Shown in pieces: positions 1-64,000 of a DNA stretch of 64,000 bases. The notes under the pieces are model-generated. The model was not told where the DNA came from. It saw nothing but the letters and a program-made list of their open reading frames with translations, and made no database searches. A program made the translations under genes and the position numbers. The stretch covers positions 23,560,001 through 23,624,000 of the forward strand of contig OZ024752.1 in assembly GCA_964016885.1 (NCBI GenBank), written 5' to 3'. How positions within the stretch are numbered: position 1 is the first letter of the stretch; every line of letters begins with the position of its first letter. The stretch is from Eledone cirrhosa (taxonomy: Eukaryota).

Positions 1-1904
1 TCACCACCACCACCACCACCACCACCACCATCAACACCAAAACCACCCACCACCACCACCATCACCACCACCACCACCACCACCACCATCAACACCACCA
101 CCACCCACCACCACCACCATCAACACCACCACCACCATCAACACCACCACCACCATCATCACCACCACCACCACCATCAACACCACCACCATCACCACCA
201 CCATCAACACCACCATCAACACCACCACCACCACCACCACCATCAACACCACCACCATCAACACCACCACTACCACCACTACCATCAACACCACCACCAC
301 CACTACCACCACCACCATCAACACCACCACCACCATCACCACCACCACTACCACCACCAGCAACACCACCATCAACACCACCACCACCACCATCAACACC
401 ACCACTACCACCAGCACCATCAACACCACCACCATCAACACCACCACCACCACCACCACCACCACCACCACCACCACCACCAACACCACCACCACCATCA
501 CCACCACCACCACCACCACCACCACCACCAACACCACCACCACCACCACCACCACCATCAACACCACCACCACCATCACCACCACCACCACCACCACCAC
601 CATCAACACCACCACCACCACCATCAACACCACCACCACCATCAACACCACCACCACCCCACCACCATCACCACCCCACCACCATCACCACCACCACCAC
701 CACCACCACCATCAACACCACCAGCACCCCACCACCACCACCATCATCACCACCACCACCACCATCAACACCACCACCATCACCACCGCCATCAACACCA
801 CCATCAACACCACCACCACCACCACCACCATCAACACCACCACCATCAACACCACCACTACCACCACTACCATCAACACCACCACCACCACTACCACCAC
901 CACCATCAACACCACCACCACCATCACCACCACCACTACCACCACCAGCAACACCACCATCAACACCACCACCACCACCATCAACACCACCACTACCACC
1001 AGCACCATCAACACCACCACCATCAACACCACCACCACCATCACCACCACCACCACCACCAACAACACCACCACCACCACCACCACCAACACCACCACCA
1101 CCACCACCACCACCATCAACACCACCACCACCATCACCACCACCACCACCACCACCACCATCAACACCACCACCACCACCATCAACACCACCACCACCAT
1201 CAACACCACCACCACCCCACCACCATCACCACCCCACCACCATCACCACCACCACCACCACCACCACCATCAACACCACCAGCACCCCACCACCACCACC
1301 ATCATCACCACCACCACCACCATCAACACCACCACCATCACCACCGCCATCAACACCACCATCAACACCACCACCACCACCACCACCATCAACACCACCA
1401 CCATCAACACCACCACTACCACCACTACCATCAACACCACCACCACCACTACCACCACCACCATCAACACCACCACCACCATCACCACCACCACTACCAC
1501 CACCAGCAACACCACCATCAACACCACCACCACCACCATCAACACCACCACTACCACCAGCACCATCAACACCACCACCATCAACACCACCACCACCATC
1601 ACCACCACCACCACCACCAACAACACCACCACCACCACCACCACCAACACCACCACCACCACCACCACCACCATCAACACCACCACCACCATCACCACCA
1701 CCACCACCACCACCACCATCAACACCACCACCACCACCATCAACACCACCACCACCATCAACACCACCACCACCCCACCACCATCACCACCCCACCACCA
1801 TCACCACCACCACCACCACCACCACCATCAACACCACCAGCACCCCACCACCACCACCATCAACACCACCACCACCACCATCAACACCCCCACCCCACCA
1901 CCAC
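1..1904. repeat. (CAC)n/(ACC)n trinucleotide satellite with CAT/CAA variants and a 558-bp higher-order repeat
   Basis: Direct reading; ORF-track products 712..1215 and 1270..1773 are identical and offset by 558 bp. Confidence 0.95.
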
Positions 1905-1969
1905 AATAACTAATGTCCATAAATAACCAAAGATTCAATGGTGATTGCTAAGCCGGAACTGATTGATAC

Positions 1970-2092
1970 TTCTCTCTCTCCTGCTATCCCCCTCTCTCTC
2001 CCCCTCTCCTGCTTTCCCCCTCTCTCTCGCTCTTTCCTGCTTTCCCCCTCTCTCTCTCCTGCTTTCCCCCTTTTTTCTCAATATTACACATA

Positions 2093-2152
<60 letters not shown>

Positions 2153-2189
2153 GCTCTCTCTCTCTCTCTCACACTCTCTCACTCTCTCT
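1970..2189. repeat. (CT)n microsatellite with CCTGCTTTCCCC subrepeats
   Basis: Direct reading. Confidence 0.9.
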
Positions 2190-2345
2190 AACGATTCTGT
2201 CTCCACATTCTTTTCTCGAAGGCAAACTATCGGCGATGGTCTGATGATATGTTCCTTAGTTCTTCAGCTTGTTATAGCCAGCACGGCCAAGGACGTGTAA
2301 AAATAACACACATACACACACACAGACAAATAAACAAGCAAGAAA

Positions 2346-2376
<31 letters not shown>

Positions 2377-2739
2377 ATAGTCCCAGGTCAGTCTGATCGA
2401 GTTGCAGACGTAAGAAACTTCTTAGTGTGGCCTCATAGTAGTAAATTATATTACCCGATTTAGCATCACAAGAGTAGCCCGGTTTAGATGTATCATATAC
2501 CTAGCATACCATATAGACTGTCCCACAGAAGGATCATATGATGAGTAGCGTTGACATGTTACTACTGCTGCTGCTGGACCCAGATCAGATGGTGCCAAGA
2601 AGAGCTGACATTGGACTAGCCTCTACATGCTCAAGATTCCACCCAGGCAGTGTACTTCGATTCCAAACGGGTACGTTAGCTCTTTTACCCCAACCTTTTT
2701 TTAACGATTCTTTTTCTATAACGTCGAATAGATTGCTTT

Positions 2740-3030
2740 GTGTTATTCGTTTCTACTCTTAGCGCTCTGATTTCAAATCTTACCAAGGTTAATTTTTCCT
2801 TTCATTCTTTTGAGGTCGATAAATAAAGTATCAGTCCAGTACTGGGACCGACTTTTTATCTGTATCTCTTTCTCGCTTTGATTCTATCACTCTTTCCTTC
2901 TCTGGAAGAAATTAGCTGTGTTCAGACCTGGATAGAGATGGGCTCTGCAAGGTTTCACATGCCCAACACAGGCTGTATTTCACTACGGCGCCCAACGACT
3001 CTATTAGGAGTTACAGATTCACACACTTCT
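2740..3030 (+). mobile_element. Degenerate tRNA-derived SINE, variant with CT-rich linker and alternative 3' tail
   Basis: B-box-like GATTTCAAATC, core CCTTTCATTCTTTTGAGGTCGATAAATAAAGTATCAG, then tail TCTGGAAGAAATTAGC...GGAGTTACAG also seen at 3915-4050 and (minus) 32735-32835. Confidence 0.65.
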
Positions 3031-3414
3031 ATATATATGAACATTTCAAATTTATAGATACTGTTATTGTTAACATAAGATGGTCGATATGACAAATTCG
3101 TTTTAACATCGTCGGATATTTGTTTCAGGTCTTTGCTTTTTGAGTTCAAATACCACTGAGTTTCACTTTCTTCTTCAGCCTTCTGGGGGTCAATAAAAAA
3201 AAGTACCAACCAAGTGCTGTTGCAACTGTCTATACTCCTATTGTCACATCCTGGGTGCCCCACTGCACCAAGGGCGAGAGGCTATCTGTGTCTGCTCACA
3301 TTTACATGGGCGCTTAAAACCCTTAATGAAATCCTCACTTCACGGTAGTACCAAGTCATACTCGATTATAAGTGACGGCTAAAGGTTTTTTCAAGTTTAT
3401 TATTAGTTTTAAAA

Positions 3415-3632
3415 AGCGGGTTGTCAGTATCGATAGAGCGTCGGACAGTATATTTTGCGGCATAGAATTGCGGCCCTTTGCGTACTGAGTTCAAATCCCG
3501 CCGAGGTTAGCTTTGCCTTTCATCCTCTCGGGGTCGATAAATAAAGAACCAGTAATGCATTGAGGTCGATTTAATCGACCCCCTCCCCCCTTCCAAATTG
3601 CTGGCCTTGTGCCTAAAGTAGAAACAATTATT
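3415..3632 (+). mobile_element. tRNA-derived SINE (octopus-type), near full length
   Basis: B box GAGTTCAAATCCC, core TTTGCCTTTCATCCTCTCGGGGTCGATAAATAAAG, 3' end GGCCTTGTGCCTAAAGTAGAAACAATTATT; more than 10 related copies in the window. Confidence 0.85.
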
Positions 3633-3759
3633 AGTTTAAAAAGTTATACTGACTGGGATTATCTTTGCAATGAGTAAACAAAACCTCCCTCTACGGGAAT
3701 TTGAACAGATAATCTCAAGTAATGAAATGTGTTCTACTTACTATATTACATATATGAGA

Positions 3760-4052
3760 TCTTTTTCATCCGTTTGAGGCCGATAAAAAAGTATCAGTTT
3801 AGTACGGGAGAGGATCAATCCCCCCTCTCTCCCTCTCTCTCTCTCTCTTTCTCACACACACACGCGCGCGCATACACATACATACACACACTTCCATTCT
3901 CCCACTCTCTATCCTTCTCTGGAAGAAATCTGCCATATTCAGACCTGGAGAGGAGATAGGCTCCGCCAGGTTTTTACAAACTGCCCTAGAAACTGTGTAT
4001 ATCAACGCAGCGCCCCTATGACTCCCTCGGGAGTTACGGGACCCTACATACA
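3760..4052 (+). mobile_element. 5'-truncated SINE, alternative-tail variant
   Basis: Core TTTCATCCGTTTGAGGCCGATAAAAAAGTATCAG + CT/CA tract + tail ending GAGTTACGGGACCCTACATACA. Confidence 0.6.
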
Positions 4053-4122
4053 GCGTGTTGTATTTATGAAGTATTTTCTGTCAACTCTCTTGGTGTGCTT
4101 GTTTTTATTATTGGTTGCTGTA

Positions 4123-4730
4123 TGGTGGATTAGCTGTATCGGTTGAGCGTCTGACAATGTACTTTGCGCTATATCGTTATGTCTCTTTACCTTCTCAGTT
4201 CAAATCCCGCCGAAGTTAACTTTTTCTTTCTTCCTCATGAGGTCGATGAAATAAAGTACCAGTAGCGAACTGAGGTCGATTTAATCGACTTTCCTCTTCC
4301 CTTCATAAATGCTGGCCTTGTGCAATTATTAGTTGCTGTGGCGTAATGGACTGGTCGCATCGGTAGAGCGTCCGATATTTATTCTAGCTTTTTACCTTCT
4401 GAATTCAAAGCCCACTATGTCAACTTTGCCTTTCATCATTCTAAAGCCGATAAAGTACAAATCTAGTTCTTGGGTCAATTTAACTCGACTTTCCCACTAT
4501 CTTCAAATTGCTGACCTTGTGCCTATGTTAAAAACCGATATTATTTATAGTTGTTGATAGAGTGTCGGACACAATGCTTTGAAGCATAGAGTTACGTCCC
4601 TTTATGATCTGAGTTCAAATCCCGCTGGGGTTAACTTTGCCTTTCATCCTTACGGGGTCGATAAAATAAAGTACCAGCAATGTACTGGGTAATTGCTGGC
4701 CTTGTGCCAAAAGTAGAAACAATTATTTAT
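4123..4730 (+). mobile_element. Three head-to-tail tRNA-derived SINE copies
   Basis: Three B boxes (about 4197, 4401, 4611), each followed by the conserved core and a CCTTGTGC...ATTATT end. Confidence 0.8.
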
Positions 4731-5238
4731 AGTTGTTGTTTTTGTTGTTCCAAGTCAGCCTTGGTCAAGTAGAGTTATATCAAAGTCATTCCCCCATAAC
4801 CATCCTATCATTGTTTCTTATGGCATAGCCAATACGTCAGGTAAAGTGTAAAATGAGGGGATTTGGCTGTAATATATAGCAGATTGAGAAACTACATAGA
4901 TACAGGAGCTATGTGGTCGGTTGACTTAATAGGAATAGCAGCAGAATCCACGTCAAATCACACCGCCATCGTCATAGATAATGAAAGATAAGGTAATATG
5001 GTTATGGATTCCCTGCAGATAACAAAAAACAAAAAAAAACGGGATGGCCACGGCTGGAATAGCTTTCATCATAGGGCACTCCGAACATGGCTTACCTGTA
5101 ACAACTGCTAATAGACTCATTTGAAATGGAAAGACCAAAAACAATTACTAGAAGGTACTGAATACATCGATACATCGAGCATCAGAAAAGGTGCTAATTT
5201 ATTGAAAAGTGACTCTTGAAGAATAAGGTGAAATTAAA

Positions 5239-5240
<2 letters not shown>

Positions 5241-5328
<88 letters not shown>

Positions 5329-5354
5329 TCTCTCTCTCTCTCTCCACACACACA
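5241..5354. repeat. (CT)n/(CA)n microsatellite
   Basis: Direct reading. Confidence 0.95.
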
Positions 5355-5717
5355 CGTGCAGATAAAATTAGCTAAAGCGAGATAGATAATATATATATAT
5401 TTATATGTGTGCGTGTGTGTGCGTATAATCACAACAGTGACCCAATTAAGTTTCGTTGGGTTCTGAACCCAACTCATTCAGCCTGTCACAAGAATTATGA
5501 TTTATACTAAACTCGTCCTATGGACTGTGCTCTTACTTTCGATATTTCATCGAACTTTTACTACAGTGTATATATATATATATATATATATGAATGAAAT
5601 ATAATGAATGAAACAGTTCTAGTCCTGTAGAATCTCATCTATATTAAAACTTTTATACTCTGCTATGTATTGAGTACCTTACTTACTGTGGTTACCTCCG
5701 ATTCAACCCGGAATAAC

Positions 5718-5890
<173 letters not shown>

Positions 5891-5950
5891 TAGTATCGAG
5901 TACTCTGGTGCGTTATGGTCCACGTAGTTTCTTTCTACACCTTCGTTCTT

Positions 5951-5988
<38 letters not shown>

Positions 5989-6016
5989 TGGCAGTGATTT
6001 AGGGTTATCGCGTTGA

Positions 6017-6096
6017 GCTCTACTGATGAACGATTCCAACCGTGACCATCCCCACTGAAAGTTTCGTGAAATAGTCTTTTTAAGACTATATAGAGC
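6017..6096 (+). ncRNA. Type I hammerhead ribozyme motif
   Basis: Stem I GCTCTA/TAGAGC; core CTGATGA (6023-6029); stem II ACGA...TCGT; GAAA (6068-6071); stem III TAGTCTT-ttt-AAGACTA; cleavage triplet AUA. Confidence 0.85.
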
Positions 6097-6334
6097 ATTT
6101 GAAGTTTTTCCAAATTGAAGGATGGGTATTTAAACTTTATTTTATTCAGAGTTAAGGCTCTATTGATTTTTCCCTGGATTTCGCAAAATTCTATGGATAA
6201 ATCTGTCTTGATTTTTTAAAATTGAGTTTGAATCATTTTCCCACATCTTACGTTAATTATTTTCCATTTTGACGTTATAGTCACTTATATATTATGAAAT
6301 ATTGTTCGCTTCACGCTCACAATAATTTCTATAC

Positions 6335-6376
<42 letters not shown>

Positions 6377-6443
6377 TATGAAGAGAGAAGAAACATTAGA
6401 TATAATTAGTAATAAGATATATCATACCTAGCTGCTTCTATAG

Positions 6444-6537
6444 TCCCCGACTACGTAGTTTCGTGGCATATTATGCAAAAACACTAGATCATAGAGATAT
6501 AGAGTTTTTGTGAGGTTCTGCCGACTTATCAAGGGGA
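6444..6537 (-). ncRNA. Type I hammerhead ribozyme, U3-A8 variant (inverted copy)
   Basis: Reverse complement reads TCCCC-TTGATAA-GTCGGCA...TGCCAC-GAAA-CTACGTAG-TC-GGGGA; stem III is the perfect palindrome ACTACGTAGT. Confidence 0.72.
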
Positions 6538-6933
6538 TACCTCATGAAGGATTTCAAAAGACGTCTGCAATGCGCGAGACAGAATCTCGAAAAGGCGGAG
6601 GGAGAGTCAATCACGTGATACAGCGGTCAAGAAACAGAGCTAAGCCCCTTATAACCCTGAAAAAAATACCACGGAGGTGGAGGGGGTATTCATATCAAAG
6701 CCGTAGAAGAGGTGGTTTGAGGAGGCGAGAAGTATGAGTAATGGTAGCTATCCAGCAGTCACTACACTTCAAAGGTTACTCGACCAAAGGTTACCCGACT
6801 AAACAATATATAGAGAGAAACACACAGATACATGCGGACACATACATATACATGAATATATCCACACATATCCCTGAGTTAGTGGTGCCAACCTCAACCG
6901 ATAGAGCAACATCGGGAAATCCTTAATGAGATA

Positions 6934-7027
6934 TCCCCTTGATAAGTCGGCAGAACCTCACAAAGACTCTATATCTCTATGATCTAGTGTTTTTGCATAA
7001 TATGCCACGAAATTACGTAGTCGGGGA
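6934..7027 (+). ncRNA. Type I hammerhead ribozyme, U3-A8 core variant
   Basis: Stem I TCCCC/GGGGA; core TTGATAA; stem II GTCGGCA...TGCCAC; GAAA-TTACGTAG-TC. Confidence 0.7.
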
Positions 7028-7263
7028 CTATAGAAGCAGCTAGGTATGATATATCTTATTACTAATTATATCTAATGTTTCTTCTCTCTTCATAATGTAC
7101 TATATAACTCTGATACTGAATCAGTCTAATCCATTCGGATTGTGTTTGTCCCAGTTATTTATAGAGCAACATCGTTTGAGGTTGGCACCACTAACTCAGG
7201 GATATGTGTGGATATATTCATGTACATATATGTGTCCGCATGTATCTGTGTGTTTCTCTATAT

Positions 7264-7302
<39 letters not shown>

Positions 7303-7607
7303 GTGAGGCTTTTTTTACAAAATGAAAAATAACCGAGGTGTCCTACACGAGTGAAAATATAAGGAAAAAAGAAGAAATCGAAAATGGAACTGGAGTCTTT
7401 TTTTTTTAAATTATATATTTATTTGGTTCCTTAACCGGTTTCCGAGTTCTTGTGCTTTTCAAATGTAGAATTGAGATGGAGGGTTTGTGGTTTTTCTCGC
7501 ATCTGGTTGGTGTTCGAATGTTACTTCTGTTTTATATGGAAAAAAGTGGCTCGAAATGCTAGGTTTTTAGAAAAGTAGTATATATATACACACATATATA
7601 TATATAT

Positions 7608-7713
7608 ACAAATGAAGATATTCACATAATCAAAATATATGCTTTATTATATATATTTCGAAATATATATAATAAAGCATATATATTTTGATTATGTGAA
7701 TATCTTCATTTGT
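7608..7713. repeat. Near-perfect ~106-bp palindrome with no spacer
   Basis: ACAAATGAAGATATTCACATAATCAAAAT...TTTCGAAA...ATTTTGATTATGTGAATATCTTCATTTGT, centred at 7659/7660. Confidence 0.9.
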
Positions 7714-8011
7714 TAATATTTTGAATAATATTAAAAACTCCAGGAAAACTTAACAGTTGAGTGCTTTTAATCTATTGTAAAACTGTATTCATTGAGTAAT
7801 CAATGAACCTTATTAGTCTTTGGTTATATATATATATAGAAGTGGTTACACAACATTTAGTTCACCATACCGAGAACAATTGTTTCACCTTTGCGGATTC
7901 TCAGCTCGTAATATATATGCATATATACATACATATATATATATTTGTTTTTCAAGGTTTTTGCTATGAAATCGTGTGTTGAAACAAATATTGTTATATT
8001 TGGGGAGGGTC

Positions 8012-8587
8012 ATATTGTTATAATATTGCCCAAAATAATAACACACTCACTGTTTGGTTTGGATTGTTTTTCGCTTCTTTATTTTTTATATCTCCATAAT
8101 TAATTTATATGGCAATCAATGTTTATCATTGATTGACCAACGGTTAAAAATACAGATGCAAATATATATTTTCTATTCTAAGGCGGGTAAAATTCCCGAG
8201 AACCATGGACGAGTTCTCTCCAGCGGTCTCTGTCCCTCATTATCGCTGCCATGTCCTGCGTCTCCAACAGACCAGTGTCTGTCCTTAGGGCATCAACATA
8301 CGTTAACCTTGGTCTTCTAGTGTCCATGGACACAAATATATATATATAGTCTATAAAAGTTCTTTCATCAAACACCTTCATCAGTGGTACTATTATGTTT
8401 CCTCCCGTTGTATTGTAATTTGATAGACTATATATATTTATATCTGTATTTTTAACTGTTGGTCAATCAATGATAAACATTGATTGCCAGATAAATTATC
8501 TATAGAGATATAAAAGATACAGAAGCGAAAACCAACCCAAACCAAACAATGAGTGTGTTATTATTTTTGGCAATATTATAACAATAT
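8012..8587. repeat. ~160-bp inverted repeat pair enclosing an RTE 3' fragment
   Basis: 8012-8169 matches the reverse complement of about 8429-8587 (e.g. GGCAATCAATGTTTATCATTGATTGACCAAC). Confidence 0.8.
8175..8332 (-). mobile_element. RTE-clade LINE, extreme 3' fragment
   Basis: RPRLTYVDALRTDTGLLETQDMAAIMRDRDRWRELV, essentially identical to the end of the 37365..37970 ORF. Confidence 0.85.
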
Positions 8588-8730
8588 ATATATACTGAAT
8601 TACTGTATATATATATATATATGTGTGAATGAAGTAATTCCATCGGAAAAGTCCAGGAAAAAAGAGTGCTCTATGTATGCAACAGAGCTTAATTATTATT
8701 ATTATGTAATAAACAACATAAGGCAATTAT

Positions 8731-8788
8731 TCCATTTACCAGTGGTTTCTTAAAAGCAAAAGGTTTTGCTTTCAATCCTCAGAATGAA
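8731..8788 (-). ncRNA. Type I hammerhead ribozyme motif (same family as 32035-32239)
   Basis: Reverse complement TTCATT-CTGAGGA-TTGAAAGCAAAA-cc-TTTTGCTTTTAA-GAAA-CCACTGG-TA-AATGGA. Confidence 0.75.
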
Positions 8789-8894
8789 AAATCCTGGTTT
8801 GTTTATTGAATATGGATATATATATATATAGTGGTGGAACACTGGAAGGTAATATCCGTAGTGGTAGAGCACTCAGTCCATGGGACGAGTTAGG

Positions 8895-11814
<2,920 letters not shown>

Positions 11815-11817
<3 letters not shown>

Positions 11818-12645
11818 TCATCATCATCACATCATCATCATCATCATCATCATTTTACGTCCGCTTTTCCTTGCTTGCAAGGGTGGGACGGTGTTATTCA
11901 GCACAGCATCTCTCCACTTTCCACGGTCCTTCGTCATCTCCACCGTGAGCTTCAGCGATCTGTGGTCTGTTCTCACCACCTCCGCCCATGTTTTTCGTGG
12001 TCTACCTCTACCACGTCTTCCTTCAACTGGCATTTCCTGACACTTCTTCACCCACCGGTCATCTTCCATGCGCATCACATGTCCATATCACCGCAGTCTC
12101 CTCTCTCGCACACTACATTCTATCCCTCTCAGACACAGTTTCTATCTCAACACATCCATGCTGGGTCGTTCACGCACATTTACATTGGACATCCAACGGA
12201 GCATGCTTGCTTCATTTCTCTCCAGCCGTCGCATATCCTCTGCAGTTGCTGCCCATGTCTCACTACCATGCAGCATCGCGCTCCTCACACAGGCATCATA
12301 TAACCGGCGTTTCGTACGTAGGGATAAACCCTTCTTCGTCAGCAGAGGAAGCAGCTCCCTAAAATTCTTCCAACCCGTCCTTATTCTAGATACTATGGCC
12401 TTGGAACCCCCCCCCCCCCCTCCCATGCTAATCTGATCTCCGAGGTACCGGAAGCTATCCACCACTTCTATAGCACCCGCCTGCATTTGAAAAATGTGTC
12501 TATCAATGCGACTTCTACTGTCAAATTTCCCTGTACATCTACTGCATAGATATTTCTCCCCACCTGTTAGTTTGCCTGCTATCCCGCTACATCTCTTGTG
12601 TACCCAGGATCTGCATTGTGTGCATTTTCTACTCATCAACACTTG
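11815..12645 (-). mobile_element. RTE-clade LINE 3' fragment with (TGA)n tail
   Basis: VVDSFRYLGD, RLYDACVRSAMLHGSETW, GRRGRGRPRKTW...DRGKWR; tail reads (CAT)n on the plus strand. Confidence 0.88.
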
Positions 12646-12673
12646 ATATATATATATATATACATGTATACAC

Positions 12674-12795
<122 letters not shown>

Positions 12796-12956
12796 TAAAA
12801 TAACAGATTAAAGTTTAAGCAAAGAATCGCTGCTTTCACCCTTAACGGGATCTTCTGAAACTACGGTTCTTATATATTTGATATATATTTATCCTTATCG
12901 AGCCCTCTTTGGATTTTAGTCTTCAAATTTATTATTATTACTATATATATATATAT

Positions 12957-13816
12957 ACATGTACTATAAAGTATGTCCATAGAATCATTTGATAATATAT
13001 ATACACCATTTCCTCTCCCAATTAGCATAATCAACCACACAAAAAATCAATTAAACCAGGCTATAAGATTAAAAGGCACCTATGAAGAAATAGTAGATAA
13101 ATAAACGACAGCCATCTATTCGCGATCAACCGCTATAGAATATTTACCCAACATTTCAATAGCACGTGGAAATCGATTAAATATAACGTCAACCATACAC
13201 AATTAGGTATAAAATTAAAGTTAGAAGAAAAAATGCAGATACAGATACCAGGATTACATTTCTACCCTTTAGGGTTTCGTTCGCTTTCGGAAATATCGTA
13301 TCAAGGATAAATTCTCGAGCTTCGAACTCATCAGGAAACAAACTCACTTGGACAAAGATTTTTCTTAAATGATCCGCGCCAGAAACGAATTCAAAATGGC
13401 TAAGAACTGTGAGTGGCAGTGGCCAAGTCAGAAATAATGTGATTGTTGCCTCACGGCGAGTGGGCTGGTTGCTAGAAAGCGCAGCCCAATATTGCCTAAA
13501 TTGCATCTCAACCTTATGGGAGATTATCAAATATAAAGATTTACATATACACAAACTAGACAAAGTCACAGATATATATGTATTGGCAACCATGCACGAT
13601 GTGTCTCAATGATGAATTAATAAATTAAATAATCAGAGCAATATACTATAAAGTATGTCCATAGAATCATTTGATAATATATATACACCATTTCCTCTCC
13701 CATATATTGCTCTGATTATTTAATTTATTAATTCATCATTGAGCCACCTCGTGAATGGTTGCCAAAACATATATATCTGTGACTTTGTCTAGTTTGTGTA
13801 TATGTAAATCTTTATA
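12957..13816. mobile_element. Non-autonomous Penelope-like/HHR element with direct plus inverted terminal repeats
   Basis: Direct repeat ~12960-13020 = ~13642-13702; inverted repeat ~13532-13643 vs ~13703-13815; internal hammerhead on the minus strand. Confidence 0.7.
13259..13338 (-). ncRNA. Type I hammerhead ribozyme motif
   Basis: Reverse complement TTTC-CTGATGA-GTTCG...CGAAC-GAAA-CCCTAAAGGG-TA-GAAA; canonical G10.1-C11.1 pair. Confidence 0.85.
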
Positions 13817-13828
13817 TAATTATACATG

Positions 13829-13859
<31 letters not shown>

Positions 13860-13879
13860 GTATATATATATACATACAT

Positions 13880-15780
13880 ACACTTCATAGAGCACGCGCC
13901 TTCTTCGTCACCCCGCCTCCTCGGCTGGTCATGATTAACGACTTCAACAGAATTAGGCAGGATCACGTCCTAGAAACATGTCTCAGACGAGCCCCCTCTA
14001 TCTACCCCTCGTTCACCTTTCGTACGGAAGACCCAGCTCACTCATGGCCGCTGAAAACATGGTTACTTCCGCCTCAGGTGTCCAGCAGAGGGGGGACCCA
14101 CTCGGTGCTCTCCTATTCGCGCTGGCAATCGACGATGTAGCCCGGTCGGTCCGGTCACCCCTCAGGGTCTGGTACATCGACAACGCGACCCTGGGTGGCC
14201 CAGCTGAGACAATAGTTGAAGACCTTCGACAAATCATCTCAATTCTAAACTTCCTTGGACTTGAGATCAAACCAACCAAGTCTGAGGCGACCAACATCAG
14301 CTACAGAGAGGCCGAATTCTGCAAAGCCATACTCTGCTCCCATCCCGTCCTGGCCCAGGCTCGGCTGACACCCAAGGACGCCGCAAGCATTCTCGGCTCC
14401 CCCATTCTCCCGAACGCCAGGAGAGAATGCCAGGAGACCAACCATGTGGATTTGTTCTGATTTGCAGAGAGGCTGCGCCTCGTAGACGCTCATTCTGCGC
14501 TCTTCCTCTTGAGAAACTCCCGAAATTTACGTTCATGCTGCGAGGTGCACCTTGCCACCCTTACGCAGATCTTCTCCAGGAACTTGACGCTACAATTCGA
14601 CGCTGTGTGGAACTCATCTGCAATGTCAGTTTCGACAGCGCAGGCTGGCAACAGGTGACATTCCCAGTGAAGTTCGGTGACCTCAGCCTCCGATCAGCAT
14701 CGGATCTAGCTTTACCTGCCCACTTCTCCTCTATCTCCGCCAGCCGCGCTCTCGTCAGCGAGGTTCTCAGTCAGATGGCCGAATCTGACCTGGCCCCTGA
14801 GATGGAACAAGCTCTGGCCTACTGGACAGGTGAAGGCCTCTCTATCCCCCAGTATACTACGGTCCAACGTAATTGGAACGACATCAATTGCAGGTCCTCT
14901 GTCAGGAGGATCGAGTCTGGCTTGGACCAACACCGCTCACCTGCCCCCGCTCTGTTTCTCAACCCAACAGTGATGCGTGGTTCAATTCGGTGCCCTGCTC
15001 ATCAACCGGTACCCTTTTTGATGATAAGTGCACTCGCATCGGAGTAGCCCTCTGCCTTGGCCTCCGCGTGTATAAGCCACATAAATGCCAATGCAGGGTG
15101 GTTGTTGACAAGTTCGACCTGCACGTCTGTCTTGCCGCCAGAGCGCAGGCCGTTTCCCGCCACACATCGATCTCAATGACATACTGAGAAGTAGCCTGGA
15201 CGCAGCTGACTTTCCATCTCAACTGGAGCCAGCAGGCCTAGACCGCCGAGATGGCAAGCGTCCCAACGGAATAACCCTTTTCCCATTCGAAGAAGGTAGA
15301 TCCCTCATCCAGGACGCCACCTGCTGCGAAACGTTCTCCGCCTCCAACTTGGTCGCTTCGGCCACAAACCCCGGGATCGCGGCCCGCCTCGCAGAAGAGC
15401 GTAAAATAAACAAATACCGGGTTTGTCCGGCGCTTCCTCTTCGCACCGATCGCCGTCGAGACCTCAGGCGTACTTGGACCTCGTACAGCCGAGCCCCTCC
15501 GTAAGATCGGAACGTCTGAGGAGGAAGCCCCGCGAGGTGGGTGCCTGTTGTAGCGGGTGTTGTTGGCCCTTGTCCGCAGGAATGCTTTTGTGGTCTCGTC
15601 CACGTGGCGCAGCACTTCTGCCTCCAGGCCTTAGGCCCAAAGCCCAATCATCCTCCCCCTTCACCCTCCCCTCTCTTCTGCGACACCAGAGTTCTTGCCA
15701 TCCCTTCCCGTTCTTTTTTCTTTCTTTTAGTCTTTGTTCTATTTCCCTATTCTTTTATTTCTTTTGTTTCCTTTTCTTTA
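13880..15780 (+). mobile_element. CRE-like non-LTR retrotransposon (RT + zinc knuckle + RLE), 5'-truncated and frameshifted
   Basis: SASGVQQRGDPLGALLF, WYIDNATLGG, LRLGL-like GVALCLGL-CxC, EPAGLDRRDGKRPNG and DATCCETFS motifs, typical of CRE-clade ORFs. Confidence 0.8.
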
Positions 15781-15814
15781 TTATTATTGCGTTATTATGG
15801 TTGTCATTATTAGT

Positions 15815-17003
15815 TTTTGTGGAATGGACGCGCTCCGATGGTCAGGCGGTCCATTTGCTGTCAACACCCGCTACGTGGAGGGCTGGACATGTCGTGGCTG
15901 ATGATGCGCAAACATGCGCTCAGGCTACGGCATCTCCACCTCTTCCTCGACGGTGATCAGGTGTGGTCGCCGTTTGCTAGACGCGTATTTCCCCAGCTCG
16001 TCTCCTTGACGGAGCTGCAGTACAGGGTCAAGCGAAGACCGAGAAGGAGCACTTGGAAACTGGAATGTCTTCAGGCGCTCACAGCCCTCGACCAATCAGG
16101 CAATACGATCGGTGGAAACTCCGCCTCAGCGTTCTGTAGAGGGTTAGTGGAGGGAAAGAGCGACGACGTCCTTGGGGAGACTCAGGGCGTAGACGAAAAT
16201 CAACTAGCCAATCTCTTCGGGAGAACTTTTGGGCCGGGGCCCATGGACAACTTCCAGAAATGCCTGGCCTGGCAGTGCTACCGAAGGGCCTTGCCAGTTC
16301 GGGATAAACTCTACAGGCATGGAAGTGTCATCAGCCGGGCCTGTCCAAGATGCGCGCAGGGCGACGAAACCGTCCTGCACGCACTCGTCCAGTGTCCGAG
16401 CATACTGACTTGTGGATTTATGTCGAACACCTGCTGTCGCGTGTAGATCGGGTCCGGCTATCACTTGAGTCCATCATGAGGATTGCCCCGCCATCTTCCT
16501 TTAGCCAGGAAGGGCAGGCAGTTTTTATCTGTCTGGTGGCCATGGCGAAAGAGATCGTATGGTGGATGCGCTTGAAAGGGCTGAAGACGAGCACCCTTCG
16601 TTAAGGCCCTAATTAAGTTTTTCAAATTTCATTTGAAAAGAAAAATCAGGGTAGAGTGGGAAGTGCTCTCTCCCCAGGATTTTGTTGAAAGATTGGTGAG
16701 AGAGGCAAGAATGGCCCGAGTGAATGGGCCTGCTCAGGGTATGCGCCTGTAAATTGAAGGTGGAAAACTGGGAGAGGGCACTTGCCCTGGTGGTCAGGGT
16801 CACCGCGGCCTTTTTAATGGGATTTCTCCACGAATGTCCCTCGGGGAATTTTCCTTTATGTCTTTTTTGTCATTTTCTGTGTTTATTTTACTTTACACGC
16901 AAAAATGCCCATTAGTCCCGCCCTGTAACGTCCTGTGCTGTCCTTAATGTTATACTTTATGTCAACCTTCGTGGTTAATAAAGAAAACATTATTATTATT
17001 ATT
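15815..17003 (+). mobile_element. Tx1/L1-clade LINE, 5'-truncated 3' fragment with (ATT)n tail
   Basis: GGLDM, ALPVRDKLYRHG, CPRCAQGDETVLHALVQC zinc finger; ends CCTTCGTGGTTAATAAAGAAAACATTATTATT. Confidence 0.85.
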
Positions 17004-17876
17004 TTTGAGTCTCAGTCATTGATGTTATTTAACTGGAGAGTTTGTTGAAATGAATATCAAGCCGCTACCTGCAGCCTCAGATATTCAGGACGTATCGGAG
17101 GGTTCTTGCTGTTCCCAGCAAGCATGCCTTTTGAAGTGTTCCAAAAAGCGGGGCTGGACTAATTTTCTTTAACCATCCTTGGAAACACTTTGAGATAGTA
17201 CCTAGTGCGCCTATGGCAATCGGGACGACTCTGAGTTCATGGCAGTTCCAAATCCTTTTTACCTCCCACTTTAACTCCTGGTATCGGTTAATTTTCTCCC
17301 TCTCCTTCTCTTGCACTCTCGTGTCAAATGGGCAGGCTACATCTACAATCAGGCACAATCTTTTTTCCTTGTCCAAAACCACCAGGTCAGGTCTATTGTG
17401 TTCCAGTTTCTTGTCCGTCTGTATCCTAAAATCCCACAGCACCTTCACCTGATCATTTTCTATCACCGACTCTGGCTTATGCTCATACCACTTCACAGAA
17501 TGTGGTAAATTGTTTACTTTGCATAGGTGCCAGTGGATCACCCTGGCCATCACATCATATCTCCAGCCTTTATAGTGAGTCTGGGCTAGATGTTTACACT
17601 CGGATACAATGTGAGCCACAGTCTCCTCTCTCTCTCTCCACAGATCCTACACAGTGCGCTAGCCTCCTCCTTGTAAATATGGTGTTTCACCCACTTCGTT
17701 CTGAAGGCCTGCTCTTGCGCAGCCATTAGCATTCCCTCTGTAGCCTTTTTAAGGTCTCATCTTTTTAACCAGTTCCATGTCTGTGGATCTCTAAATTCAG
17801 TTTTCTCAAAGAAGGTACTATGAAGGGATTTTTCATGAAGGTTGCTCTTCCTCCTTGCTGTTATATCCTCCTTGGA

Positions 17877-17877
<1 letters not shown>
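17004..17877 (-). mobile_element. Dong/R4-clade non-LTR retrotransposon 3' fragment (CCHC + RLE)
   Basis: HIVSECKHLA, WDFRIQTD...NRPDLVV, IVDVACPFD, EKINRYQEL, GALG; ends in (TAA)n. Confidence 0.88.
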
Positions 17878-17937
<60 letters not shown>

Positions 17938-17939
<2 letters not shown>

Positions 17940-19755
17940 AGTTGCATTTATCTTGCTTTATGTTCATACGAGTTATCACCAAGTCACAACCAGTGACCCC
18001 AAGAGACAACAAGGTCCACCATGTTCAAGAAAGAACATACATATTCACACATGCATCTTTAGTGTTTAGACTTGTGATGTACTTATATTGACAGAATCTT
18101 CCTTAGTATATGGGCAGTTCCCATTAGTACTATCTTTTGTATTTCTCCTATACGCGGGTTTCCTGGGATCTGCGATAAGTAATCATTAGACCCCTTAGGT
18201 ATCATTCCCAGAGCGCCTACAACCACTGGTATTGTTTTAGTTCTCAATTTCCACATTTTTCCAATTTCTATCTCCAGGTCCTTATACTTGCTCAATTTTT
18301 CAAATGTTTTTATAGATACATTCTTGTCTATTGGAACAGACATATCAATTAGCAGGCATACCCTCTTTTTAAAGTCTTTCAGTATTATACCAGGTCTACT
18401 TGTATCTATTTTTCGGTCTGTTTGGATGCTAAAGTTCTACAAGATGGAGATGTGATCTTTTTCAAGTACGGGAGGTGGTTGATGCTCCCACCAATTCTTT
18501 AGATGGGGCAGGTCAAAATGCTTATACATTATCCAATGTATGTATTGTGCAGCTCTGTCGCGCCTGTTTAGGTATTCGGTTGGAGCTATAGGACTGCACA
18601 TTGAAATTATATGATCAATGGTCTCTAGTTGTTTTTTACACAAACGGCATAATGGGTTGCATCCATTTTTTATTATGTTGGCTTGATATTTTTTGTTGGC
18701 AGACACTGATCTTGTGCTGATATAATCATTCCTTCAGTCTCCGATTTCAGTCCAGAGGATGCTAACCACTGTTGGCATCCTCTGGACTGAAATCGGAGTT
18801 TTGTCAACATCAGGATTGTTAGCTCTTTCTGGGTATTTTCCATACAGAGGCTTTTCTTGCCATTTCTTAGCCAGTTTCTGTAGCAGTTCTTTCTTTGCTT
18901 TTTCTGTGTTTTTCATTTCAGCAGTAAATGGGACTTCTGAACTTTGTAGTCCATTACTGTATCTTTGTGCATCTTTTGTAATGGAGTATGATCTTTTGAT
19001 GCTTTCATGTTTCAAAACGAGTTTGATCATCCAATCATGTGATTCCCTTAGATATGTAAATAATCCAATTGTTGCAGTTTTCAAAGCAATATCTAACTGG
19101 ATTAATCCACGTCCTCCTTCTTTCCTAGGGAGATATATTCTATCTGTATCTGCCTTAGGGTGATGCATTCTGTGCATTGTTAAGAATTTTCTAATTTTTG
19201 TATCGAGCCTACGGATCTCTGTGCTTGACAAGTTGATGACATTGTAATTTTAGGTTACTACTGGTATGGCAAGCGTGTTTATGGCATCGATCCTATTCTT
19301 TGCATTCAATTCCGTTCTTAAGATTGCTCTTACTCTGCAGTAACATTCCTTCCTTATATTTTCCCTCATTGTCGAGTGCTTGATTCCGTCTCCTTCACAA
19401 ACACCTAGATATTTGTAAGTTTCCTCTGGATCAAGTTCTCTTATCACATTCCCCCAATTAACATTAATGTCTGAACTTCTCAGCAGCTTTCCTGGTGAAC
19501 TTTGCTTTGGCGCATTTATCTAGTCCAAACTCCATTTTAATATCATTACTGAACTGCTTCACAGTGGATAATAGCCCTTGCAAATGCTCATCATTTTTTG
19601 CAAATAGATTCAAGTCATCCACGTAGAACAAGTGATTAATGGCTTTGTCATAGACTTTATATCCATGTTGTTTCATTGAGCATTTTACTTAATGGTATAA
19701 GTGCGATGCAGAATAAAAGCGGTGATAAAGAGTCACCCTGAAAAATTCCACAATT
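17938..19755 (-). mobile_element. Second Dong/R4-clade element, 5'-truncated within RT
   Basis: QGDSLSPLLF, HLFYVDDL, YKYLG, RIYLPRKEGGRGL, CRLC..ETIDHIISMC, EKLSKYKDL, GALG; (TAA)20 tail at 17878-17938. Confidence 0.9.
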
Positions 19756-19760
19756 ATTAT

Positions 19761-20121
19761 TGGCAGTATTGGTAGAGGGTTGGATGCCATGCTTTGCAGC
19801 AAAGAGTTACGGCCCTTTGTGGTCCTAGTTCAAATCCTATGTTTTCATCTGCCTGGTGGCAATGGCGAAAGAGATTGTATGGTGGACAAGGTTGAAAGAA
19901 TTGAAGACGGACACTTTCCTCTTGCGCGAATCCCTGATTAACTTTTCAAATTTCACTTGAAGAGGAAATAAAGAAATCATTAATATTATTATTATGAGTT
20001 CAAATCCCGCCGTGGTTAACTTTGCCTTTCATCCTTACGGGGTCGATAAAATAAAGTACCAGTAATACACTGGGATATTGCTGGCCTTGTGCCAAAAGTA
20101 GAAACAATTATTATTATTATT
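19761..20121 (+). mobile_element. tRNA-derived SINE interrupted at its B box by a ~155-bp Tx1 3' fragment
   Basis: Head ends AGTTCAAATCC (~19837); Tx1 fragment + ATT tail; SINE resumes GAGTTCAAATCCCGCC (~19996). Confidence 0.75.
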
Positions 20122-21026
20122 TGGGCACTAGTATCTGTGGAACATCCACCTCGGCGTTCTATAGAGGGCTAGTGGAGGGGAGACCCTGGGCGTCGAAGAC
20201 GATCAGCTGTTCGCTCTCTTCAAGTGAACTTTCAGACCGGGGCCTATGGACAACTTCCAGAAATCTCTGGCCTGACAGTGCTACCGCGGAGCGTCTCCGT
20301 TTCGGGATAAGCTCTACAGGCACGGAGGTGCTGTCAGCCGAGCCTGTCCGAGATGCGCGCAGAGCGACGAAACCGCCCTGCACGCACTCGTTCAGTGCCC
20401 GAGGATTGCTGACTTGTGGAGCTATGTCAAACAGCTGCTGTCGCGTGTAGGACGGATTTGGTTATCGACTGAGTCGATTGTGCAGATAGCCCCGCCATCC
20501 TCCTTTAAAGAGGAGGAAGGGCAGGCAGTTTTCATCTGCCTGGTGGCCATGGCGAAAGAGATTGTGTGGTGGACAAGATTGAAAGGGTTGAAGCGGACAC
20601 TTTCCTCTCCGGCCAATCCCTGATTAACTTTTTCAAGTTTCACTTGAAGAGGAAAATCAGGGTGGAGAGGCAAGTGCTGCCTTCGAGCAAGTTTGTTGAA
20701 AGGTGGGTGAATGTAGCGAGAATGGTCCGAGTGGACGGGACCGCTCTGAGTATGCACCTGTAGACTGAGGAGTGGGAAAAGTGAGAGAAGGCGCTTGCCT
20801 TGGTGGTCAGGGTGCCCGTGGTCTTTTGTGTGGTTTTCACCACGAGTGACCCTCGGAGGTTTCCCCCTTCTTGGGGAATTTTTGTTGCTTGAATTCTTTT
20901 GATTTCTAGCGATTTTGTTATAACCTGTTTACACGACCAAAACCCACTTAGTATCGTCCTGTACTTTTCTGTGCCGTCTCTAATGTTTTTTTTTTTCGTG
21001 TTAGCCCTTGTGGCCAATAAAGAATC

Positions 21027-21062
<36 letters not shown>
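20122..21062 (+). mobile_element. Tx1/L1-clade LINE, 5'-truncated 3' fragment
   Basis: Homologous to 25405-25860 and 16080-16700; ends GCCCTTGTGGCCAATAAAGAATCC(ATT)n. Confidence 0.88.
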
Positions 21063-21063
<1 letters not shown>

Positions 21064-21259
21064 GGGCGGTGGATTAGCAGTATCGGTAGAGAGTCGGACA
21101 CCATGCTTTGCAGCAAAGAGTTATGGCCCTTTATGGAGTGAGTTCAAATCCCGCCGAGGTTAACTTTGCCTTTCATCCTTACGGGGTCGATAAAATAAAG
21201 TACCAGTAATGCACTGGGTAATTGATGACCTTGTGCCAAAAGTAGAAACAATTATTATT
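21063..21259 (+). mobile_element. tRNA-derived SINE, full length
   Basis: GGGCGGTGGATTAGCAGTATCGGTAGAG head, B box GAGTTCAAATCCC, conserved core, AGTAGAAACAATTATTATT end. Confidence 0.88.
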
Positions 21260-24200
21260 GAAGGTGAAGCCACGCTCCTTATCGGCTCCAGTTTTTTTTC
21301 AACAGTATACATCGATGTCAACCGTTCTTAACCTTTTATTCAAGTTTTAAACTTGATAAAAGTTTAGAAGAAGTGACCCACCTAATACAGGGGCTTCACT
21401 CGTAAATAATACGGCACCCCTTTATGGGGTGTCGTATTATGTAAAATTTATTTGAAACAAAATTTCGTTCAAACATGGATAACACAAAAAAGAGAGAGAG
21501 CGCTGTCAGACAACTCAGAGAGAGGGAGACTTTGTCAACATGTCAACAAGACAGCGTTCTAGCGAAGGTGAATATAAAAGAAAATATTACGAAGGAAAAG
21601 AGGAACAGATTTAAAATTACCAAATATTTCTAACACAAACAACACCAACAATATCACCAACAACAACACAATCAATAACAACAGCAACAACAAACATAAC
21701 AGCGGTAAGGTAGAGAACGACAATAACAATGACAATAACAACAACCACAACAACAATAATAGTGGGAACAGCATCAACAAAAACAATAATAATAACAACA
21801 GTAACAGCAGCAACAGTATCAACGAAAACAACAACAATGACAGTAGCGGCAGCAATAGTGGTGCCGCTGAAAAAGGGGCCACTTCTTTTGCAGGTGTGGC
21901 CCGAAATATCGAAACAGTGCTAGTCACAGAGGAGGAGATGGCAGTCGCAAGGGCCATAGTGACAAGAAATGCCAATCGAGACTCCCTGAAATCTCCACCC
22001 GATTTTTTCAAGGAGTCGCAGTTACAAACGGTGACTTACCCCACTGTAAACAAAATATCACATCGGGTGGAGAGAGCCACGGAGGCTCAAATCCAAAAGG
22101 GGTGCGTCTGGGCGCGCAAAAGCCACATCAACAGGCAAAAAATACGCCACAGTAGACGTACTTTTTGCCCCACCTCCCCCAGTAGGCGAAGTATCACTCT
22201 TTGGTAAACCTAAAGAGTGAGGAGATAATTTTGGTGCCCTCCTACTGTGGGCAGAAAATTGGGAGAGAGAACTGGTCAGGTATAGGCATGCAAATGCTAA
22301 TACCAACTGACCAGGAGTGTATCAAGGCCATCCCGGTTAGTAGGAGGGCAACGTCCGTGGCACCCAATCCAAGGCCACGGACAAATAAATCAGCAGCAGC
22401 ATTGGTGGCAACACCAGTAGCTACATTTGTAGTAGCTGCACCAGCAACAAAATCGCTGGAGAGGGCTCCACTACCACCACCAACAGCCGTGGAGAAAACA
22501 CTCCTCCCAGACGCCACGGAATCCGACATGGATTCTGAGGCGGGAGTGAAGTGGCAAACGGTCTGCCACAAAAACATAACAAAAAAGAAGGAACCCCTTG
22601 GCTTCACCCTCCAAAAGCGAAGACAAACAAAGAGGGGTAAAGGCTGCAAGGCGACTCGCAGATACACCACCACCATTACCACCACAAGCATCACCACCAA
22701 CAACCACCACACCACCAGCATCATCACAAACACTAACATCGCAAACACAACATGGAAAACATACCCAACAGCAGCAAAAAGATAACAGCAACAAAACCAA
22801 ACCCCCGCAAAACACTACACAGCCATAAACATGGCAAATAAAGAACTCTTGGAACATATAAAGCAGCACACAGACATTACAGACAAAAATGACTACACTC
22901 CACCAATACCAAGAACATTCCCGAAAAATATAAACATTATTGAAATTAAAATAGAATATTATAAACATATAAAAGAAAAGTTCCCCAACGCAGTTGGAAA
23001 CTTCAGAGGGTCGGTTACCAAGAGGATATACACCGACATCATCTTGGAGATACCCATGGCCAGCCAAAGGGACAGTTCGACTGTCCCTTTCCTATACGAT
23101 CAGGGTAAATGATCCTTTCTCACTTACTCCATTCCTCACCTAACATGGCCTTACTTAGAATAGGCAGTCTAAATGTACGTGACCTGGGGGTCATCTTGGA
23201 AGCAGGGCCACCTGCTTAACGATCTCAGGTAACTAAACAGATGTGGTGGCCATCAGCGAGACCAGAATTTCCGAAGCACGATCTTCGGCGTCTACGATGT
23301 ATACACATCTCCCAGCCGTCCGGGAGCGGGGGGCGGAGTTGCTGTGCTTTTTCGGAGAGGCTTGGATCTCGCCATACGGGGCATCTTCCTGGACCCATAA
23401 GTTAAGTCGGTGGTGCTGGACGTGATCGGCAACGAAGATAACGCTTTCAGGCTAGTAGCCGTCTACGCCCCAACAGGGGCAGGACGGATAGATTTCATCA
23501 GACGTCTAGAGACCTTTCCCGCTCTTTAGTGTTAGTGGGTGACTGGTATCTTAGATGCACGCTTGGATTATGTGGGGCTAGTAAGTAAGGGAGGAGGGTG
23601 CAAAAGACTCAACAACCTACTCAGACGTTTTCCACTGTCTGACGGGTATAACTGGATTATGCGAATGTTCTAATGTGGACATGGGCAAACCTCATCAGGT
23701 CATCCAGATCGTATTTAGATAGGATATTCTCTAGGGAAACAGATAAGGTTAGTGTAGGTTGTCCACAATTTAAAGTAGTCGAATACACGTACCACAAATT
23801 TGTGATCTGCGAAGTTGACTTAGTTAGACTCCATAGGCAAGGACCTGGTTACTGGAAGCTGTTACTCGAAGCCGAGCAGATGTGTGAGGCTTTTAACAAT
23901 ACTTGGCTCAACTGTTTGGGACCGGCGGCGGGCCGGATGGGAGTATGAACTTCAGTGGCTACCTCGAGGGACTGCCGCAGCTCTCGACGACCGCAGCGCA
24001 GTATTGCGAAAGCCGATAACAGCAGGTGAAATACGGGAAGCGATGTCTGACTGCACGAGGGGCAAATCGCCAGTTTTGGATGGTCTGCCCTACGCGCTTT
24101 ATGCGTACATGCCAGACTTGTCCGGCGACCTCTTGGCAGACGTCTACTGTAACTGGCAGCAGAACGGGAGCATTCCCAGTTTTGTGAGCCGGGGAGCGGT

Positions 24201-25885
24201 GGCGCTGTTGAGAAAAGAGCCGAACAAGGGGTACTTTATAGACAACTTCAGCCCCGTAACTCTGTTAAACGCAAATTTCAAGATTTTGGCCAAGGTGTTA
24301 GCAACGAGATCGGTGCTTGTCGTCGGTAATCTGGTGGGAGAGGCGCAGACATGCACCATTACAGACAGATCCATCCACGACAACCTCCACTTCATGCGAT
24401 ACATCATAGATAGGTGGTTAAGAAACCTGGCACGGGTTGGGCCCTGATGAACTTGTATCAATCTAAGGCATTTGGTCAATCTAAGGCATTTTATCAATCT
24501 AAGACCATCGGTACCTGGCGGCTGTCCTCGAGGCGGCCGGTTTTCAGGGGTTGGATCGCTGTGATGCACAGCGACATCTGCTCAGTTGGGAAGGTGAACT
24601 GTCATCTGTCACAGCTGTTCAGCATCATGCGCTCGGTCCACCAAAGTTGTCCCCTCTCGTCGCTCTTATACGTATTGGCCTAGAGCCGTTACTACACAGA
24701 TTGGAGGCGATGAGATGCGTCCTACGCGAACTGGGATGTGGGAGATCCGTATCGGCTTACGCCGATGACGTCACCGTGGTGGTGTCAAGTACCGGTTATG
24801 TACAGATGCTTGGCACCGCTCTCAAGGAATATGAAGGAGTGACAGGAGGAAAGGAAAACCAGGAAAAGTCGGTGGGCTTGCAGCTCGGTACCTGAAGAGG
24901 CAAGTCCATGCCACCCGACAGCGTCGTGGGGCGCTGGACGGAAGGACCGGTTAAATTTCTCGGGATCTGGTTCAGTCCGGACCTCCAGATGGAGAAAAAC
25001 TAGAGCGAGGTGACGAGCAGGGTGACCTCTCTCATCCACAAATGGGCCGAGAGGAAGCTATCCCTGAAAGGTCGGGCAGAGGTGGTGAATGCGTTCATCG
25101 CATCCGTCATCTGCTACCGCCTAACCGTTGTGCCTTGCCCCGGCCCAACTCTGACGATCCATCTGCTGTCAACACGCGTTGCGTGGGGGACTGGGCGTGC
25201 TGTGGCTGATGATGCACAAACACGCGCTGAGGCTGCGACATCTCGGGTGCTTCCTTGGCGTTGAATAGTTGTGGTCACCGTTTGCCAGACGTGTTTTTCC
25301 CCAGCTCGTCTCATTAACGGAGCTGCAGTCCTGGATCAGGGAAAGACCGAGGGATAGCGCTTGGAAGCTGGAATGTCTCCAAGCGCTCACAGCCTTCTAC
25401 CAACTGGGCACTAGTATCGGTGGAACATCCACCTCAGCGTTCTATAGAGGCCTGGTGGAGGGGAAGAATAACGACTTTCTCGGGGAGACCCTGGGCGTCG
25501 AAGATAATCAGCGGTTCGCTTTCTTCAAGAGAACTTTTAGCCCAGGCCTATCGACAACTCCCAGAAATCCCTGACCTGGCAGTGCTACCAGGGAGCGTTG
25601 CCGGTTTAAGATAAGCTCTCTAGGCACGGAAGTGTCGTCAGCCGAACAAGTCCGAGATGCACACAGGGCGATGAAACCTTTGTGCAACGCACTCCTTCAG
25701 TGTCCGAGCATTGTTAAATTGTGGTGCTATGTTTTCATCTGCCTGGTGGCAATGGCGAAAGAGATTGTATGGTGGACAAGGTTGAAAGAATTTAAGACGG
25801 ATACTTTCCTCTTCGGCGAATCCCTGATTAACTTTTCAAATTTCACTTGAAGAGGAAATAAAGAAATCATAATTATTATTATTAT
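21260..25885 (+). mobile_element. Near full-length Tx1/L1-clade LINE, pseudogenised ORF1 (Asn/Thr-rich) and ORF2 (APE + RT + zinc finger)
   Basis: ORF2 starts ~23145 MALLRIGSLNV; VAISET, YLDRIF, GPGYWKL, SPVLDGLP, RSIHDNL, SAYADDVTV; many stops and frameshifts; 3' UTR deleted. Confidence 0.9.
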
Positions 25886-26011
25886 GAGTTCAAATCCCGC
25901 CGTGGTTAACTTTGTCTTTCATCCTTACGGGGTCGATAAAATAAAGTACCAGTAATGTACCGGGTAATTGCTGGCTTTGTGCCAAAAGTAGAAACAATTA
26001 TTATTATTATT
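25886..26011 (+). mobile_element. 5'-truncated tRNA-derived SINE starting at the B box
   Basis: GAGTTCAAATCCCGCCGTGG...AGTAGAAACAATTATTATT. Confidence 0.85.
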
Positions 26012-29000
26012 GGTTATTGGTGTGATCGGACGTCGTTTTGCTCGCTCCCGTAAGTTTCTTTATTTACCTGTCATAAATCATTTATTGTAAATTTTTTTTT
26101 GTCGTGTAAGGAGCATAAGCCCTGTGACGCCCCTCCCCCCAACTTTGTCTGACGGCGGTTTAAATGTTGAGGCAAATAACGCTGCCCTTCCACAGCAAAT
26201 ATGAAAACAACGCCACATTAGGCAGTATCGCCAACAGCAGCACCACCTACAACAGCAATAATGAGAGCACCAACAACAGTGAAAATTCAAATATCAAGAA
26301 AAATGACAACACCAATAACAGCAGCAACAACACCAACAGCAACTACACCAACAAGAACAACGACAACAACGGCAACAACAACAGCACCAACGACAACAAC
26401 AAGAACACTTTCACTGCGGCAGCAGACAAAGAGAGGCCATGCCTCAGCATGGACCTCTCAAATAAAGATGAAAAGTTGACACAGGCCTGGAAGCTCATCA
26501 AGCAAGAGCAAACCTGAGCAAACTTAACTGTCCTGGTAGAAGCTATTGAAGCACAGAACAGTGCATTACATATGCATCTCAGCAGAAACAAAGAAGGCAG
26601 CTTTAATTGCAGACAGATGTTGAAGCCGTGCTGAGGTGCATCAGGGATGAAACCCAATACATAGCGAGGGGCAGACAATACGGCACCATTTCGGTGCTGT
26701 TTAAGTAAAGCCCTCGCTATGAAACATGCTATGACCCCTTGCAAAACCAGCAAGGTCATAATGTACCCCTCCCACATGGGAAAAAGAACAGCCCGTCTCC
26801 ACGTTCCCAGGATCCCACCAGGACTTGACATGTGGTGGCTTCTGGGATGCATGATTGTGGAGGGGGAGGATACCGTCTCGATAGAAGTTACAAGAACTGT
26901 TAGAGAAGATGGTCCGGGGTTGACCTGGAGATACTTCTCCAGATCAGGCCGGAGAATGTCAAAACAATCCCGGACCACATCCGTCTTCAGAACGGGGCGG
27001 TAATTTCACATCATGACAGAAGCAAAAAGCCGCATTGTTTCGTTTGCGGGAAAAGAACCCATTTGCAGAGCCTTCTGCCCTCAACTGCTGAAAGATGCAA
27101 GGGGTCGAAGGGCTCCACTACTGCCGTCGCCGGGGCGAGGACCACCACCAACACAAACACTGGCAAAACCACCAGCAACAACACCAATAGAAACATAACC
27201 ACCAACATTGACCGCCCAGGAGGGAAACGAGGAAAGTTGTCAGATTCCCCCTCCTCCCCAAAATACACACATCAATAAAAACATAAACACACACACACAC
27301 ACATAGACACACTTACAGACACAGGCCCCCTCATCTTCCAGTAGTGAAGATGAAGGAAAACTAAAATCCTCAAAAATACAAAAAATGCAAGCACCACCCA
27401 CGCAAACATCTCCCCAACAACACCAACATCAACACCGCCAACACCAGCATCCTCCAAATGCAAGCAACCTAAACAGACGCAAGAACAAATACACACACAA
27501 ACATCTGAAACCACAGAACCGCACTCACAACAAACACAGTCACAACCGAAACAACACCATCAAAACCATCATCACCACATTCACCCAAATAAATAAAATC
27601 ACACCACCAAAATATATAAAACTTCGTGCTTGTCAGCAGGGCCAACAGGGAGCTGATGGCTCTCGTAGCACGAAGTAAAGAAATCCAAGATTTTAAATCG
27701 AGCACATTTCGTGTGCCAGAAGATTTGTTTCTGGTGCGAAAGTCGCTCGATTTCTACAAAGGGATTCGAGACAGCTTTCCTCGGGACGTGGGAACTCCGA
27801 ACGTAAAACCCGCATCAAGACTTTTAAAGGGGTTTCCAAAAGAAACCCCACCAACTATGGAGGTCGAACCACCCGACCTTCACAAGAACCCGGGAGGTAA
27901 GTAAACCTTTTTTCTCTCTTTTAGCCTGCCAACATGACCATATTAAGAGTAGGAAGTTTAAATGTTCGAGGCCTGGGGTTGCCCTGGAAGTAGCGTCACC
28001 TGCTCAACGACTTCAGGTCTCTAGAAATGGATGTAATTGCCGTCAGCGAGACCAGGATTTCCGACACGCGCGCACTAGCCCCCGTTTTCGACGGCTATCA
28101 GATCTTCGCATGTTAGTCGGCCTGGAATGGGAGGTGGGGTGGCAGTGCTGTTTAGGAAAGGCCTGGATCTCGAGGTAAGGTCGATCTTCCGGGACCCCGA
28201 CGGTAAGTTGGTGGTCCTGGATGTGGACAATAGCGAAGGTGGTTCCTTTAGACTGGTGGACGTCTACGCCCCTACCGGGGCCGGACGGCCGGACTTCTTT
28301 AGATGCCTGGAAGCACTAGATTTCCCTAATGCGCCGGTGTGGACCTGGACTAACCGCATATGGTCATCTAGATCATATATAGACAGGATATTCACTCGGA
28401 AAATAGATAGAAATAGTGTAAGCTGTCCACGTTTTAAAACGGTCACCTATTCAGATCACAAGTTTGTGATTTGCATGGTCGACCTAGGTAAGATGCATAG
28501 GTTAGGACCTGGTTACTGGAAGCTGAACATGTCATTTCCGACACATAAGGCTTACAGGGACCGAGTCAATAATTTAGTTAAGCAAAAGTTGATAGGGGTC
28601 TCGTCAACAACAGATGGTTGGGGGCTCTCAAAAGAGAGATTAGAGTAATTTTGAAGTACCGTTAGAGAAAAATAGAAAGAAGGGGAGCTGGTAGATAAGT
28701 TAGACGAGGCTATTTGTAGTGGCAGTGCTAACGGAGAGAATGGCATTAGACCATTTCTTCAATGCGAAACACGAAACTTGCATTGTCAGAGCTAAGGCGC
28801 GTGTTCTGAGAAACGAGGGAATCACGAGACAGACACGTGCTGAGCGATTCCAGGTGGATGTGTGAGGCCTTTCGCCAGCATTTTGCTCGGTTGTTCGGGG
28901 GAAGTGGCGGGTCAGAGACGGTGGCGGACTTCAGTCTCTACCTCGATGGCTTACCATAACTCTCGACGGCCGATGCTGAGCGCTGCGAAAGGCCGATAAC

Positions 29001-31237
29001 TTCAGCCGAAATTCAGGATGCCCTTGTTGGTTGCATGAGGCGCATGTCACCCGGTTTGGATGGTCTGCCCTACGAGCTTTACGTAAATATGCCAGACTTG
29101 TTCTCCGATCTCCTCGAAACGCTCTACTGCAACTGGAAGCAGAACGGGAGTATTCCCAGTTCTGTGAGCCGGGGCGTAGTGACGCTGATAAGGAAAGGCG
29201 AAAACAAGAGGGACACATTAGATAATTTCAGGCCCATAACTCAGCTCAACACAGAGTTTAAGATTTTGGCCAAGTTGTTAGCGAAGAGGTTGGCGCTTGT
29301 CGTCGAGGATTTGATTGGGGAGGCGCAAACTTGCGCAATCCCGACCAGGTCCATACACGACAACCTCCACCTCATGCGATACATCATAGAGAGGGTAGGG
29401 TGTAAACCTGGCTTCGGTGATATTCTGATCAATTAAGATCAATCGGAAGCATTGGATAGGGTCGACCATCGGTACCTGGAGGCTGTTCTCAAGGCAACTG
29501 GCTTCGGCCCCGTCTTCAGAAGCTGGATCGCTGCAATGCACAGCGGCATCTGCTCGGTGGTCAAAGTTAATGGCCACCTCTCGGAACCGTTTCAGATCTC
29601 GCGATCGGTCCGTCAAGGGTGCCCTCTCTCCTCCCTTCTGTACGTATTGACTCTCGAGACTTTACTGCGGAAACTGGAGCTGTTGCAGGGCATTCCGTTC
29701 GAACCGGAACGTGGAAAGGCTGTGTCGGTTTATGCGGGCGACATCACCGTGATGGTGTCGGACACATCGGAAATCGAAGTGGTCGGCAACTTATTGGAGG
29801 AATATGAAAGTTTGACGGGAGCGAAACCCAACCAGGAAAAGTCGGTGGGCTTGCAGCTCGGCGCCTGGAGAGGAAAGTCCATGCCGTCCAACAGCGTCAT
29901 TGGGCGCTGGACGGACGGACCGGTAAAGTTGTTCGGTGTTTGGTTCGGTGTTTGACGGGCAGGGTAGCCAGTCTCACCAAGAAATAGACTGCGAGGAAGC
30001 TATCACTGAAAGGTCGGGCGAAGGTGGTGAACGCATACATCACGTCCGTCATCTACTACCACCTGATCGTAGTCCCTTGCCCCCGTCCGCGGCTCACCAA
30101 CATGGAACGGCTCCTCTTAAAATTCTTGTGGAGGGGACAGGTTCCGTTGGTGAGGCGGTCCATCTGCAGCCAGCACCCTCTACTTGGAGGGCTGGGCATG
30201 CCGTGGCTAATGATGCATAGACATGCGCTGAGGCTGCGGAAGCTCCAGGTATTCTGCCTAAACGGGGAACAGGTGTGGTAGCCATTTGTCAGACTGGCCT
30301 TTCCGCAGCTCGTCTCTTTGACTGAGCTGCAGTCCTGGGTCAAGAAGAGACCATGACTGGGCGACTGGGCTCTGGGCGTCGACGAAGGCGAACTAACCAG
30401 TCTGTTCCGGAGGACTCTTCGACCCGGGGACAATGGAAAACTTCCAAAAATCCCTCGCTTGACAGTGCTACCGGGGGGGGGGGGTGCACTGCCGGTTCGA
30501 GATAAACTCTACAGGCATGGAAGTGCTGTCGGACGAACCTGCCGGAGATGCGCGCAGAGCGACGAAACCGTTCAGCACGCACTCGTCCAGTGTCGGTGGA
30601 GTTATGTCGAACAGCTGTTGTCGCCTGTAGAACGGATCGGGCTATCGGCTGAGTCCATAGTGAAGATCGACCCGCCGCCTTCTTTTGGCCAGAAAGGGCA
30701 GGCAATTTTCCTCTGTCTGGTGGCAGTTGCGAAAGAGGTTGTATGGTCGACCAGGCTGAAAGGACTGAAGACAGACACTTTTCTCTTCGGCCAATCCCTC
30801 ATCAACTTTTTCCAGTTTCACTTGGAAAGGAAGGTGAGGGTGGAGAGAGAAGTGCTGCCCTCCTTTACATTTGCTGAAAGGTGGGTGGATGTGGCCTGAA
30901 TGGCCCGTGTGAGTGGGCTTACTTTGATTATGTGCCTGTAGGTTGGTGAATTTGAGGAGGAGAGGGGTACCCTTCCCGGGTGCTCTCGAAGCGTTGGGTG
31001 GTTCAGGATTGGTGGGGTACCTGATCAACCCTGGGTGGTTACCCCCCCCCCTATTGGGGAATTTTTCATTGTTGTATTTTTCCTGTTATTTTGTTATTGT
31101 TATTTATATTTTTACACGTTATATATGTAAACCCCCTGTGTCCCTGTCTAGTGTATTAAACCCCCACTGACCCTGTCTAGTGTATCGTTCCCTATATGTC
31201 ACGCCCTTGTGGCCAATAAATGAAACCATTATTATTA
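26012..31237 (+). mobile_element. Near full-length Tx1/L1-clade LINE (second family), pseudogenised
   Basis: ORF1 remnants end EVEPPDLHKNPGGK* (27904); ORF2 starts ~27934 MTILRVGSLNVRG; SDHKFV, SPGLDGLP, NFRPITQLN, VRQGCPLS, CRRCAQSDETVQHALVQC; ends CCCTTGTGGCCAATAAATGAAACC(ATT)n. Confidence 0.92.
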
Positions 31238-31458
31238 GGGCCGTGGATTGTCAGAATCATTAGAGTGTTGGAGAAAATACTTTGTGGCATTTATTACGGC
31301 CCTTTACGTTGTGAGTTCAAATCCCGCCGAGGTTAGCTTTGCCTTTCATCCTTACGGGGTCGATAAAATAAAGTACTAGTAATGCACTGGGTCGATTTAA
31401 TCGACTTTCCCCTCCCCCAAAATTGCTCGCCTTGTGCCTATAGTAGAAATCATTATTA
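31238..31458 (+). mobile_element. tRNA-derived SINE, full length
   Basis: Head GGGCCGTGGATTGTCAGAATC, B box, core, CCTTGTGCCTATAGTAGAAATCATTATT end. Confidence 0.88.
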
Positions 31459-31939
31459 AAGTAAATATAATATGTATATTTTTTATATATATCTATTTAT
31501 GATTCGTAAATAATAATTTACGAATAGGATGTTTACGCGACTTTGTTCTATAGCAAATATGTCGTCCATGAACACATCAAAAACATTACCAACAAGGAAG
31601 TTTCTACTGGATAACCTGACTAGCAAGAAATAGCAGCAAAATACTCCTTAAATAATACCCAACTGTCTTCAGAAAAGAAAGAATAGGAAGTAGACCAATT
31701 GTAAAGTAATCCTAGATTTACGATGTCTAAAAAATAAATTGACGCGTAGGTCATGATTGGAACGCCTGTAAACATGTCTGCAAGATTTCAAGGCTGACCT
31801 GTGGCTAAACGACGAAGACAAGATAAAATAAGAATCTATGTTAGATATGTAAAGGAGGAATGAGTTCAGACATCTCGACGAATTTCTTTAATATTTCGAC
31901 CACGTTACCTAAAATTTCCTCGTTCTCTAGACTCTCCTA

Positions 31940-32004
<65 letters not shown>

Positions 32005-32034
32005 TATATATAATAAACAGCATAAGATAATTAT

Positions 32035-32093
32035 TTCATTTACCGGTGGTTTCTTGAAAGCAAACAAAATTTGCTTTCAGTCATCAGAATGAA
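32035..32093 (-). ncRNA. Type I hammerhead ribozyme motif (inverted copy)
   Basis: Reverse complement TTCATT-CTGATGA-CTGAAAGCAAATTTTGTTTGCTTTCAA-GAAA-CCACCGG-TA-AATGAA. Confidence 0.78.
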
Positions 32094-32180
32094 AAATTCC
32101 TGGTGTATTTATTGACAGTGGATTTTAAAAACCTGACAGTGGTTTTTAAAATCCACTGTCAATAAATACACCAGGATTTT

Positions 32181-32239
32181 TTCATTCTGATGACTGAAAG
32201 CAAATTTTGTTTGTTTTCAAGAAACCACTGGTAAATGAA
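32181..32239 (+). ncRNA. Type I hammerhead ribozyme motif
   Basis: TTCATT-CTGATGA-CTGAAAGCAAATTTTGTTTGTTTTCAA-GAAA-CCACTGG-TA-AATGAA. Confidence 0.8.
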
Positions 32240-32734
32240 ATACTTATCTTATGTTGTTTATTACATAATAAGCTCTGTAACCTACATTGAGCACTCTTTT
32301 TTCCTGGACCTTTCCAACGGAATTACTTCATATATATATATCTTTCTTACTCTCTCTCTCTCTCTCTCTCACTGTCTCCCTCTTTCTCACTTTCTCCCCC
32401 TCTCTCTCTCTCCCTATTTCTTTATTTTGGATATGCCCTACCACCTGCATCACTTATACTATCTTTCAAATATGGGATGTGTTATTCAAGAATTAAGTTT
32501 ATAAATATTCCAAGGGTGAGTAATTTGTAGAATTTAATACAGTGTCTCGCAAAATATATTTGCCTGTGTTTGGTTATGGTTCTTTATCTTCAGAGTTGAA
32601 AATCATGCTGAGGTCAACCTCATTTTTATTCCTCTAAGAGCGATCAAATAATCACCAGTCAGAGAATGGTGTCAATCTAAACGACTGTTCTCTTTTCTTA
32701 TAAATGTGTCTATATACGAAATGTCTAATATAGG

Positions 32735-33035
32735 TATGTATGGTCCCGTAACTCGTGATAAAGTCGTAAGGGCATTTTAAGCCTGGCGGAACCCATCCTT
32801 CTCCAGACCTGAGTTCAGCAGATTTCTTCCATAGAAAGATAGAAAGTGGGAGAAGGAAATGAGATGGAGATATTAGAGGAAGAATCGACCCCAATACTAG
32901 ACTGGTACTTTTTTATCGACCTCCAAAGGATGAAAGGCAAAGTTGACGTCGGCGGGATTTGAACTCAGAGAGCCGGAACGAGTACCATAAAGCATTCTAT
33001 CCGACGTTCTAACCACTCTGCCAAATCGCCGCCTA
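32735..33035 (-). mobile_element. tRNA-derived SINE, alternative-tail variant, full length
   Basis: Reverse complement starts GGCGGCGATTTGGCAGAGTGGTTAGAA, B box GAGTTCAAATCCC, core, then tail ending GAGTTACGGGACCATACATAC. Confidence 0.8.
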
Positions 33036-34084
33036 TCTAACGTAGGTACAGAGTCAGAAATTTAGGAAAGAATTAAATCGACCCCAGTACTTCATTTATT
33101 GATCCCTGGATCCCTTGGCGCCAACAAGATTAAAACACAGAATGTAAAGAGACGGGATAATTAACGCTTAGCATTTTGTCAAACGCTCTAACGATTCTGC
33201 CAATCCACCACTTTAACTATTTATAATATAGAGGTACTATAAAATATTTCTGCTATTTTGATTGTAAATCTTAAACCTAGCAGCGAATTAGCTGTGTTGT
33301 TATACCTTGTGGTATTACTCTCAGCCTGCTAGAAAAGGCAGTCAGATCACTACCAAATCATGCTCATAAATTTGTTTGACCAGGGCTGATCTGATGCTAA
33401 ACATCAACACCAAAAATATGTGACGTCGAGCTAACGAGGGAGACTTGAATCGGTCACTGAATCTGCTGGATATATTGATAGATATCATAGATACAAGGTC
33501 ATAAACCTTACAGATGTTAAGAAATGATTTGATTGGGCTTAATTATCCTTATATTATCAACCGCAGGGTGTAAAGCGAGATTTGAACTCAAAATGTGTAG
33601 GTCCGTGTCTTTATTTTACAATCCATCGTCCATGTAAAAAAAAATGCTATTATTGGTGTTCAAGGGATAAAGTATGTTAATGTAGGATAGAGGGCAAGTT
33701 CTGTGGTAAGTTCTCCGGGAAAAAATACGGGACTTCATTTCGGTTCTAGGTTGTAACTGAAAAATAATTTTCATAATTTTCTCCGGATTTTCAAAGAATC
33801 ACATTTTAAGAGATATTAACCACACACAAATATAACATATGTATACACTTATTACTTGCAAGAATAGCCGTCTGGGTAAGAAATTTGTTCCGTAACATCA
33901 TTCTGGCTTCGACTCACCGCAAAGTATTTTGGGTTAAAGTGTTCTATTTTAGCCTCAGGTTGATCAATGCCAACAACGCACTTTCCGTATATTAAATGAC
34001 ATCATGAAAAGTAAGATGCCTTCTTACATGCGTAGTGTTTTACCATAATATCGTGTCTGTTAGGGCAGTGTCTTGGCAGAATTC

Positions 34085-34500
34085 TTAAAGCGTTAGACAA
34101 AATGCTTTGCGACAAGCAATGCCGTTTGACCTATCAAATAATTATTTTTTCCAGCCTGTGGCGCTCGAGACGTTCGGTGGAGTTGTGCCACTGACAGCGA
34201 AGTTCTTGTCTTCACTGGTGGCTCGCCTTACTGAGGTGTCAGGTGATGCCCGTGAGGGTGCCTGGTTATTTCAGCGCCTTAGCCTCGCCATCGCTCGTGG
34301 TAATGCTGCGAGCGTGTTGGCTTGCCTCAAGTGTGTAGCTAACCTCTAAGGTGTGAGGTGTGGCCGATTATCAAACTTGATGGTGAATTGCCCACAGACT
34401 CCTTTTTTCCCTTCTTTTTTCTTTCCTTTATCATTTTTGTTCAATGAATTTATATTAATGAATTTATATTAATGAATTTATATCAATGAATTTATATTTT
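34085..34500 (+). mobile_element. CRE-like retrotransposon, extreme 3' (RLE C-terminal) fragment with a 14-bp tandem tail
   Basis: YFFQPVALETFGG...GDAREGAWLFQRLSLAIARGNAASVL; followed by (AATGAATTTATATT)x4. Confidence 0.78.
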
Positions 34501-34539
34501 AATGTCCTTCTGAACGAATTGCGAGCAATTTATAATGTT

Positions 34540-34895
34540 ACGAGATCACCCGTGACCTGTTGGGTAACGGTCACTTAAAAATATTTTTAAAAAATCATGT
34601 TCACTTAAAAATAATTTTTACAGCTCTCTCTCTTTCTTTCTCTTCCATTTGCCTTCTCTGTCCCCCTCTCTCTCTATGTCTCTCTTTCAATTTACTCTCT
34701 CACAACCACTATCTCTTTCTGCCTATCTTTCTCTCTCTCTATTTATGAAGGTACGCAGAAAAACCTTGTATCTCGGGACCCGTGCTCCAATTTACGCGAA
34801 ACTTGTTTTATTACATTTGTATTCCCATTTCAGGGGCAACTTCCTTTCAAAGTATTTTCCTATTATGCACCGTTTTTGCTATATTAAATTATAGA
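34540..34895 (-). mobile_element. Possible non-autonomous Helitron-like element
   Basis: Minus strand begins TCTATAATTTAATATAGC and ends with hairpin ACCCAACAGGTCACGGGT followed by a degenerate CTAG (CTCG). Confidence 0.4.
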
Positions 34896-35100
34896 CAAAA
34901 CAATCACATAGTTGTAGTAGTATATAGATTTACGCATTTGTAATGTTATTTATGTATATATTTAAAACATATTTGCAATTTTATTCTACTGTAAATTTAT
35001 ACAATTGTAATGAAGTTTCTAATTTGTTATTAATATTACATTGTACAATCTTGTGTGATGTCTATATATTTATAAAGCACAGCTTAAATTCATTCATAAA

Positions 35101-35310
35101 CTGAGTTTCTTGTCTGCCATGTTTGAGACTGTTAGACTTATTCAACTTTTCTTGAGCATCCCTGCAACTTCTGTTGTTTTCAAAAGACGCTTCTCAATCT
35201 AAGAGAGAATTCTATCATTCTTAAGATATACAATGACGTTGGCTTGAGAAAGAGATACTTGTTCATTTAGATCGATTAAAAATAATACGATATTAGAAGA
35301 ATTTGCGATG
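35101..35310 (+). pseudogene. hAT transposase C-terminal dimerisation-domain relic
   Basis: Manual translation from 35101: LSFLSAMFETVRLIQLFLSIPATSVVFKRRFSI*ERILSFLRYTMT, matching the hAT L.L.IPATS...ER.FS...I...LR.TM pattern. Confidence 0.6.
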
Positions 35311-35788
35311 AAACCAAGGCGCTTGGAATGTGTATTAAAATTAGGTCTTTATTTCTGATTCAGCTAAAGGAAAATAACATTACAACTTTTTCACCATTGT
35401 TTCAGAATCAAAATATAAACACATATAATAAATACAATTAACTAATGCTAGAAACCTTACAAATAAAACGCAGCAAAATATACGATCAAAGCGAGAGAAA
35501 TAAAAAAAAAAAGAAACAAAAACAAAAAGGACCATCGATTCACCACCGAATGCGATAATCGGCCGCACATCACAAGGGTCAACGGAAAGAAAACCTTCTA
35601 AATAAATTTACTGTAGAAATGTACTAAATATTAAGGAAGAAAGAAACTTTGTGTTTTTTTGTATTAATCCCCACTACACTACATAATTATTGCTACAACA
35701 CACCGTAATTTTCTTGGTTTAATGTAAATTAACTATAGGTGTCATAATTACAGTTTAGCATATCCCTCAAATTTGTTTCCTCAAAACT

Positions 35789-35998
35789 TACTCCCATGTC
35801 CAAAATAATAGGGGGATGGTGGAATAAGCGGAAGATGTTTAAATTCTTATAAGTGGGGGGCGGGGAGAACAGGGTGGAATCGGTAATTGTATAAGTGTAC
35901 GTTCGTAAATATGGGATAAAAGTGGGGATGATGGAACATATCTGAAAAATTAATAAGCGAGGTGCGAGTGGGGGTGATTATTCAAGACCTGAGAGTAC
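35789..35998. mobile_element. Possible MITE with imperfect terminal inverted repeats
   Basis: TACTCCCATGTCCAAAATAAT ... ATTATTCAAGACCTGAGAGTA. Confidence 0.35.
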
Positions 35999-36089
35999 TT
36001 AATAATATGTTGTAGAGACACATTTTCAAAAGTGTAGATTGAGATTATCTTGATGAAAATGATTTTATTTTTTATTTTTGCGGTGATCG

Positions 36090-36493
36090 TGATTACAAGC
36101 GGCATAAATGGGATTCCTCCGAAGGGTCTTTGGAGTAACGTTACTCGGAGATCAGAGAGTTGCTCCAGGTAGAGCCGCTACTTCTTCGAATGAGAGATCA
36201 CAGCTCCGATACTATGGACATGTGGTTAGAATGTCTCAGGAAAGAACTGCTGGACAGATTTTACGAGCAAAACCAACCGGCAAGAGACCCAGGAGTAGAC
36301 TCCGAGTAAGATGGTTGGATAACATCCATGAACTTGGCTGGTTTCGCTTGGGGATCCAGCCGGAACAGCTGGAGAGAGTTGCTTCTGACAGGACCCGCTG
36401 GAAGAAGTGTTTGAGGACTCTGCCCTACAACCCTCTCAGAAATAAGTGGACAAAGAAGAAGAAGAAGAAGAAGAAGAAGAAGAAGAAGAAGAA
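36090..36493 (+). mobile_element. RTE-clade LINE 3' fragment with (AAG)n tail
   Basis: MGFLRRVFGVTL, QLRYYGHVVRM, GKRPRSRLRVRWLD, ASDRTRWK; (AAG)n at 36453-36493. Confidence 0.85.
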
Positions 36494-36911
36494 GGGTGGT
36501 GAGGAAAAGGGCGCAATACCTAGTTGTTGAAATGACTTTACTTTCCCGTAGAAAATCTGTGAAACTATCCAGACGGATATTATGGAATTGGATGTCATGA
36601 AGAATGAAATTTCCAGTTTAAGTTTAGCCTAATAACGAATAGATATGAACATTATTTAGTAACGACTAAGGGAACTATGCAATAATGAAAGGGCTGAAAT
36701 ATGTAAAATATTTTTTAAAAGTTATGTTCACATAATCGGGATCTACACCTTAGAAAATATATATCGGTAAAATCTCATTAAAATATGTTTTATCGGGAAA
36801 CTTATTAGGCACTTCGAGGTGGTGTGGGAAATGAAGTATACCTATTGCAGAAATTACATAAGTATACATATATACATATATATATATTTTTTTTCCATTA
36901 ACATTACAAAG

Positions 36912-36995
36912 GGTCTGACGATCCCGGATTACAGAGTAGGGTCAGATCGATACAGATAGAACCTTGAGCTGATCAGTGGCGAAACGCGCGTCACC
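36912..36995 (+). ncRNA. Type I hammerhead-like motif with enlarged stem II
   Basis: GGT-CTGACGA...GAAA-CGCGCG-TC-ACC; palindromic stem III ACGCGCGT; distal stem I CATTAC/GTAATG; base of stem II poorly paired. Confidence 0.6.
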
Positions 36996-37015
36996 AACCA
37001 ATAATCGTAATGAAG

Positions 37016-37044
37016 GAGTAACCAATCGTCCTTTTTATCTTATT

Positions 37045-37126
<82 letters not shown>

Positions 37127-37152
37127 AATAAGATAAAAAGGACGATTGGTTA

Positions 37153-37188
<36 letters not shown>

Positions 37189-37221
37189 AGTAACCAATCG
37201 TCCGTTTTATCTTATTTCACT
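37016..37221. repeat. Three alternating-orientation copies of a ~34-bp end sequence separated by (TA)n
   Basis: GAGTAACCAATCGTCCTTTTTATCTTATTTCAC (+), its reverse complement at ~37123-37155, and again (+) at ~37188-37220. Confidence 0.85.
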
Positions 37222-37276
37222 ATATATATATATATATATATATATACTGTTTCATTCAAAAGAAGTTAACAGGAAA

Positions 37277-37326
37277 GCTTCCCTGATGACTTCTTTTGGA
37301 TGAAACATTTCTAATAATGTAGAAGC
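37277..37326 (+). ncRNA. Small type I hammerhead motif within a ~100-bp mini-element
   Basis: GCTTC(C)-CTGATGA-CTTCTTTTGGAT-GAAA-CATT-tctaat-AATG-TA-GAAGC; preceded by an inverted partial copy; degenerate relative on minus strand at ~40498-40555. Confidence 0.65.
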
Positions 37327-37361
37327 CATTTCTATATTAAACAGTATATATACATATATAT

Positions 37362-38222
37362 ATTCTAGGGCGAGTAAAATTCATGAGATCCATGGACGAG
37401 TTCTCTCCAGCGGTCTCTGTCCCTCATTATCGCTGCCATGTCCTGCGTCTCCAACAGACCAGTGTCTGTCCTTAGGGCATCAACATACGTTAACCTTGGT
37501 CTTCCTCTTCCAGTGTGTCCATGTAGGGGCTCCCACAGGAGCATTGAGTGCAATATCAACTCTGGATGTCGGTGAGCATGTCCAGCTAACCTCAGTCTCC
37601 TCTGTGTCACTTTTGAGCTGACTTTTGTGAGGCTCCCATACAGCTCTGAGTTTTTCATCCTCAGTGTATACTGATTAATGTTCAGAGCCATCCTCAGCAT
37701 TCTCGTGTAGCACCCATCCACCATCTGAGTGAGTTTCTTGGTCAGTGTCCAAGTCTCAGACCCGTACAGCAGCACAGACTCTACTACAGCAATGAAGAGG
37801 CGGATTTTCAGGTCTTCACGAAGGTCCGACTTCCACACCGATCTCAAGCTATGGCACGCCGCCCAGGCTTTGCTCTTCCTCTCAACCACATCATCTTCCG
37901 TATTCCCAATCTTTGCTCCCAAATACAGGAAGTCCTCAACCAATTCTAGCGGCTTCCCGCTTCTCAACATTCTCTACCAGATATTTTGTTTTAGTCTCAT
38001 TCATTCTCAGCCCCACACTCATCGACACAGTCTCAACCTCCTGCATCAAATCCTCTGCCTCCTTCACTGTATTTGTCACCAAAACTATGTCGCCGGCAAA
38101 TTCAGCATCTGATATCTCTTTCGCCTTAACTCTCCTGCTCTGAGCCGGTGCTACAGTAAAGCCAGAGTCCTGGTGTTTCTCCAGTGCAAGGCGCATACAA
38201 TAGTCCACTACGATGATAAACA
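37362..38222 (-). mobile_element. RTE-clade LINE 3' part, 5'-truncated within RT
   Basis: FIIVVDYCMR, DAEFAGDIVL, VEDFLYLG, VESVLLYGSETWTLT, RRLRLAGH, GRGRPRLTY. Confidence 0.9.
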
Positions 38223-38256
38223 TATATATATATACTGAATATATATATATATAGAA

Positions 38257-38289
<33 letters not shown>

Positions 38290-38315
38290 AAATAGAACTT
38301 CTTGTGATCAAGTAT

Positions 38316-38380
38316 ATTTTATTATACATATTTCAGAGGTACTGAGCTAACTTCAACAGTACGTCCTCATCAGATGAAAT
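38316..38380 (-). ncRNA. Slightly degenerate type I hammerhead motif
   Basis: Reverse complement ATTTCAT-CTGATGA-GGACGTACTG...CAGTACCTCT-GAAA-TATGTA-TA-ATAAAAT; one mismatch in stem I. Confidence 0.6.
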
Positions 38381-39418
38381 AAGGTGATGCATGACATACC
38401 CTGACGTAGTAGATGGTTAAGATCCAGTCATGGTAGTAAAATTGTATACAATTTTACAATAGATTAGAAACACTCAACAAAAAGGTTTTCGTGGAGTTTT
38501 TTGGATAATATTATATATATTTATATATATATTTAATTATGTACTTATTTTGTTCGTGCCATGTAATTTCACGTAAGTTCTGCTGCTTTGCTTCCGTCCT
38601 GAAAACTCTCCAGTACAGTGTTTAGCTATCTCGTTAGACACTGAGCCGAACGGACGAGCAGAATTGTCGGTGGGGACCGAAATTCTTTAATTCCATTCTG
38701 ACAGCCAATGAAACAGAATTCTTATATCTGTTGCCAATTTGGCAAAATTATCTGTGACGCATGTGCTCCTCCTCACCCCCTCCTCGTTTGTTGAGTTGTT
38801 CACCTCGACCATCTCTACCACGTGACGCTATTGTCTCGTTCTTTCGTCTCGGTGCCACCACACCGTTCAGACGCGCCTCCTATTACTACAAGCCCACATA
38901 TTCTTCTCGGCTTCGTCACTTTATCTTTCGTATTTAACTCCACGGCTGTCCCGGACTATCTTTGTCACACATTGTTCCACTGAAATACTGAACATTTTCA
39001 CGTAAGTCTCCTGCTTCGTTTTCGTCTTGTAAAACATTCCAGGACAGTGTTCAACTAGCATATTAGACACTGGCAATCCGAACAGTAGTACTGTCCAGTT
39101 TCGGAATCTGTTGCCATTATATATATATATATATAACATGAATGGACCTGTTATTTTTCTCTAAAAACATTTTTTCCTATTCCGCCCTGCCCGTCCCTTC
39201 AATCTTTGTAATTTCTCATTCTTTCTTCTGGTGAAGAACTAACGTTTGTTAAGACCCTCTTCCTGCAAATTCAAGTGTTAAACTAAAATATTCCAGTTTG
39301 ACAATCGCCACCGACGAATGCTAGAAAGTTCCTCCGGAAAGTTAGCCAAGAATATTTAAAAACCTCCCAACCAAAGTTAACAAAGAACTTACTAGATCAG
39401 CAAAACCAAATGGTAAAA

Positions 39419-40380
39419 TCATATGTATATATATAAAATTAAGTATGTGTGTGTGTGTCTGTGCGTCTGTGTATTACCTATAGGGGCCTACATCTGACGA
39501 CCGATTTTCATGAAACTTTACAGGCTCATAGATTAGTCATCGGGGAGTGTTTTCTATATATCAGCGTATCGTTTTTTTTATTCCGGGGTCATTCTGCAGA
39601 TAAAAATCGATAGTGGGGGGGCGGGGGTCACCTTTTTTTAGGTATCGAAAAATAAGATTTTTGGCTCTAGCTCCCACATTTTGCCACCGATTTCATTCAA
39701 ATTTTAAAGCAAAATAGAATTTATCATTGCACATGTAATTGCTTTATATTTAGCATTTGTTGTTCAGGGACGGCGTGGCAGCCACTTAAATATTCAAAAA
39801 TACCACTTTTAGACGCAAATTTCCACTTTTTCGGCTCTAGCTCCCACATTAATCAACCTACTTTGTTCAAATTTTACACTACGCTAGATCTGATTATTTC
39901 ACGTTTAAAATGGCTTTACATTTTGGATTTTTTGTTCAGGAACGGCGTGGCAGCCGCTTAAATATTCGAAAATATCACATTTCGCTCAAAATTCCGCATT
40001 TTCGGCTCTAGCGCCCACATTTTTCAACCGATTTCGTTTAAATTCGAAACTTCGGCTCCAGCTCACATAAATCAATTTATTTGGTTCAACTTTTATACTA
40101 CGATAGAACCTATCATTGCACATCTTATAGATGGTCAAAGGCGAGACGATAGCCACTGACGTCGTCTGAGCTTTTAGTTGTGTATTTGAGAATTCATCGG
40201 TTTTCAATCAAGTAGCGTGAGGAAATTTGGCTTAGTGTTAGCGGTCATTACCTCCCTCCCCCAACATGGCCTGTGTATGGCCATAGATGAGTCATCGAGA
40301 AGCAGTCGCTAAGATCAACATCTTTTCATCAAAGCAGATAATATTTTACCTACACAGGCAACGCTGGGTACTGCTGCTAG
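39419..40380 (+). mobile_element. Non-autonomous Helitron-like element with internal subrepeats
   Basis: 5' TC followed by AT-rich and (GT)n; repeated GGCTCTAGCTCCCACAT...CCGATTTC blocks; 3' hairpin CAGGCAACGCTGGG and terminal CTAG|T. Confidence 0.6.
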
Positions 40381-40563
40381 TAATATTATAAAATTAAATC
40401 AAATTGTTTAGAAATACAGGTGGAGTCATTCTTTACCCTTTTTGTAAACATACTTAACTGTACCAAGGATTTCACACATTTTCCCATATCTATAACATTT
40501 AATATAGAAATGGCTTCTACAGAACTAGAACAGTTTCATTGGAAGGAAATCATTCCCGATGAT

Positions 40564-43901
<3,338 letters not shown>

Positions 43902-45942
43902 ATTACTCTTTTACTCTTTTACCTGTTTCAGCCATCCGGCTGAGGCCATGCTGGGGCACCGCCCTTGTTGCTACACATTTTATCTCCAGCCTGTATAGGT
44001 TGGCCACTGGTGTAGGAGGGAGTTTGTTGCTGCTGCCCTTAGGTTTCCCTCGTGTCTTGCTGTGGGCTCATCCGGGATCCTGGATAACAAGGTGTCGAGA
44101 TGTTTCTTAAAGACATCCACCTCCACGTCATGCAAGTCCCGCAGATGCCTCGGCAGCCTGTTGAAGAGTTGGGGGCCCTTGAATCCCAGGCTATTGCAAT
44201 ACCTGCTCCTTATTCTAGATGTGGAAGACGGGACCTTTGGCACCACACAGTGACGTCCTGTTCGACGGTTGGTCCAGCTCCAATGCCAAAGTTTGGTGCT
44301 AGTCCCTCCAGGATTTTCCACATGTAGATCACTGCGTATCTCTCCCGTCTTCGCTCCAAGGAGTAGAGGTTCAGTTCCTTCAGCCTCTCCCAGTAGCTTG
44401 TCTCCCTCATCTTGGCAATCCTCTTGGTGTAGCTTCGCTGGATTGCCTCAAGCTCTGTGGTTAGTTTGACACTATGGGGTGACCACAGCTGGGAGCAGTA
44501 GTCCAGGCGGCTTAGGACAAAAGTCCTCCACAGTGTCAACATGGTGTCTCGATCTCTTGTAAGGAAAGTCCTCAAGATCCAGCCAGCGAATCGTCTACAT
44601 GCTGTCGCCACCTTCATGATGTGTGAAGAAAAAGATGCATCATCGCTCATGTCTATGCCCAGGTCTCGTATCGATTTTGACACGGGGATATCGGTCCCTC
44701 CTGGTCCTGTGTAGCTGTGTTCCGCTATATTTGTGTTTGTGTTTGCAGGTTTGTATTGTAGGGCTTGGAATTTGCCAGCATTAAACTGCATGTTGTTTTC
44801 TTCCGCCCATCTGTATATGGCATCCAGATCCTGCTGTAAGAGGGCAGCGTCAGCCGGGTTTTTAATTGCCTGTGCTACCTTAGTGTCATCAGCATAGCTA
44901 GTGAGGGATGTTGTTGCATGCACCACAGAGGGCATGTCCGAGAGAGCCACCAAAAACAGTAGTGGTCCCAGGACTGTCCCCTGAGGCACCCCACTTGTTA
45001 TCGGTGTTTCCCTCGAGAGGGCCCCATTTGCTGCGACTGCCTGGCTTCTGTCCCTCAGGAAGCCATGCAGCCACTCACCTACTTTTCCAGTTATGCCGAG
45101 TCCGTGCAGTTTGTGACATATCATTCCGTGGTCGACCTTGTCAAAGGCCTTCGCAAAGTCAAGATATATCACGTCTACATGTGAGCTGTCTAGTAGCTGT
45201 CTCAGTACCCAGTCGTAGTGATGTAGCAGCTGTGTAAGGCAGCTTCTTCCTGGGCGGAAGCCATGTTGCGTGCTAGTCAGGCGGTCATTTTCTTCGAGGA
45301 AAGTGATTAGTTTCTTTCTGACGACTCGCTCCATGACCTTACTGATATGCGACGTCAGGGAGACTGGCCTATAGTTCTTGGCCTCCGCTCTACTACCTCC
45401 TTTATGGATAGGGCATATTGTGCCTTCTTTCAGCTCCCTGGGTAGTACACCGCTAGCCAAGGAGCTTCTGAAGAGCATCTTCAGTGGAGTTGCTAAGGCC
45501 CGCTTACATATTTTTAGGAGAACTGCTGGGAATCCATCAGGTCCAGCAGCCGAGTCCGTTCTAATTTCATCAATGGCGTACACCACATCCTCCTCCGTTA
45601 TGTCTATGTGGTTGATGGTTGCCATTTCGTGATGTAGTGTTGTGGCATCAAAGAACTCCTCTGGCTTCGTTATTTGCATGTGCCTCAGTGGACATGTGAA
45701 GACACTTTTGTACTGTTCGTTCAGTATTTCACATATCTTTTGGGGATTTTCGGTTAATGAACCGTCCATGTGGAAGAGTGGTCCAATCTTGCAGTGTACT
45801 GAGGCAGTTTCTTTTGCAAATTTAAAGAAGGCCTTAGGGTTTGTTTTAATGTTTTCTATGGCCCTGTTCTCTTTCCTTGCCCTCTCATTCTCATGTGAAA
45901 GCTTGAGTGCAATCTCGGTGTCAAGTAGTGCACGTTTCAAAT
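43902..45942 (-). mobile_element. CR1/L2-like LINE, 5'-truncated; RT reading frame open for 576 aa; same family as 9260-11729
   Basis: [58 protein letters not shown]; tail AAAGAGTAAAAGAGTAA. Confidence 0.95.
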
Positions 45943-46163
45943 AGGTATATATATGTATATATATGTATCTGTATATGTATATATGTATATATATGTATCT
46001 GTATATGTATATATGTATATATATGTATCTGTATATGTATGTATGTATATATATGTATATATCTGTATGTATGTATATATATGTATATATATGTATGTAT
46101 ATATATGTATATATCTGTATGTATGTATATATATGTATATATATATATGTATGTATATATATT

Positions 46164-46201
<38 letters not shown>

Positions 46202-46599
46202 TGTATATATATGTATATATAGGTATATATATATATGTATATATATGTATATATATGTATATATATATATGTATATATATGTATATATATATATGTATAT
46301 ATATATATGTATATATATGTATATATATGTATATATATATATGTATATATATGTATGTATATATATGTATATATATATATGTATATATATGTATATATAT
46401 ATATGTATATATATGTATATATAAATATATATATGTATATATATATATGTATATGTATATATATATATATGTGTATATGTATATATATATATATGTATAT
46501 ATATATATGTATATATATATATGTATATATATATATGTATATATATATGTATATATATATATGTATATATATGTATATATATATATGTATATATATATG

Positions 46600-46636
<37 letters not shown>

Positions 46637-46683
46637 GTATATATATATATGTATATATCTATATATGTATATATATATATATG

Positions 46684-46764
<81 letters not shown>

Positions 46765-47727
46765 GTATATATATATATGTATATATATATATGTATATAT
46801 ATATATATGTATATATATATATGTATATATATATATGTATATGTATATATATATATGTATATATATATATGTATATATATATATGTATATATATATATGT
46901 ATATATATATATGTATATATATATATGTATATATATATATGTATATATATATGTATATATATATGTATATATATATATGTATATATATATGTATATATAT
47001 ATATGTATATATATATGTATATATATATGTATATATATATATGTATATATATATGTATATATATATATGTATATATATATGTATATATATATATGTATAT
47101 ATATATGTATATATATATATCTATATATATATATGTATATATATATATGTATATATATATATGTATATATATATGTATATATATATGTATATATATATGT
47201 ATATATATATATGTATATATATATGTATATATATATATGTATATATAAATATGTATATATATATATGTATATATAAATATGTATATATATATATGTATAT
47301 ATATATGTGTATATATATATGTGTATATATATATGTATATATATATATGTATATATATATATGTATATATATATATGTATATATATATGTGTATATATAT
47401 ATGTGTATATATATATGTATATATATATATGTATGTATATATATGTATATATATATATGTATATATATGTATATATATATATATATGTATATATATGTAT
47501 ATATATATATATATGTATATATATGTATATATATATATATATGTGTATATATGTATATATATATATATGTATATATATATATGTATATATATGTATATAT
47601 ATGTATATATATATATGTATATATATGTATATATATATGTATATATATATGTATATATATATGTATATATATGTATATATATATATGTATATATATATGT
47701 ATATATATATATGTATATATATATATG

Positions 47728-47776
<49 letters not shown>

Positions 47777-47991
47777 GTATATATATATGTATATATATAT
47801 ATGTATATATATATATATGTATATATATGTATATATATATATGTATATATATATGTATATATATGTATATATATGTATATATATATGTATATATATGTAT
47901 ATATATGTATATATATATGTATATATATATGTATATATATATATGTATATATATGTATATATATATGTATATATATATATGTATATATATG

Positions 47992-48022
<31 letters not shown>

Positions 48023-48195
48023 GTATATATATATATGTATATATATGTATATATATATATATGTATATATATATATGTATATATATGTATATATATATAT
48101 ATGTGTATATATATGTATATATATGTATGTATATATATATATGTATATATATATGTATATATATATGTGTATATATATGTATATATATATATTTG

Positions 48196-48226
<31 letters not shown>

Positions 48227-48313
48227 GTATATATATATATGTGTATATATATGTATATATATATATGTATATATATATGTATATATATATATGTATATAT
48301 ATGTATATATATG

Positions 48314-48344
<31 letters not shown>

Positions 48345-48375
48345 GTCTATATATATATATATGTATATATATATG

Positions 48376-48406
<31 letters not shown>

Positions 48407-49459
48407 GTATATATATGTATATATATATATGTATATATATATATGTATATATATGTATATATATATATGTATATATATGTATATATATATATATGTATAT
48501 ATATATGTATATATATGTATATATATATGTATATATATATGTATATATATGTATATATATATGTATATATATATGTATATATATATGTATATATATGTAT
48601 ATATATATGTATATATATATGTATATATATGTATATATATATGTATATATATGTATATATATATATGTATGTATATATATATGTATATATATGTATATAT
48701 ATATATGTATGTATATATGTATATATATTTATATATATATATATGTATATATATGTATATATATATATGTATATATATTTATATATATATATATGTATAT
48801 ATATGTATATATATATATGTATATATATATGTATATATATATGTATATATATATATGTATATATATATATGTATATATATATGTATATATATATGTGTAT
48901 ATATATATGTATATATATATGTGTATATATATATGTATATATATATATGTATATATATGTATATATATATATGTATATATATGTATATATATATATGTAT
49001 ATATATGTATATATATATATATGTATATATATGTATATATATATATGTATATATATATGTATATATATGTATATATATATATGTATATATATATGTATAT
49101 ATATGTATATATATGTATGTATATATATGTATATATATGTATATATATGTATGTATATATATGTATATATATGTAAATATATGTATGTATATATATGTAT
49201 ATATGTATATATATATGTATATATATATATGTATGTATGTATATATATGTATATATATATATGTATATATATGTATATATATATATGTAAATATATGTAT
49301 ATATATATATGTATATATATGTATATATGTATATATATGTATATATATATGTATATATATGTATATATATATATATGTATATATATATGTATATATATAT
49401 ATATGTATATATATATGTATATATATGTATATGTATATATATGTATATGTATATATATG

Positions 49460-49494
<35 letters not shown>

Positions 49495-49547
49495 GTATAT
49501 ATATGTATATATATGTATATGTATATATATGTATATGTATATATATG

Positions 49548-49578
<31 letters not shown>

Positions 49579-49751
49579 GTATATATATGTATATATATGT
49601 ATATGTATATATATGTATATATATGTATATATATATATGTATATATATGTACATATATGTATATATATATATATATATGTATATATATGTATATATATAT
49701 ATATGTATATATATGTATATATATATATATGTATATATATGTATATATATG

Positions 49752-49816
<65 letters not shown>

Positions 49817-50315
49817 GTATATATATGTATATATATGTATGTATATATGTATATATATATGTATATATATGTATATATATGTATATATATGTATATATAT
49901 ATGTATATATATGTATATATATGTATATATATATGTATATATATGTATATATATATATTTATATATATATGTATATATATGTATATATATATATTTATAT
50001 ATATATGTGTATATATATATATTTATATATATATGTATATATATATGTATATATATATATTTATATATATATGTATATATATATGTATATATATATATTT
50101 ATATATATATGTATATATATATATTTATATATATATGTATATATATATATTTATATATATATGTATATATATGTATATATATATATTTATATATATATGT
50201 ATATATATGTATATATATATATGTATATATATGTATATATATATGTATATATATGTATATATATGTATATATATATATGTATATATATATGTATATATAT
50301 ATATGTATATATATG

Positions 50316-50346
<31 letters not shown>

Positions 50347-50559
50347 GTATATATATATATGTATATATATGTATATATATATATATGTATATATATATAT
50401 GTATATATATGTATATATATATATATGTATATATATATATGTATATATATGTATATATATATATATGTGTATATATATGTATATATATGTATGTATATAT
50501 ATATATGTATATATATATGTATATATATATGTGTATATATATGTATATATATATATTTG

Positions 50560-50590
<31 letters not shown>

Positions 50591-50713
50591 GTATATATAT
50601 ATATGTGTATATATATGTGTATATATATGTATATATATATATGTGTATATATATGTATATATATATATGTGTATATATATGTATATATATATATGTGTAT
50701 ATATATGTATATA
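45943..50713. repeat. (TA)n-derived satellite with G-containing variants and internal kb-scale duplication
   Basis: Direct reading; rare-variant pattern at ~48090-48250 recurs at ~50450-50610. Confidence 0.95.
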
Positions 50714-53700
50714 TGAATATAGACATAGAATATTCGAAAATATTCTGTATGTTTATAATAAACATTTTGAAGACCTAATCGCTATAGAATAGAATACGTC
50801 ACGTATTACAATTAGATTCTCGATAATTTCTAATTTCTGCCGGACCGGCAACCGCTCTTTCAAACCAGCTCCTGTACACAGCTAAGTATTCTATAAGTCT
50901 CTAGCTGTGTCATTCTCGATAAAAGCACTGGATATGTAGTCCTGATGATTTCTAACGAGAATGAAACGCGTAGATTACTTCCCTTGCTTTTATCGAGAAT
51001 CTAATTGTAATACGTGACGTATTCTATTCTATAGCGATTAGGTCTTCAAAATGTTTATTATAAACATACAGAATATTTTCGAATATTCTATGTCTATATT
51101 CACATATATATCGCTATTTCAGAGCATTTATTCCAATTTCTAATTTCTGCCGGACCGGCAACCGCTCTTTCAAACCAGCTCCTGTACACAGCTAAGTATT
51201 CTATAAGTCTCTAGCTGTGTCATTCTCGATAAAAGCACTGGATATGTAGTCCTGATGATTTCTAACGAGAATGAAACGCGTAGATTACTTCCCTTGCTTT
51301 TATCGAGAATCTAATTGTAATACGTGACGTATTCTATTCTATAGCGATTAGGTCTTCAAAATGTTTATTATAAACATACAGAATATTTTCGAATATTCTA
51401 TGTCTATATTCACATATATATCGCTATTTCAGAGCATTTATTCCAATTTCTAATTTCTGCCGGACCGGCAACCGCTCTTTCAAACCAGCTCCTGTACACA
51501 GCTAAGTATTCTATAAGTCTCTAGCTGTGTCATTCTCGATAAAAGCACTGGATATGTAGTCCTGATGATTTCTAACGAGAATGAAACGCGTAGATTACTT
51601 CCCTTGCTTTTATCGAGAATCTAATTGTAATACGTGACGTATTCTATTCTATAGCGATTAGGTCTTCAAAATGTTTATTATAAACATACAGAATATTTTC
51701 GAATATTCTATGTCTATATTCACATATATATCGCTATTTCAGAGCATTTATTCCAATTTCTAATTTCTGCCGGACCGGCAACCGCTCTTTCAAACCAGCT
51801 CCTGTACACAGCTAAGTATTCTATAAGTCTCTAGCTGTGTCATTCTCGATAAAAGCACTGGATATGTAGTCCTGATGATTTCTAACGAGAATGAAACGCG
51901 TAGATTACTTCCCTTGCTTTTATCGAGAATCTAATTGTAATACGTGACGTATTCTATTCTATAGCGATTAGGTCTTCAAAATGTTTATTATAAACATACA
52001 GAATATTTTCGAATATTCTATGTCTATATTCACATATATATCGCTATTTCAGAGCATTTATTCCAATTTCTAATTTCTGCCGGACCGGCAACCGCTCTTT
52101 CAAACCAGCTCCTGTACACAGCTAAGTATTCTATAAGTCTCTAGCTGTGTCATTCTCGATAAAAGCACTGGATATGTAGTCCTGATGATTTCTAACGAGA
52201 ATGAAACGCGTAGATTACTTCCCTTGCTTTTATCGAGAATCTAATTGTAATACGTGACGTATTCTATTCTATAGCGATTAGGTCTTCAAAATGTTTATTA
52301 TAAACATACAGAATATTTTCGAATATTCTATGTCTATATTCACATATATATCGCTATTTCAGAGCATTTATTCCAATTTCTAATTTCTGCCGGACCGGCA
52401 ACCGCTCTTTCAAACCAGCTCCTGTACACAGCTAAGTATTCTATAAGTCTCTAGCTGTGTCATTCTCGATAAAAGCACTGGATATGTAGTCCTGATGATT
52501 TCTAACGAGAATGAAACGCGTAGATTACTTCCCTTGCTTTTATCGAGAATCTAATTGTAATACGTGACGTATTCTATTCTATAGCGATTAGGTCTTCAAA
52601 ATGTTTATTATAAACATACAGAATATTTTCGAATATTCTATGTCTATATTCACATATATATCGCTATTTCAGAGCATTTATTCCAATTTCTAATTTCTGC
52701 CGGACCGGCAACCGCTCTTTCAAACCAGCTCCTGTACACAGCTAAGTATTCTATAAGTCTCTAGCTGTGTCATTCTCGATAAAAGCACTGGATATGTAGT
52801 CCTGATGATTTCTAACGAGAATGAAACGCGTAGATTACTTCCCTTGCTTTTATCGAGAATCTAATTGTAATACGTGACGTATTCTATTCTATAGCGATTA
52901 GGTCTTCAAAATGTTTATTATAAACATACAGAATATTTTCGAATATTCTATGTCTATATTCACATATATATCGCTATTTCAGAGCATTTATTCCAATTTC
53001 TAATTTCTGCCGGACCGGCAACCGCTCTTTCAAACCAGCTCCTGTACACAGCTAAGTATTCTATAAGTCTCTAGCTGTGTCATTCTCGATAAAAGCACTG
53101 GATATGTAGTCCTGATGATTTCTAACGAGAATGAAACGCGTAGATTACTTCCCTTGCTTTTATCGAGAATCTAATTGTAATACGTGACGTATTCTATTCT
53201 ATAGCGATTAGGTCTTCAAAATGTTTATTATAAACATACAGAATATTTTCGAATATTCTATGTCTATATTCACATATATATCGCTATTTCAGAGCATTTA
53301 TTCCAATTTCTAATTTCTGCCGGACCGGCAACCGCTCTTTCAAACCAGCTCCTGTACACAGCTAAGTATTCTATAAGTCTCTAGCTGTGTCATTCTCGAT
53401 AAAAGCACTGGATATGTAGTCCTGATGATTTCTAACGAGAATGAAACGCGTAGATTACTTCCCTTGCTTTTATCGAGAATCTAATTGTAATACGTGACGT
53501 ATTCTATTCTATAGCGATTAGGTCTTCAAAATGTTTATTATAAACATACAGAATATTTTCGAATATTCTATGTCTATATTCACATATATATCGCTATTTC
53601 AGAGCATTTATTCCAATTTCTAATTTCTGCCGGACCGGCAACCGCTCTTTCAAACCAGCTCCTGTACACAGCTAAGTATTCTATAAGTCTCTAGCTGTGT

Positions 53701-55788
53701 CATTCTCGATAAAAGCACTGGATATGTAGTCCTGATGATTTCTAACGAGAATGAAACGCGTAGATTACTTCCCTTGCTTTTATCGAGAATCTAATTGTAA
53801 TACGTGACGTATTCTATTCTATAGCGATTAGGTCTTCAAATGTTTATTATAAACATACAGAATATTTTCGAATATTCTATGTCTATATTCACATATATAT
53901 CGCTATTTCAGAGCATTTATTCCAATTTCTAATTTCTGCCGGACCGGCAACCGCTCTTTCAAACCAGCTCCTGTACACAGCTAAGTATTCTATAAGTCTC
54001 TAGCTGTGTCATTCTCGATAAAAGCACTGGATATGTAGTCCTGATGATTTCTAACGAGAATGAAACGCGTAGATTACTTCCCTTGCTTTTATCGAGAATC
54101 TAATTGTAATACGTGACGTATTCTATTCTATAGCGATTAGGTCTTCAAAATGTTTATTATAAACATACAGAATATTTTCGAATATTCTATGTCTATATTC
54201 ACATATATATCGCTATTTCAGAGCATTTATTCCAATTTCTAATTTCTGCCGGACCGGCAACCGCTCTTTCAAACCAGCTCCTGTACACAGCTAAGTATTC
54301 TATAAGTCTCTAGCTGTGTCATTCTCGATAAAAGCACTGGATATGTAGTCCTGATGATTTCTAACGAGAATGAAACGCGTAGATTACTTCCTTGCTTTTA
54401 TCGAGAATCTAATTGTAATACGTGACGTATTCTATTCTATAGCGATTAGGTCTTCAAAATGTTTATTATAAACATACAGAATATTTTCGAATATTCTATG
54501 TCTATATTCACATATATATCGCTATTTCAGAGCATTTATTCCAATTTCTAATTTCTGCCGGACCGGCAACCGCTCTTTCAAACCAGCTCCTGTACACAGC
54601 TAAGTATTCTATAAGTCTCTAGCTGTGTCATTCTCGATAAAAGCACTGGATATGTAGTCCTGATGATTTCTAACGAGAATGAAACGCGTAGATTACTTCC
54701 CTTGCTTTTATCGAGAATCTAATTGTAATACGTGACGTATTCTATTCTATAGCGATTAGGTCTTCAAAATGTTTATTATAAACATACAGAATATTTTCGA
54801 ATATTCTATGTCTATATTCACATATATATCGCTATTTCAGAGCATTTATTCCAATTTCTAATTTCTGCCGGACCGGCAACCGCTCTTTCAAACCAGCTCC
54901 TGTACACAGCTAAGTATTCTATAAGTCTCTAGCTGTGTCATTCTCGATAAAAGCACTGGATATGTAGTCCTGATGATTTCTAACGAGAATGAAACGCGTA
55001 GATTACTTCCCTTGCTTTTATCGAGAATCTAATTGTAATACGTGACGTATTCTATTCTATAGCGATTAGGTCTTCAAAATGTTTATTATAAACATACAGA
55101 ATATTTTCGAATATTCTATGTCTATATTCACATATATATCGCTATTTCAGAGCATTTATTCCAATTTCTAATTTCTGCCGGACCGCAACCGCTCTTTCAA
55201 ACCAGCTCCTGTACACAGCTAAGTATTCTATAAGTCTCTAGCTGTGTCATTCTCGATAAAAGCACTGGATATGTAGTCCTGATGATTTCTAACGAGAATG
55301 AAACGCGTAGATTACTTCCCTTGCTTTTATCGAGAATCTAATTGTAATACGTGACGTATTCTATTCTATAGCGATTAGGTCTTCAAAATGTTTATTATAA
55401 ACATACAGAATATTTTCGAATATTCTATGTCTATATTCACATATATATCGCTATTTCAGAGCATTTATTCCAATTTCTAATTTCTGCCGGACCGGCAACC
55501 GCTCTTTCAAACCAGCTCCTGTACACAGCTAAGTATTCTATAAGTCTCTAGCTGTGTCATTCTCGATAAAAGCACTGGATATGTAGTCCTGATGATTTCT
55601 AACGAGAATGAAACGCGTAGATTACTTCCTTGCTTTTATCGAGAATCTAATTGTAATACGTGACGTATTCTATTCTATAGCGATTAGGTCTTCAAAATGT
55701 TTATTATAAACATACAGAATATTTTCGAATATTCTATGTCTATATTCACATATATATCGCTATTTCAGAGCATTTATTCCAATTTCTA
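50714..55788 (+). mobile_element. Retrozyme-like tandem array: 16 x 310-bp hammerhead-containing monomers with a 113-bp inverted 5' copy
   Basis: Period 310 (TAATTTCTGC at 50831, 51141, ...); 50714-50826 is the reverse complement of part of the monomer; each unit has GTAGTC-CTGATGA-TTTCTAACGAGAAT-GAAA-CGCG-TA-GATTAC. Confidence 0.85.
50912..51000 (+). ncRNA. Minimal type I hammerhead ribozyme (first of 16 copies)
   Basis: Core CTGATGA 50942-50948 and GAAA 50963-50966; stem II TTCT-aacg-AGAA; palindromic stem III ACGCGT; GUA cleavage after 50972; stem I GTAGTC/GATTAC extended by a perfect 16-bp helix 50912-50927/50985-51000. Confidence 0.88.
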
Positions 55789-55872
55789 TATGTATATATA
55801 TATATGTGTATATATATGTATATATATATATGTATATATATATGTATATATATATATGTATATATATGTATA

Positions 55873-55917
<45 letters not shown>

Positions 55918-55948
55918 GTCTATATATATATATATGTATATATATATG

Positions 55949-55979
<31 letters not shown>

Positions 55980-56072
55980 GTATATATATGTATATATATA
56001 TATGTATATATATATATGTATATATATGTATATATATATATGTATATATATGTATATATATATATATGTATA
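55789..56072. repeat. (TA)n-derived satellite
   Basis: Direct reading; resembles ~48226-48500. Confidence 0.9.
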
Positions 56073-58232
56073 TAACTTTGAATAACTTTGAAATGTTTTG
56101 GCCAGTATTGGCCCAGGCCATGTCTAACTTAATAGCACCACCTGGCGAAGTCTTTCAATTCAGAATTTGGGCACCATGGCCCATTCGAGAAGAGAATTAC
56201 TGTTTGCGGAGACATATCCGGGTGTGGGTGGTTTGTCCGGGATTACTTGGAGGAATTTGTCCAAAGACTTCTTGAATTTTGTGTGGTCAGTTTCTGTTTT
56301 GACGTGTCCTGGTGTGATGTTGAAGAGAGCAGGGCCGATTGAGGTGAAATAATTGTGCCGTATTGTTGTTATGAGTTGCGATTTAGATTTTGAATGGGAC
56401 GGATAGCACGGGGCCCAAGCCTTGGGTGTATCTTGAAGGCGATGCCAACATCATTTGGGCAGTGATGATGGAACATTTTCCACATCATGCAGATAATATA
56501 ACGCTCACGGCGACGTTGGAGTGAGTAAAGTTTCAGGTTTTCCAATCGACCCCAGTAGTCAAGGTCTGACATGCCATCTATCTTTTTCGTGATTGCCCTT
56601 TGAGGAGCTTCAAGTTTCATGATACTTTGTTTCGTGTGGGGAGACCACAGTGGACAACAGTATTCAAGGTGTGGTCGGGCGAAAGTAGAGAAGAGAAGGA
56701 TAATGGTGCGGGAATCTCTCGACTGGAAGGTTCTGAGGATCCAGGAACACATTCTGCGGGCCATGTCAACTTTGCTGCTTATATGCGTGGTCCAGCTTAT
56801 GTTGCTGTCCACGGTTACTCCCATGTCTCTGATGTTGTTAGATGCCACGAGAGTTTCCCGGAGGGAAGGGAGTACGGGAGTTTCAGAGCATCCTCTTTTC
56901 CAAAGTGGATCAGTTCGAATTTGTCTTCGTTCAGTAACATGTTGTTCTTTTCTGCCCATTGGGTAACAGCCAGTAGGTCTGACTGAAGCTTATCCGGTCA
57001 TCCACGCCATTGATGACCTTTTGGAGCTTGGAATCATCAGCGAAAATTTTAATGTTGCTGTGTTTGATGATGTCAGTGATGTCATTAATATAGATGATGA
57101 AGAGAAGTGGGCCCAACACAGTGCCTTGTGGGACTCCACTACTGACTTTGGCTGGGCTTGATTTGACTCCCTCAACTACAACATGTTGGGTTCTGTTTGA
57201 CAGGAAGCTCTTGATCCACTGCAGCAGCTTTCCAGTGACACCAATATTGGACAGCTTTCTCAGTAGAATGTTATGATCAACCCTGTCAAAGGCCTTGCTG
57301 AAATCAAGGTAGATAACATCAGTGTTGGAACCCTCTCCCAAGGCTCTCAAAATGTCATCAAAGTGATGCAGTAGTTGCGTCAGGCAATCCCTTCCATTAC
57401 GGAATCCATGCTGGTTGGAGTTCAGCATATTGTTACTCTCAAGGAAGTGGGTCATTCGCGATCTCACCACTCGCTCAAATACCTTAATGATATGAGAGGT
57501 GAGTGAGATTGGACGGTAATTCACGGCAAGGGATTTGTTTCCCTTTTTGAAAACTGGGACAACAGACTGGGATAGAAGGTTTTCTGGCACATATCCAGCA
57601 TCCAGTGAGTTCCGCCACAGATTGGCAAGAGGAGAAGCAAGTTGGTGTTGACACGCCTTCAAGACACAAGCAGGGAACCTATCGGGACCTACTGCTGAAT
57701 TATGCTTGATTTCCTTTATTGCCGCCAAGACATCAGGGGCGCCAAACGTTATGTCCGATAAGGTGTAATGGGGAGTAACATCGCCGATACAGCCCAGATC
57801 GGCCATATCAGGATTGCTGAAAACAGAGCAGTATTGTTTCTGCAGTATCTCACCCATAGTTTTAGCATTGTCTTGAAGAGTGCCATTTTCATCAATTAGA
57901 GGGCCAACAGTAGAGCCAGTGATTTTGTGTTTTTTTGCAAATGAAAAGAACACTTTGGGATTGAGTTTGATCTTCTCAATGGCCCAGGCCTCTTCAGCTC
58001 TTCTCTGATTGTTGATGAGGGACATTATGTTGTTTTGGAGGTTATGTTTTTTAATCTCTAGTGATGAAATGGCAGTCAAGTTGATGTGTTGCTGCTGACA
58101 GTATTTCAGCTTGTTGATTTTTTTGTTCGTTCTCTTAATTTTTCTGATGAGCGTTTTTCTATTTCTAGGGATTCTGCTCTTAGATTTGTTTATAGTTCTT
58201 AATGGGGTGTGTTTAGCACATATGTTTGTAAC
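56073..58232 (-). mobile_element. CR1/L2-like LINE (second family), 5'-truncated and frameshifted
   Basis: ORFs 56931..58079 and 56369..56959: [69 protein letters not shown]; tail (TTCAAAGTTA)x2. Confidence 0.93.
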
Positions 58233-59407
58233 ATATATGTATATATATGTATATATGTATATATATATGTATATATATGTATATATATATATGTATGTAT
58301 ATATATATGTATATATATATGTATATATATGTATATATATATATGTATGTATATATATATGTATATATATGTATATATATATATGTATGTATATATATAT
58401 GTATATATATGTATGTATATATATATGTATATATATTTATATATATATATGTATATATATGTATATATATATATGTATATATATTTATATATATATATAT
58501 ATGTATATGTATATATATATATGTATATATATATGTATATATATATGTATATATATATATGTATATATATATGTATATATATATGTGTATATATATATGT
58601 ATATATATATATGTATATATATGTATATATATATATGTATATATATGTATATATATATATGTATATATATGTATATATATATATATATGTATATATATGT
58701 ATATATATATATGTATATATATGTATATATATATATGTATATATATATGTATATATATGTATATATATATATGTATATATATATGTATATATATGTATAT
58801 ATATATGTATATATATGTATATATATGTATGTATATATATGTATATATATGTAAATATATGTATGTATATATATGTATATATGTATATATATATGTATAT
58901 ATATATATGTATGTATGTATATATATGTATATATATATATGTATATATATATATGTATGTATGTATATATATGTATATATATATATGTATATATATGTAT
59001 ATATATATATGTAAATATATGTATATATATGTATATGTATATATATGTATATGTATATATATGTATATATATATATGTATATATATGTATATATATATAT
59101 ATATGTATATATATGTATATGTATATATATGTATATATATATGTATATATATGTATATGTATATATATGTATATATATATGTATATATATGTATATGTAT
59201 ATATATGTATATGTATATATATGTATATATATATATATGTATATATATGTATATATATGTATATGTATATATATGTATATATATGTATATATATATGTAT
59301 ATATATGTATATATATGTATATATATATATGTATATATATGTATATATATGTATATATATATGTATATATATGTATATATATATATGTATATATATGTAT
59401 ATATATG

Positions 59408-59438
<31 letters not shown>

Positions 59439-59523
59439 GTATATATATATATATGTATATATATATATTATATATATGTATATATATTATGTATATATAT
59501 GTATATTTATATATATGTATATA

Positions 59524-59574
<51 letters not shown>

Positions 59575-59733
59575 GTATATATATGTATATATATATGTAT
59601 ATATATGTATATATATGTATATATATGTATATATATGTATATATATATGTATATATATGTATATATATATATTTATATATATATGTATATATATGTATAT
59701 ATATATATTTATATATATATGTGTATATATATG

Positions 59734-59764
<31 letters not shown>

Positions 59765-61198
59765 GTATATATATGTATATATATATATGTATATATATAT
59801 ATGTATATATATGTATGTATATATATGTATATATATATGTATATATATGTATATATATATATATGTATATATATATGTATATATATGTATATATGTATAT
59901 ATATATGTATATATATGTATATATATATATGTATGTATATATATATGTATATATATATGTATATATATGTATATATATATATGTATGTATATATATATGT
60001 ATATACATGTATATATATATAGTATGTATATATATATGTATATATATGTATGTATATATATATATGTATATATATTATATATATATATATGTATATATAT
60101 GTATATATATATATGTATATATATTATATATATATATATATGTATATGTATATATATATATGTATATATATATGTATATATATATGTATATATATATATG
60201 TATATATATATGTATATATATATGTGTATATATATATGTATATATATATATGTATATATATGTATATATATATATGTATATATATGTATATATATATATG
60301 TATATATATGTATATATATATATATATGTATATATATGTATATATATATATGTATATATATGTATATATATATATGTATATATATATGTATATATATGTA
60401 TATATATATATGTATATATATATGTATATATATGTATATATATATATGTATATATATATGTATATATATGTATATATATATGTATATATATGTATATATA
60501 TGTATGTATATATATGTATATATATGTAAATATATGTATGTATATATATATGTATATATGTATATATATATGTATATATATATATGTATGTATGTATATA
60601 TATGTATATATATATATGTATATATATATATGTATGTATGTATATATATGTATATATATATATGTATATATATGTATATATATATATGTAAATATATGTA
60701 TATATATGTATATGTATATATATGTATATGTATATATATGTATATATATATATGTATATATATGTATATATATATATATATGTATATATATGTATATGTA
60801 TATATATGTATATATATATGTATATATATGTATATGTATATATATGTATATATATATGTATATATATGTATATGTATATATATGTATATGTATATATATG
60901 TATATATATATATATGTATATATATGTATATATATGTATATGTATATATATGTATATATATGTATATATATATATGTATATATATGTATATATATGTATA
61001 TATATATGTATATATATGTATATATATATATGTATATATATGTATATATATGTATATATATATATATATATGTATATATATGTATATATATATATATGTA
61101 TATATATGTATATATATATATATGTATATATATGTATATATATGTATATATATATATTTGTATATATATATATATGTATATATATGTATATATATATG

Positions 61199-61229
<31 letters not shown>

Positions 61230-61682
61230 GTATATATATGTATATATATATGTATATATATGTATATATATGTATATATATATGTATATATATGTATATA
61301 TATTTGTATATATATGTATATATATGTATATATATATGTATATATATGTATATATATATATTTATATATATATGTATATATATGTATATATATATATTTA
61401 TATATATATGTGTATATATATGTATATATATATATTTATATATATATGTGTATATATATATATTTATATATATATGTATATATATGTATATATATATATT
61501 TATATATATATGTATATATATATATTTATATATATATGTATATATATGTATATATATATATTTATATATATATGTATATATATGTATATATATATATTTA
61601 TATATATATGTATATATATGTATATATATATATTTATATATATATGTATATATATGTATATATATATATTTATATATATATG

Positions 61683-61720
<38 letters not shown>
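58233..61720. repeat. (TA)n-derived satellite with ~1.68-kb internal duplication, ending in (AG)n
   Basis: ORF-track products at 59045 and 60722 begin identically (offset 1677). Confidence 0.92.
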
Positions 61721-61721
<1 letters not shown>

Positions 61722-63129
61722 AACAAAATATCCTTAAAGGTAATCCGATTAGAGGTTGTGAAACTCCTTATCATGGATAGTTTAAGCGTACGGGGTTGTA
61801 TGACTCAACAAGAGGTTTACGTGGATGAAGAGTTTATGACTTCACTTGTATTCCTATGTAAGTATATCTTGGAGTGATAAAATTGAAAAAGTGAAGAATA
61901 ACATGGTCAGCAGTACGAACAAGGAAATTTATACTTCTTATCATCAATTGTTTGAATGATAGAGTTGTCTAAAAATTGCTAAACACTGAAGGCAGTGCCA
62001 CTCAATTTAAAATACATGTTATCTCCGTCATTTTGTCAGAGACTGAGAGAAAAAAAAATATATGCGTAACGGTACATTTATAAATTTAAATTACTACATA
62101 AATAATAATATTAATAATAAAGATATAGAGAGAAACAAAGGAAGGGGGACATATGGAAAGGAGGGGGAAAAGAAAGACGAAAGAGGAAAATACAAATATA
62201 TGCATAACCGGCAAAATTACGAATTCAAACTATCACATCAAAATAATATTAATAATAAAGATACAGATAGAAAGAAAAGAGGGGGATAGATGTAGTAAAG
62301 GTAGAGAAGAAAAAGAAGGATGAAGAAGGAAAAAGAGAAAGAGACAGAGAAAGATGAAGAAGGAAAAGTGAAAATAAAAACATGTTGAGAAGGAAGAAGA
62401 CTGGGAAGTTATTACAGCTAAAAATAAGCAAGCATAGACATCATAGGAAAGACAGAAGAATAGAGACGTGTGACCGGATGAGTAATTGTTGATAAATACA
62501 GGCAGAAATAGGATGGAGAGAAGAAGGAAGAGGAGCAGACGGATATATACGTTAATACAAGAATGAAAGCAAGTAAAAATAGAGATTTAAGCATAGAAAA
62601 ACATAAATAAATAAATAAAAATATAAAGAGATAAATAAATAAATAAATAGATAGATGAGTAAATAAATAATTTACATCTATTGTTATATAAAATGGTATA
62701 ATATTTGAAACGTAGAGATGTGAGTAAATAAATAAATAGATGCGTTGAAGAGAGTTGTGTTAATGTTATTGCGGATAGTTATTGATGATTGTTAAATATG
62801 GATAGATGTAAAGTTAAAAATATTATAATATTGGATATATTTATGTATGCATTGGATATTTTAATAAGTAAATTGACTAGTTTAAGATGTATTATATGAT
62901 AAACCTATTTCATCTCGATCATTTTATCTTAAGTAGAGAAATTCAAAGACAAATGGTGAAAGATAGAGGTGTATAAAATGAGAATGTAAATACAGTTGGT
63001 TCTGTGTTGTTCTTTGGTAATTATAATGGTGACGATGCTGCTGATAATGTGATATCGTAGTAGATTCTAATGGTATAAAATGGGGATAAGGAATAGAAAA
63101 TGGAATTAAGTTGGTCTAAAGTTCTCGAA

Positions 63130-63400
63130 TTTCGTTGCTGATTTGTGCCGACAAAAAAAATAGTTCGTTCAATTCTACTATTAAGGATGGTTTTGCTGAA
63201 ATTAAGAATTACAGAGCCTGCATTGGGACATACCAATCTGATAGGCCTTTGCTTTTGACAATATTGCCCAACTGATCTCGTACTCTATGTTTGCATTCTT
63301 GAGTTGCCAGATTTTGTTGGCGAGTGTTGTTGTTTTTGAGAGATACTTGTTAATCATAGAATGTCTGTGTACGCACCACCTTTTCTTAAATTCACCATGC
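63130..63400 (-). pseudogene. GIY-YIG endonuclease C-terminal remnant of a Penelope-like element
   Basis: FKKRWCVHRHSM...TTLANKIWQLK...YEISWAILSKAKAY...CRLC, then LNSRIE in a shifted frame. Confidence 0.75.
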
Positions 63401-63408
63401 CGAGCTAC

Positions 63409-63511
63409 CTGACGAAATGATGGAGATAACATGTATTTTAAATTGAGTGGCACTGCCTTTAGTGTTTAGCAATTTTTAGACAACTCTATCATAGAAACAA
63501 TTGTTAGACTG
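63409..63511 (+). ncRNA. Hammerhead motif lacking the 5' strand of stem I
   Basis: CTGACGA-AATGATGGAG...CTCTATCATA-GAAA-CAATTG-TT-AGACTG; the missing CAGTCT arm is retained in the other pLTR copy (minus strand, 62040-62045). Confidence 0.65.
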
Positions 63512-63562
63512 TAAATAAATGTCCTTGTTTGTAGTGCTGACCATGTTATTCTTCACTTTTTC

Positions 63563-63601
<39 letters not shown>

Positions 63602-63604
<3 letters not shown>

Positions 63605-63746
63605 CGAAGGAAATGTGGTAAGGAACCAGGTGGACCATAACGCACCAAAGTACTCAATACTTAGGGTAGTAGAGTGGGTAATAGGAACAAGTAAGACCCC
63701 GACGGCTGAGCTCAAGCCGTTTCGACGGCTAATTCTGGACTGAATG

Positions 63747-63750
<4 letters not shown>
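63602..63750 (-). mobile_element. Short pLTR-like fragment with partial hammerhead (GAAA + stem III + GUC only)
   Basis: Reverse complement GAAA-CGGCT-tgagctc-AGCCG-TC-GGGG; 63602-63660 is related to the reverse complement of 5890-5948. Confidence 0.5.
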
Positions 63751-63785
<35 letters not shown>

Positions 63786-64000
63786 AAGGTATATATTGAG
63801 TTAGGAACTCAAAATAGTCTCTTACAACAAAATAGCTCTAAGAAAGAGATATTTCTGAGCCGTATATTATAATAGAATATAAAAGAAAAACGAACACAGA
63901 CATACAGATATATGTGTTCAAATCGTAAGGGACCTGATTCGCTAAGGTGAAAAGAATACTAACTATAGACAATTGGGTTCGCTTGTCTCAATTTAAGACA

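What the first reader, a model, noticed from the sequence alone, without database searches (positions are those of the whole stretch)
15778..31458. 16-kb retrotransposon nest joined by (ATT)n at nearly every junction
Seen order: Tx1(+), Dong(-), Dong(-), SINE/Tx1(+), Tx1(+), SINE(+), Tx1(+), SINE(+), Tx1(+), SINE(+), with ATT repeats at ~15778, 16989, 17878, 19753, 19978, 20107, 21028, 21251, 25868, 25997, 31228 and 31452. Tx1 and SINE are always plus, Dong always minus. Known: Dong/R4 elements target (TAA)n, and several Tx1 families are sequence-specific (Kibi, Koshi, Keno, Dewa). Inference: (ATT)n-specific Tx1 families whose tails regenerate the target, creating a self-feeding insertion sink.
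Basis: partly seen in the sequence, partly recalled or inferred. Interest (0 to 1): 0.72.

Follow-up and report, generated by a model that had tools for sequence, protein, structure and literature searches.

The report
ATT-targeting Tx1, SINE and Dong nest
This is a real pile-up of old jumping genes joined by ATT repeats, and across the genome several Tx1-like retrotransposon families sit at ATT runs; they likely cut there, likely also move a very abundant short element that shares their 3' hairpin, and would thereby keep making new landing sites.

Summary
Observation confirmed: order, strands and ATT junctions are as described (11 ATT runs, about 1.3 expected), with one correction: 19838-20121 is a local copy of 25727-26011, not a separate insertion. 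The pattern is genome-wide. 315 of 324 heads of a young intact Tx1-like family abut exactly (ATT)4; 22 of 42 position-sampled full-length copies follow another Tx1 or SINE tail; neighbours behind 90 Tx1 tails are same-strand Tx1/SINE (34) or opposite-strand Dong (14), never the reverse. Refinements: full-length copies carry some 5' ATT themselves; only 12 of 36 truncated junctions show ATTAT (background 5.5%; Dong control 5 of 12); all 8 tail-anchored duplications start with ATTAT, so targets are regenerated at least partly by duplication rather than tail addition. The SINE (over 92,000 copies) inserts at short C|ATTAT sites with 10-20 bp duplications and shares a CUUGU-loop 3' hairpin with the Tx1 families, likely a stringent Tx1-SINE pair. 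Microsatellite-targeting Tx1 is known (TC, TTC, TTCC); an ATT target and a Tx1-tailed animal SINE were not found in nine literature searches; Repbase could not be checked. New variant of a known kind.

The parts
13957..15790 (+). Upstream RLE-type non-LTR fragment (CRE-like by recalled motifs) whose 3' end holds the first ATT run (15778-15788)
   Evidence: RVT_1 hit at 13957-14457; translation shows RT and restriction-like endonuclease motifs; clade name recalled, not tested
15813..16988 (+). Tx1-like copy A, 5' truncated, ends in hairpin tail
   Evidence: zf-RVT; 88-92% to other family-A copies, which start matching at 15813-15814
16989..17004 (+). (ATT)5 shared by Tx1 A tail and Dong1 tail
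17005..17877 (-). Dong/R4-type 3' fragment (CCHC and PD..D endonuclease region)
   Evidence: translation; weak REase Pfam hits E 0.05-0.08; 5,316 exact tail matches genome-wide
17878..17938 (+). (ATT)20
17939..19752 (-). Second Dong/R4-type fragment, different family, with a local fold-back at 18734-18803
19753..19837 (+). (ATT)3 then SINE head (A/B-box motifs)
19838..20121 (+). Local 95% copy of 25727-26011 (deleted Tx1 C end + ATT + SINE 3' part + (ATT)5)
20122..21027 (+). Tx1-like copy B, 5' truncated directly behind the SINE's ATT
21028..21062 (+). (ATT)11
21063..21259 (+). Full SINE with hairpin tail and (ATT)3
21260..25885 (+). Tx1-like copy C: intact head, degenerate ORF1/ORF2, two 3' deletions, ATT run 25869-25885
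25886..26011 (+). 5' truncated SINE and (ATT)5
26012..31237 (+). Tx1-like copy D: head, APE, RT, zf-RVT, hairpin tail, (ATT)3
   Evidence: Pfam Exo_endo_phos, RVT_1, zf-RVT
31238..31458 (+). SINE of the longer subfamily, ends in ATTATTA

Best explanation
The stretch is a chain of four Tx1-like LINE copies, SINE copies and two opposite-strand Dong fragments, each joined to the next by an ATT run, and it likely grew by repeated insertion into those runs. Shown: genome-wide, Tx1-like heads and tails abut in-phase ATT runs, neighbours keep a fixed polarity, resolvable target-site duplications begin with ATTAT, and young copies lie behind more diverged elements. Inferred mechanism: the Tx1 APE endonuclease nicks the AAT strand at the start of an ATTAT(T) site; the RNA's AUU end pairs with the freed strand to prime reverse transcription, which fixes orientation; a second cut 10-20 bp on duplicates the site; for full-length copies a 5' (ATT)n carried on the RNA likely anneals to the upstream run. 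Each insertion leaves a run at both ends, so one target becomes two. The LINE itself prefers longer runs; the SINE, likely moved in trans through a shared CUUGU-loop 3' hairpin, accepts any short C|ATTAT site. Dong reads the same runs from the other strand as (TAA)n and so lands tail-to-tail.
For: 315 of 324 young-family heads preceded by (ATT)4; 42 of 42 position-sampled and 19 of 19 intact full-length copies; 22 of those 42 follow a Tx1 or SINE tail of varied families against 5 of 33 background (ATT)>=3 runs (Fisher p 0.0014); behind 90 tails: 21 Tx1+, 13 SINE+, 14 Dong-, 2 RTE-, 40 none, 0 reversed; 8 of 8 tail-anchored duplications start ATTAT; 12 of 36 truncated junctions have ATTAT within 22 nt against 5.5% (p 2.8e-7); 70 of 90 Tx1 3' ends have >=3 perfect units against 7 of 64 SINEs and 33 of 1250 background ATTAT sites; SINEs that received a Tx1 sit in (ATT)3 runs in 11 of 20 cases against 6 of 64 sampled; in 17 of 17 measurable cases the upstream element has a lower nearest-copy identity than the young copy; 26 of 31 SINE duplications start ATTAT, C before them in 21 of 31; shared hairpin; 30 of 30 Dong tails in ATT runs, 17 abutting Tx1/SINE tails.
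Against: 24 of 36 truncated Tx1 junctions have no ATTAT within 22 nt and nearly all of these show no duplication, including one young copy (L286); these may be later deletions (the known TAA-targeter Dong gives 7 of 12 without ATT) but off-target insertion is not excluded. The 5' ATT of full-length copies is partly element-borne (L108), so head counts are not pure target evidence. One truncated copy (L276) has a 37-nt duplicate 346 bp downstream that does not start with ATTAT. In long runs tail addition and target length cannot be told apart. Nearest-copy identities depend on how densely each family was sampled. No biochemistry.
Confidence: 0.8

Rival explanations
1. The Tx1-like elements insert with little sequence preference and bring ATT with them at both ends; only Dong and the SINE target the runs afterwards, which builds the nest.
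For: Full-length copies carry 5' ATT of their own (L108); 24 of 36 truncated junctions lack ATTAT.
Against: Young copies (99.2-100% to nearest copy) lie directly behind older Tx1/SINE tails; Tx1 follows Tx1 tails of other families in 16 of 42 cases; truncated copies with a duplication always start it at ATTAT.
Confidence: 0.08
2. Targeting is real but the SINE is moved by another LINE (CR1, L2, RTE or Dong), and its likeness to the Tx1 tail is chance or a relic.
For: The shared part is only about 28 nt; against the window's diverged copy A it is weak (349 of 20,000 random windows score as high); SINE and LINE differ in run length used; other LINE tails were not surveyed genome-wide.
Against: SINE tail against copies B and D: 0 and 3 of 20,000 random windows; same loop, same distance to ATT, stem kept with different pairs; same polarity and same 10-20 bp ATTAT-starting duplications; of 378 hairpin-plus-ATTAT sites in the loci held, 211 were Tx1, 160 SINE, none another LINE (loci are biased to these elements). 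Dong has the opposite polarity.
Confidence: 0.2
3. The chain arose mainly by tandem duplication, read-through co-transposition or ATT-mediated recombination, not by separate insertions.
For: 19838-20121 is such a local copy; arrays of near-identical young copies exist, e.g. ten heads at 5.8 kb spacing.
Against: The window's four Tx1 copies belong to different families (70-78% alike); upstream neighbours of each family's heads vary from locus to locus.
Confidence: 0.05

Closest known systems
Kibi (TC)n, Koshi (TTC)n and crocodilian (TTCC)n/(TTTC)n Tx1 families (PMC4494074, passages read; PMC3812793, passages read)
   Same: APE-type Tx1/L1-group LINE inserted into a microsatellite in a fixed orientation
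   Different: Target is ATT; host is an invertebrate; at least five families share the target; kinship to Kibi/Koshi not tested (no reference sequences available)
Dong (R4 clade; Dong, DongAg, DongBg), TAA-microsatellite specific (PMC3812793 passage); Dong-R4 and L1-Tx1 listed as recently active in Octopus vulgaris (PMC13282606 passages)
   Same: The two minus-strand fragments behave exactly so: 30 of 30 sampled tails lie in ATT/TAA runs
   Different: Here Dong shares its target with an unrelated APE-type group on the opposite strand
SINEU / Tx1-Mar of crocodilians (PMC4494074, section 16 and passages read)
   Same: A SINE inferred to be moved by Tx1 from shared target preference
   Different: SINEU has snRNA heads and poly(A) tails and the evidence given is target and 5' head sharing; here a tRNA-type SINE shares a 3' hairpin and an ATT end
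Stringent L1-clade SINE/LINE pairs of maize (ZmSINE2/3) and Chlamydomonas (SINEX-3) (PMC3747384 passages)
   Same: Shared 3' stem-loop with variable stem and conserved loop
   Different: That review counts only 3 SINEs with L1-clade tails, none in animals; those end in poly(A)
Keno (U2 snRNA-specific Tx1)
   Same: Keno-type loci L404 and L408 (U2 directly behind the poly(A)) belong to the group of metagenome loci with the highest RT identity to the young family (38-40.5%)
   Different: Different target and tail; not sister in the tree (unresolved fork, support 86)

Membership tests
L1/Tx1 group non-LTR retrotransposon | ORF2 with N-terminal APE, RT and C-terminal zinc finger | tested here: met
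   Intact 1150-aa ORF2 of the young family: Exo_endo_phos, RVT_1, zf-RVT above cut-off; best solved relative human L1 ORF2, E 9e-57, R2 far lower
L1/Tx1 group non-LTR retrotransposon | Target-site duplications of about 10-20 bp | tested here: met
   9-20 bp exact in resolvable copies, one 37 nt inside a run
Tx1 clade | ORF1 with CCHC zinc knuckle (type I ORF1, PMC5203782) | tested here: met
   CX2CX4HX4C motif in ORF1; no Pfam family hit for ORF1, so no RRM shown
Tx1 clade | RT phylogeny groups with named Tx1 elements | tested here: inconclusive
   Own families monophyletic (100), sister to unnamed proteins P0002-P0014 (100); Keno-type clade in an unresolved fork; no named L1, Tx1L, Kibi or Koshi rows
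Microsatellite-specific Tx1 (Kibi/Koshi type) | More than 20% of flanks are the microsatellite (criterion of PMC4494074) | tested here: met
   315 of 324 heads; 70 of 90 tails
Microsatellite-specific Tx1 (Kibi/Koshi type) | Target is (TC)n or (TTC)n; descent from the Kibi/Koshi lineage | tested here: not met
   Target is ATT; descent untested
Dong/R4 | C-terminal CCHC plus restriction-like endonuclease; flanked by TAA | tested here: met
   Translations, flanks; clade name rests on these features and recall, no tree built
tRNA-derived SINE | Pol III A/B boxes, high copy number, duplications, LINE-like tail | tested here: inconclusive
   A/B-box-like motifs seen directly; 92,832 exact tail matches; duplications; no tRNA match by ARAGORN or Rfam; identity with published octopus SINEs OK/OR1/OR2 not testable
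Stringent SINE-LINE pair | Shared 3' stem-loop required for mobilisation | not testable with these tools
   Sharing and stem conservation shown; requirement needs a retrotransposition assay

The most novel reading that the evidence does not exclude
A lineage of ATT-specific Tx1 LINEs is the engine of one of the most abundant SINEs of this (probably octopus) genome through a stringent 3' hairpin, the first such Tx1-tailed SINE in an animal; together with opposite-strand Dong it forms a three-party community in which every insertion doubles the shared target, and cis (long ATT run) and trans (short C|ATTAT) insertions by one enzyme differ in stringency.
Probability: 0.55. Interest if true: 0.68.

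Novelty: new variant of a known kind. Interest (0 to 1): 0.52.

Why it matters
It adds ATT to the known targets of Tx1 endonucleases and gives hundreds of near-identical intact copies for testing how an APE domain reads a microsatellite. It names a likely driver for a SINE with over 92,000 copies and suggests that stringent 3' recognition survives in an animal L1/Tx1-group lineage, which bears on whether relaxed poly(A) recognition of mammalian L1 is derived. It explains multi-kilobase retroelement chains as a self-made safe harbour shared by two unrelated endonuclease types.

Tried and rejected
Idea that 19762-20121 is a composite SINE family or a Tx1 inserted into the SINE B-box with a duplication: rejected, the unit is local and carries copy C's deletion junction. 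First neighbour classification was spoiled by repeat-contaminated library entries and was redone; its two unknown families proved to be Tx1 heads. Laying reads to find empty alleles or confirm junctions: uninformative, swamped by repeats; small-share runs are no evidence. Name look-ups for relatives gave no useful names. Nine metagenome relatives inspected showed no ATT-flanked ends. Rfam and ARAGORN found no tRNA head; weak miRNA matches at 18734-18803 are the fold-back in Dong2. Rebuilding empty sites from SINE duplications did not give run lengths because those SINEs themselves sit in ATT runs. Look-ups of earlier findings returned nothing. Supplements of PMC4494074 were not available, so its full list of Tx1 targets was not seen. 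A further set of 20 position-ordered copies could not be fetched, so the truncated sample stays at 36.
Full report
Setting. The window is G000:C12:23560001-23624000 of a 3.0-Gb assembly.

Observation. The 12 ATT sites are present; 11 have three or more units on the + strand against one AAT run, while 200 kb of evenly spaced background gives 33 runs per 400 kb of strand, about 1.3 expected (p 1.3e-7). Self-comparison, Pfam and translation give: Tx1 A (15813-16988, +), Dong1 (-), Dong2 (-), SINE head, a 285-bp copy of 25727-26011, Tx1 B, SINE, Tx1 C, SINE 3' part, Tx1 D, SINE. The four Tx1 copies are 70-78% alike, so they are different families. The segment 19838-20121 has no other full match among the 40 candidates scored genome-wide than 25727-26011 and carries copy C's deletion junction: a local copy. 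The run at 15778 belongs to the end of an upstream RLE-type element and is about 25 bp from Tx1 A's truncation point. Reads from four runs could not bridge internal junctions.

Genome-wide ends. Exact patterns count 6,680 Tx1 tails, 875 tails of the D/young group, 92,832 SINE tails and 5,316 Dong1 tails. A young family has an intact 1150-aa ORF2 and copies about 99.5% alike. 315 of 324 of its heads are preceded by exactly (ATT)4 in phase. ATT also abuts the heads in all rows for two other head types (30 loci each, some duplicated), 20 of 20 full-length family-B copies among 39 examined, 19 of 19 intact young copies and 42 of 42 full-length copies among 60 tails taken in chromosome order (60 of the first 64 listed; four skipped as already held or tandem). 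28 of 30 family-B loci end in ATT.

Target or cargo? L108 shows a 19-bp duplication followed by further ATT units before the head, so full-length elements carry some 5' ATT, and head counts alone do not prove targeting. Independent tests: (i) 22 of the 42 full-length copies follow a Tx1 (16) or SINE (6) tail of varied families, against 5 of 33 background (ATT)>=3 runs and 16 of 335 (ATT)>=2 runs (p 0.0014 and 2e-14). (ii) For 20 young copies with an upstream element, 17 upstream elements had a measurable nearest copy; all 17 were less alike to it than the young copy to its own (99.2-100%), 11 at 97.3% or less; sampling depth differs between families. (iii) Truncated junctions: 8 of 28 (9 rearranged or interrupted copies left out) plus 4 of 8 scored by eye (of 15 rows, 5 internal deletions, 1 other family and 1 duplicate left out) have ATTAT within 22 nt, 12 of 36 against 5.5% (p 2.8e-7). 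The other 24 nearly all show no duplication; Dong, a known TAA targeter, gives 5 of 12 with ATT by a like count, so later deletion is a fair reading, but off-target events are not excluded (young L286). (iv) All 8 tail-anchored duplications (L093, L096, L108, L189, L303, L309, L310, L319) start with ATTAT, and the tail begins at the duplication with no added units; L276 has a distant 37-nt duplicate that does not fit. (v) 70 of 90 Tx1 3' ends have three or more perfect units, against 7 of 64 SINEs and 33 of 1250 background ATTAT sites; SINEs that have a Tx1 behind them are themselves in (ATT)3 runs in 11 of 20 cases by eye against 6 of 64. The LINE therefore prefers longer runs.

Polarity and clustering. 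Behind 90 position-ordered Tx1 tails: 21 Tx1 and 13 SINE on the same strand, 14 Dong and 2 RTE-type ends on the opposite strand, 40 unassigned, none reversed (families X3 and X5 there are Tx1 heads). 30 of 30 Dong1 tails lie in ATT runs, 17 against Tx1/SINE tails. Among 100 ordered Tx1 tails, 21 of 99 neighbouring pairs are under 15 kb apart (2.3 expected), 16 on the same strand: nests are common.

The SINE. Of 64 copies (30 pattern loci and 20 background stretches), 31 have a 10-20 bp duplication anchored at the tail, 26 starting ATTAT and four one base off; C precedes it in 21 of 31 (C is 18% of the background); mismatched pairs give 27 of 1972. Its last 27 nt align with Tx1 B and D tails better than all but 0 and 3 of 20,000 random genomic windows, but only weakly with the diverged copy A (349). 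With the loop CTTGT fixed by my search, the three flanking pairs are kept in 96-98% of 206 Tx1 tails and 95-97% of 165 SINE tails, with family-level pair swaps (G-C against A-T at pair 3; C-G against G-C at pair 2); the fourth pair is kept in only 74% and 64%. These are a few independent events, not hundreds. Minimum-energy folding showed the hairpin in 4 of 7 window tails. Of 378 such hairpin-plus-ATTAT sites in the loci held, 211 were Tx1, 160 SINE, 7 unassigned, none another LINE (biased sample).

Mechanism (inferred from target-primed reverse transcription, established knowledge). Nick on the AAT strand at the start of ATTAT(T); pairing with the RNA's AUU end fixes orientation; second cut 10-20 bp downstream duplicates the site; a 5' ATT leader likely anneals upstream, which would explain the seamless head junctions and the high share of full-length copies. 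One run becomes two. Dong uses the same run from the other strand.

Classification. ORF2 has APE, RT and zf-RVT, best solved relative human L1 ORF2; ORF1 has a CCHC knuckle, as PMC5203782 (passages) describes for Tx1-type ORF1. In a 97-row RT tree the own families form one clade (100), sister to unnamed proteins of about 40% identity; Keno-type loci with U2 behind their tails fall in an unresolved fork. No named Tx1 sequences were available.

Literature. Passages read: PMC4494074 (also section 16; supplements not available), PMC3812793, PMC3747384, PMC13282606, PMC9115989, PMC4758252, PMC5203782, PMC3531059, PMC8967140, PMC4824008. Known Tx1 microsatellite targets there are TC, TTC, TTCC/TTTC; TAA is ascribed to Dong; only three SINEs with L1-clade tails are counted, none animal. 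Nine searches showed no ATT-specific Tx1 or Tx1-tailed cephalopod SINE; Kojima and Fujiwara 2004, Ohshima and Okada 1994 and Repbase were not seen and may hold either.

Verdict. New variant of a known kind; interest 0.52.

Noticed in passing
G000:C1:423367685-423420172: Ten young-family heads at about 5.8 kb spacing on one strand: a head-to-tail array of intact elements; shorter arrays at C1:181.41 Mb, C2:264.52 Mb and elsewhere.
   Followed up: no
window 18734-18803: Near-perfect fold-back (inverted duplication) inside Dong2, absent from other copies seen; gives spurious miRNA matches.
   Followed up: partly
window 13957-15790: Degenerate RLE-type non-LTR element on +, CRE-like by recalled motifs, ending in a pyrimidine-rich stretch and the first ATT run.
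   Followed up: partly
L404:4675-4885, L408:5815-5977: Metagenome contigs with Tx1-like elements inserted into U2 snRNA genes (Keno type).
   Followed up: partly
window 50825-55788: 16 copies of a 310-bp unit at 99% identity between very long TA arrays.
   Followed up: no
window 2717-4748: Another cluster of same-strand SINE copies of this family with ATT-like joints.
   Followed up: no
L271-L330: The young family is rarely truncated: 22 of 24 position-sampled copies are full length, unusual for LINEs.
   Followed up: partly
L276, L167, L323 (5' region of head family X3): A CTTGT-loop hairpin followed by ATTATT also lies inside the 5' untranslated region of one Tx1 family.
   Followed up: no
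window 9689-12303: Separate RT-coding element upstream of the nest (RVT_1, E 3e-24).
   Followed up: no

What the first reader, a model, noticed from the sequence alone, without database searches (positions are those of the whole stretch)
50825..55788. 16-copy, 310-bp hammerhead-ribozyme (retrozyme-like) tandem array
Seen: 16 head-to-tail monomers plus 8 nt, differing by only four single-base deletions I could spot (~53840, ~54390, ~55185, ~55629). Every monomer holds a type I hammerhead with a palindromic minimal stem III (ACGCGT), a GUA site, a bulged stem I and a 16-bp closing helix. Known: tandem monomers of a few hundred nt with minimal type I hammerheads define non-LTR retrozymes (newt satellite 2, Schistosoma SMalpha, cricket pDo500); they self-cleave to unit length, can circularise, and palindromic stem III motifs are thought to act as dimers. 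Inference: a very young, non-coding retroelement copied by rolling-circle reverse transcription of a 310-nt circular RNA, probably using a Penelope-like RT. I am not aware of this family being described in cephalopods, but could not search.
Basis: partly seen in the sequence, partly recalled or inferred. Interest (0 to 1): 0.93.

Follow-up and report, generated by a model that had tools for sequence, protein, structure and literature searches.

The report
Two-armed ribozyme retroelement in an octopus
A short self-cutting-type RNA sequence has been copied into this octopus genome about two thousand times as back-to-back strings of repeats, and the shape of those insertions points to a Penelope-type transposon enzyme copying a small RNA circle from both ends of the cut DNA.

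Summary
The 16 x 310-bp array is real, but it is half of an insertion: an inverted 113-bp arm (50714-50826) abuts it. It belongs to a young family of about 15,000 units at about 2,000 sites. Of 24 loci read, 20 have two head-to-head arms; 19 of these pair one arm ending near unit position 278 with one ending near 313, both in (TA)n. That is the Penelope-like element (PLE) signature: inverted 5'-truncated copy, 30-40-nt tail, TA target. Both arms are usually multimeric and share one haplotype (17 of 20; 3 expected), while arrays differ between loci. Best reading: a non-LTR retrozyme whose circular RNA is reverse-transcribed from both target ends by a PLE enzyme. The hammerhead has no Rfam hit but covaries with relatives and folds as an active core only in a dimer. 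Cleavage, circles, expression and the partner PLE are not shown. Retrozymes and their PLE link are published; this insertion-level evidence and an octopod record were not in my searches. The scan earlier noted a similar, ribozyme-free architecture in another animal (e1-7881736).

The parts
50714..50826 (-). Short arm: inverted, 5'-truncated copy of unit positions 166-278; outer end at the 278 start site, running into TA repeat
50825..55788 (+). Tail arm: 16 head-to-tail 310-bp units plus 8 nt; outer end at unit position 318 (family mode 313)
50825..50826 (.). Head-to-head junction with 2-nt overlap (AA)
50936..50978 (+). Type I hammerhead of unit 1 (repeats every 310 bp): stem I 50936-50941/50973-50978, core 50942-50948, U.U at 50949/50962, stem II 50950-50953/50958-50961, GAAA 50963-50966, palindrome 50966-50971, predicted cut after 50972
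   Evidence: cut site inferred from hammerhead consensus
50912..51000 (+). 16-bp helix (50912-50927 with 50985-51000) closing the hammerhead domain; its ends also supply junction microhomology at other loci
51030..51189 (+). Conserved 160 nt around the two end sites (unit 206-310 plus 1-55): 62-85% identical to sister families against 35-55% elsewhere; candidate enzyme-binding element
   Evidence: function inferred
55749..55788 (+). PLE-type tail: sequence beyond position 278 present only on this arm (40 nt here, 35 nt at the family mode)
   Evidence: PMC8557442, PMC11167929
45946..50713 (.). Left flank: TA-rich microsatellite (target)
55789..56074 (.). Right flank: TA-rich microsatellite (target)

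Best explanation
A non-autonomous non-LTR retrozyme carried by a Penelope-like RT/endonuclease. Steps: (1) arrays are transcribed as multimers [inferred]; (2) neighbouring hammerheads pair through the palindrome into a double hammerhead and cut after each GUA, giving 310-nt monomers that are ligated to circles in which the ribozyme is off [folding shown in silico; cleavage and ligation inferred from known retrozymes]; (3) a PLE enzyme, probably a dimer, binds the conserved 160-nt region, nicks both strands of a (TA)n site and starts cDNA from both DNA ends, at unit positions 313 and 278 [end positions and target shown; enzyme inferred from PMC11167929]; (4) each RT runs round the circle a random number of turns, about 4-5 on average [arm lengths shown; circle inferred]; (5) the two cDNA 3' ends join by microhomology or a short insert and are filled in, leaving two head-to-head arrays of one haplotype [junctions and shared haplotype shown].
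For: 20 of 24 loci read are two-armed, always 5' ends inward; 19 of 20 pair a short and a tail end. 13 of 22 short ends at 278, 13 of 22 tail ends at 313; 43 of 44 ends run into TA-rich repeat. On C1 1-217.8 Mb, 53 of 81 tail ends have an outward-facing short end within 20 kb (0.5% by chance), 0 tail-tail and 1 short-short pair. 18 of 19 arms of each kind exceed what a linear monomer cut at the ribozyme could template; both arms exceed one unit in 14 of 19. Arm haplotypes identical in 17 of 20 (3.0 expected from other loci); only 9 of 276 locus pairs identical. In 8 arrays chosen by position: 2 minority bases in 21,390 nt, against 2.75 differences per unit between arrays, i.e. a one-unit bottleneck at each insertion. 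Arm lengths fit an exponential (KS p 0.83), insert lengths a gamma of shape 1.8. Junction overlap of 2 nt or more in 9 of 16 mapped (null 17.5%, p 0.0005). Hammerhead: 9 of 12 pairs with two-sided changes across 16 sequences of three families, all slid controls 0-2; the free MFE of a dimer is the double hammerhead, 19.9 kcal/mol below two monomeric ones; in the circle stem II pairs at 0.13-0.15. Intact RT + GIY-YIG PLEs are abundant here.
Against: No RNA evidence obtained. No Rfam hammerhead hit; U.U at the base of stem II in most copies. Only 1 of 9 predicted Xenopus retrozyme dimers cleaved in vitro (10.64898/2026.07.22.740005). For the Anolis PLE, ribozyme cleavage was not needed and uncut RNA was the main substrate (PMC11167929). 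No PLE with sequence similarity to the conserved region was found. One 54.6-unit array repeats its variant pattern 18 units apart, so DNA-level duplication also occurs. One chimeric locus (L206) suggests that the two ends can use different RNAs. The covariation alignment holds related sequences, so cells are not independent. 4 of 24 loci are one-armed, and 28 of 81 tail ends had no strict-pattern partner (the strict pattern finds 8 of 13 known short ends).
Confidence: 0.62

Rival explanations
1. Same PLE dual priming, but the templates are uncut linear multimer transcripts from one dominant source array (one or two RNA molecules); the ribozyme is dispensable for copying.
For: Uncut RNA was the main substrate of the Anolis PLE in vitro (PMC11167929). 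It explains ends, tail and orientation equally well. L206 looks like two different RNAs in one insertion.
Against: Array-to-array copying should pass on within-array mixtures. Instead 12 distinct haplotypes occur among 14 position-chosen loci, each fixed across all units. The ribozyme core is conserved while stems covary.
Confidence: 0.22
2. PLE inserts short (1-2 unit) two-armed copies; the long arrays arise afterwards by unequal crossing-over or slippage, as a satellite.
For: The 18-unit repeat of variants in L035-37, and linked recurrent variants in the older L040-41 array. 10.64898/2026.07.22.740005 discusses this local-amplification route.
Against: Arm lengths are continuous and exponential from 0.4 to 10 units with no gap near 1-2 units. 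Both arms are long in 10 of 19. Arrays are nearly free of mutations.
Confidence: 0.09
3. The second arm is a fold-back copy of the first cDNA (self-priming, as proposed for PLEs in PMC3846280), cut at the other end site.
For: It explains the shared haplotype directly. 3 junctions have arm starts within 13 nt of each other.
Against: 4 of 19 loci have arm lengths impossible for a simple fold-back in either order. Two RT start sites flanking the tail were seen in vitro (PMC11167929).
Confidence: 0.06
4. The array is an assembly or library concatemer artefact.
For: Four indels in base runs at this locus; an assembly gap 8 kb upstream. The exact copy number here was not checked on reads.
Against: About 2,000 sites with unique flanks, fixed ends and private haplotypes. 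The head-to-tail junction is present in contigs of 3 of 3 laid contig runs from 3 studies.
Confidence: 0.01

Closest known systems
Animal non-LTR retrozymes (coral, mussel, axolotl; PMC7229834; Xenopus and other vertebrates, 10.64898/2026.07.22.740005)
   Same: Tandem 150-450-bp non-coding units, GC below 50% (35% here), one type I hammerhead per unit; 1-bp helix III with palindromic loop as in axolotl HHR_Amex1; U.U at the base of helix II as in HHR_Amex2, which cleaves; proposed circle-templated copying by PLEs.
   Different: Neither paper's main text describes inverted arms, tails or fixed ends (term searches). The PLE link there rests on co-occurrence and pLTR homology, here on insertion structure. 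PMC7761336 says such repeats show no conserved motif pointing to a partner; here a 160-nt region around the ends is conserved across sister families. No expression or cleavage data here.
EN+ Penelope-like elements (PMC8557442, PMC3846280, PMC11167929)
   Same: Head-to-head inverted 5'-truncated copy, 30-40-nt tail on one end, TA-microsatellite target, microhomology junctions, two RT start sites.
   Different: No ORF. Both arms are perfect multimers of a 310-nt unit rather than partial copies of a 3-4-kb element. No pLTR homology to a local PLE was found.
Non-autonomous Chlamys PLEs such as MRC1 (passage in PMC8557442)
   Same: Non-coding, multicopy head-to-tail insertions carried by a PLE.
   Different: Green algae; mostly without hammerheads; they resemble their partner at the 3' end.
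L1 twin priming (recalled, not read)
   Same: Both target ends prime cDNA, giving an inverted 5' part.
   Different: In L1 the second priming site is variable and lies near where the first cDNA stops. Here it is fixed, and the 5' starts of both arms are spread round the unit (Rayleigh p 0.95 and 0.75).

Membership tests
Animal non-LTR retrozyme | Tandem units of about 150-450 bp, GC below 50%, dispersed at many loci | tested here: met
   310 bp, GC 0.35, about 2,000 loci
Animal non-LTR retrozyme | Type I hammerhead fold in every unit | tested here: met
   Core intact in 16 of 16 units; covariation 9 of 12 pairs; family-A changes fall at N7, in loop 2, keep pairing or (2 loci) add one base in stem I
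Animal non-LTR retrozyme | Match to a curated Rfam hammerhead model | tested here: not met
   No hit at gathering score or up to E 10; the cited papers define these ribozymes by descriptor, not by Rfam
Animal non-LTR retrozyme | No coding capacity, no LTR structure or tRNA head | tested here: met
   Longest stop-free frame 59 aa round the circle; no tRNA in the window; primer-binding site not searched separately
Animal non-LTR retrozyme | Self-cleavage as monomer or dimer | not testable with these tools
   Folding favours dimer-only activity
Animal non-LTR retrozyme | Expression as linear and circular monomer RNA | not testable with these tools
   No raw RNA reads were available to lay
PLE-mobilised insertion | Inverted 5'-truncated copy in head-to-head arrangement | tested here: met
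   20 of 24 loci read; 53 of 81 tail ends by pattern
PLE-mobilised insertion | 30-40-nt tail on one end only | tested here: met
   Modes 278 and 313, 35 nt apart; 19 of 20 two-armed loci
PLE-mobilised insertion | AT-rich or microsatellite target | tested here: met
   43 of 44 ends
PLE-mobilised insertion | Sequence shared with the pLTR of an autonomous PLE | tested here: inconclusive
   None found in about five PLE families examined; many more families exist
Autonomous PLE | RT + GIY-YIG ORF | tested here: not met
   Non-coding

The most novel reading that the evidence does not exclude
Beyond the two-RTs-on-one-circle mechanism, the 310-nt circle also moves between species as a viroid-like RNA. 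Near-identical sequence stands in 20 public runs of 17 studies under 18 organism labels, and 3 of 3 laid contig sets give one closed single-variant circle at depth 5-14. Trace octopus DNA of a very high-copy repeat, or related octopods, explain this more simply; the coded labels do not let me tell, and 0 hits came from viral and metagenome contigs.
Probability: 0.05. Interest if true: 0.9.

Novelty: new variant of a known kind. Interest (0 to 1): 0.62.

Why it matters
Two questions are called open in the papers read: which enzyme moves animal retrozymes and whether circles are the templates (PMC7229834, PMC7761336), and how PLEs make their inverted-plus-tail insertions (PMC8557442, PMC11167929). 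Because the template here is tiny and repeated, about 2,000 insertions record each RT's start site, run length and source haplotype. They say that both DNA ends prime at two fixed sites on RNA of one haplotype and run for several unit lengths. This makes a direct test possible with the existing in vitro PLE assay and a ligated 310-nt RNA. If true, it is a natural circle-templated, two-ended insertion system, and it adds about 5 Mb of young ribozyme-bearing repeat to an octopod genome.

Tried and rejected
Rfam: no hammerhead hit. Partner search: 3' and 5' flanks of Hydra-like, Neptune-like and a third PLE family (clade labels from recalled motifs), 60 loci from two protein searches, 8 further core-pattern loci and 15 tail-pattern loci showed no PLE carrying the conserved region. 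One local-alignment hit spanned two unrelated elements and was dropped; hits were TA repeat. A protein homologue search gave no names. Public runs: no RNA holder listed; the one raw-read run laid gave 0 reads, which the tool calls no test. Viral and metagenome contigs: 0 matches. A hotspot at unit position 45 (C in minority units of 5 loci) was set aside: those loci were picked for likeness to the window, and 0 of 69 units in position-chosen arrays show it. Multi-allelic recurrences in L040-41 as a sign of a damaged template base: one locus only, and linked variants point to gene conversion. Target-site duplications cannot be read in TA repeat. Short-end positions were mis-anchored and redone. 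3 of 19 junctions could not be anchored, and one apparent 16-nt insert there (L077) comes from using the window unit as reference. The bacterial promoter scan was uninformative. Earlier-findings look-ups by sequence and by genome were empty.
Full report
Observation. The array is as described: 16 units of 310 bp at 50825-55780 plus 8 nt, 12 identical and 4 with one deletion in a base run. The unit is 35% GC, has no stop-free frame over 59 aa on either strand when read as a circle, and folds better than shuffles (z -3.9). Both outer ends run into TA microsatellite.

Hammerhead. Rfam finds none, so I tested the fold by comparison. A motif scan of the fetched loci found related hammerheads in other repeat families of this genome. 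On 16 sequences (9 of this family, 7 of two others), 94% of cells pair and 9 of 12 pairs show two-sided changes, against 0-2 in slid controls; the sequences are related, so this counts few independent events. The catalytic core is invariant except at N7. The pair closing stem II is U.U in 12 of 16, A-U in 3 and G-C in 1; an axolotl hammerhead with this mismatch cleaves (PMC7229834). In a monomer or circle, stem II pairs with probability 0.13-0.15 and stem III not at all. In a dimer, the unconstrained minimum-energy fold is the double hammerhead, 19.9 kcal/mol below two single ones. Activity is not shown, and only 1 of 9 predicted Xenopus dimers cleaved (10.64898/2026.07.22.740005).

Family. 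A 28-nt core pattern has 18,678 matches in the 3.0-Gb genome (control 0); 83 of the first 100 are this family, the rest sister families, so about 15,000 units. Strict end patterns give 1,051 tail ends and 1,253 short ends; the short pattern finds 8 of 13 known ends, so about 2,000 insertions. The host is an octopod by inference: haemocyanin genes, one of which shows seven units in a row, and a last unit scoring 855 bits on 1js8, 734-738 on 4yd9/6r83 and 488-514 on gastropod-type chains (organisms of these chains recalled).

Insertion anatomy. I read 24 loci: the window, 9 picked by likeness and 14 picked by position on C1 (these need one internal core copy, so very short insertions are missed). 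20 have two arms, always minus then plus, so 3' ends face out; 19 of 20 pair a short end with a tail end. 13 of 22 short ends stop at 278 and 13 of 22 tail ends at 313; 43 of 44 ends enter TA-rich repeat. From coordinates alone, on C1 1-217.8 Mb, 53 of 81 tail ends have an outward-facing short end within 20 kb (0.5% by chance), 3 an inward-facing one, 2 a same-strand one; tail-tail pairs 0, short-short 1. Median insert length is 7.9 units. An inverted 5'-truncated copy, a 30-40-bp tail at one end and (TA)n targets are PLE hallmarks (PMC8557442, PMC3846280). The Anolis PLE protein nicks and extends both strands, starts at two internal sites that bound the tail, and is predicted to be a dimer (PMC11167929). 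Intact RT + GIY-YIG PLEs are plentiful here.

Template. A monomer cut at the ribozyme could template only 130 or 165 nt; 18 of 19 arms of each kind are longer, and both arms exceed one unit in 14 of 19. The arms of one insertion have the same haplotype in 17 of 20 loci (3.0 expected if drawn from other loci; the 3 exceptions are older copies with 1-3 differences), whereas 9 of 276 locus pairs are identical. Eight position-chosen arrays hold 2 minority bases in 21,390 nt but differ from each other by 2.75 per unit. That pattern needs a one-unit bottleneck at each insertion, which a circle gives. Arm lengths fit an exponential and insert lengths a gamma of shape 1.8, as for two independent runs; arm lengths correlate in the 11 position-chosen loci (rho 0.63, p 0.04) but not in all 19 (p 0.50). 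5' starts are spread round the unit, with some clustering at the ends of the 16-bp helix. Junctions show 2 nt or more of overlap in 9 of 16 mapped (p 0.0005) or short inserts. 4 of 19 loci exclude a simple fold-back. Against: DNA-level duplication is visible in one 54.6-unit array, uncut RNA sufficed for the Anolis enzyme, and one chimeric locus suggests two RNAs. A linear multimer from one dominant source therefore stays a live rival.

Sister families and partner. At least three related 313-324-bp families share the ends and the head-to-head habit; a looser tail pattern has 2,979 matches. Identity to this family peaks around the two end sites (62-85%) and is 37-54% in the hammerhead region, where sisters carry other hammerhead variants with longer stem III. 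No autonomous PLE with that region was found. At L206 a truncated PLE forms the left arm and a sister retrozyme the right arm with no TA spacer: one case, a lead only, since that PLE family is very abundant.

Public data. 20 runs of 17 studies under 18 coded organism labels hold 59-91% of sampled words. Three laid contig sets each give one contig that closes the 310-nt unit on itself at depth 5-14, with 1-3 differences. A tandem DNA array and a circular RNA look alike in such contigs. This confirms the head-to-tail junction outside this assembly and says nothing on expression.

What is known. Non-LTR retrozymes, their circles and the proposal of PLE mobilisation are published. I read PMC7229834 (parts 2-4 of 6 and a term search), 10.64898/2026.07.22.740005 (parts 1-3 of 5 and a term search), PMC11167929 (parts 1-2 of 4), PMC4209133 (part 1 of 4), and passages of PMC8557442, PMC3846280 and PMC7761336. 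Eight searches gave no paper on cephalopod retrozymes or on two-armed retrozyme arrays. The library lacks most subscription papers, I read no supplements, and those of PMC4209133, PMC7229834 and the preprint could list cephalopod motifs or inverted copies. An earlier AI note (e1-7881736) describes inverted-head tandem arrays with PLE marks but no ribozyme in another animal; I saw it after forming this reading and did not test it.

Verdict. A real, young non-LTR retrozyme family by every sequence criterion tested except an Rfam match. PLE mobilisation is strongly supported (about 0.9); the single-circle, two-ended mechanism is the best reading (0.62). New variant of a known kind; interest 0.62.

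Noticed in passing
window 8782(-), 8991(+), 32087(-), 32187(+): Other type I hammerhead-like motifs with longer stem III; the pair near 32.1 kb is inverted, suggesting another PLE-type element. The genome holds many hammerhead families.
   Followed up: no
L206:2383-3885 (C1 22.609-22.611 Mb): Chimeric head-to-head insertion: truncated PLE ORF end as left arm, sister retrozyme with tail as right arm, no TA spacer. Candidate partner lead.
   Followed up: partly
L098:3297-3340, L148:3235-3302, L042:855-880: A short, recurrent element carries a hammerhead whose stem II matches this family's (26 of 28 nt over core and stem II) but has a longer stem III; in L098 it ends a PLE copy.
   Followed up: partly
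L075:4657, L080:3673, L087:5976, L091:5712 and 6303, L031:9222: Families D and E: abundant repeats with the same hammerhead architecture and a different palindromic loop, often followed by a long near-perfect inverted repeat.
   Followed up: partly
L082, L091, L186, L191, L195, L196: Sister retrozymes use the U3-A8 core variant and a longer stem III, and mostly have shorter arrays than the dimer-only family; a more stable circle might allow longer runs (inference).
   Followed up: partly
L035-L037 (C3 60.53-60.55 Mb): One-armed 54.6-unit array with variants repeating 18 units apart: later duplication or assembly effect.
   Followed up: partly
L040-L041: Older 22-unit arm with recurrent and multi-allelic variants at positions 15, 26, 56, 218 and 248.
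   Followed up: partly
L074:3749-4148: Junction with two successive inversions, i.e. repeated template switching.
   Followed up: no
L166, L167, L123: Very young PLE family with many intact 775-aa RT + GIY-YIG frames, an upstream frameshifted reading frame and a longer tail of about 65 nt.
   Followed up: partly
window 44210-46162 and 56369-58436 (minus strand): LINE RT fragments (RVT_1) whose 5' ends abut 3.5-4.8-kb TA-rich tracts; assembly gap near 42.6-42.8 kb.
   Followed up: no
public runs X1-X20: Near-identical unit in 17 studies under 18 organism labels, at low depth where laid; source unexplained.
   Followed up: partly

What the first reader, a model, noticed from the sequence alone, without database searches (positions are those of the whole stretch)
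50714..50826. Inverted 5' copy and possible long TSD at the array: Penelope-type integration signature
Seen: the array is preceded by 113 bp that are the reverse complement of monomer sequence just downstream of the hammerhead core, joined through a 2-nt AA overlap. The flanks share ~30-35 nt (GTATATATATATATGTGTATATATATGTATATAT) as a possible target duplication. Known: Penelope-like insertions often have an inverted pseudo-LTR at the 5' junction. Inference: the array was inserted as one retrotransposition event rather than expanded by unequal crossover.
Basis: partly seen in the sequence, partly recalled or inferred. Interest (0 to 1): 0.7.

Follow-up and report, generated by a model that had tools for sequence, protein, structure and literature searches.

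The report
Two-armed Penelope-type retrozyme insertion
The 113-base inverted piece is the short arm of a two-armed insertion of a small, protein-free jumping element with a predicted self-cutting RNA motif, one of well over a thousand in this animal genome, and the shared layout suggests that both ends of the cut host DNA copied one small RNA, likely a circle, round after round using a borrowed Penelope-type enzyme.

Summary
The inversion is real. 50714-50826 is the exact reverse complement of monomer positions 166-278 and joins a 16-unit, 310-bp hammerhead array through a 2-nt overlap. The 30-35-nt target duplication is not supported. The family duplicates about 9-13 nt; here 39 = 13 + one 26-nt period of the flank. 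The family has over 1,200 insertions in (TA)n. Of 59 two-armed copies parsed, 58 have one arm ending at site A and the other at site B, about 30 nt further on, which is the Penelope 'tail'. Usually both arms are multimers, they share one haplotype, and they join by microhomology. One daughter is uniform for a variant pair found elsewhere only as isolated monomers of a mosaic array. Best reading: a non-autonomous retrozyme, twin-primed by a Penelope-type enzyme, likely rolling on one RNA circle. The longest arrays also expanded locally. Cleavage, circles and the driver enzyme are untested. The scan reported this family before on other pieces of this genome (e1-8668780, e1-8805910).

The parts
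45946..50714 (.). Target: long TA/TG microsatellite; its last 107 bp (50608-50714) are 26-nt periodic, which produces the apparent 39-nt duplication
50702..50714 (+). Left copy of the likely target-site duplication (13 nt at most, 10-13 given junction ambiguity); its 3' end is the inferred primer of arm A
   Evidence: length taken from the family
50714..50826 (-). Arm A: exact reverse complement of monomer r166-r278, outer end at fixed site A
50825..50826 (.). 2-nt overlap (microhomology) at the head-to-head junction of the two arms
   Evidence: family enrichment 32 of 44 direct joins
50825..55788 (+). Arm B: 16 tandem 310-bp units plus 7-8 nt, outer end at fixed site B; all 16 units carry 45C, which no other array in the assembly has fixed
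50912..50999 (+). Type I hammerhead of unit 1 (repeated in every unit): core starts at 50942, extended helix I, U-U at the base of helix II, 2-bp helix III with a palindromic hexamer, predicted cut after 50972
   Evidence: sequence read directly, constrained fold, fold z -3.98; no Rfam hammerhead hit
51102..51111 (+). Site A in unit 1 (r278-r287): a short AU-alternating tract complementary to the (TA)n target; outer end of one arm of each insertion
51112..51142 (+). 'Tail' between site A and site B (B ends at r312-r320, mostly r313), present at only one end of each insertion
55787..55799 (+). Right copy of the likely target-site duplication; the bottom-strand 3' end here is the inferred primer of arm B
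55787..56074 (.). Rest of the target microsatellite

Best explanation
This is one insertion of a young, non-coding hammerhead-bearing repeat (an animal non-LTR retrozyme) made of two head-to-head arms, likely written by a Penelope-type RT/GIY-YIG enzyme that primed from both cut target strands and likely copied one small RNA circle repeatedly. Steps: (1) Arrays would be transcribed, cut by the hammerhead after r148 and ligated to 310-nt circles. This is inferred from published retrozymes and was not tested. (2) The enzyme would cut (TA)n on both strands about 10-13 nt apart, leaving 3' overhangs. The TSD length and the target are shown; the cut geometry is inferred. (3) One overhang starts at site A, where the RNA has a complementary AU tract, and the other starts at site B about 30 nt downstream, with 1-3 nt of match. 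The strict A/B pairing is shown; priming is inferred. (4) Each RT would roll around the same template for a random distance, mean about 1.5 kb. Multimeric arms, a shared haplotype and exponential-like lengths are shown; circularity is inferred. (5) The two cDNA 3' ends would anneal through 1-7 nt and prime each other's second strand, which gives the head-to-head junction. The microhomology is shown. Here arm A stopped after 113 nt and arm B reached 16 units. (6) A minority of arrays later grow by local duplication (shown).
For: Exact end motifs occur 1,069 (B) and 1,243 (A) times, with 0 in the reversed-pattern controls. 58 of 59 two-armed elements have one A end and one B end. Both arms exceed 330 bp in 45 of 58 and 620 bp in 35 of 58. 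The 116 arm lengths fit an exponential (mean 1,548 bp, KS p 0.37), and A and B lengths are uncorrelated. Inner ends are spread round the monomer, with 2 of 116 near the ribozyme cut against 4.1 expected. Overlaps of 2 nt or more occur in 32 of 44 direct joins against 18% by chance. There are 24 haplotypes among 54 loci, yet the arms agree in 111 of 113 variant comparisons. Length does not rise with divergence (rho 0.06, n 53), and 24 of 53 loci have no unfixed substitution at a median 2.5 kb. Monomer bottleneck: 45C is in 26 units genome-wide, all 16 of this array and 10 scattered units. 267G+279T is in all units of both arms of two loci plus one terminal unit elsewhere. In a 47-unit mosaic arm (L149/L150), 48A is in 8 non-adjacent units, each preceded by a 162A unit, and locus L158 has 48A+162A in 6 of 6 units of both arms. 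A GIY-YIG-encoding PLE family in the same genome shows the same two-ended head-to-head layout in (TA)n (L127). In vitro, a PLE protein cuts and extends both strands from two RNA sites that define the tail (PMC11167929).
Against: No RNA data: the run search listed no RNA holder, so expression, cleavage and circles are untested. No autonomous PLE sharing the monomer's ends was found among the PLE loci examined. Block duplications in long arrays (L035/L036 18-unit, L054 7-unit; mosaics in L078/L151 and L149/L150) prove that local recombination also builds arrays. The mosaic-to-uniform case is a single pair, and most 48A loci lack 162A, so L149 is not their source. The 111 concordant comparisons are inflated by two near-universal variants (45T, 133A). 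L064 switches 114A to G within one arm. Eight sampled elements have only one arm. Loci were picked by an end motif on one contig, and arrays longer than the 10-kb regions were left out of the length fit.
Confidence: 0.65

Rival explanations
1. The same two-strand priming by a PLE enzyme, but on a long, uncut linear transcript of an existing array, so no circle is needed.
For: PAc prefers unprocessed RNA in vitro and its hammerhead is dispensable for insertion (PMC11167929). A homogeneous source would give homogeneous arms, and sub-lineages such as 48A (324 units) fit master loci.
Against: Linear copying cannot fix a new variant in every unit. 45C is fixed only in this array, and L158 is uniform for a pair that, among the loci I checked, exists elsewhere only as isolated monomers. 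The forward arm does not start next to site A as a single linear template would suggest (6 of 58 against 6.9 expected).
Confidence: 0.17
2. A PLE inserts a short, one- to two-unit inverted element, and each arm later grows in place by unequal crossover, as satellites do.
For: Local amplification is proposed in bioRxiv 10.64898/2026.07.22.740005. Block duplications are seen in long arrays. This arm is unusually long (P about 0.04).
Against: Both arms are multimeric in 45 of 58 copies, including copies with no unfixed substitution, and there is no age-length trend. Arms shorter than two units have little repeat to recombine on.
Confidence: 0.08
3. The RT makes multimers by jumping end to end on linear, ribozyme-cut monomers instead of rolling on a circle.
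For: It also passes through a monomer bottleneck, and the 114A/G switch inside one arm of L064 could be a template switch.
Against: There is no pile-up of inner ends at the cut (2 of 116), no recurrent indels at r148/149 in the arrays inspected, and haplotypes do not mix although 24 co-exist.
Confidence: 0.07
4. The inversion arises by fold-back self-priming on an antisense template, as proposed for rotifer Penelope elements, or is an assembly artefact.
For: Palindromes at inverted junctions are reported in PMC3846280.
Against: Only 3 of 58 junctions are within 10 nt of palindromic, against 3.9 expected. The two outer ends differ by a fixed tail and are bounded by TSDs in unique flanks, which a fold-back chimera would not give.
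Confidence: 0.03

Closest known systems
Metazoan non-LTR retrozymes (Cervera and de la Pena 2020, PMC7229834; passages and Discussion read)
   Same: About 300-bp low-GC tandem units, each with a type I hammerhead; no ORF; TSD longer than 4 bp. The U-U base of helix II and the 2-bp helix III resemble HHR_Amex2. The paper proposes that an RT copies the circRNA into tandem cDNA and names PLEs as candidates.
   Different: The main text has no occurrence of 'inverted', 'orientation' or 'microsatellite'. Two multimeric head-to-head arms with fixed A and B ends are not described there. Supplementary Fig. S9 (the model) was not seen. Circles were shown there and not here.
[quoted passage not shown]
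   Same: Retrozymes as non-autonomous PLE dependants.
   Different: Its evidence is co-occurrence and pLTR phylogeny. In the parts read it analyses no junctions or TSDs, and it suggests that arrays grow by local amplification. Its supplements are closed.
EN+ Penelope-like element insertions (Arkhipova et al. 2013 PMC3846280, passages; Craig et al. 2021 PMC8557442, passages and the Hydra section)
   Same: Inverted 5'-truncated copy, head-to-head layout, 30-40-bp tail at one end only, 8-10-bp TSDs in rotifer copies, (TA)n bias in the Hydra clade, and multicopy non-autonomous Chlamys derivatives.
   Different: No RT or endonuclease ORF here; both arms are multimers of one 310-bp unit; junctions are microhomologous and not palindromic.
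PAc (Poseidon of Anolis) in vitro (Frangieh et al. 2024, PMC11167929; parts 1-2 of 4 read)
   Same: Both target strands are cut and extended, from two internal RT start sites that bound the tail; a dimer is predicted.
   Different: In vitro the two strands showed no difference in start site and the sites were not homologous to the target. Here each insertion uses one site per strand, and site A is complementary to the (TA)n target.
LINE-1 twin priming (recalled, not from a call)
   Same: Second target strand primes an inverted segment; microhomology at the inversion point.
   Different: No poly(A) end, the arms overlap in sequence many times over, and the second start is fixed.

Membership tests
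Metazoan non-LTR retrozyme | Short tandem units (about 300 bp), GC under 50% | tested here: met
   16 x 310 bp; 108 of 310 bases are G or C, 35%
Metazoan non-LTR retrozyme | Type I hammerhead in every unit | tested here: met
   Core, helices I-III and palindromic helix III read from the sequence and a constrained fold. Of 7 lineage variants at paired helix I positions, 6 keep a pair alone and the seventh (162) is compensated by 102 in an older subfamily but not in L149/L158. Rfam gave no hammerhead hit.
Metazoan non-LTR retrozyme | No protein-coding capacity | tested here: met
   Longest Met-started ORF in a trimer is 30 aa
Metazoan non-LTR retrozyme | TSD larger than 4 bp | tested here: met
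   9-13 nt in 7 of 58 loci against a null mean of 0.6; 5 of 12 testable loci gave no informative match
Metazoan non-LTR retrozyme | Self-cleavage and accumulation as circular RNA | not testable with these tools
   No RNA holder listed
Penelope-like element insertion type | Inverted 5'-truncated copy, head-to-head | tested here: met
   38 of 40 consecutive B-end loci and 37 of 44 consecutive A-end loci are two-armed
Penelope-like element insertion type | 30-40-bp tail at one end only | tested here: met
   A end r278-287, B end r312-320, in 58 of 59 two-armed elements
Penelope-like element insertion type | Microsatellite target bias | tested here: met
   TA tracts at both outer ends in the flank listings; partly built into the end patterns used for sampling
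Autonomous Penelope-like element | RT plus GIY-YIG ORF | tested here: not met
   No ORF; the element is non-autonomous
Derivative of a named PLE pLTR | Sequence shared with the terminus of an autonomous PLE | tested here: inconclusive
   No shared ends in the 35 GIY-YIG/PLE regions and 10 other ORF-bearing regions blasted. 26 of 28 nt of the hammerhead core match another repeat family whose link to a Hydra-like ORF is doubtful.
LINE-1-type twin priming | Forward arm starts beside the second priming site; poly(A) 3' end | tested here: not met
   6 of 58 against 6.9 expected; ends run straight into (TA)n. The defining features are recalled.

The most novel reading that the evidence does not exclude
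Each insertion is the fossil of one Penelope-type RT dimer that primed both target strands at two fixed sites on a single hammerhead RNA circle, rolled around it in both active sites, and closed the gap by letting the two cDNAs prime each other. This one mechanism would explain the head-to-head inversion and one-sided tail of all endonuclease-bearing PLEs, and the birth of retrozyme arrays. The circle is a clonal bottleneck that fixes RNA-level changes, possibly including A-to-I edits, into DNA.
Probability: 0.45. Interest if true: 0.8.

Novelty: new variant of a known kind. Interest (0 to 1): 0.6.

Why it matters
Two questions are left open in the papers read: how Penelope-like elements form their inverted ends and one-sided tail (PMC8557442 calls for an in vitro system; PMC3846280 proposes antisense self-priming), and whether animal retrozyme arrays are written by an RT on a circle or grow in place (PMC7229834 against the 2026 preprint). 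A family of roughly 2,000 young insertions (estimate from the overlap) on a 310-nt template gives exact start sites, stagger, run lengths and junction rules. These can be tested with a purified PLE protein and a synthetic circle. An RT that writes kilobase multimers from a small circle into a defined target would also matter for gene-insertion tools. The specific locus is an ordinary member with a short A arm.

Tried and rejected
Long TSD: rejected. Rfam scans gave only low-complexity miRNA hits and no hammerhead family. A DNA search of G000 with the 3' half of the monomer returned nothing, which is uninformative because the tool skips common words. Partner search: GIY-YIG scan, 20 further regions, blastn at word size 7, and reading of ORF-downstream ends found PLE families with the same layout but none sharing the monomer's ends. 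Expression: no RNA holder listed. The monomer lies as a closed 340-nt contig in 3 of 3 contig sets laid and in none of 1,938 million raw DNA letters of a fourth run. A closed contig does not separate circle from tandem array. All four runs of the control call (X1 and X10 shared) also hold a LINE-like repeat of G000, so the spread over 18 coded organisms is not evidence of horizontal transfer of the retrozyme. No empty allele could be tested. Locus-private test with 48A failed as designed: it is a 324-unit sub-lineage. The single 267G unit is a terminal unit of L148, not a clear source. Most 162A hits belong to an older 312-bp subfamily (11 of the 12 loci fetched for it). Palindromic self-priming and L1-type geometry: rejected. 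Literature: searches found no paper describing two multimeric arms or A/B pairing for retrozymes. The library lacks most subscription papers, and supplements were not read. The organism was not determined.

Full report
Observation. The array is 16 units of 310 bp plus 7-8 nt at 50825-55787/8, set in a TA/TG microsatellite. Units are identical except four single-base deletions. 50714-50826 is the exact reverse complement of monomer r166-r278 and overlaps the array by 2 nt. This part of the finding is confirmed.

The target duplication. The flanks match over 39 nt, but that 39-mer recurs at 26-nt steps upstream. The only matching lengths are 1, 3, 5, 13 and 39, and a cut without duplication gives 36 nt or more at 10-15% of positions in this satellite. 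Of 58 loci, 46 cannot hold 30 nt. Seven duplicate a non-TA interruption at 9-13 nt, against a shuffled mean of 0.6. Five of the 12 loci with an interruption near a junction gave no such match. The TSD here is most likely 10-13 nt (50702-50714 = 55787-55799 at most); the extra 26 nt is one period of the flank.

The monomer. Each unit has a type I hammerhead: core from 50942, a long helix I, a 4-bp helix II with U-U at its base, and a 2-bp helix III with a palindromic hexamer. The predicted cut is after r148. This is the form described as active in dimers (PMC4209133, passages). Rfam did not detect it. Lineage variants mostly keep helix I pairs, one lineage closes the helix II U-U to A-U, and the only core position that varies is N7. 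There is no ORF over 30 aa.

The family. An exact hammerhead 35-mer occurs 4,085 times in G000. End motifs occur 1,069 and 1,243 times; 23 of the first 38 B hits pair with an A hit, which suggests about 2,000 insertions. I examined the window, 9 loci from a similarity search, and 60 regions on C1: 40 consecutive B-end hits and the 20 A-end hits not paired with them. L076 was dropped as a duplicate of part of L077. Of 59 complete two-armed elements, 58 have one outer end at site A (r278-287) and one at site B (r312-320); L037 is the exception. 38 of 40 B-selected and 37 of 44 A-selected elements are two-armed. Eight elements are one-armed, one has a 7-nt stub, and one runs into a gap. L041 has an extra inverted piece, and L086 has 272 nt of other DNA at the junction.

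How the arms are built (58 elements). Both arms exceed one unit in 45. Lengths look exponential (mean 1,548 bp; the KS test is lenient because the mean was fitted, and arrays cut by region edges were excluded). Inner ends show no significant clustering round the monomer, avoid no register clearly, and do not pile at the ribozyme cut. The two inner registers are unrelated, and only 3 junctions are near-palindromic. Direct joins overlap by 2 nt or more in 32 of 44 (chance 18%); 14 junctions have inserted bases. There are 24 haplotypes among 54 loci, yet arms agree in 111 of 113 comparisons, many of which concern two common variants. Length does not track divergence.

One template, one monomer. 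All 16 units here carry 45C. Genome-wide only 10 other units match that motif, and they are scattered. 267G+279T fills both arms of two loci. In a 47-unit mosaic arm, 48A occurs in 8 separate units, each just downstream of a 162A unit, so a monomer cut at the ribozyme would carry both. L158 has both in 6 of 6 units across both arms. A linear multimer of the mosaic could not give that. It is one case, a hidden uniform source is possible, and the 12 other 48A loci examined lack 162A.

Evidence against a pure one-step origin. Long arrays show block duplications and mosaics (L035/L036, L054, L078/L151, L149/L150). Unequal exchange therefore acts on some arrays. This arm (4,964 bp) is in the upper 4% of the fitted distribution, so some later growth cannot be excluded here.

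The driver. G000 holds many GIY-YIG hits and long RT ORFs. The L127/L119/L125 family shows a head-to-head layout with one short and one roughly 50-nt longer end in (TA)n. The L075 ORF has DKT and CxCx5C motifs as described for Hydra PLEs, which target (TA)n. None shares ends with the monomer, so the partner is unidentified. Older sister repeats share the r207-r73 module and the same two-ended layout.

Comparison. It meets every testable feature of a metazoan non-LTR retrozyme (PMC7229834) and shows the PLE insertion signature (PMC3846280, PMC8557442). The two ends match the two RT start sites and both-strand extension of PAc in vitro (PMC11167929). I found no paper with two multimeric same-haplotype arms or strict one-site-per-strand pairing; supplements were not read. 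Earlier scan notes reach the same reading for this family and for others. My reading was recorded before I saw them, and they are not independent support. One note suggested RNA editing: A>G makes up 10 of 33 distinct fixed variants against 4 of 72 singletons, but polarity is uncertain and helix-preserving selection could give the same excess.

Verdict. The inversion is a real Penelope-type signature and the long TSD is an artefact of the flank. The locus is an ordinary member of a family whose layout supports twin priming on a single small RNA, likely circular (0.65). New variant of a known kind; interest 0.6.

Noticed in passing
window 8822-9058: A different small head-to-head element with a hammerhead-like motif on each arm (8962 minus, 8991 plus), one arm longer than the other, between TA tracts.
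   Followed up: partly
window 32011-32310: A third family, also head-to-head with unequal arms in (TA)n; hammerhead-like motifs at 32087 minus and 32187 plus, with a long helix II; a further copy at 8782 minus.
   Followed up: partly
window 63211-63426 (minus): Fragment similar to the C-terminal part of the Hydra-like PLE ORF of L075 (46% identity).
   Followed up: no
window 10285-11649 (plus): 455-codon open frame that reads by eye like a LINE-type reverse transcriptase fragment.
   Followed up: no
L149+L150 (G000:C1:217795036-217810058) and L078+L151: 45-47-unit mosaic arms with interspersed variant units and block duplications; candidate master loci.
   Followed up: partly
L064 and L069: Position 114 switches between A and G inside one arm: four outer units A then G in L064, one unit A in L069. 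This could be editing of the template during copying, or a template switch.
   Followed up: partly
L084 8695-9211, L100 6704-7391, L048, L046, L050: Another tandem, partly inverted repeat of about 590 bp in (TA)n with no hammerhead seen by my pattern.
   Followed up: no
L084 6600-6900, L093, L126, L139: Abundant hammerhead family whose core and helix II match this monomer at 26 of 28 nt; two-ended head-to-head copies with a tail of about 70 nt.
   Followed up: partly
L139, L146, L102, L046: Older sister families (about 320-bp units; 1,956 exact matches to one motif) share the module around sites A and B but have a different or decayed ribozyme region.
   Followed up: partly
L062: Two copies of the same element with the same junction about 3 kb apart, a local segmental duplication.
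   Followed up: no
Runs X1-X20: The monomer is held at 56-89% of sampled words in runs coded as 18 organisms. The four runs tested also hold a LINE-like repeat of G000, so relatives or carry-over are likely.
   Followed up: partly
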